Assembly: GCA_035501935.1 (NCBI GenBank) | Contig: DATJVC010000025.1 | Span: 8,905 to 72,904 of the forward strand | Direction: 5' to 3' | Length of the DNA stretch: 64,000 nucleotides | Source of the DNA: Gammaproteobacteria bacterium | GTDB taxonomy: Bacteria > Pseudomonadota > Gammaproteobacteria > JAJPIJ01 | Shown here: positions 1-64,000 of the stretch, piece by piece | How the letters are laid out: every line of letters begins with the position of its first letter | Numbering within the stretch: position 1 is the stretch's first letter | The notes under the pieces: generated by a model | The model's database searches: none | What the model was told of the DNA's origin: nothing | What the model saw: only the letters and a program-made list of their open reading frames with translations | Position numbers and translations under genes: made by a program

Positions 1-488
1 CGGATAAGGAACCGCAAATTTTATTCACACGGCGCGCTGAACACTTGATCCGTCACGGCGGCCAGATCAGTTTTCCGGGCGGCCAAATCGAAGCCCACGA
101 CAATAGTCCGCTGGCCGCCGCCCTGCGCGAAGCACGCGAGGAAATCGGACTCGATCCCAGCCGGGTGTCGCCGGTAGGCCGGCTGACCACGCGCAGCATC
201 ACTACTGGCTACGCAGTGACCCCCATTGTCGGCCTCCTGCCCGCCGGCACCGCATTCACCCCCAATCCCGATGAGGTGGCCGAGATTTTTCCGGTGCCGC
301 TGGCCTATCTCATGGATTCTGATCATTATCAAGTTCAGTCCGCCGCCAGTTGTCACGGACGCTCGCACCCCACCCTCGCCTTGCAATATCGGCAACATAG
401 GATCTGGGGCGCCACCGCGGCCATGTTGTCAGAGCTGTGCAGTCGATGGCATCGCGCCACCAAGTTTGTAACCCTGTATGACAATTAA
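1..488 (+). CDS. NUDIX hydrolase, CoA pyrophosphatase-like. 5-prime partial; the frame stays open to the window edge and the track start at 45 is TTG.
   Basis: Nudix box FPGGQIEAHDNSPLAAALREAREEIGL. No stop codon in frame from nt 3. Confidence 0.7.
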   Translation, partial: DKEPQILFTRRAEHLIRHGGQISFPGGQIEAHDNSPLAAALREAREEIGLDPSRVSPVGRLTTRSITTGYAVTPIVGLLPAGTAFTPNPDEVAEIFPVPLAYLMDSDHYQVQSAASCHGRSHPTLALQYRQHRIWGATAAMLSELCSRWHRATKFVTLYDN

Positions 489-586
489 AAAAATCGTTGC
501 GAATTCCGGCGAAATGGGTCATCATGCACTTCTAAGGTCGGACTGACCTTAAGGGCCCTTAAACTACGGAAATTAGGAGACTACTC

Positions 587-871
587 ATGAAGAAAGTGGT
601 GAAAATCTCTGCTCTGGCTTTCATCATGGCGATGGCTTCCGGCTGCGCGAACATCACGAGGGAAGAGTTCGATGCCGTCAAGAACACCGCCAACAGCGCG
701 CTGAGCGAGGCCCGTGCAGCCAAGTCGACGGCTGATGCCGCCGCCTCTGCCGCCAGTGCCGCGCAACTTGCCGCTGATTCAGCCAAAGCGGCGGCGAATG
801 CAGCGCAAGCCTGCTGCGACGCCAACACGGCACGTGATGAGGAGATGTTCAAAAAGAAGATGCACAAGTAA
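587..871 (+). CDS. OprI/Lpp-family alanine-zipper outer-membrane lipoprotein
   Basis: SD AGGAGA 6 nt upstream. Signal peptide with lipobox MASGC. Ala-rich heptad coiled coil, C-terminal Lys, ~90 aa as in OprI/Lpp. Rho-independent terminator follows. Confidence 0.65.
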   Translation: MKKVVKISALAFIMAMASGCANITREEFDAVKNTANSALSEARAAKSTADAAASAASAAQLAADSAKAAANAAQACCDANTARDEEMFKKKMHK

Positions 872-906
872 GCAGCCGTTACAGTCTTACTTGTTCATAA
901 TTCGAT

Positions 907-943
907 CCCCGGTAGCCGCAAGGCACCGGGGATTTTTGTTTTG
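907..943 (+). terminator. Rho-independent terminator after the lipoprotein gene
   Basis: GC stem ccccggt...accgggg followed by a TTTTTGTTTTG run. Confidence 0.6.
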
Positions 944-973
944 TAACCGCCCATCTCGAACGATTTGTAATAA

Positions 974-2038
974 TCACCAGACAGCGCCGGTCTGAACGGC
1001 CTGATTTGATGACGGCGGTGTCTTCTGCACATCCGCCTTGAGTGAAGGATCGGGCTCGCTGGCAACCGACCTTCCAATCATCACGGGTACGCCATTCCTG
1101 GTATCAATGGCACTGCGGACCTGTATCCAATTGATCTCCACCCGACGTTTGCGCACTGTGGCGGTGAGGGTATCCACCGCCTGTTCATACTGATCGGCGC
1201 GGGCGGCCGGGTCTTCTTCCAGGCGCGGGTGGGCTTCCAGATAGAGACCACCCTCCAGCCACCCCACCTTGTAGGGTTGATTGACGATTCGCACCGGCGT
1301 GCCTTTATCGACCTGTGCAAACAGGGTGGCGATGTCCTTGGGGTATAGACGGATGCAACCGTGCGTCACCCGCATGCCTATACCCTCTTCCTTTTCCTCA
1401 TCGGTACCGTGAATGTAATAGCCGGGGATCCCCAGCTTTAGCGCGAATTGCCCCATGGGATTGTCGGGACCGGGCTTGACCACCGCCGGCAGCACCTCGT
1501 CGTACTCACGCAGATGCTCCTCACGTATGGATTTCGGCGGCACCCATGCCGGATCTTTAATCTTGGCGATGACCTTGGTTACCCCATATGGGGTGGTCCA
1601 GTTTTCACGGCCGATGCTGATGGGATGAGTAATGACCACCTGCGGTTCGTTTTTTTTGGGTTTGGGATAGTAGTACAGCCGCATCTCGGCGACATTGATG
1701 ACGATGCCTTCGTGTGGCGTGTCCGGCAATACGTACTGGCTCGGGATCAGGAGTTCCGTACCGTCCTTGATCATGGCGAACGGGTTGACCTTCGGATTGG
1801 CCATGCGCATCTCGTCGTAACCTTGATCGTAGAGCATGTACAGATCAATGACCGAATCATTGGCGGACAATGTGGTGAGGTTGGTGCTGCCCACCACGTT
1901 GTCGCCGTTGCGCGGCAACCGGAAAGTTTCGGCGTGCGCCGTCGTGGCCAGTGCCATACCCAACAGCATGGCAGCGACGTTTTCTCCAATATGCTCAGTT
2001 ACCGGCATGCGGGAGCCCCAGAACCTCGTCATTTCCAT
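974..2038 (-). CDS. L,D-transpeptidase (YkuD domain, YbiS/ErfK/LdtB-like)
   Basis: Aligns along its length to E. coli YbiS, including the catalytic HGT...GIGMRVTHGCIRL motif. Signal peptide ...MLLGMALATTAHA. ATG chosen at 2038; 2032 is also possible. Confidence 0.8.
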   Translation of the reverse strand: MEMTRFWGSRMPVTEHIGENVAAMLLGMALATTAHAETFRLPRNGDNVVGSTNLTTLSANDSVIDLYMLYDQGYDEMRMANPKVNPFAMIKDGTELLIPSQYVLPDTPHEGIVINVAEMRLYYYPKPKKNEPQVVITHPISIGRENWTTPYGVTKVIAKIKDPAWVPPKSIREEHLREYDEVLPAVVKPGPDNPMGQFALKLGIPGYYIHGTDEEKEEGIGMRVTHGCIRLYPKDIATLFAQVDKGTPVRIVNQPYKVGWLEGGLYLEAHPRLEEDPAARADQYEQAVDTLTATVRKRRVEINWIQVRSAIDTRNGVPVMIGRSVASEPDPSLKADVQKTPPSSNQAVQTGAVW

Positions 2039-2068
2039 TGGACTGTAAACTTCAGGAATGATTCTCAA

Positions 2069-2437
2069 CTATTCAGCGCGCCATGCGGCAATCATCAGGC
2101 ACAGCCAGCCTGCCATGTATGCCACCCCACCCAGCGGAATGATCGGACGCAAATTCACCGCCAGTAAGTATGAAACATACAGCCCGCCGCCGAAGAGCAG
2201 CATGCCCGTCCCCCAGCAACCGCACGCCGCGGTATACCATCGACCGTTCACCGCCCGCCTGGTCCCCACGGCAACGAGAGCCAGGGCATGCATAAACTGG
2301 TAATGCGCGGCCAACTCCAAGTGTGCCAGTATTTCCGCTGCCATGCGCTGTCGAAGAATATGTTCAGCGTAAGCGTCGAACAGGATCGCCGTCAGCGCCG
2401 CGGCGGCGCCCACGCCCAGCCAGACCCTGCCCGTCAC
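2069..2437 (-). CDS. DUF423 (YgdD-like) small inner-membrane protein
   Basis: C-terminal 120 aa align to E. coli YgdD (GMLLFGGGLYVSYLL...GGVAYMAGW). GTG start 1 nt after the upstream stop. The longer track ORF overlaps the neighbouring gene. Confidence 0.6.
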   Translation of the reverse strand: MTGRVWLGVGAAAALTAILFDAYAEHILRQRMAAEILAHLELAAHYQFMHALALVAVGTRRAVNGRWYTAACGCWGTGMLLFGGGLYVSYLLAVNLRPIIPLGGVAYMAGWLCLMIAAWRAE

Positions 2438-2438
2438 A

Positions 2439-2954
2439 TCAATAGGCCCGTCTCGGTGGCAACGGGGCGGCCGTGCCTTCCAGCGCGTGCAACTCGTCAA
2501 GCAGGGTATCGATACGACGCAACATTTCCACGGTGATTTGATCGCCGCGCAGGGCGGCCACGGAAGCTGCATCCTTGATATCGTCAAGCTCCCGGTGTAA
2601 TTCCTTGATGCGGTTTTGCCGGTCTACTTCAGCTTGCTGCGTCATCAGCCTGGCGCGGGCTTCCTCGGCCGCGGCTTCACGCGCCTCCTGTACCGACCGG
2701 GCGTGATCGGCGTCACGCCGCACCAGATCGTGACGGAGCTGGTTTTGATTCAGTGCGGCCACCTGTTCGGGGTCGGCCAGCGGCTGGGAAATGGAACTGC
2801 AATGCGGGGCTATGGTCTGACCGCGGAAGCATCGTGGCGGGACATTACTGATTTGCTTGACTCCATGCGCATCGCGCCAGACGTAGAATTCCGCCTGCGC
2901 ATTCACCGCGCCGAGCAGCATCGCGGCACCGAACACGTATAATGGGCTTCGCAT
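2439..2954 (-). CDS. DUF4124 domain secreted protein with C-terminal coiled coil
   Basis: Signal peptide, then the DUF4124 signature FYVWRDAHGVKQISNVPP. Confidence 0.55.
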   Translation of the reverse strand: MRSPLYVFGAAMLLGAVNAQAEFYVWRDAHGVKQISNVPPRCFRGQTIAPHCSSISQPLADPEQVAALNQNQLRHDLVRRDADHARSVQEAREAAAEEARARLMTQQAEVDRQNRIKELHRELDDIKDAASVAALRGDQITVEMLRRIDTLLDELHALEGTAAPLPPRRAY

Positions 2955-3001
2955 TGTTTCAAGCCTAGCACAGCCGCCCGCCTACGTTAATCCGCCAATT
3001 C

Positions 3002-4027
3002 ATGCCCATGCCTCCCGTGCTACCACGGCTTCGACTGGCCGCCTGCCTGCTGACTGGAATGTGTTTCGCGACACCCTGCACCGCCGAGCCCATTGGCACG
3101 CCAGTGGAATTTTCGCAAAAAATAAAAACCGGCGGCCATTACATGCACGTTCGTCCGATGGGTATGTTGCGTTTGTCCAATACGCCGGTGGATGGCCTGC
3201 CCGCCAATGAATTATCCGGACTGGCCTGGGATGAGGACGAGCAATTGCTTTATGCCGTTTCCGACAAGGGTCATCTTGTGCATTTACGCCCGCAGTTCAA
3301 GGACGGCGTGCTCGTCGGCGCGGAGTTCCTGCACGCCTATCCGCTGCTTGACGGGCGCGGTCACAAACTCAAGCGCGGCATGGCGGACGCGGAGGATCTG
3401 GCCATACGCAATGCGCAAAACGGCAAGCGCGGCGACAGCGAACTGGTGATTTCGTTTGAAGGCGTCCCGCGCCTGGAGCGTTACCGTCCCGATGGTACCT
3501 GGCTGGGCGGGGAATCGCTGCCCGAGGTGCTGAGCGATGGACGCAATTATGAGGGCAAGAATGCGGAACTGGAGGCAGTGGCCTTGCATCCCACCTTTGG
3601 CCTGCTGACGGCGCCACAAAAGCCCCTGAAGATTGATTCGCCGGGCCTGATGAGTTTGTATGCGCAATCCGGGCGCCAGTGGCAATTCGAGCCCATTGAC
3701 GCCGAAGACAGCGATATCGTTGGCATGGCCGTCACACCGAAAAACGAAGTGCTGATTCTGGAGCGCCGTTACAAGAATTTCTTCATGCCCATCATATTCG
3801 CCGTACGCCGCGTTCGTCTGGAGGAACACCCGGAGGGCGGCCTCCTGACGGTGGAGGACGTTGCCCGCTTCAGCAACACCGACGGATTCCAGATCGACAA
3901 CTTTGAGGGACTTGCCCATCACCAGGGCAACCGGTATTTCATGGTGAGCGACGACAACAACAGCGCCATACAGCGAACCCTGCTGCTCTACTTCGAGATC
4001 GACGACCCGCCGGTCAGCGGAAAATGA
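3002..4027 (+). CDS. Secreted protein, esterase-like-activity-of-phytase family (beta-propeller-like)
   Basis: Signal peptide. Repeated ...SGLAWD... and NFEGLAHH... motifs typical of PF13449-type proteins. Confidence 0.45.
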   Translation: MPMPPVLPRLRLAACLLTGMCFATPCTAEPIGTPVEFSQKIKTGGHYMHVRPMGMLRLSNTPVDGLPANELSGLAWDEDEQLLYAVSDKGHLVHLRPQFKDGVLVGAEFLHAYPLLDGRGHKLKRGMADAEDLAIRNAQNGKRGDSELVISFEGVPRLERYRPDGTWLGGESLPEVLSDGRNYEGKNAELEAVALHPTFGLLTAPQKPLKIDSPGLMSLYAQSGRQWQFEPIDAEDSDIVGMAVTPKNEVLILERRYKNFFMPIIFAVRRVRLEEHPEGGLLTVEDVARFSNTDGFQIDNFEGLAHHQGNRYFMVSDDNNSAIQRTLLLYFEIDDPPVSGK

Positions 4028-4352
4028 AATAGGCCGCACCCACCATGCACAACGCCGCCCACACATAATCCAGTTTCAGCGGCTGCTGCATGTACAACAG
4101 CGCGAAGGGAACAAACACGGTGAGCGTGATGATCTCCTGCAAAATCTTGAGCTGGGACAGGGACAATGCCGTATAGCCGATGCGATTGGCGGGCACCTGG
4201 AAAAGATATTCAAACAAGGCCAGCCCCCAGCTTGCCAGCGCGGCCAGATACCAAGGCCGATCGGCCAGATTGCGCAGGTGGGCATACCAGGCAAAGGTCA
4301 TGAATATGTTTGACAGGATCAGCAGCCCCGATGTTTTCAGCAATACAAACAC
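4014..4352 (-). CDS. Small DMT-superfamily membrane protein (DUF486-like)
   Basis: 112 aa with 4 predicted TM helices, the size and composition of the DUF486 family. Confidence 0.5.
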   Translation of the reverse strand: MFVLLKTSGLLILSNIFMTFAWYAHLRNLADRPWYLAALASWGLALFEYLFQVPANRIGYTALSLSQLKILQEIITLTVFVPFALLYMQQPLKLDYVWAALCMVGAAYFIFR

Positions 4353-4361
4353 GTTATTCCC

Positions 4362-4880
4362 TCATTTTTTTTCCTGCAGGCGGGGCATGAGTTCCACCAG
4401 ATTGCATGGGCGGTTGCGGTAATCCAGCTGTTCGCCTATGAGCTTGTCCCAAGCCAGCGCGCAGGCGCCCGGCGACCCTGGCAGGCTAAAGACATAAGTG
4501 CCATTGGCCACCCCTGCCAGGGCGCGGGATTGCAAGGCCGAGGTCTTGATCTCCGCAAACGACAGGACGCGGAATAATTCACCGAAACCTTCGATGATCT
4601 TGTCCAGCAACGGTCGCACCGCTTCCGGCGTGCCGTCGCGGCCGGTGAGCCCGGTGCCGCCGGTAATCAGCACGACGTCAATTTCCTTGCGCGCGATCCA
4701 TTCCGACACCGCCGCGCGGATGCGGTGGACATCGTCCGGAACAATGCGCTTGTCACGCAATTGATGGCCCGTGCGTTGCAGGCGCTCCACCAGCAGCCCG
4801 CCGGATTTGTCGGTTTCCTCCGTGCGGGTATCCGATACTGTCAACACCGCAATACCGACTGGCGTGAATTGCCGTTCCAT
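4362..4880 (-). CDS. moaB: Molybdenum cofactor biosynthesis protein B (MoaB/MogA family)
   Basis: GIAVLTVSDTR...VVLITGGTGLTGRD...YVFSLPGSPGA motifs. Confidence 0.8.
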   Translation of the reverse strand: MERQFTPVGIAVLTVSDTRTEETDKSGGLLVERLQRTGHQLRDKRIVPDDVHRIRAAVSEWIARKEIDVVLITGGTGLTGRDGTPEAVRPLLDKIIEGFGELFRVLSFAEIKTSALQSRALAGVANGTYVFSLPGSPGACALAWDKLIGEQLDYRNRPCNLVELMPRLQEKK

Positions 4881-4925
4881 ATCATCTCCCGCCGTCATGG
4901 TAATACAAGCCCGCCCACGGTTTCA

Positions 4926-5531
4926 TCATGCGCGGATGCCCGCGCCCCAGTCAGACTCAAAGAAAGATTCCTGCAATGGACGGCGTTCACGCCGCGCGTA
5001 TTCGCGCTCCTTCAACTCGGCGGGGATCGCCGGTTCCGCAAGCTGATAACCCACGGCGATCATCGCCATCGGCGTGTATCGATCCGGAATCTTGAATTCG
5101 CGCCGCGCCCGGCCACTGTCAAAACCACCCATCTGATGCACTGTCAGGCCCAGTGCGGTGGCCTGCAGGGCCAGGCTGATCGCCGCCGCACCGGTGTCAT
5201 ATTGCCCCCAGCGGTTCGGTGAACCGTCACGGGTCAGCACGCTGTCGGCGCATGCCAGCATCAGCACCGGTGCGTGTCGTGCCCAGGCCTTGTTGCCTTC
5301 GACAAGACAATCCCGGGCCCGCTGCCAGGCGGCGACGTCGCTCATTTTGTCCCAAACAATAAACCGCCACGGCTGATCGCCGTAGCAGGATGGCGCCCAG
5401 CGCGCCGCCTCCAGCAAGGCGGTGATTTTCACGCGTTCCACGGGCCGATACGGATCAAAGGCGCGGCCGCTCCAGCGGCTGGCAAGCAACTCATGAATGG
5501 GTTGTGCGGCATCAATGGGCTTTTTGAACAT
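4926..5531 (-). CDS. Nitroreductase family protein
   Basis: RWSGRAF...EAARWAPS...QPWRF nitroreductase motifs. Start MFKKPID with GGAG 6 nt upstream. Confidence 0.75.
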   Translation of the reverse strand: MFKKPIDAAQPIHELLASRWSGRAFDPYRPVERVKITALLEAARWAPSCYGDQPWRFIVWDKMSDVAAWQRARDCLVEGNKAWARHAPVLMLACADSVLTRDGSPNRWGQYDTGAAAISLALQATALGLTVHQMGGFDSGRARREFKIPDRYTPMAMIAVGYQLAEPAIPAELKEREYARRERRPLQESFFESDWGAGIRA

Positions 5532-5793
5532 GGGCGCTCCGTGGAAATGGTCCGGGCTAAAATAGCAGAACCCCCCGACTAAATGAAAATTCCATGGAAT
5601 CGGCCAGTAACTGCGCCGCCGATGTACGCCACACCATCGAACGTCTGTGTCATTTGGAACATGCCAGCGGGTTGTAAAAGCAAAATTCTTCCCTTTCGCA
5701 GCGCTCTTCCGCGCTCGCAACTATCCGTGGGCGGCCCTCAAATTGTTGTGGAGAAACCTGACTCGATAGTGATGCTCCATAACGAGTTCATAA

Positions 5794-5807
5794 TTAACTC
5801 ATTGATT
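5794..5807 (-). promoter_or_regulatory. IHF-like site (AATCAATGAGTTAA) between an AT-rich upstream region and the sigma-54 promoter
   Basis: Matches WATCAANNNNTTR. About 35-45 nt upstream of the -24 element. Confidence 0.35.
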
Positions 5808-5837
5808 AATGATGTATTAATTAAAACAAAATCGAGT

Positions 5838-5853
5838 TGGCACGACTGTCGCT
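5838..5853 (+). promoter_or_regulatory. Sigma-54 (-24/-12) promoter TGGCACGactgTCGCT upstream of bdhA
   Basis: GG and GC dinucleotides at the canonical 10-nt spacing. One mismatch to TGGCACG-N4-TTGCW. About 45 nt upstream of the bdhA SD. Confidence 0.5.
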
Positions 5854-5910
5854 ATGTTGACCACAAGGAAGTTCTAACTTACGAGAAATTACGAGATGGG
5901 AGACAGCATC

Positions 5911-6708
5911 ATGGCCAACGGCAATTCACTTAAAGGTAAAACCGCCGTCATCACCGGTTCGACCAGCGGTATAGGTCTCGGCATCGCCCGGGGACTGGCG
6001 GAGGCCGGCGCCAATATCGTGCTCAATGGGTTTGGCGATCAGAACGAAATCGACAAAATCCAAAAAGAGCTGCGTTCCAAAACCGGCGTGCAGGTGCTCT
6101 ACAACGCGGCGGACATGAGCAAGCCGGCACAGATTACCGCCATGATCAACGATACTCACAAGGCCTGGGGCGGCGTGGATATCGTCGTGAATAACGCCGG
6201 TATACAGAAAGTGGCGCCGATCGAGGATTTTCCAGTGGACAAATGGGACGCGATCATCGCCATCAACCTTTCGTCGGCCTTTCACACCATTCGCACCGCC
6301 CTGCCGTTCATGAAAGCGAAACGCTGGGGGCGCATCATCAATATCGCCTCGGCCCACGCGCTGGTGGCCTCACCCTTCAAATCGGCCTATGTCGCCGCCA
6401 AGCACGGTGTCATCGGGCTGACCAAGACCGTGGCACTTGAAGCCGCGGAAGCAGGCATCACCTGCAACGCCATCTGTCCGGGCTACGTCTTCACGCCACT
6501 GGTGGAAGGTCAGATCAAGGACACCGCCAAGGCACGCGGCCTGACCGAAGAACAGGTCGTACGCGATGTGCTTCTGGCGGCGCAGTCGACCAAACAATTC
6601 GTAACCGTGGAACAGCTGGCGGCGTTTGCCGTGTTTCTGTGCACGGATTCCGCGGCCCAGATTACCGGGACCGCGTTACCTGTCGACGGCGGCTGGACCG
6701 CCCATTAA
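5911..6708 (+). CDS. bdhA: 3-hydroxybutyrate dehydrogenase (SDR)
   Basis: GKTAVITGSTSGIGLGIA...NAG..YVAAKHGV..CPGYV, closely matching BdhA enzymes. GGGAGA SD 7 nt upstream of the ATG at 5911. Confidence 0.85.
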   Translation: MANGNSLKGKTAVITGSTSGIGLGIARGLAEAGANIVLNGFGDQNEIDKIQKELRSKTGVQVLYNAADMSKPAQITAMINDTHKAWGGVDIVVNNAGIQKVAPIEDFPVDKWDAIIAINLSSAFHTIRTALPFMKAKRWGRIINIASAHALVASPFKSAYVAAKHGVIGLTKTVALEAAEAGITCNAICPGYVFTPLVEGQIKDTAKARGLTEEQVVRDVLLAAQSTKQFVTVEQLAAFAVFLCTDSAAQITGTALPVDGGWTAH

Positions 6709-6724
6709 TTTCAGGAGACCCATC

Positions 6725-7537
6725 ATGAACCGCGAACAAATACTGAAAACCCCCTCCATGCCGGCGGCCAGCCCCAGTTATCCCGCCGGCCCCTACCGCT
6801 TCATCAACCGGGAATACCTGATCGTGGCTTATCAATCCGATCCAGAGGCGATCCGCGCGGCGGTGCCCGAACCCCTGGCGCCGGATGGCAGTCAGACCGT
6901 GCTTTATGAGTTCATCCGCATGCCGGACAGTTCAGGGTTCGGCGATTACACGGAATCCGGCATCGTCATCCCCTGCACCTTCAAGGGCATGCCGGTGAAC
7001 TTCACCGCGCAGATGTACCTGGACTGCGAACCGCCGATCGCAGGGGGACGCGAAATCTGGGGGTTTCCGAAAAAACACGCCCAGCCGAAACTCACGGTGG
7101 CAAGCGACACCCTGACCGGCACGCTCGAATACGCCGGCCAGATGGTGGCAATGGCCACCATGGGGTACAAGCACGAAAACCTGCTGGACGGCCATGAACA
7201 AGCCCTGGCGGAGAAGATGGGCAAAACACAAATCAATCTCAAGATTATTCCAGACGTCGACGGCAAACCCGCCATCGCGCAACTGATCGCCTACAACCTG
7301 TCTGATGTGCAAATCAAGGGCGGTTGGGGCGGTCCGGCAAGATTGCATCTGGTGCCGCACGTCAACGCTCCGGTGGCCGATCTGCCGGTCAGACGGGTGT
7401 TGGGAGGGACGCATTTGATCGCCGATCTGACCCTGCCCTATGGCCGTGTGCTGCACGATTACCTGTTGCCGGCAAAAATTCAGGGGGTGTCCGCCATGGA
7501 AGTGGGAAATACACTGGAGATTTCCCGTGCGAAATAA
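6725..7537 (+). CDS. adc: Acetoacetate decarboxylase family protein
   Basis: Aligns to clostridial ADC (PAGPYRFINREYL..., YTESG..IP, FPKK lysine pair). GGAGA SD. Confidence 0.75.
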   Translation: MNREQILKTPSMPAASPSYPAGPYRFINREYLIVAYQSDPEAIRAAVPEPLAPDGSQTVLYEFIRMPDSSGFGDYTESGIVIPCTFKGMPVNFTAQMYLDCEPPIAGGREIWGFPKKHAQPKLTVASDTLTGTLEYAGQMVAMATMGYKHENLLDGHEQALAEKMGKTQINLKIIPDVDGKPAIAQLIAYNLSDVQIKGGWGGPARLHLVPHVNAPVADLPVRRVLGGTHLIADLTLPYGRVLHDYLLPAKIQGVSAMEVGNTLEISRAK

Positions 7538-8897
7538 CGCGGTTTCGGCCTCCCGGGCACACGTCGTCATCGTCGGCGGTGGATTCGCCGGCTTGTCGGC
7601 GGCTAGGGCCATGGCCAGGGCGCCGGTGCGGATCACCCTGATCGAGCGCCACAATTATCACTTGTTTCAGCCGCTGCTCTATCAGGTAGCCACCTCTGCA
7701 TTGACGCCCGCAGAGATCGCCTCTCCGGTGCGAGGCATCCTGCGCGACCAGAAAAACGCGACGGTATACATGGATACCGTGGTGGACGTCGATAAAACAC
7801 AGCGACGCGTCCGTACGCAGAGTGGACGCGATTTCGCCTATGACTATTTGATTCTCGCCACGGGTGCGCGCCACAGCTATTTCGGCAACGATCAGTGGGC
7901 AGCTCATGCGCCGGGGCTCAAGACGCTGGATGACGCGATGGAGGTGCGGCAGCGTATTCTGATCGCCTTCGAGCGCGCCGAGATGGAGACCATCGACCGG
8001 GAGCGCAGGCGTGCACACCTTACCTTCGTAATCGTTGGTGCCGGCCCCACGGGAGTGGAGATGGCCGGTGCCATCGCCGAACTGGCTCACTCCATCGCCC
8101 ATGATTTCCGCAATGTCTCCACGCGTTGCGCCCACGTCATACTGGTGGAGGCCGGCGACCGCGTCCTGCCGCAATTCCCGCCGTCACTTTCACAACGCGC
8201 CCAACGGGATCTCAAACGCATGGATGTGGACGTGCGCGTCAAAACGCGAGTGGAACAGATCGAACCTGGTCACGTGGTGCTGAACGGGGCCCGACTGGCG
8301 GCCGAGACGGTGATCTGGGCCGCCGGCGTCCAGGCCTCACCGGCCAGCCAGTGGTTGAAGGTCACCGCCGACCGTTCCAGCCGCGTGATCGTCAACGCGG
8401 ATCTTTCCGTACCTGGTCATGAGGATATCTTCGTGATCGGTGACACCGCAGCCTGTACGCCAGCGGGCGCTGAAAGGCCGTTGCCGGGTCTTGCGCCTGT
8501 GGCCAAACAGGAGGGCGAATTCGTCGGGCGTCTGATCGCCTCGCGCGTGACCGGCAGAAAAGCGCCACGCCCTTTCCATTATCTTGATTTCGGCACCATG
8601 GCCACCATCGGCAGGAACAGCGGGATCGCCAGTTTGCGCAGCATGCGCTTCAGCGGGTTCATCGGCTGGCTGCTGTGGGGCGCGGTGCACATTTATTTCT
8701 TGATCGATTTCCGCAGCCGGGTCATGGTGGCCCTGAACTGGTTGTGGGCGTATCTCACCTATCAACGCGGCTCCCGGCTCATCACGGGCCTGAACCTGGA
8801 AACACAAGGAGAACAACATGGCAACGAATCCCAAAATGGTAAATCTGGCACTGCAGGGTGGAGGGGCGCACGGAGCCTTCGCCTGGGGAGTGCTTGA
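7527..8897 (+). CDS. ndh: Type II NADH dehydrogenase (NDH-2) / FAD-dependent pyridine nucleotide-disulfide oxidoreductase
   Basis: Two GxGxxG Rossmann motifs (VVIVGGGFAGL, FVIVGAGPTGVE) and a C-terminal amphipathic tail. GTG start overlaps the adc stop. The 3-prime end overlaps the patatin start by 80 nt. Confidence 0.75.
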   Translation: MRNNAVSASRAHVVIVGGGFAGLSAARAMARAPVRITLIERHNYHLFQPLLYQVATSALTPAEIASPVRGILRDQKNATVYMDTVVDVDKTQRRVRTQSGRDFAYDYLILATGARHSYFGNDQWAAHAPGLKTLDDAMEVRQRILIAFERAEMETIDRERRRAHLTFVIVGAGPTGVEMAGAIAELAHSIAHDFRNVSTRCAHVILVEAGDRVLPQFPPSLSQRAQRDLKRMDVDVRVKTRVEQIEPGHVVLNGARLAAETVIWAAGVQASPASQWLKVTADRSSRVIVNADLSVPGHEDIFVIGDTAACTPAGAERPLPGLAPVAKQEGEFVGRLIASRVTGRKAPRPFHYLDFGTMATIGRNSGIASLRSMRFSGFIGWLLWGAVHIYFLIDFRSRVMVALNWLWAYLTYQRGSRLITGLNLETQGEQHGNESQNGKSGTAGWRGARSLRLGSA

Positions 8898-9978
8898 TAA
8901 GCTGCTTGAGGACGGCCGCGTCGACATCGAGGGCTTGAGCGCGGCCAGCGCCGGCGCGATGAATGCCTCGGTGTACGCCTTTGGCAAGATGACCGGCGGC
9001 ACTGATGGCGCGCGCCAGGCCCTGCATGACTTCTGGTCCAGGATCAGCGCGGCGGGCAGTCTCTACAGCCCCGCCAAACGTATGCCCTGGGAATTCTGGA
9101 GCATGGGCGGAAACAGCGACAATTCGCTGGGATACTGGCTGTTCGACAGCGTCACCCGCATGTTTTCGCCGTATCAATTGAATCCATTTGACATCAATCC
9201 ACTCCGTGATGTGCTGACCGCCTCGGTAGATTTCGAAAAACTGGTGATGTGCCAATGCACCAACCTGTTCATCAGCGCGACCAACGTCCGCACCGGCAAG
9301 GTGCGTGTATTCAAGAATGAGGAAATGTCCCTGGACGTGGTGATGGCCTCCGCCTGCCTGCCCTATCTGTTCAAGGCCGTGGAGATCGGCGGCGAGCATT
9401 ATTGGGACGGCGGCTACATGGGCAACCCGGCCCTGTTCCCGCTTTTTTATCACACCGGATCCAAGGACGTGATCATCCTGCATCTCAATCCCATCCACCG
9501 CGCGGATATTCCGAAGACCTCGGTGGATATCGCCGATCGCATCAATGAGATCTCGTTCAATTCCTCATTGCTGAAGGAATTGCGCGCGGTCGCTTTTGTC
9601 AACAAGCTGATCGACGAAGACTGGGTCAAGGAGGAATACCGTGCACGACTGAAACACGTGCTGGTGCATTCCATACGGGCGGACATGGCGTTGAGTGACC
9701 TGAATGTATCCAGCAAATTCAACTGCGACTGGGATTTCCTGACCAGTCTGCGCGACAAGGGCCGCGAGACCGCGGCCGAATGGCTTGATAAAAATTATCA
9801 ACACCTCGGCAAACAATCCACTGTCGATCTCAGGGCCGAATACCTGGGCCTGCACTCCGGTGGAATCGTGGACGAGCACCATCAAAAGTCACAACCCAAT
9901 CCGACCAACGGCCGCAAGGCAAAGACACGGTCGGCGCCGGCATCGGAAATAAAACCAACGATCAGGGCCATTTCGTGA
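8818..9978 (+). CDS. Patatin-like phospholipase
   Basis: GGGAHGAFAWG oxyanion motif and GASAGA nucleophile elbow. SD AGGAGA. Confidence 0.8.
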   Translation: MATNPKMVNLALQGGGAHGAFAWGVLDKLLEDGRVDIEGLSAASAGAMNASVYAFGKMTGGTDGARQALHDFWSRISAAGSLYSPAKRMPWEFWSMGGNSDNSLGYWLFDSVTRMFSPYQLNPFDINPLRDVLTASVDFEKLVMCQCTNLFISATNVRTGKVRVFKNEEMSLDVVMASACLPYLFKAVEIGGEHYWDGGYMGNPALFPLFYHTGSKDVIILHLNPIHRADIPKTSVDIADRINEISFNSSLLKELRAVAFVNKLIDEDWVKEEYRARLKHVLVHSIRADMALSDLNVSSKFNCDWDFLTSLRDKGRETAAEWLDKNYQHLGKQSTVDLRAEYLGLHSGGIVDEHHQKSQPNPTNGRKAKTRSAPASEIKPTIRAIS

Positions 9979-10033
9979 GTACCCTGCAGAATTAAAAAAA
10001 TCACGAACCAACATTCAACCTGGAGCAATCATC

Positions 10034-10483
10034 ATGCGTAACCTCATTAGATCACTTCTGAGCCTCACCCAATCATTGGACTGGCTGGCGCCGCTCATGG
10101 TGCGGCTGTTTTTCGGTTATTTCTGGCTGGAAACCGGTTGGGCCAAGCTGCACAACCTTGACGCAGCCACCGCCCGCTTCGTCGACTGGGGGATTCCGTT
10201 CCCATCCTTCAACGCACCGTTCTCGGCCGGCGCGGAATTCGTCTTCGGCGGACTGCTTATGGTGGGTTTGCTCACGCGATTCTCCTCAATCGCGCTGCTC
10301 ATCAACATGGTCGTCGCCATTGCCCTGGTGGTCATCAAGAATGTCGGTAGCTTCGACGACTTCGTCGAGTTGGATGAATTCACTTACATCCTGATTTTCT
10401 TCTGGCTTGCGATGGCCGGTCCCGGCAAAGCCAGCCTCGATGCGATATTCGGCCCCCGCTTGGGACTGGTGCCAGCCCGGTAG
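10034..10483 (+). CDS. DoxX family membrane protein
   Basis: Four-TM DoxX pattern. SD GGAG. Confidence 0.75.
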   Translation: MRNLIRSLLSLTQSLDWLAPLMVRLFFGYFWLETGWAKLHNLDAATARFVDWGIPFPSFNAPFSAGAEFVFGGLLMVGLLTRFSSIALLINMVVAIALVVIKNVGSFDDFVELDEFTYILIFFWLAMAGPGKASLDAIFGPRLGLVPAR

Positions 10484-10650
10484 CACCACGGCCTGGGCAC
10501 TCTCGGCGGGCTCCTCTCCGAAATCGGAGGACTGACGGGGACGCTAGGGATTCTCAGCCTCCCGGATGAAGGCGGAGGAGTCGCCCAACCCCTTGAATGC
10601 AGCCGACCGGCCGAGAGCTGACCGACGGCTGGCTGATAACCTTAGGCCGC

Positions 10651-11097
10651 ATGGAAAAGACCTCGCGGAGTTTCGAAGTAGAAACCGCGGCATTTCCGGC
10701 CGTCGATTCCTATCTGGCCGATAGGATCTATGAATTCAATGTCGAGGCGACGCAACTCCCAGACGCCAAAGAGTTCGCCCTCGTAGTCAGAGACAAATCG
10801 CAGGAGGTCATTGCAGGAATAAGCGGGCACAGATGGGGCGGAACGTGCCACATCAATCATCTATGGGTCCATCAAGAACATAGAAAGAGTGGCCTCGGCA
10901 CCGCACTCATAAAAGAAGCGGAAGCAGAAGCGCGAAAGGCCAAATGCAGCCAGGTCCTGCTTTCGAGCCATAGCTTTCAAGCGCCCGGCTTCTATGAAAA
11001 GATGGGTTATCACTTGGTGGCGGTAATCACGGACTATCCCAACGGGCATTCGAATCAGCACTTCATGAAGATCCTTTATACCTCCGATGCCGCCTGA
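10651..11097 (+). CDS. GNAT family N-acetyltransferase. Start uncertain; the alternative is 10597.
   Basis: Acetyl-CoA binding motif VHQEHRKSGLGTALI. Confidence 0.6.
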   Translation: MEKTSRSFEVETAAFPAVDSYLADRIYEFNVEATQLPDAKEFALVVRDKSQEVIAGISGHRWGGTCHINHLWVHQEHRKSGLGTALIKEAEAEARKAKCSQVLLSSHSFQAPGFYEKMGYHLVAVITDYPNGHSNQHFMKILYTSDAA

Positions 11098-11109
11098 CGG
11101 CGCGTTAAA

Positions 11110-11946
11110 TCAGCCGATGTTTTCGAACCCCGGATAAAGGGTCATGCCGCCATCGACGTAGAGCGTGGTGCCGGTGACATAGTCGGCCTCATCGGAGACC
11201 AGCCATACCGCGGCCCTGGCGACATCAATGGTGGCGCCGAGACGGCCATAAGGAATCAGTTGCAGCAACTCCGCTTCCTTTTCCGGCGTGGGCAACGCGC
11301 CGCTGCCCGGCGTTTTGACTGCGCCCGGAGAAATGCTGTTGACACGGATCTTGTGTGGCGCCAGTTCCTGGGCCAACGTCTTCATCATCATTTGAACGCC
11401 ACCCTTGGAGGCGGCGAAGCACGCGTGGCCCGGCCATGGAATGACATCATGCACGGAGGATAAACATAGAATTTTGCCGGCCGAACGGGATAACTCCGGT
11501 ATCACGCCCTGCTTGATGTACTCGCGCGCTGCCATGCGTGCACATAGAAACTGACCGGTCAGGTTGACGCGCAGGATCTGATCCCAATCCTGCAGGGTCA
11601 TGTCCACCAGCGCGGCCTTCTTCTGCAATTCAGTGCCGTTCACGAGGATATCGATGCCGCCGTACGATTCCAGCACCTGACCGAACAGGGTCTGCAGCTG
11701 ATGCTCCTGGCTGACATCGGCCTGGACGGCGATGGCCTCGCCGCCGTCATCCTTGATTTTTTTGACCAGATATTGCGCTTCTTCCGGCCCGCGCTCGTAA
11801 TTGATCACCACTCGGGCGCCGGCAGCGGCCAGGGCTTCGGCGATGGCGGCACCGATGCCAAAGTTGGCGCCCGTCACCAAGGCTCGCTGGCCGACCAGCA
11901 CCCTAGATGGGGCCGATCCTGCCTTCATGCATACCGACAAATTCAT
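11110..11946 (-). CDS. SDR family oxidoreductase (glucose-1-dehydrogenase-like)
   Basis: TGANFGIG, NGT, S...Y..AASK motifs. SD GGGGAGA 6 nt before the ATG at 11946. Confidence 0.8.
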   Translation of the reverse strand: MNLSVCMKAGSAPSRVLVGQRALVTGANFGIGAAIAEALAAAGARVVINYERGPEEAQYLVKKIKDDGGEAIAVQADVSQEHQLQTLFGQVLESYGGIDILVNGTELQKKAALVDMTLQDWDQILRVNLTGQFLCARMAAREYIKQGVIPELSRSAGKILCLSSVHDVIPWPGHACFAASKGGVQMMMKTLAQELAPHKIRVNSISPGAVKTPGSGALPTPEKEAELLQLIPYGRLGATIDVARAAVWLVSDEADYVTGTTLYVDGGMTLYPGFENIG

Positions 11947-11947
11947 C

Positions 11948-12172
11948 TCACGTCTCCCCGGGCATGTAGCTTCCTGGGGCAACATTCAGGCGCCGGAAAG
12001 TGGTCACCCGATTGCCCTTCCACGCACTCAAAACGTCCTGTGATCGCTCTTTGGCCGTACCCTGAGGGGCCGTGGAGATGAGGAGGTTATATTTGTCGGC
12101 GCGAATGCGGCCGGTAAAAAGCGCCAGAGACTGGTTCCGTTGCATCGGAATAACTTGGTCTGCCGGTTTCAT
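11948..12172 (-). CDS. Hypothetical small protein (74 aa) with no family recognised. Its stop lies 1 nt before the SDR start.
   Basis: ATG with a weak AAGGG SD. Stop and the downstream start are back to back, so it is co-oriented and translationally coupled with the SDR gene. Confidence 0.35.
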   Translation of the reverse strand: MKPADQVIPMQRNQSLALFTGRIRADKYNLLISTAPQGTAKERSQDVLSAWKGNRVTTFRRLNVAPGSYMPGET

Positions 12173-12323
12173 GAGGTTCCCTTTCTTGGCTAGGAATAAT
12201 GGGTTGCTGCACCCGTCACCCTGATATTGCAGGCGGCATGCCAATAGGATTTACGTTAATTTAATCCATATATTTCATAAGGTTAATTGAAATCAAGCGG
12301 AAGTAAGCGGCTGTGGTCAGCCA

Positions 12324-12357
12324 CAGGATTTCGTGGAACCTCAGGATTTCGTGGAAC
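12324..12357 (+). repeat. Perfect 16-bp tandem direct repeat CAGGATTTCGTGGAAC x2 (period 18), with the adjacent palindrome CTGTGGtcagCCACAG at ~12311-12326
   Basis: Read directly from the sequence. Sits in the intergenic region between the sigma-54 activator stop and the small ORF. Confidence 0.6.
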
Positions 12358-12398
12358 GACGAACCTAAAGAAGCCCCGGATTTAGGGCCCTCTGAACC

Positions 12399-14291
12399 TC
12401 AACCGCCCGCACCCGGGCGCTTTATTGCCAGCTTTTGCATGCGATACCGCAGCGTACTCGGCTCCAGCCCCAGTATGGTCGCCGCGCCACGCTTGCCTTC
12501 AATGACCCAGTCCGATTGCTGCAGGATCTGGCGTATGTGGGCCTCCTCAATCTGCTCCAGCGTGCGCATATCCGTTGCTGTGGCAACTGCCGTCGTGCCT
12601 GCCGGCGGCGTCAGGGATTCCTGTATGACCAGCCGTTCACCCGCACCCAGGATCGCCGCGCGCTCGATGATGTTCTGCAGCTCACGGATGTTGCCGGGCC
12701 AGTGATACCGCCGCAGGCGGTTCAGGGATTCCGCATCCACGCCCTTGAAGGATTTGCCAAGCTTGCGCGTGCATTTCTCCAGGAAATGACCGGCCAGCAG
12801 GGCGATGTCCTCCACCCGCTCGCGCAGCGGCGGCAGTTGCAGGGGAAATACGTTGAGACGGTAATACAGGTCGGAGCGGAAGGTGCCGGCCTCCACCATG
12901 TCGGCCAGGTTGCGGTTGGTGGCGGCGATGATGCGCACGTCCACCCGGATGGTGCGGGTGCCACCCACCCGTTCGAATTCCTGTTCCTGCAAGACGCGCA
13001 GCAGCTTGGCCTGGGCCGGCGCCGATAATTCCCCCACTTCGTCCAGAAACAGGGTGCCACCGTCGGCCACTTCAAAACGCCCCTTGCGCTGCGCCGTGGC
13101 CCCGGTAAACGCCCCCTTCTCGTGCCCGAAGAGCTCGCTTTCAATCAATTCGGAGGGCAGCGCCGCGCAGTTCATTTTGACGAAGAGTTTGTCCTTGCGG
13201 CTGCTGAGATTGTGCAGGGCATGGGCGATGAGTTCCTTGCCGGTGCCGGTCTCGCCGTTGATCAAAACGGTGGCGTCCACCTGCGCCACGTTGCGCACGG
13301 CGGCAAACAGTTCCTTCATGGCAGGCGCCTCCCCCACCATGTCCTCGAATTTGTGCTCGCCGTGGATCTCGGACTGCAAATAGATGTTCTGTTGCTGCAG
13401 GCGGCTGAGTTCGGCCTGCGTCTTCATGCGCTCGTTGACGTCGCGCAGGATGATGGTGTACAGCGGCTGGCCGCCGGCTTCGAGCGGCGAAATGCTGGCC
13501 TCGATGGGAAATTCCTCGCGATTGGCCCGCACCGCCGTGAGACCAGCCGGCGTCCACAGCTGCTGACGCACCTTTTCGTCCCGGAAATAATCCTCCAGCA
13601 AACCGCGGAAGGGCCTGGACAGAAACCGGTCAAACGGCTGCCCCAGCGCCCAGCCCGCGGAACACGTAAATATGCGCTCGGCCGCCTGATTGAACAATAC
13701 AATCCGACGGTCATGATCGATGGCAATAATGGCGTCCATCGCCGAGGCCAGGATGCGCGAAAGCTTTTCCTCGCTCTGTTTCAGGGCATCTTCGAAACGC
13801 TTGCGTTGCAATTCGGCGCATGCTCGCGCGCCGAAAATCTTGAACATGTCGATGTCGCGCGGTTCGGCCTTCATGGGCTTGTCGTCGAATATGGCGAGAT
13901 GGCCCATCACCTCCCTGGCGCTGCTGAGCAGGGGGATGGCAAGAAAGCTGCGAAGTTTCATCTCCTCCAGTGCCTGATCCCGGGGGAACAATTTGCCGAC
14001 CTGATCCGGGAAGCAGTGTATTTCGCCGTCAAGGACGGCCTCACAGGGTGTCCCGGCAAGCGCGTACTGGCCGGGATTGTGGGAATTCTCACCATCCCAC
14101 CAGGCAAGAATACGCGCAACAGTGCCGCTCTCGATGAATTCAGCCACAAAGGCGATGCGGACATTGAGCGCTTGCGATACCGAGCGCACCAATTCACGCA
14201 GGAATTCCTCGCCGGTGGTATGCGCCGTGGTCTCGGCGATCAGACGCAAAATACCCGCCGTGTCGTTGTAATGATTGACAGCCTCGTTCAC
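12399..14291 (-). CDS. Sigma-54-dependent transcriptional activator, AcoR-like (GAF-PAS-AAA+-Fis HTH)
   Basis: GAFTGA loop, Walker A GETGTGKE, ESELFGHEKGAFTGA, and a C-terminal Fis-type HTH. N-terminal GAF plus PAS domains. Confidence 0.85.
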   Translation of the reverse strand: MNEAVNHYNDTAGILRLIAETTAHTTGEEFLRELVRSVSQALNVRIAFVAEFIESGTVARILAWWDGENSHNPGQYALAGTPCEAVLDGEIHCFPDQVGKLFPRDQALEEMKLRSFLAIPLLSSAREVMGHLAIFDDKPMKAEPRDIDMFKIFGARACAELQRKRFEDALKQSEEKLSRILASAMDAIIAIDHDRRIVLFNQAAERIFTCSAGWALGQPFDRFLSRPFRGLLEDYFRDEKVRQQLWTPAGLTAVRANREEFPIEASISPLEAGGQPLYTIILRDVNERMKTQAELSRLQQQNIYLQSEIHGEHKFEDMVGEAPAMKELFAAVRNVAQVDATVLINGETGTGKELIAHALHNLSSRKDKLFVKMNCAALPSELIESELFGHEKGAFTGATAQRKGRFEVADGGTLFLDEVGELSAPAQAKLLRVLQEQEFERVGGTRTIRVDVRIIAATNRNLADMVEAGTFRSDLYYRLNVFPLQLPPLRERVEDIALLAGHFLEKCTRKLGKSFKGVDAESLNRLRRYHWPGNIRELQNIIERAAILGAGERLVIQESLTPPAGTTAVATATDMRTLEQIEEAHIRQILQQSDWVIEGKRGAATILGLEPSTLRYRMQKLAIKRPGAGG

Positions 14292-14317
14292 GCCGCCCCC
14301 CGTGATCCTTGACTGAC

Positions 14318-15148
14318 CTACTTGACGGGCAGTTTGCCGGCAAGCTGATCGATGGCGATTTCCAAATTATCCACCTTTTTCAGCAATTCGGTAATCTCCA
14401 GTTCCGCCTTGAGATTGACCTTGTAATCAAGTTCGCTGCGGATACGGTCCTTGGCGTCCGTGCGGTTCTGACTCATCATGATCACGGGCGCCTGTATCGC
14501 CGCCAGCATTGAGAGAAAAAGATTGAGCAGAATATAAGGATAAGGATCAAAGGCCTTCTGCTCCAGAAGAAATGAATTAATCAATGTCCAGACAAACAGA
14601 AATGCCGCGAACAGTCCGATAAACGTCCAACTGCCGCCGAATTGCGCCACCCTGTCGGCGATGCGATTGCCAAAAGTCTCCTTTTCCTCGATGACCTCAT
14701 TTGGATTGGGCGTGGTCCAGCGCCTGAGGAAATCGCCGGTTCGCCGGAAACGCCGCACCATCCCTTTGATGACGTCCTGGGCCATGTGCGGCCGCCGCAT
14801 CAGGAGTTCAAGGATCTGATCATGCCCCAGGGTGAATGCCTTGGTCGGCTCCGTGCTCGTAACAGTCGCTGAACGCGGGCCCCCGTCAAAAAGCGACATT
14901 TCACCGAAATAATCCCCGGGGCCCATGATGTCGATGGTGATTTTGTCCCCGTTTTCGTTGAGCAGGCTGACGGCCACCTGCCCGCTGTCTATGACATAAA
15001 GCCTGTCGCCCGTCTGACCCTCCCGGAAAATTGTCTGCCCCGCCCGGAATGATTCCTCGGTGAATATGCCGGCCAGCGCGGCCAATTCATCGTCGTCCAT
15101 GGTGGCAAATAATGGAATGCTCTTCAGTAATTCAATATTGATTGACAT
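14318..15148 (-). CDS. Cyclic-nucleotide-binding (CAP effector) domain fused to a DUF1003 membrane domain
   Basis: cNMP-binding motifs FGEMSLF...RSATV in the N-terminal half. C-terminal two-TM plus coiled-coil region typical of DUF1003. G-rich SD. Confidence 0.6.
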   Translation of the reverse strand: MSINIELLKSIPLFATMDDDELAALAGIFTEESFRAGQTIFREGQTGDRLYVIDSGQVAVSLLNENGDKITIDIMGPGDYFGEMSLFDGGPRSATVTSTEPTKAFTLGHDQILELLMRRPHMAQDVIKGMVRRFRRTGDFLRRWTTPNPNEVIEEKETFGNRIADRVAQFGGSWTFIGLFAAFLFVWTLINSFLLEQKAFDPYPYILLNLFLSMLAAIQAPVIMMSQNRTDAKDRIRSELDYKVNLKAELEITELLKKVDNLEIAIDQLAGKLPVK

Positions 15149-15277
15149 ACCCCCCCCTCGAAAAGATTAATTGCGATTATGCCCGTACACAAAAAATACA
15201 AATAATGTATCCGGGCTGAGATCGGAACAACTCCAGCGTATAGACGGCAAACGATTACCGGAGTTGCAGCGAGGACA

Positions 15278-16300
15278 TTAATCGCCGCTGGAGCCGTATT
15301 TCTCGAGATATTGCTGGGACAAACGCTGGGCTTCCGCCAGCTGGTCGGGCGGCAGCTGTTTGGCCAGGGCGTCGCGCTTCTCGCGGGCGACGTTCATGCC
15401 GCCGGCCACGCTGGCGTCAAACCAGGCATAGGCCTGCATGGGATCCTTGCCGACGCCAACCCCCTCCAGATACAAAAGGGCAAGATTGTATTGTGCGGCG
15501 TTGAATCCCTGCTCGGCGGCGCGGCGTATCCATTCCGATCCCTCCGCGGGATCTGCGGCAACACCGCGTCCAGCCACGTAGAGCATGCCGAGATTGAGTT
15601 GCGCGCGCCTGACGCCCTGCGCCGCGGATTTCTTGAGCCATTCGAAGGCCATGACGTCATCCTGCTTCAACTCACGGCCTTCCATGTAGTACACACCGAC
15701 GGTGTACTGGGCGTCGGCGTTGCCCTGATCGGCGGCGCGCAAAAACCAGGTGTTCGCCTCCACGGAGTCGGCCTTCACCCCGAGCCCTTTGGCATAAAGA
15801 ATCCCGAGATTGTACTGGGCGCTGCTCAGGTTCTGTGCCGCGGCCCTGGCAAACCACTCACGCGACTGCGGGTAGTCCTGCGCCACGCCTTCTCCGGTGA
15901 AATAGCGCACGCCGAGTTGAAACTGGGCCTCGCGATCGCCTTGCATGGCGGCTTTTTCAAACCACCGAACCGCCTCGTGTGCGCTTTTATCCACGCCATT
16001 GCCGCGCAGATAAGCCATGCCGAGATTATATTGGGCGCCTGCCAGTCCATGGTCCGCCGCAAGCTTGAACCAGCGCGCGGCCTGACCATAGTCCTTCTCC
16101 ACCCCCAAGCCCTGGTAGTGCATGACGCCAAGATTATTCTCGGCCACATGGTCACCTTGCGCGGCGGCCTCACGGAATTCCCGGAGTGCGGCGGCGTAGT
16201 CCTTGTTCGCCAGCGCCGCCCTGGCGGCGGTGACATCCGCGACCGCCAGCGCCGGCATCAACCAGAGCAGCGCCAATGCCATGCGTCGCGATTTATTCAC
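15278..16300 (-). CDS. Sel1-repeat (TPR-like) periplasmic protein
   Basis: Signal peptide plus eight or more Sel1 repeats (AQYNLGxxYxxGxGVxxD). Confidence 0.75.
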   Translation of the reverse strand: MNKSRRMALALLWLMPALAVADVTAARAALANKDYAAALREFREAAAQGDHVAENNLGVMHYQGLGVEKDYGQAARWFKLAADHGLAGAQYNLGMAYLRGNGVDKSAHEAVRWFEKAAMQGDREAQFQLGVRYFTGEGVAQDYPQSREWFARAAAQNLSSAQYNLGILYAKGLGVKADSVEANTWFLRAADQGNADAQYTVGVYYMEGRELKQDDVMAFEWLKKSAAQGVRRAQLNLGMLYVAGRGVAADPAEGSEWIRRAAEQGFNAAQYNLALLYLEGVGVGKDPMQAYAWFDASVAGGMNVAREKRDALAKQLPPDQLAEAQRLSQQYLEKYGSSGD

Positions 16301-16401
16301 GGCTCTTGAGGGAATTCAGGATAAATCACCCGCCGGACCACGGCCATTTGGGGGTTCTGCTTGCTGCCGGGCGAAAATCCGCTGCCTGCGGCAGAACAGC
16401 T

Positions 16402-16965
16402 TTACCAGCGGTAGCCGAAGCGAACCAGCTGGAAATTGATGCCGTTGTTGGGGTTACCAAGACCGGCGTTGGAGAGATGCTGATAGCGGTAATTGATCTC
16501 GTACTGGCCCCGATCGCCGAAGCGGATGCCGCCGCCCAGGGAATCGCCGAAGGAATAGTTGATGCCGAACCCGGCGCTGCCCAAGGCCGTCTCGCTGAAC
16601 AGGTGGGCGCCGATGGCGCCCTCAAGGAACGGCCGCATACCGAGCCAGCTGTCGTCGGTTTGTATGCGGAATACCGGCGTGATACCGAAATCAACGAGGG
16701 AAGTGTTGCCGCTTTTGCCGCCGTGGCGGGCGTCCCAGTAGCTTGCACTCAATTCCCACTGGCCGCCCAGATACCAGTCGTGAAACGGCAGCCATTTCAC
16801 GCCCCAATCCCACACCAGCGCACCACCGCCCCGCCAGGCATCACGGTTGGGATTGTCCTCGTCCGTATATCCGCCCTCGATGGCGAAGCCGTCGACCGCG
16901 TGCGCGCTCATGGGCGCCAGCAGGACCAGCAGCGCAGCAAGCAGGCTGCGAATACTCCACTTCAC
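16402..16965 (-). CDS. pagL: Lipid A 3-O-deacylase PagL-like outer-membrane protein
   Basis: Signal peptide. HLSNAG (His-x-Ser-Asn) catalytic motif near the C-terminus. Terminal aromatic residues RFGYRW. Confidence 0.5.
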   Translation of the reverse strand: MKWSIRSLLAALLVLLAPMSAHAVDGFAIEGGYTDEDNPNRDAWRGGGALVWDWGVKWLPFHDWYLGGQWELSASYWDARHGGKSGNTSLVDFGITPVFRIQTDDSWLGMRPFLEGAIGAHLFSETALGSAGFGINYSFGDSLGGGIRFGDRGQYEINYRYQHLSNAGLGNPNNGINFQLVRFGYRW

Positions 16966-17258
16966 AATGACCCCCTCGTATATCGTCCCTTTCCCCGGGG
17001 ACGTTATTGATTATTGGCTGCACAAACTACAAGAAAACGGGAACGCCGTAAAGCGACGGCCACTCTCAGGCCTGTGACCCGCCTCGGGCATTCCGTTTTT
17101 AAGAATTCATGGTAGCATTGCGCGTGTTTTTTCGGCCCGCTTTCACGCGGGGCGGGTCAAAGCGAAAAAAATCAGGTGAAACGTGCCACCCAGGGGATGA
17201 CAGGGGCCCCGCGAGAGATGGCCATCGGGGAATATCCAGCCCCTGGAGGAACCGCATC

Positions 17259-17588
17259 ATGATGAAAAAGCATTGGCTCATGCTGACAGGCTTGGGCATG
17301 GGTTGTATTGGCATGAACGCGGCGCCGGCCGCTGGTGACGCGGCGGCGGGCAAGCTTAAGGCCGAAACCTGCATGGGCTGTCATGCCGTGGCCACCTACA
17401 AGAACGTCTACCCCACCTACAACGTGCCCAAACTTGGGGGGCAGCACCCGGAATACATCGTTTCCGCGCTCAAGGCCTACAAGTCAGGGGACCGCGCCCA
17501 CCAGACCATGCATGCCAACGCCTCCAATTTAAGCGATCAGGACATGCAGGATATCGCCGCTTTCTTCGCCGCGCAGGGCGGCAAGTAG
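17259..17588 (+). CDS. Monoheme class I cytochrome c (c4/c553-like half)
   Basis: Signal peptide, a single CMGCH heme motif, a distal Met. SD GGAGGA. Confidence 0.75.
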   Translation: MMKKHWLMLTGLGMGCIGMNAAPAAGDAAAGKLKAETCMGCHAVATYKNVYPTYNVPKLGGQHPEYIVSALKAYKSGDRAHQTMHANASNLSDQDMQDIAAFFAAQGGK

Positions 17589-17623
17589 GCATTGGCCCCA
17601 CAGAATCCATGGAGAGAGTACAC

Positions 17624-17959
17624 ATGAAAACGTTGTTAATGATCACGAGCGCCATGATGCTGTGCCTGCTGTCATTGACTGCCCGGGCGGAGGGCGATTA
17701 CGCGGCGGGGCAGCAGAAGGCCAAGGAAATCTGTGCCGCCTGCCACAACGCCGACGGCAACAGCACCAACGCGATGTATCCCAAGCTGGCCGGCCAGTGG
17801 GAAAGCTACATCGTTCAGGCCCTGAAGGAATACAAGTCGGGCGAGCGCAAAAATCCGATCATGGGCCCGATGGCCGCCCCGCTCACGGAACAGGAAGTCG
17901 AGAACGCCGCCGTGTATTTCTCGCAGCAAAAACCCGCGGTGTTCGTCCTCCAGCGTTGA
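17624..17959 (+). CDS. Monoheme class I cytochrome c (second c4-like half)
   Basis: Signal peptide, CAACH motif, paralogous to the upstream gene. SD GGAGAG. Confidence 0.75.
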   Translation: MKTLLMITSAMMLCLLSLTARAEGDYAAGQQKAKEICAACHNADGNSTNAMYPKLAGQWESYIVQALKEYKSGERKNPIMGPMAAPLTEQEVENAAVYFSQQKPAVFVLQR

Positions 17960-17994
17960 ACCGAAGCAGTTTGATCCAGAAGCAACACCGATAC

Positions 17995-18022
17995 GGCCCG
18001 GATTTCCGGGCCGTCGTTTTTT
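17995..18022 (+). terminator. Rho-independent terminator after the cytochrome c pair
   Basis: cggcccgga/tccgggccg stem followed by TCGTTTTTTG. Confidence 0.6.
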
Positions 18023-18058
18023 GCATCACACTTTCTTATCGCCCATGATTAAGCAATC

Positions 18059-18559
18059 ATGGTACGTCCCTTTAAATTCCGGCTCTCTCAACTCCCCATG
18101 CTCGACGCCGAGATCGAAAACCTGAGCCAGCGCCGGCAGGCCCTGGAGGCAGAAACCCAAGGCAAGTGGCTCACCGAATTGACGGACACCGAGACCAAAC
18201 TCGCGGACTTGAACCAGGACCTCATCAAGGCCCAGAACCGCTACACCTTGCAACAACTGGCCGCCCCCGTAGCCGGCACCGTCCAGCAACTGGCCCTCCA
18301 CACGATCGGTGGCGTAGTCACCCCTGCCCAGGAACTCATGCGCATCGTTCCTGAAGAGGACAGTATCCAAATCGAGGCCTGGGTCGAGAACAAGGACATC
18401 GGCTTTGTCCATGACGGCCAGAACACTGAAATCAAGGTAGAGACCTTCCCGTATACCAAATATGGCACCCTCACCGGCCGGCTCATCAAAGTATCCACTG
18501 ATGCCATCACCGAAATGAAGGAACTTCAGGTCGATAAGGATCACCGAAATGAAAAATAA
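18059..18559 (+). pseudogene. hlyD: hlyD remnant: the central/C-terminal ~165 aa of a type I secretion membrane-fusion protein. It lacks about 300 N-terminal and about 60 C-terminal residues.
   Basis: Aligns to E. coli HlyD residues ~300-440 (APVAGTVQQLALHTIGGVVTPAQELM...NKDIGF...KVETFPYTKYG). No TM/N-domain upstream, since the cytochrome terminator abuts it. The ORF ends at a 14-bp duplicated junction. Confidence 0.6.
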
Positions 18560-19382
18560 TTTATCTCGGGTTCCGTTGCTTGCTTTCGTTTCCCCCCTTT
18601 TAGTTTCTATGGCGGTTTACGCAGATGATTATTTACTTGATCCAGCGCCTGTGTATTACCAAGGCACGGCGCATGTTGAGACTCCATACGAAAAGCCGAC
18701 CGACTCCGGTGTTTGTGAGCTTTATCTGGAGAATCTGCGATATTTCGCAAAACAAAATATACCCATGTCCTGCGATAGACCTATAGCGCCACATTTGAAG
18801 AAGAAAATCCATGATGTAGCGTGGGAGAACCTGGATCCAGCACGGTATCCAGATCTGTTTAATGCAGTAGTTGCCGCTACTTTCCCGCCTTCAGGCGGGG
18901 GCGTGAAGCGCTGGAGTGAGGAAGTAAAAAAAGGTGTTGCTGTATTCCGGCGAGCCAAATTGCAACTGAAAGGGTATCCAACTTTTATGGGCACTTCCGG
19001 TGTAGGTACATCGCCGCCTCCACGCCCGATCGCATTTAATATTGTGCAATTTGGCATCAACCATAATGATCCAAACAGCCCTGATCCAGTATGGCGCTGC
19101 TATCCAATTCGTGGAAAGAAAGAAGGGCACGAACCAACTGACCTTCGTTTCTTTATTGTTACTGAAGATCTGACGAAAATGTACGATCAACTACGCGACA
19201 TTAATACAGGCCACACGGGAGACTATATAAAAATTATCAACACTCATCCTTATGTTGAAAGTTCATATACTGACACAGCAAATATACAAGAAATACAGTT
19301 ATCCGAAATCCAGACTAAATTCCCAGTTCATCTCGAGCCGGTTTGCCTTTACCGCTTCGATTTCATAGACAAAGGGCGGTAA
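18549..19382 (+). CDS. Orphan secreted hypothetical protein encoded on low-GC (~45%) inserted DNA
   Basis: Sec signal peptide MKNNLSRVPLLAFVSPLLVSMAVYA. No recognisable domain. Sharp GC drop relative to the flanks. Confidence 0.55.
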   Translation: MKNNLSRVPLLAFVSPLLVSMAVYADDYLLDPAPVYYQGTAHVETPYEKPTDSGVCELYLENLRYFAKQNIPMSCDRPIAPHLKKKIHDVAWENLDPARYPDLFNAVVAATFPPSGGGVKRWSEEVKKGVAVFRRAKLQLKGYPTFMGTSGVGTSPPPRPIAFNIVQFGINHNDPNSPDPVWRCYPIRGKKEGHEPTDLRFFIVTEDLTKMYDQLRDINTGHTGDYIKIINTHPYVESSYTDTANIQEIQLSEIQTKFPVHLEPVCLYRFDFIDKGR

Positions 19383-19538
19383 CATTAAGGGACGTACCAC
19401 CATTGTTTTCGAGGATTGAGGCATTAAAGATGTTGGGTTTGCTTCGTTTATGTGAGGGGAACATTAAGGGACGTACCACTATTGTTTTCGAGGATTGAGG
19501 CATTAAAGATGCTGGGTTTGCTTCGTTTATGTGAGCGA
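19381..19538 (+). repeat. Two tandem copies of a 79-bp unit with 3-4 mismatches. Each encodes the mini-ORF MLGLLRLCE... behind a GAGG SD.
   Basis: aacattaagggacgtaccac[c/t]attgttttcgaggattgaggcattaaagatg[t/c]tgggtttgcttcgtttatgtgag repeated at 19381 and 19460. A hairpin GCTTCGTT...AACGAAGC forms at the 3-prime end of copy 2. Confidence 0.8.
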
Positions 19539-19557
19539 ACGAAGCTGCGCCCCCATT

Positions 19558-20622
19558 ATGAGCGCAACCTCTAATTCCACGCCGGCGCGAATGGGCTACC
19601 GCCTGCCGGCGGAATGGGAGCCGCATCAAGCAGTGTGGTTCTCCTGGCCGCACAATCGCGAGTCATGGCCCGGCAAGTTCGAGACCGTCGAGCCGGTGAT
19701 GACTCAGGCGGTGGCGGCGATCCAGCAGAGCGAGACCGTGCGCATCAACGTGCTCGACGCCGCGCATGAAGCTCATGTGCGTGGTGTACTGGCAGCACAT
19801 CGTGTCAGCACGAACAACCTCCTCTTCCACCACTTCCCCACCAATGACGCCTGGTGCCGGGATCATGGCGCAATTTTCGTCGTGCGCGAGCAGGCCGGAC
19901 GCCGCGAACTGGCGGCAACGCACTGGGACTACAACGCCTGGGGAGATAAATATCCACCCTTCGATCGCGATCAGGAGATTCCACGACGTATGGCCGAGGC
20001 GCTGGCTGTGCCCCGGTTTGAGGGCGGCATGGTGCTGGAAGGCGGCTCCATCGAAACCAACGGCGCCGGTACCCTGCTGACGACCGAACAATGCCTGCTC
20101 AACTCCAACCGCAATCCGGGGATGAGCCGCGCGGAGATAGAGCAGCGGCTGCGCGATTTTCTGGGCGTGCAGACCATTCTCTGGCTGGGCGAAGGCATCG
20201 TCGGCGACGACACCGATGGCCATATCGACGATCTCACCCGCTTCGTGGCGGAAGATACTGTGGTCACGGTCGTCGAAGATGACCCGACGGACGCCAATTA
20301 CGCCGTATTGCAGGACAATCTGCGGCGTCTAAAGACCATGCGACTGCCAGGTGGACGCTCGCTAAACATCATCAATCTCCCGATGCCGGAACCGGTGATT
20401 TACGACGGCCAGCGCCTGCCGGCGAGCTACGCCAATTTCTACACCGGCAACACCGTGGTGCTGACGCCGGTGTTCAACTGCGCGCAGGATGCGCGGGCGC
20501 TGTCTATACTTGAACAATGCTTCCCCGGGCGGCGCGTCGTGGGTATTGATTGCACCGATTTGGTGTGGGGGTTGGGGGCTTTCCATTGCCTGACCCAACA
20601 AGTCCCCGCCACAGGCCGCTGA
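19558..20622 (+). CDS. aguA: Agmatine deiminase
   Basis: RLPAEWEPH...WFSWPH N-terminus and porphyromonas-type peptidyl-arginine deiminase fold motifs. Start ambiguous among 19531, 19558 and 19591. Confidence 0.8.
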   Translation: MSATSNSTPARMGYRLPAEWEPHQAVWFSWPHNRESWPGKFETVEPVMTQAVAAIQQSETVRINVLDAAHEAHVRGVLAAHRVSTNNLLFHHFPTNDAWCRDHGAIFVVREQAGRRELAATHWDYNAWGDKYPPFDRDQEIPRRMAEALAVPRFEGGMVLEGGSIETNGAGTLLTTEQCLLNSNRNPGMSRAEIEQRLRDFLGVQTILWLGEGIVGDDTDGHIDDLTRFVAEDTVVTVVEDDPTDANYAVLQDNLRRLKTMRLPGGRSLNIINLPMPEPVIYDGQRLPASYANFYTGNTVVLTPVFNCAQDARALSILEQCFPGRRVVGIDCTDLVWGLGAFHCLTQQVPATGR

Positions 20623-20881
20623 AAATCTATTACGGAGCCCGTCTGCGTTGTTGCTGCTCGCTCGAAAGCTCGCCGTACTGCCTTTGTACTCTCCCGCTTT
20701 CTCGCTCTCGGCGCCTGGCAGCCGTGCTTCCTCATGACGATTTACATCTGCCTGTTAACGAATCTCAACTGCTCGGCATCAGATTCACACAAAAAACACT
20801 TGCTGTTGACGGCTATTTACCCTACATTTCGCGCAAAATTTCCTCATCACACAAAAAATATGGCCAACCACAGGAACGGGA

Positions 20882-21877
20882 ATGAAAAATACGGCAGCGG
20901 TCGCTGAATTCATCCGCCATCACTACCGTCATTTCAACGCCGCCGCCCTGATCGACGCCGCCAACGGCTACATCGACCTGCTTGAAGACAACGGCAAGAT
21001 GTTCATGACCCTGGCCGGCGCCATGAGCACCGCTGAACTTGGCTTGTCGCTGGCGGAGATGATCCGGCAGGACAAAGTCCATGCCATAACCTGCACGGGC
21101 GCCAACCTTGAGGAGGACCTCTTCAACCTCGTGGCGCACGATCACTACGTCCGCCTCCCCCGATACCGCGATCTCACTCCCGAAGACGAGGAGAAGCTGC
21201 TGCAGCGCCATTTAAACCGGGTCACGGATACCTGCATCCCCGAGGATGAAGCCATCCGGCGCCTTGAAAAGGCCGTTTTAAAGGAGTGGACTGCCGCCGA
21301 CAAAAAAGGCGGAAGTTACTTTCCCCACGAATTCCTGTACCGCGTCATCAAAAGCGGCGCATTGGAAAAGCATTATCAAATCGACCCCCACGACAGCTGG
21401 CTGGTGGCCGCCTGCGAGGCCGATCTGCCGCTATTCGTCCCTGGCTGGGAAGACTCCACGCTCGGCAACATCTACGCCAGCCACTGCGTCAGCGGCACCA
21501 TCAAAAATGTTCACACGGTGCGGTCCGGCATCGAATACATGGTGTCGCTGGCACGGTGGTATCAGGCGACCTGTCGCGAGCATCCCATCGGCTTCTTCCA
21601 GATCGGCGGCGGCATCGCCGGCGACTTCCCGATTTGCGTAGTCCCGATGCTGGAGCAGGATTTGCAGATCCGGGACATCCCGCGCTGGAGCTACTTCTGC
21701 CAGATCAGCGACTCGACCACCAGTTACGGCTCCTATTCCGGCGCCGTGCCAAATGAGAAGATCACCTGGGGTAAATTGTCGGTGAAAACGCCCAAATACA
21801 TCATCGAGTCGGACGCCACCATTGTGGCTCCGCTCATTTTTGCCTGCGTGCTGTCTCCCCCGGGCCGGAAGATTTAA
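20882..21877 (+). CDS. Deoxyhypusine synthase-like protein, a probable homospermidine synthase-type polyamine enzyme
   Basis: DHS-family NAD-binding motifs (TCTGANLEEDL, GGGIAGDF). Stop overlaps the speA start (TAATG). Confidence 0.7.
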   Translation: MKNTAAVAEFIRHHYRHFNAAALIDAANGYIDLLEDNGKMFMTLAGAMSTAELGLSLAEMIRQDKVHAITCTGANLEEDLFNLVAHDHYVRLPRYRDLTPEDEEKLLQRHLNRVTDTCIPEDEAIRRLEKAVLKEWTAADKKGGSYFPHEFLYRVIKSGALEKHYQIDPHDSWLVAACEADLPLFVPGWEDSTLGNIYASHCVSGTIKNVHTVRSGIEYMVSLARWYQATCREHPIGFFQIGGGIAGDFPICVVPMLEQDLQIRDIPRWSYFCQISDSTTSYGSYSGAVPNEKITWGKLSVKTPKYIIESDATIVAPLIFACVLSPPGRKI

Positions 21878-23907
21878 TGAGCACGCCGCAACCCCTGCCC
21901 TCGCCAGCGGCTGCCGAATCGCCGGGCTGGACCGCCCAGGACGCGGAGGATTTGTACCGCATGCGCCAATGGGGCGACGGTTTCTTCTTCGTCAATGAGC
22001 GCGGGCACGTGGCCGTGCACCCGCTGAGCGATCAGGAGCTGAGCATAGACATCGCCGACGTGGTGCAGGACCTGCGCAACCGCAAGGTGAAGTTTCCAAT
22101 CCTGCTGCGATTCCAGGACGTGCTGCAGGCGCGCGTCGTGCGTCTCAACACCGCCTTTCGCGAAGCCATCGAGGGGGCGGGCTACCAGAACCATTATCAA
22201 GGCGTCTATCCCATCAAGGTCAACCAGCTGCACGAAGTGGTCGAAGAAGTCGTGGAGGCCGGCAAGCCGTTCAAGATGGGTTTGGAATGCGGCTCCAAGG
22301 CGGAACTCATCGCTGCGCTGCCGCACATGATGGACGACGAGGCGCTGTTGATCTGCAACGGCTACAAGGACGCCGTCATGCTGCGTTTGATTCTGGCCGC
22401 ACAGCAGATCGGCAAGAACGTCATTCCGGTCATGGAGAAATACGGCGAATTCGAGCACTTGCTGCGGCTGGCCCGCGATCTGAATGTCACGCCGCGTTTC
22501 GGCGTGCGCGTGCGCCTGGGCACCAGCGGCGCCGGCAAATGGGCGGAGTCCGGCGGGGATCAGTCCAAATTCGGCATCTCCATACCGGAGCTGGTCAATC
22601 TCGTCAGCCATCTCAAGGCGGATGGACTGAACGAGTCGCTGGTGCTGCTGCATTTCCACCTCGGCAGCCAGATCGCCGACGTGCAAATCCTGAAAAAGGC
22701 AGTCAAGGAAATCGCGCAAATATACGTGCAACTGCTGAAACGCGGCATGCCGCTGAAATACGTCGACGTCGGCGGCGGCCTGGGCGTCAACTACGAGGCG
22801 GGCTACGGCGGCGAGGAAAACAGCATCAATTACAGTCTGCGCGAATACGCCAACGCCGTGGTGTATTCGATGAAGGAGGTCTGCGACGAGGAGCAGAGCC
22901 CGCATCCGATCCTGATCTCGGAGAGCGGACGCGCCATCACCGCGCATCATTCCGTGTTGATCGTCGAGGCCCTGGGCGCCTACCGCAAGGACACGGTGGA
23001 GGACAACTTCATGCCGGCGCCGGAACACAACATCGTGGTCCGGCAATTGTTTGACACCCTCGCCCGCGTGCGCCAGCTCGCCGCCAACAAGCGCCGCAAG
23101 AATCCGCCGCTGGCCGAGTTGATGGAGAACTATCACGACGCCGTCGAGAAACGCCAGGAGGCCGACACTCTTTTCAACCTCGGCTATCTGCCCATGGAGG
23201 AGAAGGCGGTTGCCGAACGGCTGTACTGGACCATCTGCCGGGATATCGACAGGCAGGTCAAGAAGGCGCCCAAACCGGAATTGGTGCCGGTCGAGCTGCG
23301 CGCACTGGATGATCACTTGGTCGATCAATTTCTGTGCGATTTTTCCGTGTTCCAATCCATCCTTGACCACTGGGCCATCGGCCAGCGTTTTCCCATCCTT
23401 CCCATCCGTGGCCTCGACTGCCGCCCCACCCGTCGCGCCGTGCTGGTCGACCTGACCTGCGATTCGGACGGCAAGGTTTCACATTACGTCTCCTCGAATA
23501 CGGACAAGGACTTTCTGGAACTGCACGACTTTAAAAATGACGACCCTTACGACCTGGGCTTCTTTTTGATGGGCGCCTACCAGGACATCATGGGTGACGC
23601 GCACAACCTGTTCGGCCGCGTCTCCGAGGCGCACATTTATGCCGATGCCGCCGAGCCGGGTGGCTATTACATCGAAAAGATCATCCCCGGCACCTCCGTG
23701 CAGGAAATGCTGGCGCTGGTGCAGTATTTCCCCAACGACCTGCAGCGGCGCATGAACGACCTTATCAAGCAAAAAATAGACGAGGGTCGCATCCGTCCCA
23801 AGGCCGGCGTGGATTTGCTGGATCAATACATGCAGTGTTTCGCGCAAAGCACCTACTACGAACCCGCCACCCGGGAAACCCCGCCGAACAACGGCAATTC
23901 CGCATGA
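21877..23907 (+). CDS. speA: Biosynthetic arginine decarboxylase
   Basis: Full-length match to SpeA with the PLP-binding region and an N-terminal extension, 676 aa. Confidence 0.9.
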   Translation: MSTPQPLPSPAAAESPGWTAQDAEDLYRMRQWGDGFFFVNERGHVAVHPLSDQELSIDIADVVQDLRNRKVKFPILLRFQDVLQARVVRLNTAFREAIEGAGYQNHYQGVYPIKVNQLHEVVEEVVEAGKPFKMGLECGSKAELIAALPHMMDDEALLICNGYKDAVMLRLILAAQQIGKNVIPVMEKYGEFEHLLRLARDLNVTPRFGVRVRLGTSGAGKWAESGGDQSKFGISIPELVNLVSHLKADGLNESLVLLHFHLGSQIADVQILKKAVKEIAQIYVQLLKRGMPLKYVDVGGGLGVNYEAGYGGEENSINYSLREYANAVVYSMKEVCDEEQSPHPILISESGRAITAHHSVLIVEALGAYRKDTVEDNFMPAPEHNIVVRQLFDTLARVRQLAANKRRKNPPLAELMENYHDAVEKRQEADTLFNLGYLPMEEKAVAERLYWTICRDIDRQVKKAPKPELVPVELRALDDHLVDQFLCDFSVFQSILDHWAIGQRFPILPIRGLDCRPTRRAVLVDLTCDSDGKVSHYVSSNTDKDFLELHDFKNDDPYDLGFFLMGAYQDIMGDAHNLFGRVSEAHIYADAAEPGGYYIEKIIPGTSVQEMLALVQYFPNDLQRRMNDLIKQKIDEGRIRPKAGVDLLDQYMQCFAQSTYYEPATRETPPNNGNSA

Positions 23908-24797
23908 CCGCGTCGCGCAGCGTTCGCGTGGGTCTGGTGCAGATGGCCTGCGACCCCGACCCGGCAGGCAATCTGGACAAAGCGCTGCGCCTCGCCCGGC
24001 AGGCGGCGACAAAAGGCGCGCAGATTGTCTGCCTGCCGGAGATGTATCGCTCGCGCTACTTCTGCCAGATCGAAGACCACGCTCATTTTGAACTGGCCGA
24101 GCCCGTGCCCGGCCCTTCCAGCGATGCCTTCGGCAGGCTGGCGGCGGAGCTCGACCTCGCGATCATCGTGCCGATCTTCGAGAAGCGCGCGGCCGGTCTT
24201 TATCATAATTCCGCGCTGGTGATCGACGGCGGGCGCGGTGAGATCGGCATGTATCGCAAGATGCACATCCCCGACGATCCGCGCTTCTACGAGAAATTCT
24301 ATTTCACGCCGGGTGATCTCGGCTTCAAAAAATTTCCCACCCGCCATGCCGATGTCGGCGTGCTGATCTGCTGGGATCAATGGTATCCGGAGGCGGCGCG
24401 GCTGACCGCGCTGCAGGGCGCGCAAATCCTGTTCTACCCGACCGCCATCGGCTGGCAGCCCGCGGAAAAGGCCGAGTACGGCCGGGCCCAGCATGACAGC
24501 TGGGAAGTCATCCAGCGCGCGCATGCCATTGCCAACGGTTGCTTTGTGGCAGCCGTCAACCGCATCGGCTTTGAACCCGATCCCGCGCACGCCGGCCAGG
24601 GCATCGAGTTTTGGGGCCAAAGTTTCATCGCGGCCCCGGACGGTTCGATATTGACGCGCGCGCCCGCCGACAAAGAAGCGGTCATCGTCCAGTCGCTGGA
24701 TCTGACGCGGCTGGACTTCTCCCGCACGCACTGGCCGTTCCTGCGCGATCGCCGCATCGACGCCTATGGCGGTCTCACCCGGAGATTTTTGGATTAG
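23904..24797 (+). CDS. aguB: N-carbamoylputrescine amidase (nitrilase superfamily)
   Basis: Glu-Lys-Cys triad context (LPEM..., ICWDQWYPE). ATGA overlap with the speA stop. Confidence 0.85.
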   Translation: MTASRSVRVGLVQMACDPDPAGNLDKALRLARQAATKGAQIVCLPEMYRSRYFCQIEDHAHFELAEPVPGPSSDAFGRLAAELDLAIIVPIFEKRAAGLYHNSALVIDGGRGEIGMYRKMHIPDDPRFYEKFYFTPGDLGFKKFPTRHADVGVLICWDQWYPEAARLTALQGAQILFYPTAIGWQPAEKAEYGRAQHDSWEVIQRAHAIANGCFVAAVNRIGFEPDPAHAGQGIEFWGQSFIAAPDGSILTRAPADKEAVIVQSLDLTRLDFSRTHWPFLRDRRIDAYGGLTRRFLD

Positions 24798-26697
24798 CGA
24801 AGAACGCCTGCACATCACTCAATTCATGGGTAAGCGGCATCGGCGGCAGGGCGGCCATGAACTTTTTGCCGTAGGATTTTTCCGTAAGCCTGGGGTCGCA
24901 CAGCACCACCACGCCCCAATCCCTGACGTCGCGGATGAGACGCCCGACGCCCTGTTTGAGCGCGATCACCGCCTCCGGGATTTGATATTCCACGAATGGG
25001 TTGCCGCCGCGCTCTTCCATGGCGCGCATACGCGCCCGCATGACCGGATCGTCCAGTGCGGCGAACGGCAATTTATCGATGACCACGCAGGACAGCGCAT
25101 CGCCGCGCACATCGACCCCCTCCCAGAAACTGCTGGTACCCAGCAACACGGCGCGTTCGGCGTGGCGGAATTGCTCCAGCAATTGCGCGCGCGGCGCCTG
25201 CCCCTGCACCCATAATGAAAAACCCGCGTCTTTCCCCCTTAATAATTCGCTGGCCGTATTCAGCGCCCGATGACTTGTAAACAGCAGAAACGCCCGTCCG
25301 CCGCTCGCCTGCAATACCGGCATCGCCGTCTCCACGACGGCCCGGGTGTAATTCGCGCTGCGGGGATCGACCTCGATAGAAGGCAGATAGATCAGGCCCT
25401 GATGCGCGTAATCGAAAGGGCTGTCGAAACGCCGCTCCTCGGCCCCTGCAAGTCCCAACTGACGGGTGAAATAGCTGAAATCCTCGCCGACCGCCAGCGT
25501 CGCCGACGTATAGATACGCGCGCCACGGTGCCGGCTCATGCGTTCGTTGAATAATTCCGCCACCTCCAGCGGCGTCTGATAGAGCACGAAGCCGCGCCGA
25601 TGTGTCTCGTACCAGCGAATTATTCCGGGGGCCTCTTGTGTGGCGTATGTTTCGAGCTGCTCCCGTAGCGCGCCCGCACGGCGATGGCAATTGGCGAGCG
25701 AAGGACCACGCTCCGCGACACGGGCGAGCCCTTCGACCAGTCCGAGCAATGCCGCCTGCAACTGCTGCAAGGCCCCTGTCACCGCCGGCTTGAGGGTTTG
25801 CTCCTGCCAGTAACCGCGCTCCCTGCCATCCATTGCCAGCCGCAGATCGCGCACCGCCCTCTCCAGATGAGAGGCGATATCGCGCAACGCCGGGGTATCC
25901 GCGGCTTCGCCGATCTGCGACCGCAACGTATCCCTGCCCAGTTCGCTCAATTGCCGGCTGCTGAAGACGGTGCCAAAAAATTGAGATGCAATTTCCGGGA
26001 GCTGATGCGCCTCATCGAAAATGACCGCCTCGGCCCCTGGCAATACCTCGCCAAAGCCTTGTTCCCTCAATGCCAGATCGGCCAGAAACAGGTGGTGGTT
26101 GACCACCACCACTTCCGCCGCCTGCGCCTCGCGCCGCGCCTTGACGACGTGGCAATCTTCATAGAGCGGACACTCCTGGCGCAGACAATTCTCCACAGTG
26201 GAGGTCACCAGCGGCCAGATGGCCGCGTCTTCCGGCACCTCGGCCAATTCTGCAATGTCACCGCTCTCCGTGCGCCCGGCCCATGTCTGGATCGTTTGCA
26301 ATTCCGCCTGCCGCCCGGTGGTTCCCACGCCGGCGGCGATTACCTGGTGCAGACGGTGCAGGCAGAGATAGTTTGCGCGCCCCTTGAGCAGGGCCGCCTG
26401 TACTGGGGCGCACAGCGCCTCTCTCACCACGGGCAGATCTCGATGGAACAGCTGATCCTGAAGATTCTTCGTGCCGGTGGAAATGATGATCCGCTTGCCG
26501 GATAAAAGCGCGGGCACGAGATAAGCGAAGGTCTTGCCGGTGCCCGTACCCGCCTCGCAGACCAGCGTACCGGCATCGGCGATGGCCGCCGCCACTTCCT
26601 CCGCCAACTGCTGCTGCACCGGACGCGGGTGGAATCCGGGCAACAAACGTGCGAACGGCCCTTGTGGACCCAGCAGGCTGGCGGGAGAGTCTTGCAC
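24775..26697 (-). CDS. dinG: ATP-dependent DNA helicase, DinG/YoaA family
   Basis: DEAH-box Rad3-like helicase motifs (GTGTGKTFAYLVP, DEAH, VLLGTSSFWEGVD) and FeS-cluster cysteines. Confidence 0.8.
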   Translation of the reverse strand: MQDSPASLLGPQGPFARLLPGFHPRPVQQQLAEEVAAAIADAGTLVCEAGTGTGKTFAYLVPALLSGKRIIISTGTKNLQDQLFHRDLPVVREALCAPVQAALLKGRANYLCLHRLHQVIAAGVGTTGRQAELQTIQTWAGRTESGDIAELAEVPEDAAIWPLVTSTVENCLRQECPLYEDCHVVKARREAQAAEVVVVNHHLFLADLALREQGFGEVLPGAEAVIFDEAHQLPEIASQFFGTVFSSRQLSELGRDTLRSQIGEAADTPALRDIASHLERAVRDLRLAMDGRERGYWQEQTLKPAVTGALQQLQAALLGLVEGLARVAERGPSLANCHRRAGALREQLETYATQEAPGIIRWYETHRRGFVLYQTPLEVAELFNERMSRHRGARIYTSATLAVGEDFSYFTRQLGLAGAEERRFDSPFDYAHQGLIYLPSIEVDPRSANYTRAVVETAMPVLQASGGRAFLLFTSHRALNTASELLRGKDAGFSLWVQGQAPRAQLLEQFRHAERAVLLGTSSFWEGVDVRGDALSCVVIDKLPFAALDDPVMRARMRAMEERGGNPFVEYQIPEAVIALKQGVGRLIRDVRDWGVVVLCDPRLTEKSYGKKFMAALPPMPLTHELSDVQAFFANPKISG

Positions 26698-26770
26698 GCT
26701 AAATAGCTTTAATGATGATCATTAACTGATTAATTTATGAATATATTTATATTCTAATTTAGAAACAATC

Positions 26771-27757
26771 TCAGGCACGTAGCGTATCGAATGCCATGAC
26801 TTCGTCCAGGCGATGGCGGTGGGCGGCGATCATGACCAGTCTGTCAAAACCCAGGGCCACACCGGAACAGGCAGGTAATCCATGTTCCAATGCCGCCAGC
26901 AGACGTTCATCAACGGGCATCACGGCAAGACGCCGTGCCTGGCGCGCGTTGTTATCGTCTTCGAAACGTCGGCGCTGCTCTCCGGCATCGCGCAATTCTT
27001 CGAAGCCGCTGGCTATTTCGATACCGTTGATGAAGAGTTCAAACCGCGCCGCCACGGGCGGGTCTTCGTCGGGAATGATGCGAGCGAGCGCCGCCTGGCT
27101 CGCGGGGAAGTGGCAAAGAAACAACGGCCGGTCCTTGCCCAATTTCGGTCCAACCACCCAGCTCAATACCCAGTCCAGGCAATCATCGCGTCCCCACTCA
27201 TCAACGATTGCCGTGCCTGACCCCAAACGCTGCACTGTCCTTCGCAACTCGTCGTCATGAACGGCCAGCGGGTCGAATCCCGCATGTTCCTTGAAGGCGG
27301 TGGCGTAGGTCGTGCGATCGCAGTAGTCCGTTCGCAGCAACCATGTCAGCAGGTCTTCGATTTCCCCCATAAGGTCGTGCATGTCAAAGCCCGGCCGGTA
27401 CCATTCAAGCAACGTAAATTCCGGATTGTGCAATCCGCCCGATTCGCCGTTGCGGAAGGCCTTCGTAATTTGATAGATGGGGCCGGCGCCCGCCGCCAGT
27501 AATCGCTTCATGGCATATTCCGGTGAAGTTTGCAGACAAAGCCCCGTGGGCGTGGATTGCCCCGGCAGCACGCATTCCGCGCGCAGGTTTTCCAGATGCG
27601 GATCTGTGACTCCGGCCGCTGCAAGCAGTGGTGTTTCCACCTCCATCACCTGCCGGTCGGAGAAAAAGGCACGGACGCGTTCCAACAATCCAGCGCGCAA
27701 CTTGAGCACGTCCAGCGACGCGCCGGGCCGCCAATCGGATGGGGTTGCCGGGCCCAC
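26771..27757 (-). CDS. epmA: EF-P--(R)-beta-lysine ligase EpmA (PoxA/GenX)
   Basis: Class II aaRS-like motifs (FELFINGIEIASGFEEL, GVALGFDRLVM). GTG start 17 nt after the efp stop. Confidence 0.8.
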   Translation of the reverse strand: MGPATPSDWRPGASLDVLKLRAGLLERVRAFFSDRQVMEVETPLLAAAGVTDPHLENLRAECVLPGQSTPTGLCLQTSPEYAMKRLLAAGAGPIYQITKAFRNGESGGLHNPEFTLLEWYRPGFDMHDLMGEIEDLLTWLLRTDYCDRTTYATAFKEHAGFDPLAVHDDELRRTVQRLGSGTAIVDEWGRDDCLDWVLSWVVGPKLGKDRPLFLCHFPASQAALARIIPDEDPPVAARFELFINGIEIASGFEELRDAGEQRRRFEDDNNARQARRLAVMPVDERLLAALEHGLPACSGVALGFDRLVMIAAHRHRLDEVMAFDTLRA

Positions 27758-27773
27758 GCAAGCCGCCGCGCGG

Positions 27774-28343
27774 CTATTCCTTGACGCGTGAGGAATATTG
27801 ACCGGTGCGGGTATCAATACGGATTATTTCGTTGTTATTGATGAAGAGCGGCACCTTGACCATGGCGCCGGTCTCCAGTTTGGCGGGCTTGGAACCGCCG
27901 GTCACCGTGTCGCCACGCACGCCTGGATCCGTTTCCACGATCTTCAGGTTCACGAACGCCGGCGGCTGTATGGTCAGCGGTACGCCGTTCCACAACGTGA
28001 CGATACAAGTCTCCTCGCCCTTCAACCACTGCGCCGCGTCAGTCATCGCCGTGCGGCTGGCGGCAATCTGCTCGAAGTTCTGTGGGTTCATGAAGTGCCA
28101 GAATTCGCCGTCACTGTAAAGATACTGCAATTCCACGTCCACGACATCGGCGCCCTCGCAGGTGTCTCCTGATTTGAAGGTGCGCTCCAGCATGCGGCCG
28201 GTCTTGAGATTGCGCAGTTTGACGCGATTGAACGCCTGTCCCTTGCCGGGTTTGACGTATTCGTTTTCCAGGACGTTATAGGGATCGCCGTCGATCATCA
28301 GCTTCAATCCGGCCTTGAATTCGTTGGTGCTGTAGGTGGTCAT
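27774..28343 (-). CDS. efp: Elongation factor P
   Basis: Near-colinear with E. coli EF-P, including the KPGKGQAF loop that is beta-lysylated at Lys34. Confidence 0.9.
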
Positions 28344-28380
28344 GTCGTCTTCCAGGTGAAAATGGGTTAAAAAGACGCGC

Positions 28381-29397
28381 ATGATAACCCAAGCCGCCGT
28401 TTCGTTTCAGCCTCCATCTCAGTCCGCGTGGCAAAAAGCGCTTGCCGAAGCCATTTCCAGCCCCTTGGAGCTGCTGCAACTGCTGGAAATCGATCCCGCG
28501 GTCGCAGGGTTCAGATTGTCCGCGGATATCCGATTCAGACAACGCGTGCCGCGTGGTTTCGCCGCGCGCATGCGCAAAGGTGACCCGCTTGATCCCCTGC
28601 TGCTCCAGGTATTGCCCCTGGCCGAGGAGGATGCGGAAATTCCCGGATTCCTTGTCGATCCGGTGGGTGATCTCAAGGCCGAGACCGTGCCCGGGATGCT
28701 GCACAAATACCACGGCCGCGCGCTCATCGTCATCACCGGCGCCTGCGCCATCCATTGCCGCTATTGCTTCCGCAGACACTTTCCCTACGGGGACTCCAAC
28801 CCTTCCGCTGATCACTGGCGGCGCGTACTGGAGTATCTGCGCGGCGATGGCTCCATTACCGAGGTGATTCTGAGCGGTGGTGACCCGTTGTCGCTGCCCG
28901 ATGCCCGACTCGCGGACCTGGCGCAGGCACTGGCCGAGATTCCCCACCTGAAACGGCTGCGCGTGCACACCCGCCTGCCGGTGGTGCTGCCTGAACGTGT
29001 CGTCGATTCATTGCTGGCGTGGCTTGTCGGCACACGCTTGCACCCGGTCATGGTCATACATGCCAATCACGCCAATGAAATCGATGATGCCGTCCGTGCC
29101 GGACTGCGGCTGTTGCGTGACGCCAGAGTACCCCTTTTGAATCAGTCCGTGCTGCTCAAGAACATCAACGATAGCGTTGAGGCGTTGTGCGATTTGAACG
29201 AGGCGCTGTTTGAGGCTGATGTGCTGCCCTATTATCTGCATCTGCTCGATCCCGTACAGGGCTCCGCCCATTTCAATATCGACGATGCGGCTGCCCACAG
29301 GCTGCTCGATGCCATGCGCGCCCGGCTTCCCGGTTATCTCGTGCCGCGGCTGGTACGCGAAATTGCCGGTTTACCCTATAAACTTCTCTTCAAATAG
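28381..29397 (+). CDS. epmB: EF-P beta-lysylation protein EpmB (lysine 2,3-aminomutase-like radical SAM)
   Basis: [11 protein letters not shown] radical-SAM cysteine motif. Divergent from efp. Confidence 0.85.
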
Positions 29398-29429
29398 CCA
29401 GAAACGGCCGAGTGAACCAGGGGGGACCC

Positions 29430-30485
29430 ATGCCTTATCAATACAACCGGAAGCATGCCAGCCTGATCGATGCCGCCATTGAACGGTGGCAGGCGGAGGG
29501 ACTGCTGGAGACGGAAACCGCCGCGCGGCTCAAGGCCAGTTACCAGGCGGTGCCGTTTGATTGGGGACGGTTGGCCAAATACGCCTTCTGGGCGGCGTTG
29601 GCATGCACACTCATCGCCGTGGGGTCGGTATTCAGCGATCGCCTGCTCATGGAACTGCTGGCCCAGCTTTTCAATGCACCGGAATCCGTAAAGGCGCTGT
29701 TTTTCACGGTGCTGGCGGCCATGTTTTATTCCTGGGGATCACAGCGCCGCCAGCGCATGCCCGGAAAACGCTATTCCAATGAAGCGGTGTTTTTTCTCGG
29801 CATCGTCTCCACCGCGGCCGCCGTGGCCTTCCTGGGCCGTGCGCTGGATACCGGCAGTGGACACTACTCACTGCTGCTGGCACTTGCCGCCGTCGTGTAT
29901 GGCGTGCTGGGACTATGGTTTCCTTCCGGTCTGGTGTGGGTCTTCGCACTGCTGTCGCTGGGCAGCTGGTTCGGCGCCGAAACCGGCTATATGTCAGGCT
30001 GGGGCGCCTATTATCTGGGCATGAATTACCCGCTGCGCTTCGTGGCCTTCGGCATCGCCCTCATCGCCGCCGGCACCGCCTTCGGCGGCTGGCCGGCGCG
30101 GCGCGCATTTTTGCGCCCGACCCGCGCGATGGGCCTGCTATACCTGTTCATTGCGCTCTGGATCATGTCCATTTTCGGAAATTACGGCGACATCAATGTC
30201 TGGTACCACGTCAAGCAGATCGAATTATTTCACTGGTCGCTGCTCTTTGCGATCGCAAGCGGCGCCGCGATCTGGCATGGGTTGAAGTATGACGACGGCA
30301 TGACCCGCGGTTTTGGCCTTGTGTTTCTGTTCATCAATCTCTACACGCGGTTTTTTGAGTATTTCTGGAACAGCTTGCACAAGGCGGTATTTTTTGCCTT
30401 GCTGGCCGCAAGCCTTTGGTACATCGGCAGCCACGTGGAGCGTATTTGGAGTCTCGGCCGCGCGCCCGTTCCTGAGCGGGCCTAG
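29430..30485 (+). CDS. Polytopic integral membrane protein of unknown function, with 8 or more TM helices
   Basis: G-rich SD. Multiple hydrophobic helices. No catalytic motif recognised. Confidence 0.5.
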   Translation: MPYQYNRKHASLIDAAIERWQAEGLLETETAARLKASYQAVPFDWGRLAKYAFWAALACTLIAVGSVFSDRLLMELLAQLFNAPESVKALFFTVLAAMFYSWGSQRRQRMPGKRYSNEAVFFLGIVSTAAAVAFLGRALDTGSGHYSLLLALAAVVYGVLGLWFPSGLVWVFALLSLGSWFGAETGYMSGWGAYYLGMNYPLRFVAFGIALIAAGTAFGGWPARRAFLRPTRAMGLLYLFIALWIMSIFGNYGDINVWYHVKQIELFHWSLLFAIASGAAIWHGLKYDDGMTRGFGLVFLFINLYTRFFEYFWNSLHKAVFFALLAASLWYIGSHVERIWSLGRAPVPERA

Positions 30486-30486
30486 C

Positions 30487-31113
30487 TCAGGAAGATGAGA
30501 TTTCAGCGGGAGGCCGCTGCTCCGCGTTGATGTAATCGGCGAAACGGCGGTAATCGTCGCGGCCCAGCCACCAAACACGGAAGCGGCCCAGTCTCATGTA
30601 TTCCTGAAAGCGGCGATCGACCAGGCCGTCGCCCGCCAATTGCGACGCCGCCCAGCGCCCGACACGAGGCGCCACGGATTTGATCAAAGCCAGCTGTGTC
30701 GCGCCGAGGCGCGCCGCAAGCCACGCGGCAAGACTGTCGGAACTGGTTCCCCAATCACAATGTATGTCTGTTGCATCATTCGCCATCGACGCGGGCATCC
30801 ATACGGGCACTTCGCGCTGGTCGAGGATATTGCGCAATTCCTTGTCCTGGGACGCAGGCTGCAGACCGGGTTGCAGGCGGACGAGCTCGCGGCCGTATTG
30901 CTCCATGGCCAGCAGCGCCATGCCATGCGCGGTGGCATCGTCGAATCCCGTCTGCTTTTGCGCCGCGCGCACCTTATCGGCGAACGGCCCGCCGCCGGGC
31001 ACGACGACCAGGCGTCCGCCGCCCGTCAGTGCCAACGCATGCAGCCAGCGCCTTAATTCCGGCGCATCATGCAGGCTGCCGCCGACCTTCACCACCCACA
31101 GATCAAACGGCAT
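30487..31113 (-). CDS. Amino acid kinase-family protein (aspartate/glutamate/uridylate kinase fold; small, MfnE-like)
   Basis: VVKVGGSL P-loop-like N-terminus and VVVPGGGPF. 208 aa. Confidence 0.6.
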   Translation of the reverse strand: MPFDLWVVKVGGSLHDAPELRRWLHALALTGGGRLVVVPGGGPFADKVRAAQKQTGFDDATAHGMALLAMEQYGRELVRLQPGLQPASQDKELRNILDQREVPVWMPASMANDATDIHCDWGTSSDSLAAWLAARLGATQLALIKSVAPRVGRWAASQLAGDGLVDRRFQEYMRLGRFRVWWLGRDDYRRFADYINAEQRPPAEISSS

Positions 31114-32497
31114 CCTGGGTCTCGGTGTTCATGAACAGCCTGATCATGCCCGCCGCTTTATCCAGACTTTCCTGGTATTCCGCTTCCATCAGCGAATCCA
31201 TGACGATGCCGCCACCCGCCCAGGCATGCATGAAACCATCGTGGCAGACCAGCGTGCGGATGGCGATATTGGTGTCCATGCCACCGTCGAAGCCAATGTA
31301 TCCGATGGCGCCGCAATAGACGCTGCGGCGATGCGGCTCCAGTTCCTCGATGATTTCCATGGCGCGGAGCTTGGGCGCACCGGTGATGGAACCGCCGGGA
31401 AAACAGCCCCGCAGCAGATCGACTGGATGTCGTCCTTCTGCCAGCTCGCCCCGCACAGTGCTGACCAGATGGTGCACGGTGGCGAAACTCTCGACTGCGA
31501 ACAGGTTCGGCACGCTGACTGAACCGGTGCGGCAGTTCTTGCCGAGATCATTGCGCAGCAGATCCACAATCATGACGTTCTCGGCGCGGTCCTTGAGGCT
31601 GTTGCGCAACTCCTCCATCATTTGTTGATCGCGCAAGGGATCGGCGGATCGCGGCCTAGTGCCCTTGATCGGCTTGGTTTCGACCACGCCGTTTCTCACA
31701 TTAAGAAAACGCTCCGGAGACGAGCTCAACACCTCACCGCCGGGCACGCGTAAAAATGCAGAATACGGCGCCGGATTCAACTGCCGGAGATACCGGTAGG
31801 CATCCCATGGATCACCCTGGGCACGCGCGCTGAAACGCATGGCGAGGTTCACCTGGTAACAATCACCGTCGCGCAGATAACGCTTGATGCGTTCGAAGCG
31901 CTCCGCATATTGCGCATGGCTGAGATTCGGCTTGACCGCCGACAATACGCGGAACTGGGGACGAAACGCCACGGGCGTCGGGGGTGGCTCGGCCACCTCC
32001 AGCAGGCGCAGCCATTCGTCATCCAGCCTGTTGTCTTCGGCACGGCTGATGAAATACGCGCGTTTACCGAGATGATCGATCACCACACAACGCTCATAAA
32101 AACCAATCGCCATGTCCGGCAAGTCTATGTCGTGAATGGCGATGTCAGGCAGATGCTCCACGCGCCGCCCCAGGTCGTAGGCGAAATACCCCATCGCACC
32201 GCCGGTGAACGGCAGTTCCGGATGGCCCGGCAGCGTTTCGCCCAGATGCTGTTTCAGAAGTGCAAAGGGATCCGCGTCGGAAACCTTCGTCTTTCCATCG
32301 GAACAGATTTCAGTCTCATGGCCGCGCGTGATCAGCGTAAGGCGGGGCTCGGCCGCAAAAATATCGAATCTGCCCTGCCTCTGACACAGGCGGTCGCTGT
32401 CCAACAGTACGCACCACGGCCGGCCAGCGAAGGCGTCAAAGCGGGCGGCGCTGTCCTCATGGTAGGACAGCTCCACTATGCGCGGGACATTCAGCAC
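31103..32497 (-). CDS. pabB: Chorismate-utilising enzyme, aminodeoxychorismate synthase component I-like (PabB/TrpE family)
   Basis: C-terminal chorismate-binding motifs SPERF..., GAPK..AMEII..E, GYIG.DG..D. GTG start overlapping the upstream stop. Confidence 0.75.
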   Translation of the reverse strand: MLNVPRIVELSYHEDSAARFDAFAGRPWCVLLDSDRLCQRQGRFDIFAAEPRLTLITRGHETEICSDGKTKVSDADPFALLKQHLGETLPGHPELPFTGGAMGYFAYDLGRRVEHLPDIAIHDIDLPDMAIGFYERCVVIDHLGKRAYFISRAEDNRLDDEWLRLLEVAEPPPTPVAFRPQFRVLSAVKPNLSHAQYAERFERIKRYLRDGDCYQVNLAMRFSARAQGDPWDAYRYLRQLNPAPYSAFLRVPGGEVLSSSPERFLNVRNGVVETKPIKGTRPRSADPLRDQQMMEELRNSLKDRAENVMIVDLLRNDLGKNCRTGSVSVPNLFAVESFATVHHLVSTVRGELAEGRHPVDLLRGCFPGGSITGAPKLRAMEIIEELEPHRRSVYCGAIGYIGFDGGMDTNIAIRTLVCHDGFMHAWAGGGIVMDSLMEAEYQESLDKAAGMIRLFMNTETQDAV

Positions 32498-33534
32498 GAT
32501 GCCTGTCTCAGCATGGCCAGTGCCACGGCGGGTGCGCAAACGGCCGCATGAACGCGCCACCGGCGCGGTATGTCCATCAATTCAGCGTAATCGATATAGG
32601 TATGACCCATCCGGCGCGCCAGTCGTTTGGCAATGAAGCGACCCACACCGGCGCCGACCACCGGCAGCTTGGAAAGTCTGGAAGACTGTGACATCACCCG
32701 TTTCATTTCACGCGCGATGTCATCCTGCTGGATTCCGGCGATGTGGCGCGCCACCCGCCGCCAGTCTTTCATTGAAGCATTGCGCAGGTCGCATCCCAGC
32801 ATGCGCGCCAGGCGACGGGCGCAGTCGCGCGGGTTTTTGCCGCGGCGATCCGCGGTTTCATCTCCGTCATAACGCAGATCGCCGGTCAGCCGGTAGACAT
32901 CAGCCATACCGGCAAAGTGTTCAGCCGCCAGACCCTGCCATGCACCATGAAATCGCACCCGCCGCGCCACCGCCATGATCGGTGTGCGGGCCACGCCGGT
33001 GTATACCAGTTCACCGGTGCGCAAACGGCCGGCGTCCGTCAACCCCCGCGCCGCCACCCGGCCGTTGCGGATGGGAATGATGTCGGTGGTGGTGCTGCCT
33101 ATATCGACCAGCAGTGCCTGCGGCATAATCTTCGCCACCGATGCCGCCGTCGCATGCCAGTTCGCCGATGCGACTTCAGCATGGGCGCGCCGCGCGTTCC
33201 TCGCATCGCACAAACCCCGGTGCAATGAATACACCTGCATGCGCTTTGCATCAATGTGCTGGACGACCATCCGCAGCAGAGTTTGCACGCCCTCTCCGCG
33301 ATCGGCAAACACATCGGCCAGCTCGCCGGTCATGGTGAGGCCATGCAGGCCCCCCCTCAATCGCCAGCGCTGGCAAAGCCGCGACAGCAGACTGTCGAGT
33401 TCATGCAGCCCCCGCCATAAACGACAGGGATATTGCCCGACATGAAGCAATCGGCCCTGCGTGTCCGCGACCGCAAGCTTCAAATGCGCCCCGCCGATGT
33501 CCCAACCTGCGAAGCAGGTTACAGATTCATGCAT
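32491..33534 (-). CDS. Hydantoinase/oxoprolinase N-terminal-like protein (ASKHA fold), of the kind annotated as H4MPT-linked C1-pathway proteins
   Basis: DIGGAHLKLAV and VDIGSTTTDIIPI actin-like ATPase phosphate motifs. 347 aa. Confidence 0.5.
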   Translation of the reverse strand: MHESVTCFAGWDIGGAHLKLAVADTQGRLLHVGQYPCRLWRGLHELDSLLSRLCQRWRLRGGLHGLTMTGELADVFADRGEGVQTLLRMVVQHIDAKRMQVYSLHRGLCDARNARRAHAEVASANWHATAASVAKIMPQALLVDIGSTTTDIIPIRNGRVAARGLTDAGRLRTGELVYTGVARTPIMAVARRVRFHGAWQGLAAEHFAGMADVYRLTGDLRYDGDETADRRGKNPRDCARRLARMLGCDLRNASMKDWRRVARHIAGIQQDDIAREMKRVMSQSSRLSKLPVVGAGVGRFIAKRLARRMGHTYIDYAELMDIPRRWRVHAAVCAPAVALAMLRQASC

Positions 33535-34528
33535 GATGGGGCACCTCCACCCTCACCGTACGGGCCCCCAGCGTACGGGTCGTCGTCGCCTTCCGTTCCA
33601 GGCATGCGTCCAGGATCAATTGTGCGGTATTGATGCCAAGGGAATCGCTCATGGCCACATAACTGGTGGTCAGGCGGGGATTGATTTCCAGCACGACCGG
33701 GCCCGCAACAGTCTCAATGTAATCGACGCCTACGAAACCGCGCAAACCCGGAATGAGGTTCATCAGCAAATCGGCGAGTCCCTGCATGATCGGCCTCTGC
33801 TGCGGACGGGCGTTGACCAACGTGCCGGTTTGTCTCAACTCCATCCCTTCGTGAATCTGTATTTGCTCATTGACCGCCAGCACCCCGGCGTGTCCACGAC
33901 TGCAGAGCAGTGCCAGACTCATCGCCCTGCCCTGCACGTAAGGTTGCATCACCCATGCGCGTCCCTCGTCCGCCGGCCGCCACTCCGAAAGCGCCTCGGC
34001 GTCTTCAAAGAAAAATGTATCTTCGCTGCCGGCCCCATCGTCCGGCTTTACCACGTATCCCCGCCCGCTTTCCGGAAGACGCTGTCCAAGATACACGGTC
34101 TCCGGCACCGCCACGCCGTGGGACGCCAGCGCCCGTATGGTGGCGATCTTGCTTGCCGCCACGGCCACCGCCGCCGATGTACACCCCAACAACAGCCTGC
34201 CCGCATCTTCGACCATGCGATTGAACCGCTCCAGCACGCCGCCGGTTTCGGGTGCGATGATCAATGCCGCGTCCGCCGCTGATATGCATCGCCGCCACAA
34301 ATCCCAGGGTTCGACCCGCACGTTGAGAATCTCCACCTTCTGATCCAACGCCGGCATTCTTGGGTCGCGGGTCACCGTGATTCTGCAGTCGTTCAACGCG
34401 CAAAAATCGCCGAGTGCCGCGCGCAATATCGCGTCGCCTTCGCTGGCAAGTGCGGGCGGCAGGGATTGGCCCGCAAGCCCCCCTCCCGTGATGAATTCAC
34501 ATAGGAATATTTTCACAGGTCGCGGCAT
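33527..34528 (-). CDS. ATP-grasp domain ligase
   Basis: ATP-grasp B/C-domain motifs (YVVKPDDGAGSED, VLEINPR). Overlaps the downstream start by 8 nt. Confidence 0.6.
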   Translation of the reverse strand: MPRPVKIFLCEFITGGGLAGQSLPPALASEGDAILRAALGDFCALNDCRITVTRDPRMPALDQKVEILNVRVEPWDLWRRCISAADAALIIAPETGGVLERFNRMVEDAGRLLLGCTSAAVAVAASKIATIRALASHGVAVPETVYLGQRLPESGRGYVVKPDDGAGSEDTFFFEDAEALSEWRPADEGRAWVMQPYVQGRAMSLALLCSRGHAGVLAVNEQIQIHEGMELRQTGTLVNARPQQRPIMQGLADLLMNLIPGLRGFVGVDYIETVAGPVVLEINPRLTTSYVAMSDSLGINTAQLILDACLERKATTTRTLGARTVRVEVPHHA

Positions 34529-34671
34529 CACCTCAGGAGTGTCGCATTATGGCGCTCGAGGCCGGACTCGACCGCTTCGTCCGGAACGAAACGGCGCGCA
34601 AGCCCCGCACGGGTCCGTCTCGGGGAAGAGACGAACAACCGCACGGATACAGTCACCACCATCGCTCCAGT

Positions 34672-34758
34672 TGGTGCCCAGGGCCGGACTCGAACCGGCA
34701 CGGGGTTTCCCCCAAGGGATTTTAAGTCCCTTGCGTCTACCTGTTCCGCCACCCGGGC
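34672..34758 (-). tRNA. tRNA-Leu (anticodon TAA)
   Basis: Cloverleaf with a long variable arm, 7-nt loop CUUAAAA, CCA end. Confidence 0.85.
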
Positions 34759-34801
34759 TGACACGTACTGGCAAATTATAGGTGATCGTTGATGCAGAAA
34801 G

Positions 34802-34875
34802 TGGAGGCTGGAGTCGGAATCGAACCGGCGTACACGGATTTGCAGTCCGCTGCATGACCACTCTGCCATCCAGCC
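34802..34875 (-). tRNA. tRNA-Cys (anticodon GCA)
   Basis: Cloverleaf, loop CUGCAAA, CCA end. Confidence 0.85.
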
Positions 34876-34931
34876 TTGATAAATGTCGGGTGCCCGCCAG
34901 GCGCACCCCCGAAGCACACCGATTAAAAAAG

Positions 34932-34953
34932 AAAACCCCGATGCCGGGGTTTT
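34932..34953. terminator. Palindromic hairpin aaaaccccgatgccggggtttt between tRNA-Gly and tRNA-Cys (bidirectional terminator-like)
   Basis: GC stem flanked by an A-run and a T-run. Confidence 0.4.
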
Positions 34954-34965
34954 CTTGGGTCAATC

Positions 34966-35041
<76 letters not shown>

Positions 35042-35126
35042 GTGCGTCAGGTCGTATTGTTCACAGCCCCGGCGGAGGTGTCAAGGGCGGATCCAGTGCA
35101 AGGCATATAAAACAACCTCCTGCCGC

Positions 35127-35711
35127 TCAATTCGCTTTTAACTTTGTTTTTTCATTTTTCCCGCCAGCGCGTAATTGCGGCCAGGCGGCCACTAAATAGA
35201 CGAACATCGACCAGAGCGTGAGCAACGCGGCAAGATAAAGCAATCGCAGACCGAGTGCATAGGTATCGATCCCGCCAACCGGGACCCGGTAGAGCATCAG
35301 GATCAGCGCCAGCATTTGCAGGGTGGTCTTGACCTTGCCGAGCACCGAAACCGCCACGCGCCGCCGCGCACCCAGTTCCGCCATCCATTCCCGCAGTGCC
35401 GAGACCGCAATCTCGCGGCCGATGATAACCGCGGTCAGCAGTGCCAGCAGCACGGTCGGATCCTGTTGCAACAAAAGCACCAGCACGACCGCGACCATGA
35501 TCTTGTCGGCGACCGGGTCGAGGAATTCGCCCAGCAGTGAGGTTTGTTTCAGCCGGCGCGCCAGATAACCATCCAGCCAGTCGGTGATCGCTGCGAAGAA
35601 GAAAATCAACGCGGCAGCGGCGTGCGAGCCGCGAAAGGGCAGATAAAACACCACCACGAACACCGGGATCAAAAACAGCCGCAGCAGCGTCAGCGTATTG
35701 GGGAGGTTCAT
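35127..35711 (-). CDS. pgsA: CDP-diacylglycerol--glycerol-3-phosphate 3-phosphatidyltransferase
   Basis: CDP-alcohol phosphatidyltransferase motif DGYLAR...GEFLDPVADK. uvrC-pgsA-tRNA synteny as in E. coli. Confidence 0.85.
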   Translation of the reverse strand: MNLPNTLTLLRLFLIPVFVVVFYLPFRGSHAAAALIFFFAAITDWLDGYLARRLKQTSLLGEFLDPVADKIMVAVVLVLLLQQDPTVLLALLTAVIIGREIAVSALREWMAELGARRRVAVSVLGKVKTTLQMLALILMLYRVPVGGIDTYALGLRLLYLAALLTLWSMFVYLVAAWPQLRAGGKNEKTKLKAN

Positions 35712-35740
35712 GTGGTGCGCGGCTTATCGCGGCACGGGCA

Positions 35741-37579
35741 TCATACCGCGTGAAATCGCTCGTAGATACGTTGTGCGAGTTCGCGGCTGATCCCGGGCAC
35801 CTGGCAAAGATCCTCAACGCCCGCTCTGGCCACACCCCGCAGGCCGCCGAAGTGCTGGATCAGGGTACGCCGTCGGTGTGAGCCGATGCCGTCAATCTCC
35901 TCCAGACTTGAGGTATTGCGCCGACGGGCGCGCCGCTGGCGATGGCCGGTAATGGCGAAGCGGTGGGCCTCATCACGAATGCGCTGGATGAGATGCAGCG
36001 CCGCGGAGTCCGGCGGCAGGGTCAGGGTTTTGCCACCCTGCGCCAGCACCAGCGTCTCCTGCCCCGGCTTGCGGGCCGGACCCTTGGCCACGCCGACGAC
36101 GACGGCATCCGCAATACCCAGTTCCTGCAAGACCGACAGCGCCTGCGCCACCTGGCCCGGACCGCCATCGATCAGCACGAGGTCGGGCAATTTCCCGTCT
36201 TCGCGCTGCACGCGCCCATACCGCCGCTCCACGACCTGGCGCATGGCGGCATAATCATCGCCGGCCATGATGCCTTCAATGTTGTAGCGGCGATAATCGG
36301 ACTTGATGGGACCCGTGGGGCCGGAAACCACGCAGGCGCCCACCGTGGCCTCGCCACGGGTATGGCTGATATCGAAACACTCGATGCGCTCCGGCAATTC
36401 CGGCAATCCCAGCGCCTTCCGCAACGCCTCCCGGTGCCCACGCTCCCCTCCACTCATCAACTCTCTCTGCGTCAGAGCGTGGCGGGCGTTTTCCTCGGCC
36501 ATGGCGAGCCAGCGTGCATTTTCACCGCGCGCTTCATGCTGTATGCGCACTTTATGTCCCGCCACCGTGGACAACGCCGCCGCCAGTGCGGTGATTTCGG
36601 GCAATGGATAATTGATTAGAATGCCGGCGGGCAACGCCTGTTTGCCCTCGCCGCCGAGATAATACTGCGTCAAAAAGGCGCTCAGAATTTCCTCCGCACC
36701 GGCGCCCTCGCTGTTGTTGAAGAAAAACGTCCGGTTGCCCAGATGCAGCCCCCCCCGTACGAAGAAAATCTGTACGCAGCCGCCCTGATCATTCGCCGCC
36801 GCTGCGACGACATCGCAATCGCCGCGTTCGCCGCTGATGTGCTGCTTGAGCCGTATCTGCTTGAGATCGGCAATCTGATCGCGATAGCGGGCGGCGAGTT
36901 CGTAGTCCAGCCGTTGCGCGGCGTCCTCCATGCGCGGAACCAGAATGTCGATGACTTCGTTGCCGCGCCCCTGCAGAAACAATTCCGCATGCGCCACATC
37001 TTCGCGGTAGGCGTCGGCGGCGATCAGGCCCACGCAGGGCGCCGTGCATCGCCTGATCTGGTATTGCAGACAGGGCCGGGTGCGATGACGGAAAAAACTG
37101 TCGGCGCAATTGCGGATGCGAAATAATTTCTGCAACTGGTTGATGCTGGCGCGCACCGCGCCGGCGTTCGGATAAGGTCCGAAATAGCGCCCGGGGCCGG
37201 AACGGCGGCCGCGATGGAAAGACAGCCGCGGGAATTCCCGATCGCTGCTCAAATAAATCCACGGGAAACTCTTGTCGTCCCGCAGTGTCACGTTGTAGCG
37301 CGGCCGTTGCTCCTTGATGAGGTTGTTTTCCAGCAGCAGCGCCTCAGTCTCCGTGTGCGTCATCGTGACTTCGATGGTCGCTGTTCTGGCCAGCATGGTC
37401 CGGACCTTCGGGCTCAAGCGTGCGACGCGCGTGAAATAACTGCTCACTCGCTTTTTTAAATTGCGCGCCTTGCCGACATAGAGCAGATGATTGTCCGCAT
37501 CCAGCATACGGTAAACGCCGGGACGCGAGGTGAGCGTCCGGCAAAACGTCCTGCCGTCAAAACCGGTGGTCGTCATCAA
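35741..37579 (-). CDS. uvrC: Excinuclease ABC subunit C
   Basis: GIY-YIG N-terminus (GVYRMLDADNHLLYVGKA), UvrBC domain, C-terminal HhH. Confidence 0.9.
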   Translation of the reverse strand: MMTTTGFDGRTFCRTLTSRPGVYRMLDADNHLLYVGKARNLKKRVSSYFTRVARLSPKVRTMLARTATIEVTMTHTETEALLLENNLIKEQRPRYNVTLRDDKSFPWIYLSSDREFPRLSFHRGRRSGPGRYFGPYPNAGAVRASINQLQKLFRIRNCADSFFRHRTRPCLQYQIRRCTAPCVGLIAADAYREDVAHAELFLQGRGNEVIDILVPRMEDAAQRLDYELAARYRDQIADLKQIRLKQHISGERGDCDVVAAAANDQGGCVQIFFVRGGLHLGNRTFFFNNSEGAGAEEILSAFLTQYYLGGEGKQALPAGILINYPLPEITALAAALSTVAGHKVRIQHEARGENARWLAMAEENARHALTQRELMSGGERGHREALRKALGLPELPERIECFDISHTRGEATVGACVVSGPTGPIKSDYRRYNIEGIMAGDDYAAMRQVVERRYGRVQREDGKLPDLVLIDGGPGQVAQALSVLQELGIADAVVVGVAKGPARKPGQETLVLAQGGKTLTLPPDSAALHLIQRIRDEAHRFAITGHRQRRARRRNTSSLEEIDGIGSHRRRTLIQHFGGLRGVARAGVEDLCQVPGISRELAQRIYERFHAV

Positions 37580-38100
37580 AGGGAATCCAGAAAAATAGGT
37601 TCGCGCAACAGCCGCTCGAGGATCAGCGGCACCGTCCCGGCGTAAAAATCAGGCTGCTGTTTCAATGCCTGCAACAGTTGCTCCAGTGTCAGCCATTTCA
37701 AGGTGTCGATTTCATCCGCATTGGGCTTGAACGGCCCTTCAGAACGGCAGGCGTAGCACCAGACAAACTCCCATCCGGTATCGGGGCAGGCGTTTATTTT
37801 GAACCACCTCTTGAGTACGGATGGATGCGGATGGATGCCCAGCTCCTCGGCGAGTTCTCGCCGCGCACAGGCATCGTAATCCTCGTCGCGATCCACATGC
37901 CCGGCCGCCGAGGAGTCCCATAAACCCGGAAAGCAGTCCTTGCGCAGAGAGCGTTTCTGCAGAAGCACTTCGCCACGTCGATTCAAAACCCAGACATGGA
38001 CCGCGCGATGACGCAGACGCAACCGGTGAATTTCCGAGCGCGGGCGGTAATCAACCACCTCGTCCCGTTCGTTCACCACCGCGAAGATTTCTTCAGCCAT
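37576..38100 (-). CDS. NUDIX hydrolase
   Basis: Nudix box GHVDRDEDYDACARRELAEELG. Confidence 0.7.
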   Translation of the reverse strand: MAEEIFAVVNERDEVVDYRPRSEIHRLRLRHRAVHVWVLNRRGEVLLQKRSLRKDCFPGLWDSSAAGHVDRDEDYDACARRELAEELGIHPHPSVLKRWFKINACPDTGWEFVWCYACRSEGPFKPNADEIDTLKWLTLEQLLQALKQQPDFYAGTVPLILERLLREPIFLDSL

Positions 38101-38134
38101 ACCGGCATCCACAGCGTGCAGATATGGAAATTGA

Positions 38135-38224
38135 TGGCGGAGAGGGTGGGATTCGAACCCACGGCGGGCTTGCGCCCGCGCCGGTTTTCAAGACCGGTGC
38201 ATTCAACCGCTCTGCCACCTCTCC
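38135..38224 (-). tRNA. tRNA-Ser (anticodon TGA)
   Basis: Cloverleaf with a long variable arm, loop CUUGAAA, CCA end. Confidence 0.85.
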
Positions 38225-38311
38225 TGAATGAGTTCAGCGGAATTATACGATATACATGAATTCGATGGGTCAAGAAACCCGTATGACGCCGCCCTGCGCC
38301 ACTTCGATCTT

Positions 38312-39052
38312 CTAGTACTCCGTGCGACGTGGCGTGGCGTAGGAGTCCCCGGGCAGCACAAACGGCGGGACGCGGCCCACCAAGGCCTCGATAAGTTCGA
38401 GTTCCTGGTCGGTGTGATTTTTGAACGGTGCCGGGCGGATGCGTGCGCCGGCCGCCCCGCTTGCAAGGATGTAGCGCGGAGCGTCGTGATGGTGGGACTG
38501 GATGGTCTCGTGCTGGGAAGGGTCGTCGATGGCCTGCAGCTCGGTCGTGCCGTAACACGTGCATACATAGCTTTGATCCGGTTCCGATTCGACGTACAGG
38601 CCCGTGCCCCGGATGCCGATCGTCGCGGTCACGGCATGCACGGTGTGTTCGGACTTCCCGAAGACGGACAGAAGCTTGCCGGACAGCACCCGCAAGGTGT
38701 TGATCACCAATCTTCCGCCAGCGGACCCCAATTCAAGCCGGCTGCGCTCGCGAAGGATGAAGGCGTCCTGACCCACCACGAAGATGATGCGACTTTCCTC
38801 CGCGGTTTCTATCGTGTCGGTGGCCGTAATCAGGGTATCGGGCGTGGCCGGCTGATTATTCACGAGCACACGACCGTCAAGGCTGTAAATGGACTTGCCT
38901 TGGGGCAGCATCCCCGGTGTCTTTCCCAGCGCTTCCGTCATTGCCTTCCGCGCCCAGCCGGTCGTGAACGCGCCGGCGGCAAGCATTTTCACAAGCAGTG
39001 AACGACGAACAGGATCAACATCCTCTGTGTTGCCCTTCATGAGCACGGCCAT
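38312..39052 (-). CDS. Hypothetical periplasmic protein with a twin-arginine-like signal (FecR-like beta domain?)
   Basis: RRSLLVKMLAAGAFT Tat-like motif. Weak resemblance to FecR sensor domains. Confidence 0.4.
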   Translation of the reverse strand: MAVLMKGNTEDVDPVRRSLLVKMLAAGAFTTGWARKAMTEALGKTPGMLPQGKSIYSLDGRVLVNNQPATPDTLITATDTIETAEESRIIFVVGQDAFILRERSRLELGSAGGRLVINTLRVLSGKLLSVFGKSEHTVHAVTATIGIRGTGLYVESEPDQSYVCTCYGTTELQAIDDPSQHETIQSHHHDAPRYILASGAAGARIRPAPFKNHTDQELELIEALVGRVPPFVLPGDSYATPRRTEY

Positions 39053-39103
39053 CCTTTATGCGAAGTGATGTTATGGACTGTTTGTGAAGTAGAATATACG
39101 CAA

Positions 39104-39982
39104 ATGCGGGACTCCAGAACAGGGGTGTTTGCGCTGTTCGTCACCCTCGGCGCCTGGCTGCCGGTCTGTGCCTCTGTCAATGCGGCGCAGCCGTATTATG
39201 ACGCCGAGCTTTCGGTTGATCACGACAGCAATATCGGCAACGCCGAGCACCGCGTGGACAAACTGGACGACAATATTCTCATCTTTGGCATCACTGCCAG
39301 CCAGCCATATCCGGTCACGCAATATAGCGGCCTGCTATTTTCCGGCAGCGTGAATTATCGACGCTACACACAGTGGGATTATCTCAGTCATTGGGCGTTC
39401 GGCGGCAAAGTCGTCTATCGTGTAAAGCCCGGCGCGGCTTACGATGCGGAATGGTTCGAACTGACGGCGAGTGCGACGCTCCTTCAATTTGAGCGCAGTA
39501 GTTTGCGCGATGGCGGGCTGGCATTCATCGATGCCGCCACGGGCAGGAAACTCACCGATCGACTGGTGGTGCGCGTCGGCTATCAATACAGCGTGCGGCG
39601 GTCATGGAATGACAACATATTCGACAATGACGATCATCGGCTTTATGCCCATTTCGATTGGCAGCCCGCCGACCGCGGCACATTGTACGGCACCCTGGCC
39701 TGGCAAACGGGGGATGTCGTTTCCACTGCGAGTCAGAATCCGGTTATTCTCGCCGTTTCGACCGCGGCCTCGCCCGATCGCGCGCTCAGCCCGACGAATC
39801 TGCCTCCGCGGATCGCCTACCGAATCGATGCCGATGTCGTCAGCGGCGAAGCGGGTTTAAATTATGCACTCACCACCAGTCTGGCGTTCGATCTGTCGGC
39901 GCGCTATTTACATGCCGACGGTGACGGCAATCAGCGATACAGTGATACAAGAATACTGGCGGGTTTGCTGTATCGCTTCTGA
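39104..39982 (+). CDS. Putative outer-membrane beta-barrel protein
   Basis: Signal peptide, alternating hydrophobic beta-strand pattern, C-terminal LLYRF. Confidence 0.45.
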   Translation: MRDSRTGVFALFVTLGAWLPVCASVNAAQPYYDAELSVDHDSNIGNAEHRVDKLDDNILIFGITASQPYPVTQYSGLLFSGSVNYRRYTQWDYLSHWAFGGKVVYRVKPGAAYDAEWFELTASATLLQFERSSLRDGGLAFIDAATGRKLTDRLVVRVGYQYSVRRSWNDNIFDNDDHRLYAHFDWQPADRGTLYGTLAWQTGDVVSTASQNPVILAVSTAASPDRALSPTNLPPRIAYRIDADVVSGEAGLNYALTTSLAFDLSARYLHADGDGNQRYSDTRILAGLLYRF

Positions 39983-40121
39983 GTCAACATTCTTTTCCTC
40001 AACTACATTTTTCCGGCCGTAAAAATTATGTGAGCGCCTTCACAAATATGGCTGCCGATTGCTGCAGCGCGCATTGATTATTGTCTATAAGGGTGTCCTC
40101 CCAACGAGACAGGAGAGCACC

Positions 40122-40643
40122 ATGAAAAAGACCTTACTGGCAGTAGCAGCATCGGGTCTGGCGCTGGCCGGTTGCGGCACCACGACCGCGGACCGCACCG
40201 TAAGCGGCGCCGGGATCGGTGCCGGTGCGGGCGCCATCGTGGGCGCGGTGACCAGCCTGTCGGTTCCCGAGGCTGCGGTGCTGGGCGCGGTCGCCGGCGG
40301 CTTGACCGGGGCGTTGACGAAACCTGATCAGGTCAATCTTGGCAGGCCGGCGTGGAGTCAGTCCAGCAATCCGCCACCGGCCTCGCCGACGGCGCAACAA
40401 GGCTCCTCGCAGTATTCAAATTATGCCTATGCGCCGGTGGACTCGGGCACGGTACGGCAGATTCAATCGGCACTCAAACGTCTGGGGCTCTATGACGGCC
40501 AGGTGGACGGCGTTGCCGGACCACGGACCCAAAATGCCATCCGCTCTTATCAGCAGCAAAATGGCCTGGCCGTAAACGGCCAGCCGAGTACGCAACTGCT
40601 TGAACACTTGCGTCAACGCGGTGTCGCCGGCACCAGCGCCTGA
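40122..40643 (+). CDS. Lipoprotein with a C-terminal peptidoglycan-binding (PG_binding_1) domain
   Basis: Lipobox LAGC. Gly-rich linker. IQSALKRLGLYDGQVDGVAGPRTQNAIRSYQ PG-binding motif. SD GGAGAG. Confidence 0.65.
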   Translation: MKKTLLAVAASGLALAGCGTTTADRTVSGAGIGAGAGAIVGAVTSLSVPEAAVLGAVAGGLTGALTKPDQVNLGRPAWSQSSNPPPASPTAQQGSSQYSNYAYAPVDSGTVRQIQSALKRLGLYDGQVDGVAGPRTQNAIRSYQQQNGLAVNGQPSTQLLEHLRQRGVAGTSA

Positions 40644-40661
40644 TTAGTCACTCGACACCCG

Positions 40662-40696
40662 GCCGGCAGTGGACAAGCCGCTGCCGGCTTTTTTTA
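40662..40696. terminator. Bidirectional rho-independent terminator between convergent genes
   Basis: ccggcag...ctgccgg stem followed by TTTTTTTATTTTT. Confidence 0.55.
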
Positions 40697-41749
40697 TTTT
40701 TGCTTCAGCGACGCCAGATCGATGACAAAGCGATACTTGACGTCGCTCTTCAGCAGTCGTTCGTAAGCCTCGTTGATCTTCTGGATGGGGATGACCTCCA
40801 CATCCGAGGTGATATTGTGTTTGCCGCAGAAATTGAGCATCTCCTGGGTTTCCTTGATCCCCCCGATCAGTGAACCGCCAAGTTGTCGCCGTTTGAAGAT
40901 CAGATTGGATACGCTGGGCGAGGGATGCGGCTGGTCAGGCACGCCCACCAGGCACATCGTGCCGTCGCGCTTTAGCAGCTCGAGATAGGCGTCGAGATTG
41001 TGCGGCGCCGCCACCGTGTTCAAAATGAAATCAAAACTGTTGGCGTGCTTTTTCATCTCGTCGGGATTTTTCGAGATGACGACCTCTTTCGCGCCCAGGC
41101 GCCTGGCGTCCCGCGCCTTGCCTGGCGAGGTGGTAAACAACACTGTCCTTGCCCCAAAGGCATGGGCGAACTTGATGCCCATGTGGCCCAAGCCGCCCAA
41201 ACCCACGACACCAACCTTGCGGCCCTTCTTCACCTTCCAGTGACGCAGCGGGGAATAGGTGGTGATGCCCGCGCACAGCAGCGGAGCGGCCCCCCAGGGA
41301 TCAAGGGTCTTCGGAATTTTAAGTACGAACTTTTCCGTGACAACGATATTATTTGAATAACCGCCGAAAGTCGGCTCGCCGGTATCCTTGTATCGATCAT
41401 TGTAGGTCAGCGTCATGCCGTTCTCGCAATACTGCTCCATGCCCTCGTCACAAGCCGCGCACTTCCGGCATGAATCCACCATGCAGCCCACGCCGACGAG
41501 GTCGTCGGGTTTGAATTTCTTGACCCGTTTGCCGGTCTTCGCCACCCGGCCGATGATTTCGTGCCCCGGCACCATAGGAAAGATCGCGCCACCCCACTCA
41601 TCGCGCACCTGATGCAGGTCCGAGTGGCAGACGCCACAATAGAGAATCTCGATCTGCACATCATGCGGACCCGGTTCGCGCCGCGTGAAGTTGAAGGGCC
41701 CCAGTGGCGCTTTTGCGGCATGCGCAGCGTATCCAGTGGAATTAATCAT
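40694..41749 (-). CDS. NAD(P)-dependent zinc alcohol dehydrogenase (YahK/CAD family)
   Basis: GHEIIG, zinc-binding cysteines, and a GLGGLGHMG Rossmann motif. Confidence 0.8.
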   Translation of the reverse strand: MINSTGYAAHAAKAPLGPFNFTRREPGPHDVQIEILYCGVCHSDLHQVRDEWGGAIFPMVPGHEIIGRVAKTGKRVKKFKPDDLVGVGCMVDSCRKCAACDEGMEQYCENGMTLTYNDRYKDTGEPTFGGYSNNIVVTEKFVLKIPKTLDPWGAAPLLCAGITTYSPLRHWKVKKGRKVGVVGLGGLGHMGIKFAHAFGARTVLFTTSPGKARDARRLGAKEVVISKNPDEMKKHANSFDFILNTVAAPHNLDAYLELLKRDGTMCLVGVPDQPHPSPSVSNLIFKRRQLGGSLIGGIKETQEMLNFCGKHNITSDVEVIPIQKINEAYERLLKSDVKYRFVIDLASLKQK

Positions 41750-41893
41750 ATTTGTAGCCTCGTACCGGTTATTTGACACTGACTATAATGACAACTGATG
41801 AAAATAAAAAGAAGAACGCTTTCTGCTCGCGCCGGAGGCGCCCAAAGGCAAAAATTACAGTTCCAGGGGGGCGTCTTGAACCGTGGCAACGGC

Positions 41894-43309
41894 TCAGGTT
41901 TTTACTGCGGCAAGCACCTCTCCCAGCATTTTTTTCGCATCGCCGAACAACATGCGGTTGTTCTCCTTGTAGAACAGCGGATTGTCCACGCCGGCGTAGC
42001 CTGAGGCCATGCTGCGCTTCATGACGATGGAAGTCCTGGCCTTCCACACCTCCAACACCGGCATGCCGGCGATGGGACTGCGCGGATCCTCCTGCGCCGC
42101 CGGGTTGACGATGTCGTTGGCGCCGATCACCATCGCCACGTCGGTATCCGGGAAATCCTCGTTGATTTCGTCCATCTCCAGCACGATGTCATAAGGCACC
42201 TTGGCCTCGGCCAGCAGCACGTTCATGTGGCCCGGCATGCGGCCGGCCACCGGATGAATCGCAAAGCGGACGTTGATGCCCCTGTCGCGCAGCAGCTTGG
42301 TAATCTCATAGACCGTATGCTGGGCCTGCGCCACCGCCATGCCATAGCCGGGGACGATGATGACGTTCTTCGCCTCGCGCAGCAGCGCGGCCGTGTCCGC
42401 GGCGCTGATCGGAGACACCTCGCCGGCTGGTTTTGCGCCTCCAGCCAGTGCCGGCGTACCTCCCTCCGTGCCGAAACCACCGGCAATGACGCTCAGGAAG
42501 TGCCGGTTCATGGCCTTGCACATGATGTAGGAGAGGATGGCGCCGCTTGAGCCGACCAGGGCGCCCACCACGATCAGCAAGTCATTCGACAGCATGAAAC
42601 CGGTGGCGGAGGCCGCCCATCCGGAATAGCTGTTGAGCATGGACACCACGACCGGCATGTCGGCGCCGCCAATCGCCATCACCATGTGTACGCCAAAGGC
42701 CAGCGCGATGGCCGTCATCAAAATGAGCGGCAGCAATCCTCCTGCGCCTTCGGCGTGGAGGAAGATCTTGCCGAAAATAATGACGGCAATGAGACCGGTG
42801 AGATTGATCCAGTGCCGTCCTGGCAACAGCACGGGTTTGCCGCTGATCTTGGCGGAGAGTTTGCCGAAGGCGATCACCGAGCCGGAGAACGTCACCGCGC
42901 CAATCAGGATGCCGATATAGATCTCCAGCACATGTATGGTCTTTTCGGCACCGGCAAAGTGCGCCGTCGGATCGACGTAGTTGGCGTAGCCTACGAACAC
43001 TGCCGCCAGGCCGACCAGACTGTGCATCAACGCCACCAGTTCCGGCATCTGCGTCATCTTGACCACGCGCGCTGCATAGACTCCCGCGCTGCCGCCGGCC
43101 AGCATGGCGATGATGATCCCGCTCAGAGCACCGGCGCCACCCTGTGTGACCCGTGGACTCAGCAGGGTCGCCATAATGGCGATGGCCATGCCAATGATGC
43201 CGTAGAGATTGCCGCGGCGCGCGGTTTCCGGGTTGCTCAAGCCGCCAAGGCTCTGGATGAATAGTATGGTCGCGCCGATATACGAGACGGTTACCAGTCC
43301 TTCTGACAT
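41894..43309 (-). CDS. pntB: NAD(P) transhydrogenase subunit beta
   Basis: Full-length PntB: membrane domain plus the C-terminal NADP(H)-binding dIII. Confidence 0.9.
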
Positions 43310-43325
43310 TTTTGTTTTTCCCTGA

Positions 43326-44894
43326 TTATTTTCTGAACATCGACAGCATGCGCTGGGTCACCCAAAATCCTCCGAACATGTTGACCGCCGTGAGCGCGAT
43401 CGCCAGCCCCGCCAGTACAGTGATGAAAAAGCCGGGGGAGGAGACCTGGATCAACGCACCGATGGCGATGATACTGCTGATGGCGTTGGTCACGCTCATC
43501 AGTGGCGTGTGCAAGGCGGGAGTGACGTTCCAGATCACCATATAGCCTATGAAACACGCCAGCACGAACACGGTGAAATGCGCCATGAACGCCGCCGGTG
43601 CGTAGGCGCCGATCCAGAAAAACACCAGCGCCCCCGCTCCCAGCGCGAGCGCGGTCCTGAGCGCGGCGGGCATGGCCTTCTTGCCGTGCGCCCTGGCCAT
43701 GGGACCGGCCGCCGCGGCCATATGTGGCGCCGCCGCGGTCGCCATGCCGGGCACCGGAGCCTGAGGAACTTTAAGCGCCGGCGGCGGCCACGTGATTTCG
43801 CCGGCCTGGATGGCGGTAGTGCCGCGGATCATCTCATCGTCCATGTTAACGCTGAGAATGCCATCCTTGTTCGGGCACATCTCTTCCGTCAGATGCAGCA
43901 GATTGGTGGCATACAGGCTGCTGGCCTGTTTGGCCAGCCGGCTGGGCAAATCGGTGTAGCCGATGATCGTCACGCCCCGGCGGACAACCACTTTGCCCGG
44001 CTCGGTCAGCTCACAATTGCCGCCCTGCTCCGCAGCCAGGTCCACAATGACGCTGCCGGGTTTCATGGACTCGACCATGCCGGCGGTGATCAGCTTCGGC
44101 GCCGGCTTGCCGGGGATCAGCGCCGTGGTGATGATGATGTCCACATCGATGGCCTGGCGGGCGAAGGTTTCGCGCTGGGCCTTCTGATAACCCTCGCTCA
44201 TCACCTTGGCATAACCGCCGACACCGCTGCCCTCCTCCTGATAGCTCACCTCGACAAATTCCCCGCCCATGGACTTGACCTGGTCCTTCACCTCGGGACG
44301 GGTATCGTTGGCGCGCACCATGGCGCCAAGCCCTGTGGCCGCGCCGATGGCGGCGAGGCCGGCGACACCGGCGCCGATCACGAAGACCTTGGCCGGCGGT
44401 ACCTTGCCGGCGGCGGTGATCTGACCGGTGAAAAAACGTCCAAAATGGTGCGCGGCCTCGATGACTGCGCGATACCCGGCAATATTGGCCATGGAACTCA
44501 GGGCATCCAGTTTCTGCGCACGCGAAATGCGCGGCACGCAATCCATCGCCAGCACCGTGGCCTTTTTCGCTGCCAGTTTCTTCATCAATTCGGGATTCTG
44601 GGCCGGCCAGATGAAACTCACCAGCGTGGCGCCCTCCGGCATCAACTCCACTTCCTCCAGCATCGGTGCGCGCACTTTGAAAATAATGTCGGCGGTGGAC
44701 CATAATGCCCCGGCATCGGCCACCACTTCGACGCCCACACCGCGATACACCTCGTCGGAATAGTTGGCGTGGTGGCCGGCGCCCGATTCCACAGCAACGG
44801 TGAATCCCAGCTTGATGAGCTTTTCCGCGACCTCCGGCGTCGTGGCGACGCGTTTTTCTTCCGGGTAAATCTCCTTGGGTATGCCTATTTTCAT
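43326..44894 (-). CDS. pntA: NAD(P) transhydrogenase subunit alpha (dI plus membrane dII portion)
   Basis: [18 protein letters not shown]-terminus, Ala-dehydrogenase-like NAD(H)-binding fold, C-terminal TM helices. Confidence 0.9.
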
Positions 44895-44906
44895 GTCATC
44901 CCTCGT

Positions 44907-46187
44907 TTATGACTGTCGTGTAATCAACGAAACACCGCCCATGTAAGGCCGCAACACTTCCGGGACGCGGATGCTGCCATCCGCGCTCTGATAATTTTCC
45001 ATCACGGCGATCAACGCCCGGCCCGCGGCCACGCCGGAACCGTTGAGGGTGTGCAGTAGTTCCGTTTTGCCCGTTTCGGGGCTGCGAAAGCGCGCCATCA
45101 TACGCCGGCTTTGAAAATTTTCGAAGTTGCTGCAGGAGGAAATCTCGCGATAGGCGTTCTGGCCCGGCAGCCAGACTTCCAAATCGTAGGTCTTGGCGGC
45201 GGCGAAACCCATGTCGCCGGCGCACAGAGCCACCACGCGGTAAGGCAGCGCCAGCCGTTTCAACACCTCTTCGGCGTGTCCGGTCAACGCCTCCAGCGCA
45301 TCGTAGGATTTTGTAGGCTCAACGAGCTGCACCAGTTCGACTTTTTCGAATTGGTGCTGTCGAATCATGCCACGGGTGTCCTTGCCATAGGAACCCGCCT
45401 CGCTGCGAAAACAAGGGCTGTGGCAGGCGTATTTGCGCGGCAGGGTTTTTACGTCCAGTATGGCATCGCGCGCAATGTTGGTGACCGGCACTTCGGCCGT
45501 CGGAATCAAATAAAAATCCTGTTGCGGCACATGGAATAGATCGGTCTTGAACTTCGGCAACTGACCGGTACCGCGCATGGAATCCGCGTTGACGAGAAAC
45601 GGCACATACACTTCGGTGTAGCCGTGCTCGCGGATGTGCAGGTCCAGCATGAACTGGATGAGTGCCCGCTGCATGCGCGCCAGCGGTCCGGAAAGTACGA
45701 CGAAGCGGCTGCTCGCGATTTTGGCGGCAACGTCGAAATCCATGCCTTCGAGCGCCGCGCCCAGTTCGACATGATCCTTGGGGGCAAAATCGAACTTGGG
45801 CGGCGCGCCCCAGCGCCGCTGTTCCACATTGTCCTCCGGACCCTTGCCATCTGGCACGCCGGCATGCGGCATGTTGGGCAGATGCAGCGCAAATTCATGA
45901 ATGCGTGCCTGCACGTCGGCCAGTTTGTTCTCGGAGGCCGCCAATTGTTCGCCCAGACCAGTGACCTCGGCCATCATCGCCGCCGTGTCCTCGCCCCGCT
46001 TCCTGGCTGCGCCGATGGCCTTGGACTTGCTGTTGCGCGCCGCCTGCAGCTCCTGGGTGCGGACTTGCAGGTCTTTGCGCTCGTCTTCAAGCGCTTTGAT
46101 GGAGACAACGTCGAGGATGAGCCCGCGACGCGCCAGCGCCACGCGGACATCTTCAATATGGCTGCGTAACAGTTGTGGATCCAGCAT
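44907..46187 (-). CDS. serS: Seryl-tRNA synthetase
   Basis: N-terminal coiled-coil arm plus class II core motifs. Confidence 0.9.
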
Positions 46188-46376
46188 GTTTTTCGACGCC
46201 GTCCACCGGACAGGAGAACAGCCCGGCTTGACGAATGGCCATCAATAAATTTTTGCTAGTGTAACGCGGCTTCCAATCAAACGCGATCGCGAACGGCCAA
46301 ATTCGTTGCGGAACTTCCAATTCGTGACCATCTGAGAATCTTGCGCCTGCGGGCCAATTCCATTATTCTTTGAGTC

Positions 46377-46432
46377 ACGGGAGATGGCATTCCTCCCGAT
46401 AACAACCGCCACACGGCTGATGATGCCTGCTT
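46377..46432 (+). ncRNA. Fluoride riboswitch (crcB motif) aptamer, with a candidate terminator hairpin at ~46425-46460
   Basis: GGGAG-AUGGCAUUC-CUCCC (P1) ...AACCGCC... GGCUGAUGAUGCC. The P1 loop GGCAU is complementary to the 3-prime AUGCC (pseudoknot covariation). The downstream hairpin GCCTGCTT...AAGCAGGC shares its left arm with the pseudoknot strand. Confidence 0.7.
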
Positions 46433-46660
46433 GAGTACCCACTGAGGTGCAAAGCAGGCGGCATTATTGTCTCCTTTGTGTCTCGCTTTAAGCAGGAAAA
46501 ACTGCGTGACAGGCACAAAGATTTTCGCAAACACCACGTCTTTGACCGCGGAAGCCATCGCGGCACGCTCCGGAAACAGCCGCGGATTCACTGCCGCGGC
46601 CATAGATTCTTTTGCCCGGGAAAACTACGGACAGTACCCGATATTACCGGAGCGCGATGC

Positions 46661-47062
46661 ATGAGCATGGTTAGCATCATCGCCGTCGGCGCCGGGGCAA
46701 TGCTCGGCGCGTGGTTGCGCTGGTGGCTGGGAATGCTGCTGAATCCCGTTTTTCCGACATTACCGTTGGGAACTCTCGCCTCCAATCTGATCGGAGGATA
46801 CATCATCGGACTTGCCGTCGGCGCCGTGAGCCTTGAACTCGGCCTGCCGCCACAAGCCAGACTGTTCTTGATGACCGGTTTCTGCGGCGGGCTGACGACA
46901 TTCTCCACGTTTTCCGCGGAAACTTTCACTTTGTTCTCGGAAGGACAGATCGCATGGGGAATTGGTGAAGTCCTCATACATGTCAGCGGTTCCCTGCTGG
47001 CAACGACAATGGGGTTTTTCAGCGTGAAAATCCTGCATCATCTGATGGAGGGCCTGCCATGA
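46661..47062 (+). CDS. crcB: Fluoride channel CrcB/Fluc (paralog 1)
   Basis: Four-TM CrcB fold, with GFCGGLTTFSTFS matching the conserved GxxGxxTTFSTF motif. Confidence 0.8.
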   Translation: MSMVSIIAVGAGAMLGAWLRWWLGMLLNPVFPTLPLGTLASNLIGGYIIGLAVGAVSLELGLPPQARLFLMTGFCGGLTTFSTFSAETFTLFSEGQIAWGIGEVLIHVSGSLLATTMGFFSVKILHHLMEGLP

Positions 47063-47463
47063 ATCAACAGCGGCGCGATTGGAGAGTACACGGTCTGGAA
47101 GGTGTGTTTCTGCGGTTCGTCCTGCACGAAAACCGCAAATACAAAGGACAACTGATCTACGACTGGCTCTTGATAAAAGCTAGAAACCTCGGCATTCACG
47201 GTGGATCGGCGTTTCATGGAATCGCCGGTTTCGGCCGCCACGGCGTGTTGCATGAACAGCATTTCTGGGAGTTGTCCGGCGACCTGCCGGTCGAAGTGCG
47301 CTTCATATGCAGCGAAAACGAGGCGGGTAAGCTGCTCGATGCGGTCGAGGAGGCCGGGCTCTCCCTGTTTTACGTGATTTCGCCGGTCAGGTACGGGGTG
47401 ACCGGTGTCCAGAAGACCGAGTTGGTCAAGGCAATGCCTCCGCTAAAGGGGGAAACACAATGA
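47059..47463 (+). CDS. DUF190 (PII-like) protein, a crcB-associated family
   Basis: GIAGFGRHG and a PII-like fold pattern. ATGA overlap with the crcB stop. Confidence 0.7.
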   Translation: MNQQRRDWRVHGLEGVFLRFVLHENRKYKGQLIYDWLLIKARNLGIHGGSAFHGIAGFGRHGVLHEQHFWELSGDLPVEVRFICSENEAGKLLDAVEEAGLSLFYVISPVRYGVTGVQKTELVKAMPPLKGETQ

Positions 47464-48692
47464 CGGAAATCTGGGCGCTGTCGGCGTTGTGGATAGGTTT
47501 GGCGTTGCTCGCCACATTGTTGTCGATCTGGTTCCGGGTCGCCACGGCGCTGTCTGAAATCGTTGTGGGAACCGTGGCACAACTGCTGATCGGCGCATTC
47601 ATCGGGACCGCATTGCTCGCCACTGATTCCATATGGGTCAAATATCTCTCGGGGACAGGTGCAATCGTACTCACGTTCCTCGCCGGCGCCGAACTCGACC
47701 CCGAGGTATTCCGGCGCAAATGGAAGGAGGCGACGGTGGTCGGGCTGATCGGCTTTTTCGCACCGTTCTTCGGATGTGCTGCCGGCGCCTACTGGCTGCT
47801 GGGATGGGGGCACGAACCCAGTCTGCTTGCCGGGATTGCGATGTCCACGACTTCCGTCGCCGTGGTTTATGCAGTGATGCTCGAATTCGGTCTGAACAAG
47901 ACTGAATATGGCAAGACGGTGCTCGCGTCGTGCTTCATCAACGATCTCGGCACGGTGATTGGACTCGGCCTGATCTTTGCGCCCTTCACGTTCAAAACTC
48001 TCGTGTTCGTCGCCGGTATGGCCATGGCGGCGCTGGTACTGCCCTGGTTGACTCCGCGCTTCTTCAGGCGCTACGGCGGGAGGCCATCGGAAATGGAGGC
48101 CAAGTACCTTCTATTGTGTCTCTTCGGCCTCGGGGCGCTGGCCGGCTGGGCTGACAGCGAAGCAGTGCTCCCGGCCTACTTGATAGGAATGGTGCTTGCC
48201 GGCACGGTCGGCAAGGATCACGCTCTGATACGCCGGCTGCGCACGCTCACCTTCGGCCTGCTGACCCCCTTCTATTTCATCCGCGCCGGCTCGTTCGTTT
48301 CGATGCCGGCGCTGATCGCGGCACCGGCGGCCTTTATTGCGATGTTCCTGATAAAAATGGTGACCAAGTTCGCCGGCATCTACCCGGTCACCAAGGCTTT
48401 TCGCTCGCCGCAGAAAGAGAGTCTCTATACGACATTGCTGATGTCAACGGGCCTGACCTTCGGTACGATCTCCTCACTTTTCGGGCTGTCGCATGGGATA
48501 ATCAACCAGGCGCAGTATTCAGCACTGGTCGCGGCGGTGGTCGCCAGCGCGGTGATCCCCACCCTCATCGCGAATGCCTGGTTCCTGCCGCACCATTTGC
48601 TGCCCAAGCCGGGGAATGCGGTCGAAGAAAAAACAGGACACGGCATGTCGCCACTGCCGGCGGGAAAACCAGCACGGGCCAATACGGGATAA
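47460..48692 (+). CDS. Cation:proton antiporter (CPA/Na+-H+ exchanger membrane domain)
   Basis: 12 or more TM helices, with motifs LATDSIWV...GAELD typical of NhaP/KefB-type exchangers. Confidence 0.75.
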   Translation: MTEIWALSALWIGLALLATLLSIWFRVATALSEIVVGTVAQLLIGAFIGTALLATDSIWVKYLSGTGAIVLTFLAGAELDPEVFRRKWKEATVVGLIGFFAPFFGCAAGAYWLLGWGHEPSLLAGIAMSTTSVAVVYAVMLEFGLNKTEYGKTVLASCFINDLGTVIGLGLIFAPFTFKTLVFVAGMAMAALVLPWLTPRFFRRYGGRPSEMEAKYLLLCLFGLGALAGWADSEAVLPAYLIGMVLAGTVGKDHALIRRLRTLTFGLLTPFYFIRAGSFVSMPALIAAPAAFIAMFLIKMVTKFAGIYPVTKAFRSPQKESLYTTLLMSTGLTFGTISSLFGLSHGIINQAQYSALVAAVVASAVIPTLIANAWFLPHHLLPKPGNAVEEKTGHGMSPLPAGKPARANTG

Positions 48693-48695
48693 CCC

Positions 48696-49112
48696 ATGTA
48701 CCGGAAAATTTTGATCGCCTACGATGGCTCCGAACCCGGCAGAAAGGCGTTCAACATGGCACTTGACCTCGCCGTCAGAGACAAGGCCGATTTGTACGTG
48801 CTGTCCGTGGTGAGGACGCTCGATGTCGCGGACGACGTTGAGACTGAAGCAGTGATCGAAAACTCGCGCGCGTACCACACCGAACAATTTGCGCTGCTCA
48901 AACATCTCATTTCGGAAAAAGGCATCAAGGGGCATTTCGAGGTTACCGTGGGCCATCCGGCAGAACAAATCATCTACAGCGCCGACCGGCATGATGTGGA
49001 CCTGATAGTCATTGGCCATCGGGGACGATCGAAGTTCGCGCGGCTTCTGCTGGGGTCCGTGTCAAAAAATGTGGTGCAGTATGCCGACCGGCCGGTTATG
49101 GTGGTCCGGTGA
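48696..49112 (+). CDS. uspA: Universal stress protein (UspA family)
   Basis: ATP-binding type Usp motifs (ILIAYDGS..., VIGHRGRS.....LGSVS). Confidence 0.75.
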   Translation: MYRKILIAYDGSEPGRKAFNMALDLAVRDKADLYVLSVVRTLDVADDVETEAVIENSRAYHTEQFALLKHLISEKGIKGHFEVTVGHPAEQIIYSADRHDVDLIVIGHRGRSKFARLLLGSVSKNVVQYADRPVMVVR

Positions 49113-49135
49113 CGCACTCGCCTTGAGAGCAAACC

Positions 49136-49510
49136 GTGAAGGACGTGATCTGGATTGCACTCGGCGCGGTCGTCGGAGCGAACCTGCGCTATGCGATCAA
49201 CCGTCTGGCGCTGAAACACCTTTCCGCGTCGGTCCCTTATGGGACCCTGATAGTCAACGTCACGGGCAGTTTTATTCTCGGCTTCTTTCTCGCCTGGACC
49301 GCAGAACGCGTGCTGGCGGATCCACGCTGGCGCGCGCTGGTCGCGGTGGGTTTCTGCGGCGCCTACACGACCTATTCCAGCTACAGCTACGAGACGGTCG
49401 CGTTGCTGGAGCAGGGGCATTATGGCCTTGCGACAATGAATTTTTTCGCCAATAATCTCCTGTCACTTCTCGGAGTAGTCGCCGGCATGGTTCTGGCGCG
49501 GACCATCTGA
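49136..49510 (+). CDS. crcB: Fluoride channel CrcB/Fluc (paralog 2)
   Basis: CrcB fold with GFCGAYTTYSSYS. Sequence is divergent from paralog 1. Confidence 0.8.
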   Translation: MKDVIWIALGAVVGANLRYAINRLALKHLSASVPYGTLIVNVTGSFILGFFLAWTAERVLADPRWRALVAVGFCGAYTTYSSYSYETVALLEQGHYGLATMNFFANNLLSLLGVVAGMVLARTI

Positions 49511-49511
49511 C

Positions 49512-49841
49512 ATGAGCCGCGAATTCGTCCGCGTATCGGTGTATATCAATGAAGCCGATGAATGGCATCACCGGCCGCTCCATCTTGAAGTGTTGCGCAT
49601 GCTGCACGACCGCGGCGTGGCGGGCGGCACAGTGTTGCGCGCCGTCGCCGGCTTCACCGGGAAAGGCGGCGTGGAGACCACTTCGCTCGTCGATGCCGGC
49701 GGCAAACTGCCGCTGGTGATCGAGTTTATCGATGCAATGGAAAAAATCGGACGTGTGATGCCAGAACTGAAAAAAATGGTCGGCCATCGACTCATTGTGC
49801 ATGAACAGGTCGAAGTCGATGACACTGAAAGGCCGGGTTGA
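49512..49841 (+). CDS. DUF190 (PII-like) protein, second copy
   Basis: VAGFTGKGG motif, paralogous to the 47059-47463 product. Confidence 0.7.
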   Translation: MSREFVRVSVYINEADEWHHRPLHLEVLRMLHDRGVAGGTVLRAVAGFTGKGGVETTSLVDAGGKLPLVIEFIDAMEKIGRVMPELKKMVGHRLIVHEQVEVDDTERPG

Positions 49842-49989
49842 CCAGGCGCATCAAGTCAGCATTTCTGTCATTTAAACTTTGTGAGCAATGCCCCCAGTCA
49901 TGCCCCACCACGAATTGGGATCTTCCTTTATTTCAACCGTGGCGGCATTCCGTACCGTCGATACTGGAAGCGCCCAGTGCTTTCGCCCG

Positions 49990-50256
49990 TCACGCCTTGC
50001 CGCGACCATTGTTGATTACGGTGCAGGGGATCCCTGTCTGCCTGAGCGCCCGGCTTGCGGTGCCAAAAGTATCAGCCGTCAGTACTTCGATCGCCAAAAT
50101 CCTCCGCAGTCGTCTTAATCTGCCCGTCACGCCACGCATCAGACGGCCGTCACGGGCCAATGTGCCATTGAAATCGAGCACGAGATGGCGTAAAAACAAT
50201 TTGCCACGTCCCGGAATATCTATTTTCAGCCCCGCCGGTTCATTCATGCCCGTCAA
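49990..50256 (-). CDS. Small HAD-like fragment (degenerate DxDGT motif LVLDFNGTL). Possible gene remnant.
   Basis: 88-aa ORF. Motif I has Asn in place of the second Asp. Arg-rich. No SD identified. Confidence 0.3.
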   Translation of the reverse strand: MTGMNEPAGLKIDIPGRGKLFLRHLVLDFNGTLARDGRLMRGVTGRLRRLRRILAIEVLTADTFGTASRALRQTGIPCTVINNGRGKA

Positions 50257-50274
50257 CTTTCACGCGGATAATTG

Positions 50275-51585
50275 TCAACGCTTATTCTTGTTTCGCGCTG
50301 TTTCATCCAGCGCCCGCAACTGCCGCAACTTCTCGGCGATTTTGGCTTCCAGGCCGCGGTCAGTGGGTTCGTAATAGCGGCGATTGTGCAGTTTTTCAGG
50401 CAGATAATTCTCACCGGCCGCGTAGGCGTCAGGTTCGTCGTGGGCGTAGCGGTAATCCTTGCCGTAATCAAGATGCTTCATGAGTTTGGTCGGCGCATTG
50501 CGCAGATACAGCGGCACCTCCAGCGAACCCTGCTCCTGCGCATCGCGCATCGCGCTGTTAAACGCAGTGTAAACCGCGTTGCTCTTGGCGCAACAGGCGA
50601 GGTACACCACTGCTTGCGCGATGGACAGTTCGCCCTCCGGGCTGCCGAGTCGTTCCTGCGTTTCCCAGGCATCGAGCGCCAGGCGCAACGCGCGCGGATC
50701 GGCATTGCCGATGTCCTCCGAGGCCATGCGCACCACGCGCCGGGCGACGTACAGCGGATCACAGCCACCATCAATCATGCGCGCCAACCAGTACAGGGCC
50801 CCGTCGGGGTTCGAACCGCGCACCGATTTATGCAGAGCGGAGATCTGGTCATAGAATGCCTCGCCGCCCTTATCGAAGCGCCGCAGGCTGCCGCCAGTGA
50901 TCACCTCATCCAGCAACGCCTCGTTAATATCCCTTCCTTCCGTCAATGACATGGCGATTTCGAGATAAATGAGTGCACGGCGCGCATCGCCATCGGCGGC
51001 CTGCGCGAGCTTGTCCCGCACTCCAGGGGCCATGCCTGCACCGGTCGCCGCCAGAGCGGAATCGATGAGAGTGCGCAACTGCGATGCCCCAAGGCTCTTC
51101 AAGACATAGACCCGCACCCTCGACAACAGCGCATTATTCAGTTCAAAGGAGGGATTTTCCGTCGTTGCCCCGATAAAAATGATCGTGCCGTCCTCAATAT
51201 GTGGCAGAAAGGAATCCTGTTGGGACTTGTTGAAGCGATGCACCTCGTCAATGAACAAAATTGTTCGCCTGCCCTCCCCTTCCCTTGCCTTCCTGGCCTG
51301 ATCGATGGCGGCGCGGATTTCCTTGACGCCTGAAAGCACCGCCGACAACTGCAGAAATTCCGCGTTGCTTTGAGTCGCGATCAGTCGGGCCAGCGTGGTC
51401 TTGCCGGAGCCGGGCGGCCCCCAGAAGATCATGGAGTGCACCTGGCCGGTTTCGATGGCCCGTCGCAACGGTTTGCCCGGCGCCAGCAGATGTTCCTGGC
51501 CGACCACATCCTCAATACGTTGAGGACGCAGTCGATCCGCCAGGGGGCGGAAATCGGAAACAGTAGGGCTATCCGGTCTGTTCAA
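50275..51585 (-). CDS. rarA: Replication-associated recombination protein A (MgsA/RarA AAA+ ATPase)
   Basis: [11 protein letters not shown] Walker A, sensor motifs, C-terminal MgsA domain. Confidence 0.9.
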
Positions 51586-52229
51586 GGTCTGGGCGCGTTG
51601 CGCGGACGGCTCAAATCATTGACGTCGACGCCGTCGGGCGGCGTAAAACTGAACACGCCGTCGTCGATGGAGGCATTGCGCTGTTCGTCCCTGAATTTGA
51701 GATGTGTGACCTGACCGAAATTGTCGGCCAGCTCCATCTCACGCAGGTTGGATTTCTCGAAACCGAGCTTGATGCCTGCGTAATCGTGACTGGCGTCCTT
51801 GGGGATGAGCGAAATCCATTGCACGCCATCCTTCTCGCCCATCTCGGTGACATTGTATTTCTCATCGATATGCACCTGGTTGCCCAGAATCAGTGCCGGG
51901 GCACTGTTCAATACCTTGTCGATGGGCCGGATCGTCACCTGCTCCAGATCCTTGTCGTAAATCCAGACCTTTTGTCCGTCGCCGATGATGGATTGCTCAT
52001 AAGGCCTGGTATATTCCCAGTGAAACTTGCCGGGACGCTCCAAATACACCGTGCCCTGGGAAGTTTCGCGAAGTTTGCCCTGCTCGTCGGTGACGGTTTG
52101 CTCGAATTGCGCCCTGAGCGTCTTGAAATCCGCGAGATAATCGTCCAGCGCCTTGCGCGCTTCTCCCGCCGCTGCCGGCCAGGGCAGCAAAACCAGTCCT
52201 GAAAGTACAATCGCCCTGAATATTTTCAT
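51582..52229 (-). CDS. lolA: Outer-membrane lipoprotein carrier protein LolA
   Basis: Signal peptide [21 protein letters not shown]. LolA fold motifs. ftsK-lolA-rarA synteny. Confidence 0.8.
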
Positions 52230-52416
52230 TGCCCGGAACCAAAGATGCTCACATATAAATGTGACTAATGACTGTTGTCTTGGTTCTGAATCATCGCATG
52301 TCCGCAAGAACCCGACAAACAAAAAGAACGGGGGAATTTGCAGGGTCTGTGAAATCGGTGAATACTGTACGAACAAGTTATCCAATAACTACAACAAACC
52401 GTACTCGAGTTGCTTG

Positions 52417-53178
52417 ATGCTTCAACTTCCACGGCGGGTAGCAAGAAATAACCCCCTTCTGCGCAACGCTGGCCGTCATGAAGCGTTGGTACTGCTGATC
52501 ATCAGCATCGCGTTGCTCGTTCTGTCCGGCATTGCCCCGCATGATCGATTGACATGGTGGCTGGAGACCCTGCCAATTTTCACCATCGTGCCCATCCTGA
52601 TTGCCACGGGCCAGGTATTCCCGTTCACACCGCTGGCCTACCGGCTCATGTTTTTGCACTCGCTCGTGCTCATGGTCGGAGGCCACTACACTTATGCACA
52701 CGTCCCCTTCGGCGACTGGATGGAGGAATGGTTCGGTTTCGGTCGCAATAATTTCGATCGCATCGGCCATTTCATGCAGGGCTGCGTACCGGCCATCGCG
52801 GCGCGTGAAATCCTGCTGCGTCGCTCGCCGCTCTTTCCAGGCCGCTGGTTGTTCACGCTGGTAACCGCAACATGCCTGGCGATCAGCGCCAGTTACGAGC
52901 TGCTCGAATGGGCGGCGGCGATGACCCTCGGACAGGCGGCGGACGCCTTCCTCGGGACGCAGGGCGACCCCTGGGACACGCAGTGGGACATGCTTTGGGC
53001 CTTGATCGGCGCGCTGACCTCGCAACTTTTATTCTCCCGAATCCATAATCAGCAGATCAACAGTCTGGCCCTGACGCCCCATTTGCTCACTGAAAAATAT
53101 TCATACGTTTCCCTGCGACGGTTGCGCCGCCTGCTTAGGCGGGCGGGACTCAACGTTTATCGCCTCCGTCTAAGGTAG
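52417..53178 (+). CDS. DUF2238 (YjdF-like) membrane protein
   Basis: Conserved HYTYA..PFGDW...FGF..NNFDR.GHF motif block. Confidence 0.6.
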   Translation: MLQLPRRVARNNPLLRNAGRHEALVLLIISIALLVLSGIAPHDRLTWWLETLPIFTIVPILIATGQVFPFTPLAYRLMFLHSLVLMVGGHYTYAHVPFGDWMEEWFGFGRNNFDRIGHFMQGCVPAIAAREILLRRSPLFPGRWLFTLVTATCLAISASYELLEWAAAMTLGQAADAFLGTQGDPWDTQWDMLWALIGALTSQLLFSRIHNQQINSLALTPHLLTEKYSYVSLRRLRRLLRRAGLNVYRLRLR

Positions 53179-53383
53179 AACTTTTGGATCGGAATAGTCA
53201 GAGCCCTGGTGTTCTTTTCGAAAAAAGTGCTGGTGGGTGGCGATACTGACATCCCCGGCCACGGCGGCCCCCGCCGCACGGGGCGCCGCCCCTTCGACCC
53301 CCTCACCTGGTTTATATTACGCGCCCCGGAAGATCGCGGCTGCGGAAATAGCATCGGCCACTGTCATCATCCGGCGTCACCGG

Positions 53384-55696
53384 TTATTGCTTCGGTGGCG
53401 GAGGCGCCAGGACTTCACGACTGCCGTTGGATTGCAGGGCGCCGACAATGCCGGCACGCTCCATGTCCTCCACCAGCCGTGCGGCGCGGTTGTAGCCGAT
53501 CTTGAGCCGCCGTTGCACGCCGGAGACCGAGGCGCGCCGGGTTTCCGTCACAATGCGCACGGCCTGATCGTACAACTCGTCTTTTTCGCCGCCGCCGCCA
53601 CTGGCGAAACTTTCCGCGCCGTCGCCCGCCGCTTCCTCCTCTTCAAGATCGCCCCGCACAATGGCCTCGATGTATTCCGGCTTGCCGGAACGCTTGAGCC
53701 GGTTCACCACCTTGTGCACCTCCTGATCCGAGACAAAAGCGCCATGCACTCGCGTAGGCAGGCCGACGCCGGGCGGCAGATACAGCATGTCGCCGTGGCC
53801 GAGCAGATTCTCGGCGCCCATCTGATCAAGGATGGTGCGCGAATCCACCCGCGAGGACACCTGAAACGCGATGCGACTGGGAATATTTGCCTTGATCAGG
53901 CCGGTGATCACGTCTACGGAGGGACGTTGTGTTGCGAGAATGAGATGGATGCCGGCGGCGCGTGCCTTTTGCGCCAGCCGCGCGATCAGCTCTTCCACCT
54001 TTTTGCCGACGGTCATCATCATGTCGGCCAGCTCATCAACGATGACGACGATGTAAGGCAGCGCTTTCAATACCGGCGCTGCTTCTCCCTCACCAGCCAA
54101 TTCGGGCTGGAATAGCGGATCATGCAATGGCTGGCCGCTGCCGGCGGCGTCTTCAACCTTGCGGTTGTAACCGCTGATATTGCGCACACCCAGCGCCGCC
54201 ATCAGCCGGTAACGCCGTTCCATCTCATTGACGCACCAACGCAGCGCGTTAGCGGCCTCCTTCATGTCCGTCACCACCGGCGCCAACAACGGCGGGATGC
54301 CTTCGTAGACGGACAGCTCCAGCATTTTTGGATCGATCATGATGAGCCGCGTCTGCACCGCGGTGGTTTTATAAAGCAGGCTTAGCACCATGGCGTTCAA
54401 GGCGACGGATTTGCCCGATCCCGTGGTGCCGGCCACCAGCAGGTGAGGCATGCGCGCCAGATCCACCACGATGGGCTTGCCGCCGATATCCTTGCCCAAC
54501 GCCAGCGTCAGCGGTGAGGCGCTCTCCTCGTATTCTCGTGAACTCAGGATTTCGCTCAAGCTGACCAGTTCGCGTTGCGCGTTTGGGATTTCCAGACCAA
54601 TGACGGACTTTCCGGGGATCACCTCCACCACGCGCACGCTGACGGTGGAGAGCGAGCGGGCCAGATCCTTGGACAGATTACTGATGCGGCTGGCCTTCAC
54701 GCCCGGCGCGGGTTGCAATTCGAAGCGGGTGATCACCGGCCCTGGATGCACGGCGACCACCTGCGCCTCGACGCCAAAATCCTTGAGTTTCAGTTCGACC
54801 TGCCGCGACATCGCCTCCAGCGCCTCGGTGGAATATCCCCCCTTGGCGGGCGGTGGCGCGTCCAGAAGATCCAGCGACGGCAGTTCGGAGGGCGCCAGTG
54901 GCGTGTCGAATAATTTTTCCTGCTTGGCCTTGACCGCCCGCCTGCTGACCTCCGGCGTCAGCATCGGCACCTCGATCTTGGGCTTTGGGCGGCTGATAAC
55001 CCGCTCTATTTCCTCCTTGACGAAGCTTTCGCGCGCACGCCTGGCGCGCTGACCGGCGGTGTAATCTACAAGGATCTCGAACAACCGTTGCAGCGTATCC
55101 GCCAACCCCAGGGTATGGCGCCCAACGGTCTCCATCAGCCACAGCCAGGATAGGCCCGTCAACAGGGTGACGCCCGTCAGAAACAAGGCCACCATCAACA
55201 GAATGCCGCCGCGCGCGCCAAAAATCGCAATGCAGGCCTTGCCGATCACGTCGCCAAGGATGCCGCCACCCATTTGCTGGGGCGGCACGCCGCGCGTATT
55301 CGCCCAGAACAGACCGCAACCCATGATTACGGTGAGCAGGAAACCCACAGTACGGGCGGTGATATGGAAATAATCGAATTCTCGCGGCCTGACCTCCAGC
55401 CGATAGACACGCCATGCCGCTCCGGCGATCATGATCGGAAAGAGATAGGCCACATAACCAAAGAGATAAAGTATCCAGTCCGCCACGTAGGCGCCGACGA
55501 TGCCGCCTTGATTGTGGATCTGACCGGCGCTGCCGGCATGCGACCAGCCGGGATCATCCGGACTGTGCGTCAGCAGCGCCAGCAGCAGAAACAATGCCAC
55601 CGCGGCCAGCACGATCAGTCCGCCTTCGCGCAGGCGCTTTGCCAGATGCAGCGTAATTGGCGGGGAGGTCTGGTGCTTGCGTACGGCTTGCGTCAA
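53384..55696 (-). CDS. ftsK: DNA translocase FtsK
   Basis: N-terminal 4-TM domain, Pro/Ala-rich linker, RecA-like motor (GTTGSGKS), C-terminal gamma/KOPS-binding domain. Confidence 0.9.
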
Positions 55697-55826
55697 GTAA
55701 GTTAATCCTGTTTAATTGAAATATAATATAACATACTGAATTTATATAATTATAAATTAGAATATAAAGTGTTTTATCATTGCGATATCGCGAATCTCAC
55801 CATGCCTTCAAACCACCTGTCCGTAT

Positions 55827-56555
55827 ATGCGCATTCAATTCTTCTCCGACATCCATCTTGAGTTCGGACCGCTGGAGTTCCGTCAGGCCGATGCTGAGGT
55901 GATCGTCGCGGCGGGTGACATCAGCCTCGGGCTGGACGGCCTGCGCTGGTTGCAAACTGCCACTGTGCCAGTGATCTACGTGGCCGGCAATCACGAATAC
56001 TATTGCGCCAACATGCCGGAGGTTCTGGAGAAACTGCGTGCCGAGGGTCGCGGTAATCCCGTGTATTTTCTGGAAAACGATCAGGTCGTCATCAATGATG
56101 TGCGTTTCCTGGGCACGACATTATGGACTGACTTCAACGGTGGTGATCAGAAGCTCATCGATGAATCACGCTTGAAGATGAATGACTACTGGCAGATCAG
56201 CAATGGCCGCGAACGTCTGCGGCCCAAGGACACCTGGGATGCCCATCATAAAGCCCGGCAATGGCTGCGGGAGCGGCTGGCGGAACCCTTCCCGGGCAAG
56301 ACCGTGGTGGTGACACATCACGCCCCCAGCCTGCGCAGTTGGTATGGCGGACGAAGTTCGCCTTTTTTGCACATTTACTGCAGTGACATGGATAGCGAAC
56401 TGAATAACAGCGGCGTCGCGCTTTGGATCCATGGCCATATTCACCGCACCAACGACTACGCCATCGGGCGGACCCGGGTGGTGAGCAACACCCGGGGTTA
56501 TGCCGGCGTGCAGGACATCGATGGCTTTGATCTAGGCAAAGTCGTTGAGATCTAG
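55827..56555 (+). CDS. Calcineurin-like metallophosphoesterase
   Basis: Metal-binding motifs SDIHLE, GDIS, GNHEYY, HHAP, GHIH. Confidence 0.75.
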   Translation: MRIQFFSDIHLEFGPLEFRQADAEVIVAAGDISLGLDGLRWLQTATVPVIYVAGNHEYYCANMPEVLEKLRAEGRGNPVYFLENDQVVINDVRFLGTTLWTDFNGGDQKLIDESRLKMNDYWQISNGRERLRPKDTWDAHHKARQWLRERLAEPFPGKTVVVTHHAPSLRSWYGGRSSPFLHIYCSDMDSELNNSGVALWIHGHIHRTNDYAIGRTRVVSNTRGYAGVQDIDGFDLGKVVEI

Positions 56556-56884
56556 TTCTTCTTGCCGTCGCCGTGGGTGTATAGCGGAAAGGGCGCGACA
56601 TTGGACGCCGTATCAGCCATCGTCGTGATCTTGCCATGACCCTGCTTTTCGACCTCATCGATGCGGATGATGGAATGAATCGGCAGGAAGGTCCGCACCA
56701 CACCCTTGAATTCCGTTTTCAGATGTTCCTCGGAGGGATCCAGCACCACGGTGGATTTCTCGCCAAACAACAGCTTGTCGATCTCGATGAAGCCCATCAT
56801 GCTGCTCTGGTGCACACTGCGGGCGAAGACTTCATAGACCCTGCCCTGATTATGGAAAGTGACCTTGTAGATGGGTTTGGCCAT
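56552..56884 (-). CDS. DUF1820-family small protein
   Basis: MAKPIYKVTFHNQGRVYEV... conserved N-terminus. Confidence 0.5.
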   Translation of the reverse strand: MAKPIYKVTFHNQGRVYEVFARSVHQSSMMGFIEIDKLLFGEKSTVVLDPSEEHLKTEFKGVVRTFLPIHSIIRIDEVEKQGHGKITTMADTASNVAPFPLYTHGDGKKN

Positions 56885-57097
56885 GCGCGCGTTCAAAAAA
56901 AGAATAGTGCCGGGCGACAATAGTAACATGGGGATCCCCCTCCATTAAGAGCATGTTCAGGCCGACTGGTATAGAATTAAATTGATTTCGGGAAGGAAAT
57001 TCCCGCGTCCCCGGGGCATCGGCTGCGGTCCTGGAGGAATCGCAGAACCATGACGGCTGGACTATGCTTAACAGGGCGTAAGGATGGGGTGTGATTT

Positions 57098-57595
57098 ATG
57101 AGCAGGATATTTTCCGTAATAACCGTATGCGGCTTGCTGCTGTTTTCATCACCCGGCCGCGCCGAATGCGATTCACAGCAGACCGGCAGCGGCGAGGTTG
57201 TCGGCACCCTGTTGGGCGCGGCGGTGGGTGGTTTGATCGGCGCTCAGATCGGCAAGGGAACGGGCAACAAGGTCGCCATCGGCGCCGGTGTGCTGGCCGG
57301 CGGCCTGCTTGGCAACAAGCTGGGCTCGCAACTGGATTGCCGGGATCAGGAATACCACGCCAGCACCGCACAGAATTCCTTTGAAACGCAGAAGACCGGC
57401 ACCACCACCAGCTGGGTCAACCCCGACAGCGGGCACAGCGGTTCGGTGACGCCGACGCGCACCTATCAAACCGACGATGGCACCCCCTGCCGCGAATTCA
57501 CCCAGACCATCGAGGTCAACGGTCAGAAGCAGAGCGGCTACGGCACCGCCTGCCGCCAGCCCGACGGCAGCTGGAAGATCGTCAGCAGCAATTGA
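57098..57595 (+). CDS. Glycine-zipper (17-kDa surface antigen/SlyB-like) outer-membrane lipoprotein with a C-terminal cysteine-containing domain
   Basis: Signal peptide. Gly-zipper GTLLGAAVGGLIGAQIGKGTGNKVAIGAGVLAGGLLG. SD AAGGATGGGG. Confidence 0.55.
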   Translation: MSRIFSVITVCGLLLFSSPGRAECDSQQTGSGEVVGTLLGAAVGGLIGAQIGKGTGNKVAIGAGVLAGGLLGNKLGSQLDCRDQEYHASTAQNSFETQKTGTTTSWVNPDSGHSGSVTPTRTYQTDDGTPCREFTQTIEVNGQKQSGYGTACRQPDGSWKIVSSN

Positions 57596-57604
57596 CCGGC
57601 AGGC

Positions 57605-58636
57605 TCACTTCGGCGGCCGTGCGTATGGTTCGAATTGCGGCGTGGCCCGGACTTTGAAATCGCTTTGACCGGTCGCTGTTTCACGGGTAATAAATAGGGC
57701 GGGTATTTTCAGCTTCAAGGCCAGGGCCCAGCCGCGTTCCGGCCCCATCACCATGAGCGCCGTGTCCCACGCGTCCGCCTCCACGGCGATCGGCGCGATC
57801 ACGGAAACCGACGTCAGCGCGTGAGTGACCGGCCGCCCCGTCGCCGGATCGAGGATGTGGGAATAATGCCTGCCATCCTCGTCGAAGTATTGGCGATAGT
57901 CGCCGGCGGTGGACAGCCCTTCCGCGCTCAGACCGACGATCTGCTGCGCCACGCGGCTCGTCTTCAAAGGCTTTTCAATCGCCACGCGCCATGCACCTCC
58001 CTCCGGCCGCTGGCCCCGCGCATACACCGCGCCGCCCAATTCGATGAGGTAATCATCGACGCCCAAACGGCTCAATGCCCGGGCGATTCGGTCCACGGTA
58101 TACCCCGGACCCAGGGAATTCACGTCGATCCGGAGTTCCGGAACATCCTTGCGCAGCGCCGGGGGATCCCGCCGGCTGTGCAAGTGGCCATGACCCACCT
58201 GCAGTCTGGCGCGTTCGATTTCCGCATCCGTTGGGACGCGAAAAACGTGCCGCTGCGGCCCGAATCCCCACAACTCGCTCAACGGCTCCACGGTAATGTC
58301 GTAAGCGCCGTCTGTTTCGCGGCTGACCTGCAAGGCAACGTCGACCAACTCCCGAAGCTCGCCAGATACGGGAAACCAATCCGTGCCTTGGCTGGCATTG
58401 AAACGCGACAGATCGGAATCCGGACGATAGGCGGACATCTCCCGATCGATCCTGGTCAGCACCGTAGTAATCGCCTCTTGCAACACCTCGCGCGTCAGGG
58501 GTTCGGGCGGCTGTGCCAATTTAATGTGATAGGTCGTGCCTTCGGCCGCGCCACTGAAGCTTTCGACCGCGGCGGGGGGATGCCGGTCACATGCCGGAAG
58601 CGTCGGACTCAATCCCAAAACCAGCGTCAGCGGCAT
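57605..58636 (-). CDS. apbE: FAD:protein FMN transferase ApbE
   Basis: Lipobox LPAC. ApbE motifs (GPGYTVDRI, AGDYRQYF..DGR.YSHILDP.TG). Confidence 0.75.
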   Translation of the reverse strand: MPLTLVLGLSPTLPACDRHPPAAVESFSGAAEGTTYHIKLAQPPEPLTREVLQEAITTVLTRIDREMSAYRPDSDLSRFNASQGTDWFPVSGELRELVDVALQVSRETDGAYDITVEPLSELWGFGPQRHVFRVPTDAEIERARLQVGHGHLHSRRDPPALRKDVPELRIDVNSLGPGYTVDRIARALSRLGVDDYLIELGGAVYARGQRPEGGAWRVAIEKPLKTSRVAQQIVGLSAEGLSTAGDYRQYFDEDGRHYSHILDPATGRPVTHALTSVSVIAPIAVEADAWDTALMVMGPERGWALALKLKIPALFITRETATGQSDFKVRATPQFEPYARPPK

Positions 58637-58727
58637 GAACCGGCAGCGCCATTTGCGGTCAGAAACGGTACAATCTTGAGCGCGTGCTATCACTCCGATC
58701 ACCCGGTAAAACTAGGTTCCGTCCCCC

Positions 58728-59708
58728 ATGAATGACACCGTCCCCGTCGCTTCCGATGCCATCACGCAATTGCGCCGCTACATCCAGAGCCGCATCATCG
58801 GTCAGGACAAGCTCATCGACAGCCTGCTCATTGCCCTGCTCGCCGACGGGCATCTGCTCGTTGAAGGCGCGCCGGGACTGGCCAAGACACGCCTCATCAA
58901 GGTACTGGCACAGGGCATCGAGGCCAGTTTTCATCGCATCCAGTTTACACCCGATCTGTTGCCGGCCGACCTGACCGGCACGGAGGTCTTCCAGCCGCAC
59001 GACGGGCAGTTCCGCTTTCAGCAAGGACCACTGTTTCAGAATCTGGTGCTGGCGGATGAAATCAACCGCGCGCCGGCCAAGGTGCAATCGGCGCTGCTGG
59101 AGGCGATGGCCGAACGGCAGATCACGGTGGGCCGCACCACCTACGCCCTGCCCGAACTGTTTATGGTCATGGCCACACAAAACCCTCTCGAACAGGAAGG
59201 CACTTATCCGCTGCCGGAGGCGCAGCTCGATCGTTTCCTGTTATACGTGCGCATAGAGCATCCCGGCATGGAGGAAGAGGCGCGCATCCTGGCGCTGGCG
59301 CGCAGTGAAGCGGCGGCGGATACGGGCCAAACGCATCCGCCTCCCGTCATACCGCAACAGGCCATCTTCGCGGCCCGTCGTTCCGCACTGAGCGTCCATC
59401 TGGCGCCCGCCCTTGAAACGTATCTGCTGCAACTGGTCCAGGCCACCCGCCATCCGGGCGCTTATCACGCCACATTGGAGCGCTGGCTGCGCCACGGCGC
59501 CAGTCCGCGCGCGAGCATCGCGTTGGATCGCTGCTCCCGCGTGCTGGCCTGGCTCCGCGGACGGGATTACGTGACGCCGGAGGACATCCAGATGACGGCG
59601 CCCGACATCCTGCGCCATCGCATCCTCCTCAGCTATGAGGCGGAGGCCGAGCAGGTGAGCCGCGAACACATTATCGGCGAAATCCTGGCGCGCGTAGGGG
59701 TGCCATGA
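58728..59708 (+). CDS. moxR: MoxR-family AAA+ ATPase
   Basis: GAPGLAKT Walker A, ADEINRA Walker B region, ~320 aa. Confidence 0.85.
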   Translation: MNDTVPVASDAITQLRRYIQSRIIGQDKLIDSLLIALLADGHLLVEGAPGLAKTRLIKVLAQGIEASFHRIQFTPDLLPADLTGTEVFQPHDGQFRFQQGPLFQNLVLADEINRAPAKVQSALLEAMAERQITVGRTTYALPELFMVMATQNPLEQEGTYPLPEAQLDRFLLYVRIEHPGMEEEARILALARSEAAADTGQTHPPPVIPQQAIFAARRSALSVHLAPALETYLLQLVQATRHPGAYHATLERWLRHGASPRASIALDRCSRVLAWLRGRDYVTPEDIQMTAPDILRHRILLSYEAEAEQVSREHIIGEILARVGVP

Positions 59709-60604
59709 TGACCGCGCCATTCGCGGTCCGGTTTGAGGAGTTGCTGGCGTTGCGCCATGCCGCCATGCTGCTGCCGGCATGGCACCGTCATCCGCGCGCC
59801 ATGTCGCACGGCCAGCGGTTGTCACCATTCAAGGGCCGCGGCATGGAGTATGAAGAATCACGGTTGTATCAATCCGGCGACGATGCCCGCCGCATGGACT
59901 GGCGGGTGACCGCCCGCACCGGCCGCCCGCACGTCAAGGTATTCCGCGAAGAACGCGAGCAGTCGGTGTGGCTGTGGGTGGACTACCGCCCCGCCATGTT
60001 TTTTGCCACCCGTGGCGCTTTCAAAAACGTACTGGCAGCCAGGATCGCCGCGCTCTATGCCTGGCAGGCGCTGGAACACGGCGATCACGTGGGTGGATGG
60101 GTCATCGGCGCGCATACCGTGCAGGAACAATTACCGCAACGCGGGCGGTCATCGGCTTTGACCCTATTTCATCATTTGGCTCAGGGATCGGCACCCACAA
60201 CGGACAATTCATCCGCGATGATCACGCCGAATTTGCACGCGCAATTTCAACGGGTGCGTCCCGGCAGCCGGGTGGTGATGATCAGCGATTTTCGCGATCT
60301 TCCCGATGTGGAGGCCGCCGTGGAATCGGTGTCGCGGCACAGCCAGGTGGTGTTGTGTTTCTTATACGACCTGCTGGAACAGCGCCTGCCGCCGCCGGGC
60401 CGTTATCCCATGAGCGATGGCGCGCGCCGGATGATGTTACCAACCTACGACGTCGGCCTGGCGCAGGCATATACCAGACGTTTCGCGGCGCGCCAGCAAC
60501 AACTGATACAACTCAGCCGGCGCTGCCAGGCGCGGTTTTATTCCTGCGCCACCACTGACAATCCCCTGTTGGTCCTGCAAGGATCGGAACTTCAGGCGGC
60601 CTAG
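59705..60604 (+). CDS. DUF58 domain protein (MoxR partner)
   Basis: GxEYEESRLYQSGDDARRMDWRVTART signature. Confidence 0.75.
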   Translation: MMTAPFAVRFEELLALRHAAMLLPAWHRHPRAMSHGQRLSPFKGRGMEYEESRLYQSGDDARRMDWRVTARTGRPHVKVFREEREQSVWLWVDYRPAMFFATRGAFKNVLAARIAALYAWQALEHGDHVGGWVIGAHTVQEQLPQRGRSSALTLFHHLAQGSAPTTDNSSAMITPNLHAQFQRVRPGSRVVMISDFRDLPDVEAAVESVSRHSQVVLCFLYDLLEQRLPPPGRYPMSDGARRMMLPTYDVGLAQAYTRRFAARQQQLIQLSRRCQARFYSCATTDNPLLVLQGSELQAA

Positions 60605-60625
60605 ACTCTCCCCGGACTCTCCGCG

Positions 60626-61129
60626 ATGGACCCGGAACAATTACCGCTACGTGACATCCATCTGCCGCCGTCAATTTCCTGGTGGCCGCCGGCGCCCGGC
60701 TGGTGGCTCTTGTTGCTGGTCATTCTCGGCGCCGGCCTGCTGGCAGGGTATTTCTACCGACGTGAGCGATCCGTCCCCTGGCATCGCATCGCGGAACGCG
60801 AGTTGCAGCTAATCCAACAGCGCTACGAATCCACGCGCGACGCGCATATTCTGGTCGGCGAACTGTCCACCCTGCTACGCCGGGTGTGTTTAAGTCTTTA
60901 TCCGCGCCGGATCGTTGCCGGGCTCACGGGCGAAAACTGGCTGGCCTTCCTCGATCAGATGGCAGGCATGGAGGGCTTCCGGCATGGCGGCGGCCGCGTG
61001 CTTGCCACCGCACCCTATCAAGCCGTGATGCCTGTGGATGCGCGGACATTGCTGAGTCTGTGCGCGGCATGGCTGTGCGCGGTCACGCGTCAGTCTGAAA
61101 ACGACGGGCACCGGCGCCCACATGTTTGA
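60626..61129 (+). CDS. DUF4381-like membrane-anchored protein of Bat operons
   Basis: N-terminal TM helix (WWLLLLVILGAGLLAG), position between DUF58 and the vWA genes. Confidence 0.5.
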   Translation: MDPEQLPLRDIHLPPSISWWPPAPGWWLLLLVILGAGLLAGYFYRRERSVPWHRIAERELQLIQQRYESTRDAHILVGELSTLLRRVCLSLYPRRIVAGLTGENWLAFLDQMAGMEGFRHGGGRVLATAPYQAVMPVDARTLLSLCAAWLCAVTRQSENDGHRRPHV

Positions 61130-62117
61130 ATTTGCCTGGCCCTGGCTGTTTCTGATCCTGCCGCTGCCCTGGCTGCTGCGGGCGTGGTTGCCGCCTGTTC
61201 GAGCCGTCCGTGGCACAGCGCTGCGGGTGCCTTTTTTCGATGACTTTCTGCGACTGGAAAAAACCTCCTCGTGGCGCCGCTTCCCATACCTTTTGCTGTT
61301 GATGGCGGCGCTGGCCTGGCTGCTGCTCGTCGCGGCGGCGGCGCGCCCGCAATGGGTGGCCAGTGTGACTGACGTTCCCCTCACCGGCCGGGATTTGCTG
61401 CTCGCAGTCGATCTTTCCCGCAGCATGGAACAAAACGATATGTCGTGGGGCGGCGAGACAGTCGATCGCCTCACTGCCGTCAAGCGGGTGGCCGGTGAGT
61501 TCATCGACCGGCGCGCAGGCGACCGGGTGGGTTTGATACTCTTCGGCGAACGGCCCTATCTGCAGACACCATTGACCTTCGATCGCCAGACGGTGAAGAC
61601 GCTGCTGGATGAGGCGCAAATCGGTATCGCCGGCGACGCCACCGCCATCGGCGACGCCATCGGCCTGGCTCTCAAGCGCCTGCGCAAGGCCGAACACGCC
61701 GACGCCGTGCTGATCCTGCTCACCGACGGCGCCAATACCGCAGGCGAGATCGAACCGTTGCAGGCCGCGGAAATGGCAGCGCGGCAGGGCGTGCGCATCT
61801 ACACCATTGGCATCGGCGCCGAAACCGAAACACGCGGGCTGTTCGGCTTCCTGCAGCGCAATCCGGGACAGGATTTGGACGAAAAAACGCTTACCGCCAT
61901 TGCCGCCGCAACCGGCGGCCGTTATTTCCGCGCCCGCGATTTGGACGAGTTAAGCAAGATTTATCGCGTGCTGGATCAGATCGAGCCCGCCGCCCAGGAT
62001 CCCAAACACTATCGTCCGGTGATGCCGTTATTTTATTTCCCACTGAGCCTGGCGCTGTTGCTGGGCCTGTTGATTTTCATGCGGCAAACCGGTGCGTACC
62101 GTCATGTCCATGACTGA
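61122..62117 (+). CDS. batA: vWA-domain membrane protein (BatA-like)
   Basis: Two N-terminal TM helices, a vWA MIDAS motif DLSRSM...T.IGDAI, and a C-terminal TM. Confidence 0.75.
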   Translation: MFEFAWPWLFLILPLPWLLRAWLPPVRAVRGTALRVPFFDDFLRLEKTSSWRRFPYLLLLMAALAWLLLVAAAARPQWVASVTDVPLTGRDLLLAVDLSRSMEQNDMSWGGETVDRLTAVKRVAGEFIDRRAGDRVGLILFGERPYLQTPLTFDRQTVKTLLDEAQIGIAGDATAIGDAIGLALKRLRKAEHADAVLILLTDGANTAGEIEPLQAAEMAARQGVRIYTIGIGAETETRGLFGFLQRNPGQDLDEKTLTAIAAATGGRYFRARDLDELSKIYRVLDQIEPAAQDPKHYRPVMPLFYFPLSLALLLGLLIFMRQTGAYRHVHD

Positions 62118-63909
62118 ACTGCATTTCCTGCGCCCCTGGTGGTTGCTGGCGCTGTTGCTGCTGCCGCTACTCTGGCGTGTCTGGTCCAGGCTCGGGAGGC
62201 AGCACAGCCCCTGGCAGCGGGTTTGTGACGCCGCGCTGCTGCCCCACGTGTTGGAACGCCCTGCCGGAAGGGAAGAGCGCGGATGGAGGCGCGTTGAATT
62301 ATGGGTGGGTCTGGCGCTGCTGCTTGCCGTCCTTGCGCTGGCCGGTCCGGCCTGGACAAAACTGCCGGTGCCCGTGGCGCGTTCCACAGCCGCACTGGTG
62401 ATCGCGCTGGATCTGTCGCGTTCCATGGATGCCGCCGATCTCCCCCCCAGCCGGCTGACGCGGGCGCGTTTCAAAATCGCCGATATCCTGACGGCACGCC
62501 GCGAAGGACAAACCGCTTTGCTGGTATACGCCGCGCGCCCATTCGTCGTGGCGCCACTGACGGATGACACCGAAACCCTGATGGCGCAATTACCGGCCCT
62601 GACCACCGACATCATGCCGGCGCAGGGCAGCCGCCCCGATCTCGCCCTGCGCAAAGCCGGCGAACTCCTGAGCCAGGCGGGAATTGCCCACGGTGATATC
62701 CTGCTGGTGACGGATGGCGTCCACGCAGACTATGTCGACGCCACGCGAAAAGCCATTTCCAGTCTGCCCCACCGGATTTCCGTCCTGGCTGTGGGGACGG
62801 AAGACGGCGCACCCATTCCTCTCCCGGGCGGCGGTTTCGTCAAGGATGAGTCGGGCAAGATCGTCGTCGCCAGCGTGAATCATGCCGATCTGCGCGCGTT
62901 GTCCGCAGCGGGACGCGGCCTCTATCTCAAGGCCGGCGTCGATGATGGAGACACCCGTGCCTATACCGAATTTCTGCGCGCTTCAGCGCCGATTGGCACG
63001 ACTGCACGAACCGACCTCAATGCGCCACGTTGGTTGGATGCCGGACCATGGCTGCTGCTGCCCCTCCTGCCTCTGGCCGCCCTGACGTTCCGGCGTGGGT
63101 TGTTGCTCGCTGTTTTGTTCATGCTATTTCTGCCCCTGCCAAGGCCCGCGCAGGCCTTCGAATGGGATGATCTCTGGTGGCGTCAGGATCAACAAGCCGC
63201 GCATGCACTGGCACAGGGCGACAATGAACGGGCGGCGGCGGAATTCAATGATCCGCGATGGCGGGCCGCTGCTCATTATCGCGCGCACCATTACCACGAC
63301 GCCCTTCGTGCGCTGACGCAACCGCAGGGCGACGACGATCATTACAACCGTGGCAACGCGCTGGCCCGGCTGGGGCAATTCGAGAATGCCATCGCCGAAT
63401 ATGAGGAAGCGCTGCGATTGAACCCGAAAAACGGTGATGCGCGCTATAACCGCGGGCTGTTGCAAAAAAAACTAAGGAAACAGAAGCAGGAGGAAGGCGG
63501 CGGTAACGGAAACTCATCACCCCGAAAACCCGAAAATAAGAACGAGGCCGGTCATGGCGGGGGCGCTGAGACCGCGCCGGACAAGCAGAATTCCCCGTCT
63601 GCTCAAGCGGGATCTCGGGAGCAGCGCCCGCAATCCGCGCCGCCGGATCAATCGAAAAAGCAGGAAGCCCGGGCAGATCAGGCCGACAAACAAAAAGAAC
63701 AGCAACACGCGCAGGGACAAACCGCCGAACAGAGCGGCGATAAACCATTGCCGGCGCCCAAAAGCGGACATCAGCAAAGTGAAACTTCAATGGCCGATGA
63801 GCAATGGTTGCGGCGCATTCCCGACGATCCAGGCGGGTTGTTGCGCCGCAAGTTCCTGCTGCAATACCGCCAGCAGTCCAAATCCGACACTGAATCTCAG
63901 CCATGGTAG
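62092..63909 (+). CDS. batB: vWA-domain protein fused to TPR repeats and a charged low-complexity tail (BatB/BatC-like fusion)
   Basis: vWA MIDAS DLSRSM. TPR repeats NRGNALARLGQFENAIAEYEEALRLNPKNGDARYNRG. K/E/Q-rich tail. Confidence 0.7.
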   Translation: MRTVMSMTELHFLRPWWLLALLLLPLLWRVWSRLGRQHSPWQRVCDAALLPHVLERPAGREERGWRRVELWVGLALLLAVLALAGPAWTKLPVPVARSTAALVIALDLSRSMDAADLPPSRLTRARFKIADILTARREGQTALLVYAARPFVVAPLTDDTETLMAQLPALTTDIMPAQGSRPDLALRKAGELLSQAGIAHGDILLVTDGVHADYVDATRKAISSLPHRISVLAVGTEDGAPIPLPGGGFVKDESGKIVVASVNHADLRALSAAGRGLYLKAGVDDGDTRAYTEFLRASAPIGTTARTDLNAPRWLDAGPWLLLPLLPLAALTFRRGLLLAVLFMLFLPLPRPAQAFEWDDLWWRQDQQAAHALAQGDNERAAAEFNDPRWRAAAHYRAHHYHDALRALTQPQGDDDHYNRGNALARLGQFENAIAEYEEALRLNPKNGDARYNRGLLQKKLRKQKQEEGGGNGNSSPRKPENKNEAGHGGGAETAPDKQNSPSAQAGSREQRPQSAPPDQSKKQEARADQADKQKEQQHAQGQTAEQSGDKPLPAPKSGHQQSETSMADEQWLRRIPDDPGGLLRRKFLLQYRQQSKSDTESQPW

Positions 63910-64000
63910 GCATCAGCCGACGACTGATGATGGCACTGCTTCTGTGCGGCGCATTGTTCGCGCGTCCTGCGCCGGCGGCGGAAGCCACGGTGGATCAGGA
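63903..64000 (+). CDS. BatD-like protein, 5-prime fragment running off the window (signal peptide only)
   Basis: ATG overlaps the batB stop. MVGISRRLMMALLLCGALFARPAPAAEA signal peptide. Confidence 0.3.
   Translation, partial: MVGISRRLMMALLLCGALFARPAPAAEATVDQ

Follow-up and report, generated by a model that had tools for sequence, protein, structure and literature searches.

A predicted enhancer-dependent sigma-54 promoter upstream of a bdhA-adc operon in an uncultured gammaproteobacterium and its candidate GAF-PAS activator

Results

Organization of the bdhA locus

The window, that is the whole 64-kb stretch of DNA analysed here, contains on one strand the genes for a 3-hydroxybutyrate dehydrogenase (bdhA), an acetoacetate decarboxylase (adc), an NDH-2-like flavoprotein and a patatin-like hydrolase (Table 1). 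From bdhA to the patatin-like gene, neighbouring genes overlap or are separated by gaps of at most 16 nt, and the stretch between the two showed no terminator-like site whose stem was convincing. The first-pass annotation had placed a ketone-body operon here, and the products of bdhA and adc both pass their family cut-offs. The order bdhA-adc-ndh-patatin is kept in L083, L168, L169 and L173, and linkage of bdhA to a patatin-like gene recurs in many of the approximately 160 loci listed. The operon content suggests a route from storage polymer to acetone and respiratory NADH under enhancer control, a point of some interest with regard to PHB physiology and to the production of acetone from this polymer.

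Table 1. Coordinates of the features of the bdhA locus, the second promoter and the candidate activator gene, with the counterparts of the -24/-12 element in relatives.
Feature	Position	Strand	Basis or remarks
Distal enhancer-like site UAS-d, TCGCAACTATCCGTGG	5715-5730	.	Conservation island relative to L083; foreign-site matrix
Proximal enhancer-like site UAS-p, CCTCAAATTGTTGTGG	5736-5751	.	Foreign-site matrix; geometry kept in relatives
AT-rich tract between enhancer-like sites and promoter, presumed bending region	5780-5836	.	GC content
IHF consensus AATCAATGAGTTA, perfect WATCAANNNNTTR	5795-5807	-	Exact consensus match
Sigma-54 -24/-12 element TGGCACGACTGTCGCT	5838-5853	+	Motif match, PWM, counterparts in relatives
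Predicted transcription start	5864-5865	+	From usual GC-to-start distance only
Ribosome-binding site of bdhA, GGGAGA	5898-5903	+	
bdhA, 3-hydroxybutyrate dehydrogenase	5911-6708	+	TIGR01963, 380 bits (cut-off 307); gene called at same coordinates
adc, acetoacetate decarboxylase	6725-7537	+	NF002614, 355 bits (cut-off 150); PF06314, E 6e-79
NDH-2-like flavoprotein	7527-8897	+	Pyr_redox_2 and NDH2_C domains; 11-nt overlap with end of adc
Patatin-like hydrolase (PatD-like), last conserved operon gene	8836-9978	+	PF01734, E 8e-22
SDR gene after second promoter	11110-11946		
74-aa ORF after second promoter	11948-12172		
Second sigma-54 -24/-12 element TGGCATGCCGCCTGCA	12228-12243	-	PWM 14.8; conserved in L083
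Tandem enhancer-like site CCACGAAATCCTGTGG, second promoter	12321-12336	-	Conserved in L083
Tandem enhancer-like site CCACGAAATCCTGAGG, second promoter	12339-12354	-	Conserved in L083
Sigma-54 enhancer-binding protein (EBP), candidate activator	12399-14291	-	GAF 28-158, PAS 176-288, sigma-54 AAA+ 318-484, HTH_8 577-621
L083 counterpart of -24/-12 element, TGGCATGACAATCGCT			Before bdhA operon
L168 counterpart of -24/-12 element, TGGCACAGCCGTTGCT			Before bdhA operon
L169 counterpart of -24/-12 element, TGGCACGGGCCGTGCA			Before bdhA operon
L174 counterpart of -24/-12 element, TGGCACGGGGATTGCC			Before bdhA operon
L173 counterpart of -24/-12 element, TGGCACAGCGCTTGCT			Before bdhA operon
L175 counterpart of -24/-12 element, TGGCATAAGGGTTGCA			Before bdhA operon

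A conserved -24/-12 element upstream of bdhA

The 379-nt intergenic region in front of bdhA contains the element TGGCACGACTGTCGCT, which points at bdhA and lies 57 nt 5' of its ATG (5911). Exactly 10 nt lie between its GG (5839-5840) and its GC (5851-5852), and a single mismatch (TCGC for TTGC) distinguishes it from TGGCAC-N5-TTGCW. Coordinates, spacing and mismatch are as the first-pass annotation had described them, and the sigma-54 PWM scan that it had proposed as a check gave TGGCACGACTGTCGCT a score of 13.4, the third highest in the window. Among the four top PWM matches two are intergenic, TGGCACGACTGTCGCT being one of them, and the other two fall within ORFs. Over the whole window the -24/-12 pattern with at most one mismatch occurs three times, with 3.1 expected, and thus shows no excess over chance; a PWM score of at least 13 arises by chance in 0.9% of random 300-nt stretches. 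The promoter motif and the IHF motif described below are, taken alone, at chance level; significance rests on position and conservation. No sigma-70-like promoter was detected near the start of bdhA at the threshold of the tool.

Transcription from sigma-54 promoters usually starts approximately 11-12 nt 3' of the -12 GC. The start predicted from this distance would leave a 5' UTR of approximately 46 nt, in which significant structure is absent (z = -0.03), and an Rfam search of positions 5450-6000 returned zero matches. Two other candidates in the intergenic region were rejected. The minus-strand match AGGGAAGAATTTTGCT (5679-5694), which faces the nitroreductase gene, has the enhancer sites too close to it to serve as a promoter and lies in a stretch that is deleted in L083. 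A plus-strand ORF that spans the region (5583-5933) was not called as a gene, and indels relative to L083 break its frame. A search of the 64-kb window for an ORF with an RpoN box, as expected for rpoN, found none.

The -24/-12 element is present at the same place before the bdhA operon in seven lineages, that of the window and six others (Table 1). Relative to the syntenic L083, the intergenic region is 47-54% identical, compared with 78% for the bdhA coding sequence, and two conservation islands stand out, an upstream block (5709-5730) and the promoter itself (5830-5855). In L087, the closest BdhA relative (89%), the upstream block is kept and the -24/-12 motif is absent. The BdhA search covered genome and metagenome contigs, and the matches listed represent other clades, with 63-74% identity. 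In the approximately 150 listed bdhA loci outside the clade, no upstream region reaches a PWM score of 13, -24/-12 motifs are not enriched, and a GAF-PAS EBP comparable to that of the window was not found within 10 kb of bdhA; these loci were therefore used as a negative control and not as orthologues. Footprinting across relatives can in this way validate a -24/-12 match that is statistically unremarkable alone. The enhancer-dependent layout put forward in the first-pass annotation finds support in the conservation of the element in six other lineages, in the island that it forms within a region of approximately 50% identity, and in the lack of a detected sigma-70-like promoter. Judged by motif, position and conservation, TGGCACGACTGTCGCT is very likely to be a functional sigma-54 promoter.

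Tandem enhancer-like sites, AT-rich tract and IHF consensus

Upstream of the -24/-12 element are two tandem 16-bp sites of the pattern CCRC-N8-GYGG, UAS-d and UAS-p. UAS-p begins 21 nt after UAS-d, and the site centres are 117 nt (UAS-d) and 96 nt (UAS-p) upstream of the -24 GG. Each site carries one imperfect half-site. L083, L168 and L087 have the UAS-d core CGCAACTAT at an unchanged distance, and it is also found ahead of the SDR gene in Methylocaldum (L171); the version in L175 is CGTAACTAT. The spacing from UAS-p to GG is 94-99 nt in L083, L168, L169, L174 and L175. This geometry before bdhA is common to six lineages, and tandem pairs at matching distances are seen in L083, L168, L169, L171, L172, L174 and L175. 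To our knowledge, CCRC-N8-GYGG with an A/T-rich centre matches the site of no described activator.

Bare CCRC-N8-GYGG half-site pairs with up to two mismatches show no enrichment in the window (6 found, 8.2 expected), and the informative tests are perfect pairs or a position matrix that includes the site centre. Perfect tandem pairs, of which at most 0.02 are expected per locus, are present in L083, L169, L171 and L172 (two in L172), each positioned 87-119 nt 5' of a -24/-12 motif. When a matrix derived from foreign sites only was run over 127,970 positions, 5736 ranked first, 12321 and 12339 were among ranks 2-4, and 5715 ranked sixth, although this matrix is not fully independent, as the foreign sites had been picked by their likeness to the pattern. 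A matrix from the SDR-type sites of L171 and L172 only placed UAS-p second of 63,985, and cross-validation between the promoter types gave ranks 2 and 3. When the two SDR-promoter sites of the window were themselves used for the matrix, the bdhA sites ranked only 42 and 736.

The region between the enhancer-like sites and the promoter combines the two features that the first-pass annotation had reported just upstream of the element, an AT-rich tract and an IHF-consensus site, both of which we recovered. The GC content is 0.23 at 5780-5839, compared with 0.59 for the whole window, and a tract of this kind is found at the equivalent place in L168 and L175 and not in the GC-rich L169. The IHF site is centred approximately 38 nt 5' of the -24 GG and is the only exact match to the consensus in the 64-kb window, where about one is expected by chance. 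An exact consensus was not found in the equivalent promoters of L083, L168 and L169, and in the L083 alignment TGATT alone is kept. A third promoter of the same class, in L172, has a perfect IHF consensus at the equivalent place.

The candidate activator and a second promoter

The only EBP gene in the 64-kb window lies approximately 6.5 kb from the bdhA promoter. It corresponds to the GAF-PAS sigma-54 activator that had been noted about 6 kb downstream on the opposite strand, and both the domains (Table 1; Sigma54_activat, E = 3.5e-75) and the GAFTGA motif are present. Its recognition helix, PSTLRYRMQKL, is identical in the EBPs that adjoin the bdhA operon in L168 and L169; indeed, all seven EBPs compared share this helix and the same site class. 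In four of the four lineages for which enough sequence is available, a same-helix EBP is encoded at most 6.5 kb from the operon, directly adjacent to it in L168 and L169, and the linkage is kept in the syntenic L083. The window EBP shares 60-67% identity with the EBPs of L170-L172, which either accompany an SDR gene or lack a neighbouring target, and only 46-50% with those adjoining the bdhA operon, this figure falling to 36-39% for the sensor domains. Identity between the EBPs of L168 and L169 is 52%. The EBP closest after that of L083 is encoded in L170, on a 6-kb contig in which we saw no target promoter. Among the approximately 150 listed loci outside the clade, the sole EBP-type match, encoded upstream of bdhA in L093, was set aside as an unrelated type: the 469-aa ORF has an AAA+ match only, and bdhA lacks a -24/-12 motif ahead of it in this locus.

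Just downstream of the activator gene is a second -24/-12 element, preceded by the same tandem pair as that before bdhA, with site centres 105 and 87 nt 5' of the GG, and followed by a 74-aa ORF and an SDR gene. L171 and L172 have an orthologous pair of EBP and SDR genes, with the promoter laid out in the same way, and in other genomes, too, promoters next to homologous activator genes are preceded by this type of tandem pair. The nitroreductase gene that adjoins the EBP gene of L172 and the one in the window are not orthologous.

A long-range link between this activator and the bdhA promoter had been considered plausible at the outset, and it is now supported by the tandem sites shared by the two promoters and by the same-helix EBPs that adjoin the operon in L168 and L169. 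The bdhA promoter is likely to be served by an activator of the family to which the window EBP belongs. That this activator is the product of the 12399-14291 gene itself is probable, with less confidence.

Discussion

The results presented here lead us to propose, with moderate confidence, that 5715-5853 is an enhancer-dependent sigma-54 promoter of the bdhA-adc-NDH2-like-patatin operon, and that its activator is most likely the protein encoded at 12399-14291. In such a model, RNA polymerase-sigma-54 would sit on the -24/-12 element as a closed complex, and dimers of the GAF-PAS EBP would occupy UAS-d and UAS-p, two helical turns apart. Bending of the DNA at the AT-rich tract and the IHF consensus could then allow the ATPase ring to meet sigma-54 and open the promoter, so that transcription would begin near 5864. 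The same protein would also drive the promoter of the 74-aa ORF and the SDR gene via the same type of site. As to the signal, our guess is a redox signal or some product of the metabolism of PHB or ketone bodies.

That the control of bdhA is an instance of an already known type of gene regulation is well supported. IHF-assisted sigma-54 promoters such as nifH, Pu and glnHp2 have tandem sites approximately 100-140 nt 5' of the start, an IHF or AT-rich bend and a GG-N10-GC element. The bdhA promoter has the same layout, with the difference that the exact IHF consensus is not found in the relatives.

A different activator could act on the same promoter. The element would then be a real sigma-54 promoter served by a paralogue of the L168/L169 type, encoded outside the window, and the 12399-14291 protein would serve only the promoter of the 74-aa ORF and the SDR gene. 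We consider this unlikely, while giving it more weight than any other alternative. It would fit the grouping of the window EBP, by overall and sensor-domain identity, with the SDR-linked or unlinked EBPs and not with the bdhA-adjacent ones, the conservation of the EBP-SDR pair as a module in itself, and the low ranks that the bdhA sites obtain with the matrix from the window's SDR sites; furthermore, our view of this genome spans 64 kb. However, the seven EBPs have an identical helix and the same site class, so cross-binding would be expected anyway. The operon and the EBP are still linked in L083, and a second EBP is absent from the window. What is more, the EBPs of L168 and L169 resemble one another no more closely than they resemble the window type, and hence there is no clear separate "bdhA-type" orthologous group.

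It is very improbable that the -24/-12 element is a chance match, with bdhA read from a sigma-70-type promoter that went unrecognised within the AT-rich tract and the upstream block acting as an ordinary repressor or activator operator, for although one-mismatch motifs are as frequent in the window as chance predicts, L087 has the block and lacks the motif, and sigma-70 -10 elements are frequent in AT-rich tracts, the element keeps its position in seven lineages whose intergenic regions have diverged (chance rate 0.9% per region), no sigma-70-like site reached the threshold of the tool, the block lies at a constant 94-99 nt from the GG, and it recurs before other -24/-12 motifs adjoining EBP genes.

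Returning to the 12399-14291 protein as the activator of the bdhA operon, a broader reading can be offered tentatively, one that we hold to be possible and less probable than the proposal for the promoter itself. The window EBP may represent a family of GAF-PAS sigma-54 activators, as yet undescribed, that occurs in uncultured Gammaproteobacteria, is characterized by the PSTLRYRMQKL helix and by tandem CCRC-N8-GYGG sites approximately 96 and 117 nt from the GG, and controls a "PHB to acetone" module composed of the patatin-like hydrolase, BdhA, acetoacetate decarboxylase and the NDH-2-like NADH oxidiser. In the window lineage, one activator would serve both the operon and the small ORF/SDR promoter 6.5 kb away. 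If this is true, ketone bodies would be disposed of via regulated acetoacetate decarboxylation and not via CoA activation. If confirmed, the promoter, the enhancer motif, the bend, the activator and the two target operons would constitute a testable regulon for an uncultured lineage.

In Pseudomonas aeruginosa the catabolism of (R)-3-hydroxybutyrate is governed by HbcR (PA2005) and RpoN (Lundgren et al. 2015, Microbiology 161:2232, as cited in PMC8694187, PMC8657755 and PMC10482368). HbcR has a single N-terminal PAS domain, residues 17-123 (PMC8694187), and is activated by R-3-hydroxybutyrate (PMC10482368). The first-pass annotation had drawn a parallel to HbcR, which holds in part. As in the accounts cited, a sigma-54 EBP would act on a bdhA-containing operon, and this EBP is not a two-component response regulator but an orphan whose sensor domain is cytoplasmic. 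The domain architecture, on the other hand, is not of the HbcR type as these sources describe it, since the window EBP has GAF and PAS domains and HbcR has one PAS, and none of the NCBIfam models matched by the window proteins was one for HbcR. The operon also differs in its adc, NDH-2-like and patatin-like genes, with no transporter seen, and in its activator gene, which is not adjacent to it but 6.5 kb away. If our proposal is confirmed, sigma-54 control of 3-hydroxybutyrate catabolism would reach beyond Pseudomonas HbcR, with a different sensor architecture.

The AtoSC/atoDAEB system of E. coli, which is induced by acetoacetate and sigma-54 dependent (AtoC class, PMC3162934), resembles the arrangement proposed here in placing sigma-54 and an EBP over ketone-body or short-chain acid catabolism. 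However, AtoC belongs to the response regulators and has a receiver domain where the window EBP has GAF-PAS, and the target genes differ. The window EBP is not an AtoC by its profile match: NF008469 gave 353 bits with a cut-off of 714 and aligned only from residue 289, and no Pfam Response_reg domain was found in the protein.

The bdhA-patD operon of Legionella pneumophila, in which bdhA is co-transcribed with a patatin-like gene, has been tied to PHB mobilisation (Aurass et al. 2009, as cited in PMC4549902). The literature examined contained no report of sigma-54 control in Legionella. Here too bdhA and a patatin-like gene belong to one predicted transcription unit, with the difference from the Legionella operon, as it is described there, that adc and the NDH-2-like gene intervene between them.

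Gene content of the bdhA locus

The window sequence is contained in a 110-kb metagenome contig (ENA ERZ27256612 k141_3186072). The first-pass annotation had called a bdhA operon and a GAF-PAS activator here, and both calls were correct, as the family cut-offs were passed and the expected domains of the enhancer-binding protein (EBP) were found.

Features of the window (bit scores are given against the family cut-off)
Feature	Position	Strand	Details
Nitroreductase-family gene	4926-5531	-
Intergenic region	5532-5910		379 nt
Weak -24/-12-like motif	5679-5694	-	AGGGAAGAATTTTGCT, score 10.7
Distal site	5715-5730		TCGCAACTATCCGTGG
Proximal site	5736-5751		CCTCAAATTGTTGTGG
AT-rich tract	5780-5839		GC 0.23 (window 0.59)
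IHF consensus	5795-5807	-	perfect WATCAANNNNTTR, seen as AATCAATGAGTTA
Sigma-54 element	5838-5853	+	TGGCACGACTGTCGCT; GG 5839-5840, GC 5851-5852
Tandem 10-nt repeat	5876-5895		AACTTACGAG / AAATTACGAG
bdhA	5911-6708	+	TIGR01963, 380 vs 307 bits
adc	6725-7537	+	NF002614, 355 vs 150 bits
NDH-2-like flavoprotein	7527-8897	+
Patatin-like hydrolase	8836-9978	+
DoxX	10034-10483	+
GNAT	10597-11097	+
SDR	11110-11946	-
74-aa ORF	11948-12172	-	no Pfam match
Second sigma-54 element	12228-12243	-	TGGCATGCCGCCTGCA
SDR-promoter tandem sites	12339-12354, 12321-12336	-	CCACGAAATCCTGAGG, CCACGAAATCCTGTGG
Weak terminator-like hairpin	12390-12371		directly 3' of EBP gene
EBP	12399-14291	-	GAF 28-158, PAS 176-288, sigma-54 AAA+ with GAFTGA 318-484, HTH_8 577-621
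Cyclic-nucleotide-binding/DUF1003 gene	14318-15148	-

The combination of BdhA, acetoacetate decarboxylase, an NDH-2-like protein and a patatin-like protein suggests a route from PHB/3-hydroxybutyrate through acetoacetate to acetone, with NADH passed to the respiratory chain in place of CoA activation of acetoacetate. Besides the window (5911-9978), the combination occurs at five relative loci in other genomes or metagenome contigs (L083, L168, L169, L173, L174). The bdhA-patatin linkage by itself is common, being present at many of the ~160 bdhA loci examined, and recalls the Legionella bdhA-patD operon, which is reported to be required for PHB breakdown (PMC4549902). A gene for a DoxX-family membrane protein lies near the cluster in four lineages, lying 3' of patatin in the window and in L083 (14155-14607) and divergently upstream of bdhA in L168 (6019-6681, minus strand) and L174 (987-1700, minus strand).

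The -24/-12 element and the IHF site

The promoter element is as the first-pass annotation had claimed in position, in GG/GC spacing (exactly 10 nt) and in its single mismatch to TGGCAC-N5-TTGCW. Taken alone, neither the promoter motif (3 window matches with at most one mismatch, 3.1 expected) nor the IHF consensus (1 match, ~1 expected; the site before bdhA is the only exact one) is significant. In the matrix scan that the annotation had proposed, done with an approximate sigma-54 matrix based on the published consensus, the bdhA element scored 13.4 and ranked third in the window. The second-ranking match is the intergenic element at 12228-12243, while ranks 1 (55584-55599, minus strand) and 4 (43907-43922, plus strand) are taken as chance matches, since they lie inside long ORFs (53384-55696 and 43326-44894, respectively, both minus strand). 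The weak motif facing the nitroreductase gene is probably non-functional, since the distal site is only ~30 nt away and L083 has a deletion of this stretch.

The bdhA strand showed no sigma-70-like promoter, the bdhA upstream region matched no Rfam family, and the predicted bdhA 5' UTR was not unusually structured. The tandem repeat in this UTR is present as a single copy in L083.

An IHF site and an AT-rich tract had also been proposed. Both are present at the bdhA promoter, but L083, L168 and L169 lack the exact IHF consensus.

Conservation of the promoter

BdhA scans covered one genome per species and the JGI metagenomes, and the matches listed were only 63-74% identical. The ~150 loci in this range were used as a negative control: among them none had a score of at least 13 upstream of bdhA, and none had a comparable EBP within 10 kb of it. 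The true relatives, located by protein search and then contig look-ups, form a small clade with a 265-aa BdhA whose gene heads the operon bdhA-adc-NDH2-like-patatin. At every locus tabulated below a -24/-12 element precedes this operon. In simulated sequence of window composition, a score of at least 13 arose by chance in 0.9% of 300-nt stretches.

Promoter elements and enhancer-like sites at relative loci
Locus	BdhA identity	-24/-12 element	Location	Distal site	Proximal site
L083-L086 (fully syntenic)	78%	TGGCATGACAATCGCT	43 nt 5' of ATG	TCGCAACTATTTACGG (L083)	CCGCCAATGGCCGTGG (L083)
L168	75%	TGGCACAGCCGTTGCT	76 nt 5' of ATG	CCGCAACTATTGGTGG	CCTTGAATTACTGTGG
L169	72%	TGGCACGGGCCGTGCA	44 nt 5' of ATG	CCGCGAATATGCGTGG	CCACCGGTTCCGGTGG
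L174	75%	TGGCACGGGGATTGCC	77 nt 5' of ATG	CCGCCGCAGCCGGTGG	CCGCGAAAAATCACGG
L173	77%	TGGCACAGCGCTTGCT	5' of small ORF preceding bdhA
L175	77%	TGGCATAAGGGTTGCA	5' of small ORF preceding bdhA	CCGTAACTATTGGTGG	CCGCAATGTGTGGTGG

The small ORFs of L173 (104-424) and L175 (327-641) encode putative secreted proteins of 104-106 aa with an apparent signal peptide and have no counterpart in the window.

Between the window and L083 the intergenic region is 47-54% identical and the bdhA coding sequence 78%. Four islands of conservation stand out: 5550-5578, adjoining the nitroreductase start; 5709-5730; 5830-5855, which is the promoter; and the ribosome-binding site. The sole exception to promoter conservation among close relatives is L087, a 1.36-kb contig with the closest BdhA (89%). 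It keeps the upstream block (CTCGCAACTAT...CCACAAATTGCGTGGAGAAA, L087 1-283), but GG and GC are replaced at the homologous position and no other site there scores above 2.2. A 7-bp hairpin (CTTACGT..ACGTAAG, 152-175) occupies the expected place of its AT-rich tract.

Tandem enhancer-like sites

Island 5709-5730 and the adjoining stretch make up two 16-bp sites, 21 nt apart, with half-sites CCRC-N8-GYGG. This block is a pair of putative activator-type sites. Five other lineages have equivalent pairs in front of bdhA. Counting the window, the six proximal sites are centred 94-99 nt and the six distal sites 116-119 nt upstream of the -24 GG. Such a distance is the geometry expected for a sigma-54 enhancer.

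Similar sites are found at a second promoter. The EBP gene is followed, in order, by the hairpin, tandem sites, an AT-rich tract, the second sigma-54 element, the 74-aa ORF and the SDR gene, and L083 keeps this whole arrangement. In Methylocaldum (L171) and metagenome contig L172, EBP homologues 60-61% identical are likewise followed by an orthologous SDR (60% identical to that of the window in L172); in front of each SDR gene stand a perfect tandem pair and a -24/-12 motif (L171, CCACAAATACTCGCGG, CCGCAACTATTAGTGG and TGGCGCGAGGGTTGCT; L172, CCGCCGGATGTTGCGG, CCGCGGTATTCCGCGG and TGGCACGGGCATTGCC). An unbiased scan for perfect pairs, of which at most 0.02 are expected per locus, gave an extra one in L172. 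With a perfect IHF consensus (TATCAAACAATTA) and TGGCACGGCCCTTGAT downstream of it and a 112-aa gene following, it forms part of a putative third promoter of the same design (13340-13650, minus strand), which is 1.5 kb away from the EBP gene.

When both window strands (127,970 positions) were scanned with a matrix from eight foreign sites, from L168, L169, L171 and L172 only, the proximal site ranked first, the two SDR-promoter sites within ranks 2-4 and the distal site sixth, ranks that are limited by the choice of the foreign sites for likeness to the pattern. A matrix from SDR-type sites alone placed the bdhA proximal site second of 63,985, and one from bdhA-type sites alone placed an SDR site third. 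On the other hand, bare half-site pairs with up to two mismatches were not enriched in the window (6 vs 8.2 expected), and the bdhA sites ranked only 42nd and 736th when the matrix was made solely from the SDR sites of the window itself.

The linked candidate activator

The window encodes a single EBP, and rpoN is not within its 64 kb. The EBP gene lies 6.5 kb from the bdhA promoter and 2.4 kb from the end of the patatin gene (1.9 kb in L083), with DoxX, GNAT (window only), SDR and small-ORF genes in between in these two loci. In L168 and L169 the gene next after that for patatin encodes a GAF-PAS EBP and is oriented convergently to the operon. Linkage of such an EBP to the operon is thus seen in 4/4 lineages with enough sequence. 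The HTH helix PSTLRYRMQKL is identical in the seven EBPs compared, which fits their common site type. The long-range activator-bdhA link, earlier considered plausible but unproven, gains support from the shared tandem sites and this linkage.

A second paralogue, rather than the window EBP, may act at the bdhA promoter, because the window EBP is only 46-50% identical to those of L168 and L169 (36-39% in the sensor region), which are themselves only 52% identical to each other; it is nearer to SDR-linked or unlinked EBPs (L170-L172, 60-67%). The low sensor identity and the divergence between the L168 and L169 proteins also mean that the sensed signal may differ between lineages. The EBP gene starts 26 nt (14292-14317) after the DUF1003-protein gene, and the two are probably co-transcribed, as they share a strand and are separated by so short a gap; L083 shares this arrangement, L171 and L172 do not.

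Proposed mechanism and relation to known systems

The comparative evidence favours the original reading of an enhancer-dependent sigma-54 promoter of the bdhA operon. From the observed motifs, geometry, conservation and linkage we infer binding, bending, the start site and the identity and ligand of the activator. Sigma-54 holoenzyme would form a closed complex at 5838-5853, and EBP dimers would occupy the two predicted upstream sites. The DNA would be bent by IHF, the weakest step of the proposal, or by curvature inherent in the 23%-GC tract, and the AAA+ ring would then remodel sigma-54, with transcription predicted to start near 5864.

The window EBP is not AtoC (353 bits vs a cut-off of 714; no receiver domain). 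In Pseudomonas aeruginosa, bdhA is under HbcR/RpoN control and R-3-hydroxybutyrate activates HbcR (Lundgren et al. 2015, as cited in PMC8694187, PMC8657755 and PMC10482368). The window system would work in a similar way. The listed domains of HbcR include one PAS (residues 17-123), against GAF and PAS in the window EBP, which is likened to HbcR by its proposed mode of action and not placed as a member of its family. The bdhA system is a well-defined further case of an already known type of control.

In another clade, from soil metagenomes (L154, L133, L130, L167, L124), a conserved xGGCATTGGnnnTGCx precedes bdhA at a constant distance (90-99 nt), and the 10 kb around the gene hold no EBP; these loci may represent a separate case of sigma-54-dependent bdhA.

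Follow-up and report, generated by a model that had tools for sequence, protein, structure and literature searches.

Peptidoglycan-hydrolase effectors of the T6SS and T4SS, accompanied by periplasmic immunity proteins, are well documented. In orphan modules such as cdiA-CT/cdiI and Rhs-CT/immunity, part of the conserved gene that precedes them is retained. Signal-peptide-bearing LprI proteins have been predicted to act as immunity or orphan-immunity proteins to lysozyme-like T6SS effectors (PMC9796082, PMC8867033). Our search of the literature returned no report of type I secretion system (T1SS) peptidoglycan-hydrolase effectors with periplasmic immunity. Here, we describe a foreign islet of ≈1.5 kb in the window, i.e., the whole 64-kb stretch of DNA that was analysed, carrying a fragment of an hlyD gene (hlyD') and one intact gene, ORF277. 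With moderate confidence, we interpret ORF277 as a solo gene for a periplasmic partner of a T1SS RTX-lysozyme, probably one that confers immunity, located in a repeat-bracketed foreign islet.

In this uncultured gammaproteobacterium, the islet (18025-19535) is located between the terminator of an upstream cytochrome c gene pair, identified by Pfam matches, and an aguA / deoxyhypusine-synthase-like / speA operon. The intrinsic terminator (17993..18024, plus strand; stem 17993-18014, tail CGTTTTTTGC) consists of a 9-bp GC-rich stem followed by a T-run, and marks the left-hand end of native host DNA. On the right, aguA (agmatine deiminase; 19558..20622, plus strand) is the first gene of the conserved aguA cluster, and only 22 nt separate the end of the islet from its ATG. 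The islet is made up of two parts of different origin, the host-like hlyD' (GC 0.58, GC3 0.72) and the low-GC, intact ORF277, with a GC3 of 0.40. The GC content was 0.448 for ORF277, 0.579 for the HlyD-homologous part, 0.595-0.604 for the flanks and 0.595 for the whole window; an earlier estimate of ≈45% for the insert therefore stands, while the ≈63% given for the flanks was too high by comparison with the measured ≈60%. GC3 was 0.61-0.82 in 70 of 70 other ORFs, which places ORF277 6.6 SD under their mean and makes it the sole compositional outlier among the 71 ORFs of the window, in agreement with its proposed location on horizontally acquired low-GC DNA. No HlyB-type ABC transporter, second HlyD, RTX motif cluster or lysozyme-like N-domain was found in the 64 kb. 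TolC, transposases and integrases were absent from the 20 larger ORFs tested against Pfam, a subset of the ORFs in the window, all 20 of which were housekeeping genes. The previously noted lack of hlyB and an RTX substrate (64 kb) and of tolC (Pfam-tested ORFs) was thus borne out. Rfam gave no RNA family within 15000-23000.

The hlyD' pseudogene fragment comprises 166 codons (18059..18559, plus strand), with homology to HlyD from ≈18080 to ≈18526. It matched Pfam HlyD_3 (E 3.8e-16) and TIGR01843 type_I_hlyD (E 4.5e-49, model positions 216-360 of 422), the latter with a score of 167.6 bits, which is under the curated cut-off of 208.65, and could be aligned with residues 271-417 of the 478 residues of E. 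coli HlyD (E 5.9e-31). About 270 N-terminal and ≈60 C-terminal residues are missing; relatives of hlyD' extend ≈60 residues further and end in ...SLRER. The sequence-only reading had described the fragment as the middle ≈165 aa of HlyD, which is accurate for its size but not for its position, since it represents the third quarter of the E. coli protein. Like the adaptors of the HlyD/TIGR01843 family (E. coli HlyD; PDB 8DCK, 5C21/5C22), hlyD' has the distal coiled coil, half of the lipoyl domain and most of the β-barrel, and it is 55-60% identical to metagenomic HlyD proteins. Unlike them, it lacks the N-terminal cytoplasmic/TM segment, most of the α-hairpin and the last ≈60 residues, scores under the family threshold, and is not accompanied by an ABC or OMF partner in its vicinity. 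With neither the TM anchor nor the C-terminus, it does not have the architecture of a full-length adaptor, and no HlyB-type ABC, RTX substrate or second HlyD adjoins it in the 64 kb. hlyD' is a dead, non-functional internal piece of a type I secretion adaptor gene. The first 7-8 codons of its ORF are not HlyD-like, but are encoded by the left arm of a terminal repeat (see below). An apparent common 5' breakpoint among solo hlyD fragments was rejected as a selection artefact, as the query starts at that point and the match lengths are flat over 180-291 aa.

At the joint between hlyD' and ORF277, the 14-mer ATCACCGAAATGAA is found in exactly two copies in the window, at 18506 and 18540, where 0.03 such pairs would be expected by chance with one mismatch allowed. 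Copy 1 (18506..18519, plus strand) lies inside the HlyD-homologous coding sequence, at codons I150-K154 in the family motif DA(I/V)xDEK. Copy 2 (18540..18553, plus strand) provides the spacer and the ATG (18549) of ORF277, and an AAGGA Shine-Dalgarno sequence is present at 18536-18540, just 5' of the start. The duplication that the sequence-only reading had pointed out, with the ORF277 ATG in the second copy, is therefore real and non-random. The mechanism it had proposed, a simple microhomology crossover, does not account for the joint, since such a crossover leaves one repeat copy and not two, and here two copies remain, 20 nt apart. Low-GC DNA was also said to have cut hlyD at both ends; this explains the truncation at the 3' end, but not that at the 5' end.

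hlyD' and ORF277 are jointly bracketed by an inverted repeat of 30 nt, 80% complementary, with a 13-nt exact core. The left arm (18051..18080; core AAGGGACGTACCA on the minus strand) is low in GC and ends where the HlyD homology starts. The right arm occurs within each copy of a 79-bp tandem duplication. Copy 1 (19378..19456, plus strand) starts in the last codons and stop of ORF277 and contains the arm at 19379-19408, while copy 2 (19457..19535, plus strand) contains it at 19458-19487, where it matches the left arm more closely (80% over 30 nt). The copies differ by three mismatches, and the low-GC block ends with copy 2; the tandem duplication indeed abuts aguA, as described earlier, ending 22 nt before the ATG at 19558. 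The local score of the inverted repeat was 18, compared to a maximum of 15 in 2000 shuffles and of 12 in 1636 genomic windows. Neither this bracketing repeat nor the existence of a family of ORF277 relatives was among the observations of the sequence-only reading. A border hairpin, CCATGATT-AAGC-AATCATGG (18044..18063, plus strand; -7.4 kcal/mol, z = -3.1, equalled by 3 of 200 shuffles), overlaps the outer end of the left arm, and at the other border folding showed a hairpin, GCTTCGTT...AACGAAGC (19520..19545, plus strand), in which the end of copy 2 pairs with the first host-like bases.

The arms of the islet constitute terminal inverted repeats of the sort by which IS elements and MITEs are recognized; no transposase was found among the Pfam-tested ORFs, and no target-site duplication could be seen by eye at the arms. 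The repeat motif had no further copy in the window or in 1.1 Mb of fetched loci, and three viral-contig matches to the 16-nt repeat core showed no similarity in their flanks past these 16 nt. We considered several other origins for the repeats. An integron attC site would be an imperfect palindrome able to fold as single-stranded DNA, but on either strand the 79-bp unit formed less stable structures than its shuffled versions (z +1.5 and +1.1). An origin as a remnant of the 5' end of a partner gene was rejected as well, since inspection of every frame by eye gave no similarity to a protein. A native aguA operator or a family-linked site was rejected, as the repeat is absent from 80 aguA upstream regions and from all loci of the ORF277 family. 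Scans of viral contigs with both repeat motifs gave counts at or below a rough chance estimate, and the lone tandem case (L143) was located in an uninformative phage intergenic region.

ORF277 (18549..19382, plus strand) is intact and encodes 277 aa with a Sec signal, the signal peptide MKNNLSRVPLLAFVSPLLVSMAVYA|DDY corresponding to residues 1-25 (nt 18549-18623). The signal peptide was judged by eye and by hydropathy: it has a positively charged n-region, an h-region with a Kyte-Doolittle hydropathy of 2.0 over residues 8-24, and small residues at -3 and -1. There is no lipobox cysteine, the first Cys being residue 56, and the same N-terminal pattern is common to the whole family in the alignment. 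Read in this way, the protein has the features of an SPase I substrate, consistent with the Sec signal previously assigned to it. Its reported lack of a recognisable domain was also confirmed, with no match in Pfam, NCBIfam, PHROG or PADLOC. It is not, however, an orphan in the sense of having no relatives. A word-indexed search returned only ORF277 itself, and a word-indexed profile search with the family alignment returned three proteins, but an exhaustive HMMER search revealed a family of 61 cluster representatives, at most 47% identical, by which a true ORFan and the earlier description of the protein as an orphan were both rejected (at least 61 clusters). Common to the alignment are the signal peptide, the motif ADDYxLDPxP and cysteines at four near-invariant positions; ORF277 has every one of these features, and its four cysteines lie at exactly these positions. 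The protein is probably Sec-exported, disulfide-containing and periplasmic. A single-sequence structure prediction (pLDDT 31.6) was discarded in favour of an alignment-based AlphaFold model, with a pLDDT of 89.3 and a pTM of 0.85. The predicted fold had no match in the PDB, and the model thus suggests a fold that is absent from solved structures. An N-terminal LprI (PF07007) lysozyme-inhibitor domain is found in 6 of 33 family members; ORF277 itself has none. No family locus examined had an hlyD gene next to the family gene. The adjacency of hlyD' and ORF277 is therefore not ancestral, and a descent of the pair from such an arrangement was rejected.

In other genomes, in about 10 independent contexts (L002-5/L091, L009/10, L093, L097/98, L099, L103, L104, L105, L006 and L147), the family gene shares its strand with a gene that starts 2-30 nt downstream of it and encodes a conserved N-domain of ≈340 aa; the two genes are apparently co-transcribed. 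C-terminal to the N-domain, there are usually RTX repeats (Pfam HemolysinCabind, E 5e-41 to 2e-18), with 9-25 motifs (tandem GGxGxD nonapeptides) per gene, and some partners are giant proteins of >2720 aa with Ig-like He_PIG domains. In four of six members, the N-domain matched Pfam Phage_lysozyme at 21.3 bits, just under the cut-off of 22.3; in a profile search of the PDB, the best 11 matches were all to the catalytic region of T4-type lysozymes (E 0.02-0.8), and the PHROG match was to endolysin phrog_7 (E 3e-6). Residues E26, D35 and T41 are invariant in six of six partners and in the L006, L103 and L105 proteins, and align with the catalytic E11, D20 and T26 of T4 lysozyme. Each of these assignments is individually marginal; together, they point to a T4/GH24-type lysozyme-like domain. 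As in T4/GH24 lysozymes and phage endolysins, the partners keep the Glu-8aa-Asp-5aa-Thr spacing within EGxxxxxYxDxxGxPTIGWG, and the best PDB, Pfam and PHROG matches are all to lysozymes or endolysins. In contrast to these enzymes, the domain scores at or under curated thresholds, is twice the size of T4 lysozyme (≈340 aa), and forms the N-terminal part of RTX proteins that may exceed 2700 aa. In L006, the partner is a stand-alone lysozyme-like protein of 147 aa with no RTX part. It is thus the lysozyme domain, and not the RTX part, with which the family gene is paired. Truncated fragments of the lysozyme domain lie beside extra family copies in L006 and L147, and solo family copies are found among housekeeping genes in 7 of ≈17 assessable contexts. 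Both the family gene and the lysozyme domain have a lower GC content than the surrounding DNA in nearly all loci.

This arrangement resembles that of orphan immunity genes (T6SS Tsi/Tai-type, CDI cdiI, colicin immunity), in that a small periplasm-targeted protein is encoded beside a peptidoglycan-hydrolase gene, and solo copies with a GC content low relative to their flanks are scattered in chromosomes. Same-strand adjacency in ≈10 contexts, seven solo copies and truncated toxin fragments in two loci are all features of the immunity side of such pairs. The family protein would bind and neutralise the muramidase domain of its partner in the periplasm, where the peptidoglycan is. The compartment of the putative immunity protein would then match that of its toxin, as the signal peptide directs the former to the periplasm and peptidoglycan is the presumed substrate of the latter. 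The copy in the window would have lost, or never had, its toxin partner, leaving a solo ("orphan") immunity-like gene that could still protect against the RTX-lysozymes of neighbours. T1SS substrates normally bypass the periplasm of the producer; immunity would therefore matter only against the toxin of neighbours or a stalled or retained N-terminus. The suggestion that ORF277 is a novel effector or exoprotein is not supported: a Sec signal by itself directs a protein no further than the periplasm, and both this compartment and the location of the family genes, immediately upstream of lysozyme-like RTX genes, are those of an immunity or partner protein. The closest described case is that of the predicted LprI immunity proteins (PMC9796082, PMC8867033), and some members of the ORF277 family carry LprI itself. 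In contrast to these T6SS systems, the core domain of ORF277 is predicted to have a different fold, with no sequence or structural match; its partners have RTX repeats, a signature of T1SS, and not T6SS markers; and the family gene lies upstream of the effector-like gene.

The position upstream of the toxin-like gene is a counterpoint to the immunity reading, as immunity genes are more often downstream, and it raises the possibility that the family protein is not an inhibitor but a periplasmic accessory of RTX-lysozymes, for example a maturation factor or a partner by which giant RTX adhesins have an N-terminal retention domain held or positioned at the cell wall, with the window copy, which lacks its client, a functionless relic. 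The tight coupling to the RTX gene (2-30 nt) would suit such a role, and the giant partners with He_PIG domains do resemble RTX adhesins; in LapA-type adhesins, the N-termini stay in the periplasm. However, the pairing persists with the stand-alone protein in L006, and the LprI fusions, together with the frequent solo copies among housekeeping genes, are easier to reconcile with immunity than with an obligate accessory function. A decaying relic is likewise disfavoured, because the conserved residues, the signal peptide and the Shine-Dalgarno sequence of ORF277 are all kept. We therefore consider an accessory role unlikely.

How the islet came to be located upstream of aguA was considered with the same data. 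According to the sequence-only reading, a native T1SS locus was decaying in place, and a low-GC insertion, acquired by microhomology recombination, brought in a gene for a secreted effector or exoprotein. ORF277 is indeed clearly foreign and has a signal peptide, the 14-nt repeat at the joint is not random, and the GC3 of hlyD' is what would be expected of a native gene. On the other hand, there is no hlyB, RTX gene or second piece of hlyD in the 64 kb; the housekeeping neighbours on both sides are intact, as is the terminator 45 nt upstream of the fragment; the 5' truncation coincides with an arm of the inverted repeat, whose partner arm follows ORF277; and both the two-copy joint and the placement of the family beside RTX-lysozymes, like that of partner or immunity genes, speak against it. 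Similarly, HlyD was found within 6 kb of aguA in 0 of 80 loci of other genomes, all of them distant, with the best AguA relative only 66% identical. At that distance, the upstream genes are not conserved, and the identification of a pre-insertion site by synteny, a weak test, was abandoned. Since no other T1SS remnant is present and both genes are bracketed by a significant inverted repeat, in-situ decay is unsupported, though conceivable, and the model as a whole appears distinctly improbable. Instead, we infer that hlyD' and ORF277 were acquired jointly, on a single segment bracketed by the repeat. The sequence derives from a MAG, and a chimeric join or a collapsed strain variant might also account for the islet or for the right-hand junction that includes the 79-bp duplication. 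The junction from repeat to aguA is present in one assembly only. A second assembly, the Logan assembly of run SRR8881005, was identical over a stretch that starts 3.5 kb upstream, crosses the left border and the hlyD'/ORF277 joint and extends into the 79-bp repeat, where the contig stops at the first position at which the copies differ; the right-hand junction therefore comes from the MAG contig alone. Such a break at a 54-nt exact repeat is normal behaviour for a de Bruijn graph, and analogous islets are found in two other assemblies (L007 and L112). An assembly artefact is thus very unlikely.

In these two other genomes, a 3' fragment of hlyD is likewise combined with low-GC cargo and terminal repeats. 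While the window has a member of the ORF277 family as its cargo, with 30-nt inverted repeats and the 79-bp tandem, L007 has two tandem units whose membrane-protein cargo is different, with a 35-nt direct repeat at their boundaries, and L112 has two small ORFs and ends in a 27-nt tandem repeat. The 27-nt repeat of L112 and the repeat of L007 have the 13-mer ATCGGGGACAGAC in common. The resemblance between the repeats of the window and of L007 was not significant (score 9, reached by 690 of 3000 shuffles). All three independent cases resemble CDI/Rhs orphan modules in that a truncated 3' piece of a secretion gene is followed by variable, low-GC cargo; they differ in that the conserved piece comes from a transporter adaptor gene and not from the toxin gene. 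We tentatively raise the possibility, which we regard as doubtful, of a recurrent hlyD-fragment cassette for T1SS-linked genes, above all immunity-like ones, in addition to a new T1SS peptidoglycan-hydrolase effector/immunity system formed by the RTX-lysozymes and the ORF277 family. Copies of genes would be moved into such cassettes and accumulate there, and recombination with a resident hlyD might exchange them back, giving a T1SS counterpart of the CDI/Rhs orphan-module arrays.

The implications for the window are modest: the islet amounts to 1.5 kb of foreign DNA in which one gene is probably functional. Because it is placed so near aguA, the islet may now supply the promoter of the polyamine operon. 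For the family, if the immunity reading is correct, ORF277 and its relatives would represent a structurally new periplasmic family that serves as a partner, probably an immunity factor, of lysozyme-headed RTX proteins, which would point to the delivery of cell-wall-degrading effectors by T1SS. Solo copies such as ORF277 would in that case indicate that environmental communities have been, or still are, exposed to such effectors.

The 166-aa ORF at 18059–18559, here called hlyD′, is a piece of a T1SS adaptor gene, matching Pfam HlyD_3 (E 3.8e-16) and positions 216–360 of the 422 in TIGR01843, the latter with 167.6 bits, under the cut-off of 208.65. It aligns with residues 271–417 of the 478 in E. 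coli HlyD, so that some 270 residues are missing at the N-terminus, with the transmembrane anchor and most of the coiled coil, and some 60 at the C-terminus. HlyD relatives run on as ...DA(I/V)xDExxGLxY... up to a conserved ...SLRER terminus, whereas the window reads DAITEMKELQVDKDHRNEK and then stops, so that the HlyD homology ends at the first copy of a 14-mer, ATCACCGAAATGAA, or a few codons beyond it. The HlyD-homologous part has a GC content of 0.579. A dead hlyD fragment is the best-supported reading of this ORF. The sequence-only reading had placed it in a T1SS locus decaying in situ, which the surroundings do not support: the ORFs tested in the 64 kb include neither an ABC exporter nor a second HlyD, no RTX gene or lysozyme-like domain, and no transposase or integrase. 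The window comes from a 170-kb contig in a gammaproteobacterial MAG and represents core chromosome, with genes for FtsK, UvrC, SerRS, PntAB, EF-P and others.

The islet is preceded by two cytochrome c genes and a strong terminator (17993–18024). An inverted repeat of about 30 nt, absent from the sequence-only reading, brackets hlyD′ and ORF277, the gene of the 277-aa signal-peptide protein, with 18051–18080 opposed to 19379–19408 and 19458–19487. Its exact 13-nt core, AAGGGACGTACCA, is present at these three sites and at no other place in the window, and the repeat's local score of 18 exceeds the maxima of 2000 shuffles (15) and of 1636 genomic windows (12). The left arm finishes at the start of the HlyD homology and the right arm starts at the ORF277 stop codon. 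Each site, read by eye, is an imperfect 27-nt palindrome, and by its sequence could be a candidate protein-binding site. The motif was found neither in aguA upstream regions elsewhere nor in any locus of the ORF277 family. The repeats may be the ends of a transferred unit, or hlyD′ and ORF277 may have gone into the middle of a palindrome already present; these readings are geometrically equivalent. Under both, the loss of the 5′ part of hlyD goes with the inverted repeat and not with the low-GC DNA, whose insertion had been held responsible. A 79-bp tandem repeat (19378–19535; 3 mismatches; GC 0.424 over both copies) stops 22 nt short of the aguA start codon at 19558; a folding test of the 79-bp unit found no fold.

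The 14-mer occurs only twice in the window, at 18506 and 18540, and the two copies, 20 nt apart, are non-random. ORF277 (18549–19382) begins within the second copy, 8 nt past AAGGA. With one copy, hlyD′ and ORF277 would form an in-frame fusion; the extra 34 nt break the frame and supply a Shine–Dalgarno sequence. Two such copies do not fit one simple crossover of the microhomology kind previously proposed. Seventeen nucleotides in the 3′ part of ORF277 (19227–19243) recur exactly, in direct orientation, at 9788–9804 (blastn-short E 0.005), which may be due to chance.

Run SRR8881005 has also been assembled separately in Logan, and that contig agrees base for base with the window from 3.5 kb upstream, across the left border and the joint of hlyD′ with ORF277, so the inner junctions are not assembler-specific. 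The Logan contig breaks off within the 79-bp repeat, where its two copies first differ, and the junction between the repeat and aguA is present in one assembly only. Downstream of the islet, aguA, a deoxyhypusine-synthase-like gene and speA (19558–23907) keep their order in nine further gammaproteobacterial MAGs (Woeseia, Chromatiales and Thioalkalivibrio-like), which suggests a polyamine pathway unit. Because so little sequence separates the low-GC repeats from aguA, the operon's native promoter and leader must be located within the islet or beyond its upstream end, and the polyamine genes may now depend on foreign DNA for their expression. A weak sigma-70-like site is present at 19270–19299.

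ORF277 has a GC content of 0.448 against 0.595 for the window, and its GC3 of 0.40 is 6.6 SD under that of the 70 remaining ORFs (minimum 0.61). Horizontal acquisition, a part of the earlier interpretation that stood, is well supported, and the features that it described (the hlyD piece, the duplicated 14-mer, the low-GC ORF277 and the 79-bp tandem repeat) are all present. A word-indexed search with ORF277 returned only itself. When 1.84 billion representatives were scanned exhaustively with HMMER, 61 relatives emerged, 30 of them below 1e-30, and the protein is thus not the orphan it was taken for. The relatives reach at most 47% identity and are mostly 260–290 aa long. Their alignment is marked by a signal peptide, by ADDYxLDPxP at the mature N-terminus and by four near-invariant cysteines. 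These four are the only cysteines in ORF277, which also keeps all other conserved residues. The family had no match in Pfam, NCBIfam, PHROG or PADLOC except for LprI, a lysozyme inhibitor domain found N-terminally in 6 of 33 members.

Family contexts were gathered by exact look-up and a metagenome scan and compared by tblastn. In about ten distinct contexts (L002–5/L091, L009/10, L093, L097/98, L099, L103, L104, L105, L006 and L147), a partner gene lies 2–30 nt 3′ of the family gene on the same strand. The partners share a conserved N-terminal domain of about 340 aa, in most cases with RTX nonapeptide repeats after it (HemolysinCabind, E 5e-41 to 2e-18), and reach more than 2720 aa. The domain carries the motif EGxxxxPYVDxxGxPTIGWGF, in which E26, D35 and T41 are invariant and align with the catalytic E11, D20 and T26 of T4 lysozyme. 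Pfam Phage_lysozyme matches 4 of 6 partner domains slightly below threshold, PHROG endolysin phrog_7 matches with E 3e-6, and the best 11 PDB profile matches are all T4-type lysozymes, over the motif region. The L006 partner is a lysozyme-like protein of 147 aa that stands alone, indicating that the coupling is to the lysozyme domain and not to the RTX part. At almost every locus, GC is lower in the family gene, and also in the lysozyme domain, than in the flanks and the RTX-repeat part. Truncated lysozyme-domain fragments adjoin extra family copies in L006 and L147, and in seven other contexts the family gene stands solo amid housekeeping genes.

Several of these loci have further features. 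L006 (ENA ERZ26164947 contig_101, 100–10900) is a low-GC locus with two distant family copies (24–27% identity), one directly followed by the 147-aa protein, a second, degraded lysozyme-like fragment around 190–400, and five ORFs, each about 190 aa long, that carry no annotation; it may be an array of alternative modules. In L147 (Logan SRR22388099, 641–5806), an LprI-fused family member precedes an 872-aa lysozyme-RTX protein, followed by a 374-aa LprI-containing protein outside the family and a 101-aa ORF with a lysozyme-domain fragment, which looks like two successive immunity-like/toxin-like modules. A conserved 60-aa ORF without a family match lies between an upstream RTX gene and the family gene, 13 nt from the latter (L002:1439–1621; also L003–L005 and L091).

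Fragments of hlyD also occur in islets elsewhere. On a 716-kb contig of another gammaproteobacterial MAG (GCA_024235015.1, JACKNG010000002.1; L007:5500–11400), two tandem units each consist of a 209-aa hlyD 3′ fragment and a different membrane protein. The fragments are 99% identical to each other, and the array holds four paralogous membrane proteins of 234–293 aa, two of them preceded by a fragment and none with a family match. A 35-nt direct repeat bounds the units (7935, 9767, 11296), no ABC transporter gene is nearby, and the whole resembles an array of orphan modules that came from a T1SS locus. In L112 (JGI 3300037851, Ga0394877_0000627, 6980–8510), a solo 206-aa hlyD 3′ fragment of host-like GC (0.65) is followed by low-GC cargo (0.44–0.52) with ORFs of 86 and 162 aa, neither matching a family. 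The unit sits among housekeeping genes (mnmA, NUDIX, GST and purB) and terminates in a 27-nt tandem repeat, of which an exact 13-mer, ATCGGGGACAGAC, is common to the L007 repeat; a phage contig (L143:7386–7430) carries a similar 24-nt unit twice in tandem. From these parallels, the hlyD-fragment islet architecture recurs. The window repeat has no significant similarity to those of L007 and L112. An apparent common 5′ breakpoint of solo hlyD fragments was a query-selection artefact. Several short "HlyD" database entries are frameshift-split halves and not true fragments: in L008 (7160–8507) and L113 (6326–7744), ordinary full T1SS loci with a C39-peptidase ABC transporter and HlyD, a frameshift splits hlyD into two called genes.

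The signal peptide, the tight linkage to a peptidoglycan-hydrolase-like domain, the occasional fusion to a lysozyme-inhibitor domain, the frequent solo copies and the foreign composition together make the pattern of an immunity protein; the novel secreted effector previously proposed as a candidate is not supported. We infer that the family proteins bind and neutralise the partner lysozyme-like domain. The logic is like that by which signal-peptide proteins with LprI domains were predicted to be immunity or orphan-immunity proteins of lysozyme-like T6SS effectors (PMC9796082, PMC8867033). A lysozyme-type T4SS effector is reported to be countered by periplasmic immunity in the bacterium that makes it (PMC10933484). 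No description of RTX-lysozymes with such a partner was found in the literature searched. On balance, we favor the reading that ORF277 is a solo and probably functional gene for a periplasmic, immunity-type partner of RTX-lysozymes, and that it shares a repeat-bracketed islet of 1.5 kb with a dead hlyD fragment. The feature in the window is itself of modest interest; the pairing of an uncharacterised fold with T1SS-type lysozyme proteins is a link that is new as far as the literature was searched, and is directly testable.

Follow-up and report, generated by a model that had tools for sequence, protein, structure and literature searches.

Two head-to-tail copies of a 79-nt sequence are located upstream of a gene of the agmatine-deiminase family (aguA) in a gammaproteobacterial metagenome-assembled genome (MAG). 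On balance, we judge it rather probable that this repeat arose by simple local duplication, in tandem, within horizontally acquired DNA, and that it is most likely the scar of an illegitimate recombination or replication slippage event, and not a conserved regulatory device. The repeat belongs to a mosaic of approximately 1.5 kb that, in this lineage alone, was inserted between a cytochrome c terminator and aguA. Furthermore, the duplicated unit has the low GC content of the 277-aa gene within this mosaic, and it ends where the GC-rich native sequence restarts. Below we describe the repeat, the insertion that carries it and the short open reading frames (mini-ORFs) that it creates, and we then weigh other ways in which the arrangement might be explained. 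The coordinates of all features are collected in Table 1, wherein positions refer to the whole stretch of DNA that was analysed (64 kb, hereafter ‘the window’).

Table 1. Features of the repeat region and its surroundings, with positions in the window.
Feature	Position	Strand	Description
Intrinsic terminator, native	17993..18022	+	After the second cytochrome c gene; terminator-like site in the scan
Mosaic insertion	about 18023..19535	+	~1.5 kb; absent in L003 and L014
Weak inverted match (unit nt 1-30)	18051..18080	-	24/30 positions, core GGTACGTCCCTT; pairs with 19458-19487
hlyD-fragment ORF	18059..18559	+	HlyD-type type I secretion adaptor, internal fragment, pseudogene remnant; homology about 18098-18515
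277-aa secreted-protein gene	18549..19382	+	Intact; small uncharacterised family; GC 45%, GC3 40%
Repeat copy 1	19378..19456	+	79 nt
Repeat copy 2	19457..19535	+	79 nt; adjoins the GC-rich native aguA leader
Copy 1/copy 2 junction			...TATGTGAG then GGGAACATTAAGG; right-hand side also given as GGGAACATT
Mini-ORF 1	19430..19498	+	22 codons, reads MLGLLRLCEGNIKGRTTIVFED, then stop; SD-like motif 19411-19421
Mini-ORF 2	19509..19574	+	21 codons, reads MLGLLRLCERTKLRPHYERNL, then stop; SD-like motif 19490-19500
Hairpin	19520..19545	+	8-bp stem, 10-nt loop; GCTTCGTT (19520-19527) pairs with AACGAAGC (19538-19545)
aguA (agmatine-deiminase family)	19558..20622	+	PF04371, E = 1e-124

Geometry of the tandem duplication

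A preliminary reading made from the sequence alone (the ‘sequence-only reading’) had recognised a 79-bp tandem duplication at this location, and our analysis confirms it. The copies follow one another with no spacer and are identical at 76 of 79 positions (96%). The three mismatches are located at unit positions 3 (19380 T versus 19459 G), 24 (19401 C versus 19480 T) and 56 (19433 T versus 19512 C). The unit starts at the stop codon of the 277-aa gene, whose TAA overlaps the first bases of copy 1, and it ends 22 nt before the ATG of aguA; its length is not a multiple of 3. When TRF was applied to the whole window, this was the sole tandem repeat reported, and each half of the unit is confined to the repeat within the window (chance expectation of 0.00 matches). 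A diverged third copy following copy 2 was considered and rejected (p = 0.39).

The boundaries of the duplication show no clean microhomology; the sequence GAAC occurs repeatedly, spaced by 79 and 78 nt and hence 1 nt out of register. Both of the internal substitutions are synonymous in the frame of mini-ORF 1 (TTG/CTG for Leu, ACC/ACT for Thr), a result that is not significant for n = 2. Because the copies differ by 3 mismatches per 79 nt (3.8%), the duplication is not brand new, and with this qualification the earlier proposal of a recent event is a reasonable one. Tandem copies may collapse through recombination.

The repeat also leaves a trace in an assembly made separately from the MAG. 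The k = 31 Logan assembly of SRR8881005, which probably derives from the same reads as the MAG, breaks exactly where a loop with two variants predicts. One of its contigs (L001) carries the 277-aa gene and continues unbranched to unit position 54 with the copy-1 variants, and another (L007), which has the copy-2 variant, begins at unit position 26 and extends into aguA. These observations support a real duplication with at least two copies.

An insertion specific to this lineage

We place the left boundary of the insertion at the native intrinsic terminator, because this is the last sequence held in common with relatives that lack the interruption. The terminator aligns with its counterparts in L003, L004 and L005 up to the T-run and then diverges, and the same is true for L014. 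In L003 and L014, whose aguA genes are 83-84% identical to the one described here, the cytochrome c gene is followed after about 81 nt by aguA, with the terminator but no genes between. Given that these two close relatives run from the cytochrome c terminator directly into aguA, about 18023-19535 is a lineage-specific insertion. At the right edge, GC content jumps from 42-45% to 64% at 19535/19536, and homology to a further relative (L002) restarts at 19553. Expressed as fractions, GC content is 0.42-0.43 in the unit, 0.45 in the 277-aa gene, 0.64 in the 22 nt past the repeat, 0.62 in aguA and 0.595 in the window.

The insertion comprises an internal fragment of an hlyD gene, an intact gene of low GC content that encodes a secreted protein of 277 aa, and both copies of the repeat. 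The hlyD fragment covers only 216-360 of the 422 positions in TIGR01843, also matches Pfam HlyD_3 and lacks both ends of the protein. Its best homologues are at most 61% identical, its GC content (58%) resembles that of the host (about 60%) and a parental copy was not found within the 64-kb window.

The 277-aa protein has no match in Pfam or NCBIfam. A word-indexed search returned only the protein itself, and an exhaustive phmmer search returned 61 remote homologues (best identity 47%). The natural C-terminus is conserved. The AlphaFold2 model of this protein has a pLDDT of 89. Because the gene has no close homologue elsewhere, there is no second lineage that carries the unit. The other end of this low-GC gene is marked by another short direct repeat (14 nt long, with a separation of 34 nt). 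The possibility that the left junction is a decayed duplicate of the 5′ end of aguA was also considered and was rejected (p = 0.12-0.84).

The start codon of aguA (ATG, 19558) aligns with those of the orthologues in L002 and L015, and the N-terminus aligns with that of L002. Neither this gene nor its orthologues have a recognisable Shine-Dalgarno (SD) sequence of their own, and no terminator was found between the 277-aa gene and aguA in the promoter/terminator scan. The sequence-only reading grouped aguA with the DHS-like, speA and aguB genes in one operon. This grouping is uncertain: upstream of the DHS-like gene is a spacer of 260 nt that includes a conserved promoter-like stretch.

Mini-ORFs and a hairpin at the repeat junctions

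Several details of the sequence-only reading hold at the nucleotide level. In each copy, the SD-like motif GAGGATTGAGG (19411-19421 and 19490-19500) is separated by 8 nt from an ATG (19430 and 19509). The mini-ORFs of 22 and 21 aa that begin there are as described, with the second crossing the start of aguA, and the 8-bp-stem hairpin at the end of copy 2 is present. The first nine codons are the only part common to both mini-ORFs, and their C-terminal halves are unrelated. Copy 2 supplies the tail of mini-ORF 1 from its 5′ portion, and the TGA stop codon of this mini-ORF is located within the copy-2 SD-like motif. The tail of mini-ORF 2 is supplied by the native leader of aguA and by the first 17 nt of the gene itself, read in another frame, such that its stop codon is located 14 nt downstream of the aguA ATG. 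On geometry only, it is thus possible that aguA translation could be coupled to mini-ORF 2 as an accident of the junction.

The hairpin is formed by a 5′ arm in copy 2 and a 3′ arm in the flank, and it is located entirely within mini-ORF 2. It leaves the aguA start codon uncovered, no T-run follows it on either strand and the terminator scan makes no call there. Structure predictions for the remainder of the region are similarly plain. The fold of the repeat region is no better than those of shuffled sequences (z-scores of +0.49 and -0.92), and for a single unit the predicted energies of -1.6 (one strand) and -1.8 kcal/mol (the other) fall short of those of its own shuffles. An Rfam 15 scan of 17900-19800 yielded no match at E <= 1, and the promoter/terminator scan revealed no promoter-like or terminator-like site within the repeat. 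The same scan lists a promoter-like candidate site at 19270-19299.

Searches for further copies of the unit

The sequence-only reading had suggested that the unit might be a small repeat element and had named a search for additional copies as one check. No further copy was found in the window or in any of the collections scanned (185,579 species genomes, along with metagenome, viral, plasmid and phage collections), and the suggestion is not supported within this scope, which for the source genome is the 64-kb window. Metagenome contigs contained 0 matches to a 22-mer that spans the SD-like motif and the ATG, and viral contigs contained 0 matches to a 19-mer taken from this stretch. No match to the unit at E <= 1 was present in the plasmid and phage collections.

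A 20-mer core pattern gave six genome, eight metagenome and zero viral matches (185,579 genomes, JGI metagenomes and IMG/VR). All 14 matches are isolated and none extends. All except one (13/14) are located in unrelated coding genes that read KGRT(T/I)I at this site, including genes for LpxA, ParB, MurA and ABC ATPases. One match (L021, 22/22) is intergenic and near a toxin-antitoxin-like pair, and another (L023, 24/26) is in an ABC ATPase gene. We also considered whether the arms of the inverted match listed in Table 1 might be relics of an ABC-exporter gene (NIKGRTTIVF, NLKGRTMIA); the stretches are very short and give no Pfam signal, and this candidate was not retained. A single unit has no dyad symmetry or stable hairpin. 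An integron attC site was rejected, as neither strand of the unit forms a hairpin, and a type III antitoxin repeat was rejected on structure and gene context.

Target-site duplications are short (a few to about 14 bp), are derived from the target and flank the element. The further proposal that the repeat is a duplicated target site was correct to the extent that there is an adjacent insertion, with the repeat at its right junction. It is otherwise not sustained, because both copies are located on one side of the insertion, are 79 nt in length and have an insert-like composition. In addition, no copy of the repeat is present at the left junction (18023 onward), and the unit is absent from the empty sites of L003 and L014.

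A scar of local duplication as the best explanation

Small tandem (segmental) duplications arise by replication slippage or illegitimate recombination, often at the junctions of acquired DNA. The repeat upstream of aguA resembles such duplications in being head-to-tail with no spacer, in its location at a border between foreign and native DNA, in being unique in the window and in having no structure or family of its own. Its contiguous copies, their high identity and the Logan contigs that end where a loop is expected are likewise the attributes of a simple tandem duplication. It differs from the known examples in that there is no clean microhomology at its boundaries, in that it is not very recent and in that a second short direct repeat is nearby.

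If the repeat is such a scar, the unit would be the 3′ flank that arrived together with the foreign gene, and its strong SD and ATG would probably be the beginning of a donor gene, truncated after nine codons. The flank would later have been doubled head to tail, and the three substitutions would have been gained since. The mini-ORFs would be by-products, with tails dictated by the copy 1/copy 2 and copy 2/aguA junctions. Ribosomes loading at the copy-2 SD would be expected to melt the hairpin and to terminate 14 nt past the aguA ATG. Some characteristics count against this reading. The near-ideal SD with its 8-nt spacing, the end of mini-ORF 2 inside aguA and the bridging hairpin would also fit a coupling device under selection, and the 3.8% substitutions indicate that the duplication has lasted some time.

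Weighing of alternative explanations

We considered whether a single-copy region with strain variants could have been miswritten as a tandem repeat during assembly. The source is a MAG, the 79-nt period equals a default MEGAHIT k-mer size and short-read contigs break at the repeat, all of which would suit an artefact. However, the ends of L001 and L007 form the signature of a loop and not that of a strain bubble, and a de Bruijn assembler cannot write the copy 1/copy 2 junction unless it is present in the reads. Nor is this an undetected exact k-mer overlap, because the copies differ at three positions. We give an artefact extremely little credence. Another reading treats the repeat as the relic of a mobile-element end. 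The first 30 nt of the unit would form a terminal inverted repeat with 18051-18080, the insert would be a transposase-less MIC- or MITE-like cassette whose right end was duplicated, and the SD and ATG would mark the start of a lost transposase. As with IS and MITE ends, the repeat is at the edge of an insertion and there is a weak inverted match near the other edge. This match covers 24/30 positions with a 13-nt exact core, and both arms reside in low-GC DNA close to the two boundaries of the insert. Moreover, the region upstream of aguA is insertion-prone, because L002 carries an IS3-family end 22 nt before its aguA gene. Unlike IS and MITE ends, however, both copies are on one side and share the insert's composition, and no others were found in the window or the collections scanned. 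The inverted match does not exceed chance: 10% of shuffled inserts give an equal or better match in an insert-wide BLAST test, and the E-value is 0.29. Terminal inverted repeats looked significant in a local test but not insert-wide. The arms are located 28 nt and 48 nt inside the boundaries, there is no flanking target-site duplication and the flanking bases differ. Furthermore, a transposase gene is lacking, scans of 185,579 genomes, JGI metagenomes and IMG/VR with the arm pattern reveal no related element, and the core GGTACGTCCC is nearly palindromic by itself. We consider an element relic to be very unlikely.

The remaining alternatives assign a function to the mini-ORFs. In a functional upstream ORF relay, the duplication would have been kept because the SD-led mini-ORFs link translation of aguA to that of the inserted gene, whether or not the nascent peptide also senses agmatine or polyamines as in speFL or mdtU. 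The path would lead from the stop codon of the 277-aa gene across 47 nt to mini-ORF 1, across 10 nt to mini-ORF 2 and into the 17-nt overlap with aguA. Polyamine-sensing upstream ORFs are known from E. coli, where speFL senses ornithine and the mdtU upstream ORF senses spermidine (PMC7815308, PMC8429421). SpeFL is conserved in certain gamma-proteobacteria, has an N-terminal sensor and a C-terminal effector domain, and acts via Rho and mRNA structure (PMC8429421, PMC7815308). As with these leaders, there is a short SD-led ORF right upstream of a polyamine-pathway gene, which overlaps its initiation region. The SD-like motif is strong with 8-nt spacing, the mini-ORF 1 stop codon resides inside the SD of mini-ORF 2 and that of mini-ORF 2 just past the aguA ATG, the hairpin is within mini-ORF 2 and both internal substitutions are synonymous. 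The absence of a terminator between the 277-aa gene and aguA would also suit a relay. As in termination-reinitiation coupling, mini-ORF 2 stops 14 nt into an SD-less aguA and its hairpin could be opened by ribosomes, a likeness of geometry only. However, the peptide is foreign and is absent from all relatives examined, and the region is wholly missing in L003 and L014. There is no SD-led upstream ORF before aguA in L002, L003, L014 or L015 (aguA 78-84% identical). Since these orthologues have neither an SD nor an upstream ORF, which is unlike termination-reinitiation coupling, such coupling is unnecessary for aguA expression in relatives. The C-terminal halves of the peptides are set by the junctions and are unrelated, and in SpeFL this half is the effector domain (PMC8429421). 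Also unlike speFL and mdtU, no terminator or RBS-sequestering structure is predicted, and the hairpin leaves the aguA start codon uncovered. We regard a functional relay as unlikely. The polyamine- or agmatine-responsive leader proposed in the sequence-only reading fares poorly for the same reasons, with a unit that is part of inserted low-GC DNA, no SD-led upstream ORF in relatives and only nine shared codons. There is an even slimmer chance, which we rate as highly unlikely, that this is a newborn module. The chance SD and ATG of a foreign flank would have been duplicated and then retained after aguA lost its native upstream context, and a relay of two mini-ORFs would drive aguA by termination-reinitiation, possibly with polyamine- or agmatine-sensitive stalling.

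Implications

With local duplication as the preferred explanation, the repeat as it stands is one more small tandem duplication that edges horizontally acquired DNA, and it matters little in itself. It does offer a caution that an accident at a junction can yield an SD-led mini-ORF that overlaps a polyamine gene. The analysis also provides a map of how a foreign fragment took the place of the sequence natively upstream of the first gene beside an agmatine/SpeY-type homospermidine cluster. Nothing in the comparative data points to control of aguA by a mini-ORF relay. If it were true that such a relay controls aguA, this would be a rare leader peptide caught at birth, formed de novo for a gene of the homospermidine pathway.

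A tandem duplication within foreign DNA upstream of aguA

Two adjoining copies of a 79-nt unit, identical at 76 of 79 positions and free of indels, were identified upstream of aguA both by repeat finding and by Tandem Repeats Finder, which gave this as its sole tandem repeat for the window. The tandem duplication proposed in the sequence-only reading is thus borne out, as are its two mini-ORFs, the overlap with the aguA start and the 8-bp hairpin. Neither half of the unit occurs elsewhere in the 64-kb window when up to three mismatches are allowed (0.00 expected by chance). Each copy carries GAGGATTGAGG followed, after 8 nt, by an ATG. The ATG at 19558 is the start of aguA, whose first residues align with the orthologue on a relative's contig (L002), and therefore mini-ORF 2 shares 17 nt with aguA, read in a different frame. 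This start lies outside the hairpin. Gene order was established from Pfam and NCBIfam scans.

Features between the cytochrome c genes and the polyamine genes
Feature	Position	Strand	Remarks
Two cytochrome c genes	17109-17588 and 17609-17959
ORF with partial HlyD match	18059-18559		match limited to positions 216-360 of the HlyD type I secretion adaptor profile (422 positions)
Gene for 277-aa protein	18549-19382		signal peptide; no annotation from Pfam/NCBIfam
Repeat copy 1	19378-19456
Repeat copy 2	19457-19535
Mini-ORF 1	19430-19498	+	MLGLLRLCEGNIKGRTTIVFED, then stop
Mini-ORF 2	19509-19574	+	MLGLLRLCERTKLRPHYERNL, then stop
Hairpin	19520-19527 and 19538-19545		GCTTCGTT pairs with AACGAAGC; 8-bp stem
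aguA	19558-20622		agmatine-deiminase family (Pfam/NCBIfam)
DHS-like gene, speA, aguB-like gene	after aguA		deoxyhypusine-synthase-like (DHS-like)

Given that 79 is a common assembler k-mer size and that the source is, by its record name, a metagenome-assembled gammaproteobacterial genome, we examined an independent assembly (Logan, k=31, run SRR8881005). One of its contigs (L001) takes in the PagL, cytochrome c and 277-aa genes and ends at unit position 54 with the copy-1 variants present; another (L007), which has the copy-2 variant, begins at unit position 26 and extends into aguA. These breaks are the ones predicted if the 31-mer at unit positions 25-55 has two entry and two exit contexts. 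The pattern is that of a loop and not of a strain bubble, and therefore the duplication is most likely real, with at least two copies.

Relatives' contigs were retrieved by a search for aguA homologues. Two of these, L003 (GCA_037025365.1) and L014, encode aguA products 83% and 84% identical to that of the window and share its neighbours, with a sigma-54 activator, PagL and cytochrome c genes upstream and DHS-like, speA and aguB genes downstream. In both, the second cytochrome c gene, a terminator and aguA follow one another within ~80-100 nt. Their alignment with the window holds to the terminator T-run at 18022 and diverges beyond it, and homology between L002 and the window restarts at 19553. 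GC content is 42-48% from ~18400 to 19540 versus ~60% elsewhere; the fractions are 0.42-0.43 for the unit, 0.45 for the 277-aa gene (GC3 0.40), 0.64 for the 22 nt past copy 2 and 0.62 for aguA. The alignments and the GC switch together place the entire repeat within inserted DNA, with the right-hand junction at ~19535/19536. These comparisons show that, in this lineage alone, the cytochrome c terminator is separated from aguA by foreign DNA, comprising an hlyD fragment, a low-GC gene and its 3' flank.

Composition of the insert

The hlyD piece is an internal fragment, with homology from ~18098 to 18515 and both protein ends absent. Its GC content is host-like (58%, GC3 72%), unlike that of the adjoining low-GC gene. 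No close relative was found anywhere, all homologues being at most 61% identical, and the window holds no parental copy. The 277-aa gene is intact, since the C-terminus of its product matches the family end. A word-indexed search with this protein returned only itself, and an exhaustive phmmer search gave 61 remote relatives, the best of which (47% identity) sits between two RTX-repeat proteins. The closest relative, on contig L028 (68% identical over 112 residues), comes after an RTX-like protein and is interrupted by an IS3-family element. On the basis of these RTX neighbours, the insert looks like the remains of a type I secretion/RTX locus.

An exact 14-nt direct repeat, ATCACCGAAATGAA, is present at 18506-18519 and 18540-18553 (34 nt apart), at the junction of the hlyD fragment and the 277-aa gene, and its second copy includes the ATG of that gene. 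With this pair, the low-GC segment has a short-range duplication at its other end as well, as would suit a junction left untidy and scarred by recombination.

IS3-family element ends are found at L028:6330-6475 and L002:1-160, both from JGI sample 3300038770. In L028 the element breaks the 277-aa-gene homologue at codon 112 (left end TGAACCGCCCC..., OrfA start MNTTKRYSPEVRERAVRLL), and the L002 contig, whose aguA is 84% identical, opens with the corresponding right end ...GGGGCGGTTCA, located 22 nt ahead of aguA. These ends may belong to one IS copy, although their flanking triplets differ; if they do, that homologue of the 277-aa gene would lie upstream of aguA there too. Whether or not this is so, the stretch ahead of aguA is prone to insertions.

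Read on the opposite strand, 18051-18080 (28 nt in from the left boundary of the insertion) agrees with the first 30 nt of the unit at 24 of 30 positions. This match looked significant in a local shuffle test; across the whole insert, 10% of shuffled inserts gave an equal or better inverted BLAST match, and the window-wide E-value is 0.29. No transposase, flanking duplication or related element elsewhere was found to accompany it, and a role as terminal inverted repeats is unproven. The arms (18051-18080 versus 19381-19408 and 19460-19487) share a nearly palindromic core, GGTACGTCCC. Read in one frame, they give NLKGRTMIA and NIKGRTTIVFED, each ending in a stop, which resemble the KGRTTI.IAHRL stretch of ABC exporters, a resemblance confined to very short arms.

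Origin of the repeat and its mini-ORFs

The sequence-only reading had offered a duplicated target site, a small repeat element and a leader peptide as explanations. An insertion does adjoin the repeat, as the first of these supposes; nevertheless, both copies lie on one side of it and the left junction lacks any copy of the unit. These one-sided copies, the 79-nt length, the insert-like sequence and the absence of the unit from the empty sites of L003 and L014 rule out a target-site duplication. A repeat element is likewise disfavoured, because neither the 64 kb of source genome nor the scanned collections yielded more copies of the 79-mer. Exact matches were lacking for a 22-mer spanning the SD-like motif to the ATG in JGI metagenome contigs and for a 19-mer from the same stretch in IMG/VR. 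For a degenerate 20-mer taken from the unit's 5' part, there were six matches in 185,579 species genomes, eight in metagenomes and none in viral contigs. None of these 14 extends past the pattern, and 13 are in frame in unrelated coding genes reading KGRT(T/I)I (such as LpxA, ParB, MurA and ABC ATPases). The source genome lies outside the scanned collections, since its own copies were not returned. BLAST of the region against plasmids and phages gave no match at E <= 1. A single unit forms no hairpin on either strand, which rules out an attC-like or REP-like element.

If a leader regulates a gene, the two should be conserved together. All four relatives (L002, L003, L014 and L015) lack an SD-led ORF upstream of aguA, and in L003 and L014 the space before aguA fits only the terminator and ~20 nt. 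The C-terminal part of SpeFL is an effector domain that blocks release, and this leader works through mRNA structure and Rho (PMC8429421, PMC7815308). The repeat shows no counterpart to this. The repeat region has no Rfam match, fold energies no better than those of shuffles and no internal terminator, and a full-text literature search gave no account of aguA being under the control of an upstream ORF. The two mini-ORFs have nine codons in common. The residual 13 residues of mini-ORF 1 are read from the next copy, and the residual 12 of mini-ORF 2 from the native leader and out-of-frame aguA, so that the tails are dictated by the junctions. With no counterpart in relatives, only nine shared codons and no RNA signal, the proposed polyamine- or agmatine-responsive leader peptide loses its footing, and the mini-ORFs are best explained as by-products of the duplication.

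Some features would suit mini-ORFs that have been kept as a functional coupling device for aguA. The duplication is old enough to have gained three substitutions, the two internal ones are synonymous for mini-ORF 1, the SD is a strong one, and the 8-bp hairpin across unit and flank is somewhat unlikely to arise by chance. Set against these is the fact that aguA orthologues have neither an SD nor an upstream ORF. The features listed keep such a device in play as a minority reading, unlikely overall, and its polyamine-sensing version is very improbable. The feature is a small tandem duplication within a lineage-specific insertion, real and of an ordinary kind.

The downstream polyamine genes

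The aguA/DHS-like spacer is ~125 nt longer in the window than in L002, and a 53-nt stretch within it (20705-20757) is 81% identical to intergenic L028:4894-4945 on the opposite strand. This stretch occurs once in the window, has no Rfam match and may be a small mobile or regulatory sequence. Ahead of the DHS-like gene, both the window (20783-20835) and L002 (1265-1317) carry a conserved promoter-like stretch, CAAAAAACACTTGCTGT.G.CGG.TATTTACCCTACATTTCGCGCAAA, and the gap from aguA to the DHS-like gene is 260 nt. The DHS-like, speA and aguB genes may thus have their own promoter, and aguA need not share their operon. The cluster at 19558-24797 (aguA-like, DHS-like, speA and aguB-like) corresponds to the agmatine/SpeY route to homospermidine, in which the 'agmatine deiminases' associated with SpeY have N1,N9-bis(guanidino)homospermidine, not agmatine, as their substrate (PMC13625781). 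In keeping with this, the aguA-like and aguB-like proteins fall short of the NCBIfam equivalog cut-offs.

Proposed history and effect on aguA

We infer that the incoming 3' flank bore an SD and an ATG, with which the following donor gene, cut off after nine codons, probably began. Slippage or illegitimate recombination would then have doubled this flank head to tail, and the copies would have diverged at three positions afterwards. No terminator is found between the 277-aa gene and aguA, and aguA itself lacks an SD. Ribosomes loading at the copy-2 SD would melt the hairpin and terminate 14 nt beyond the aguA ATG, a geometry that permits reinitiation at aguA. Relatives need no such coupling, given that their aguA orthologues have neither an SD nor an upstream ORF, and any translational coupling between mini-ORF and aguA in this lineage is probably incidental.
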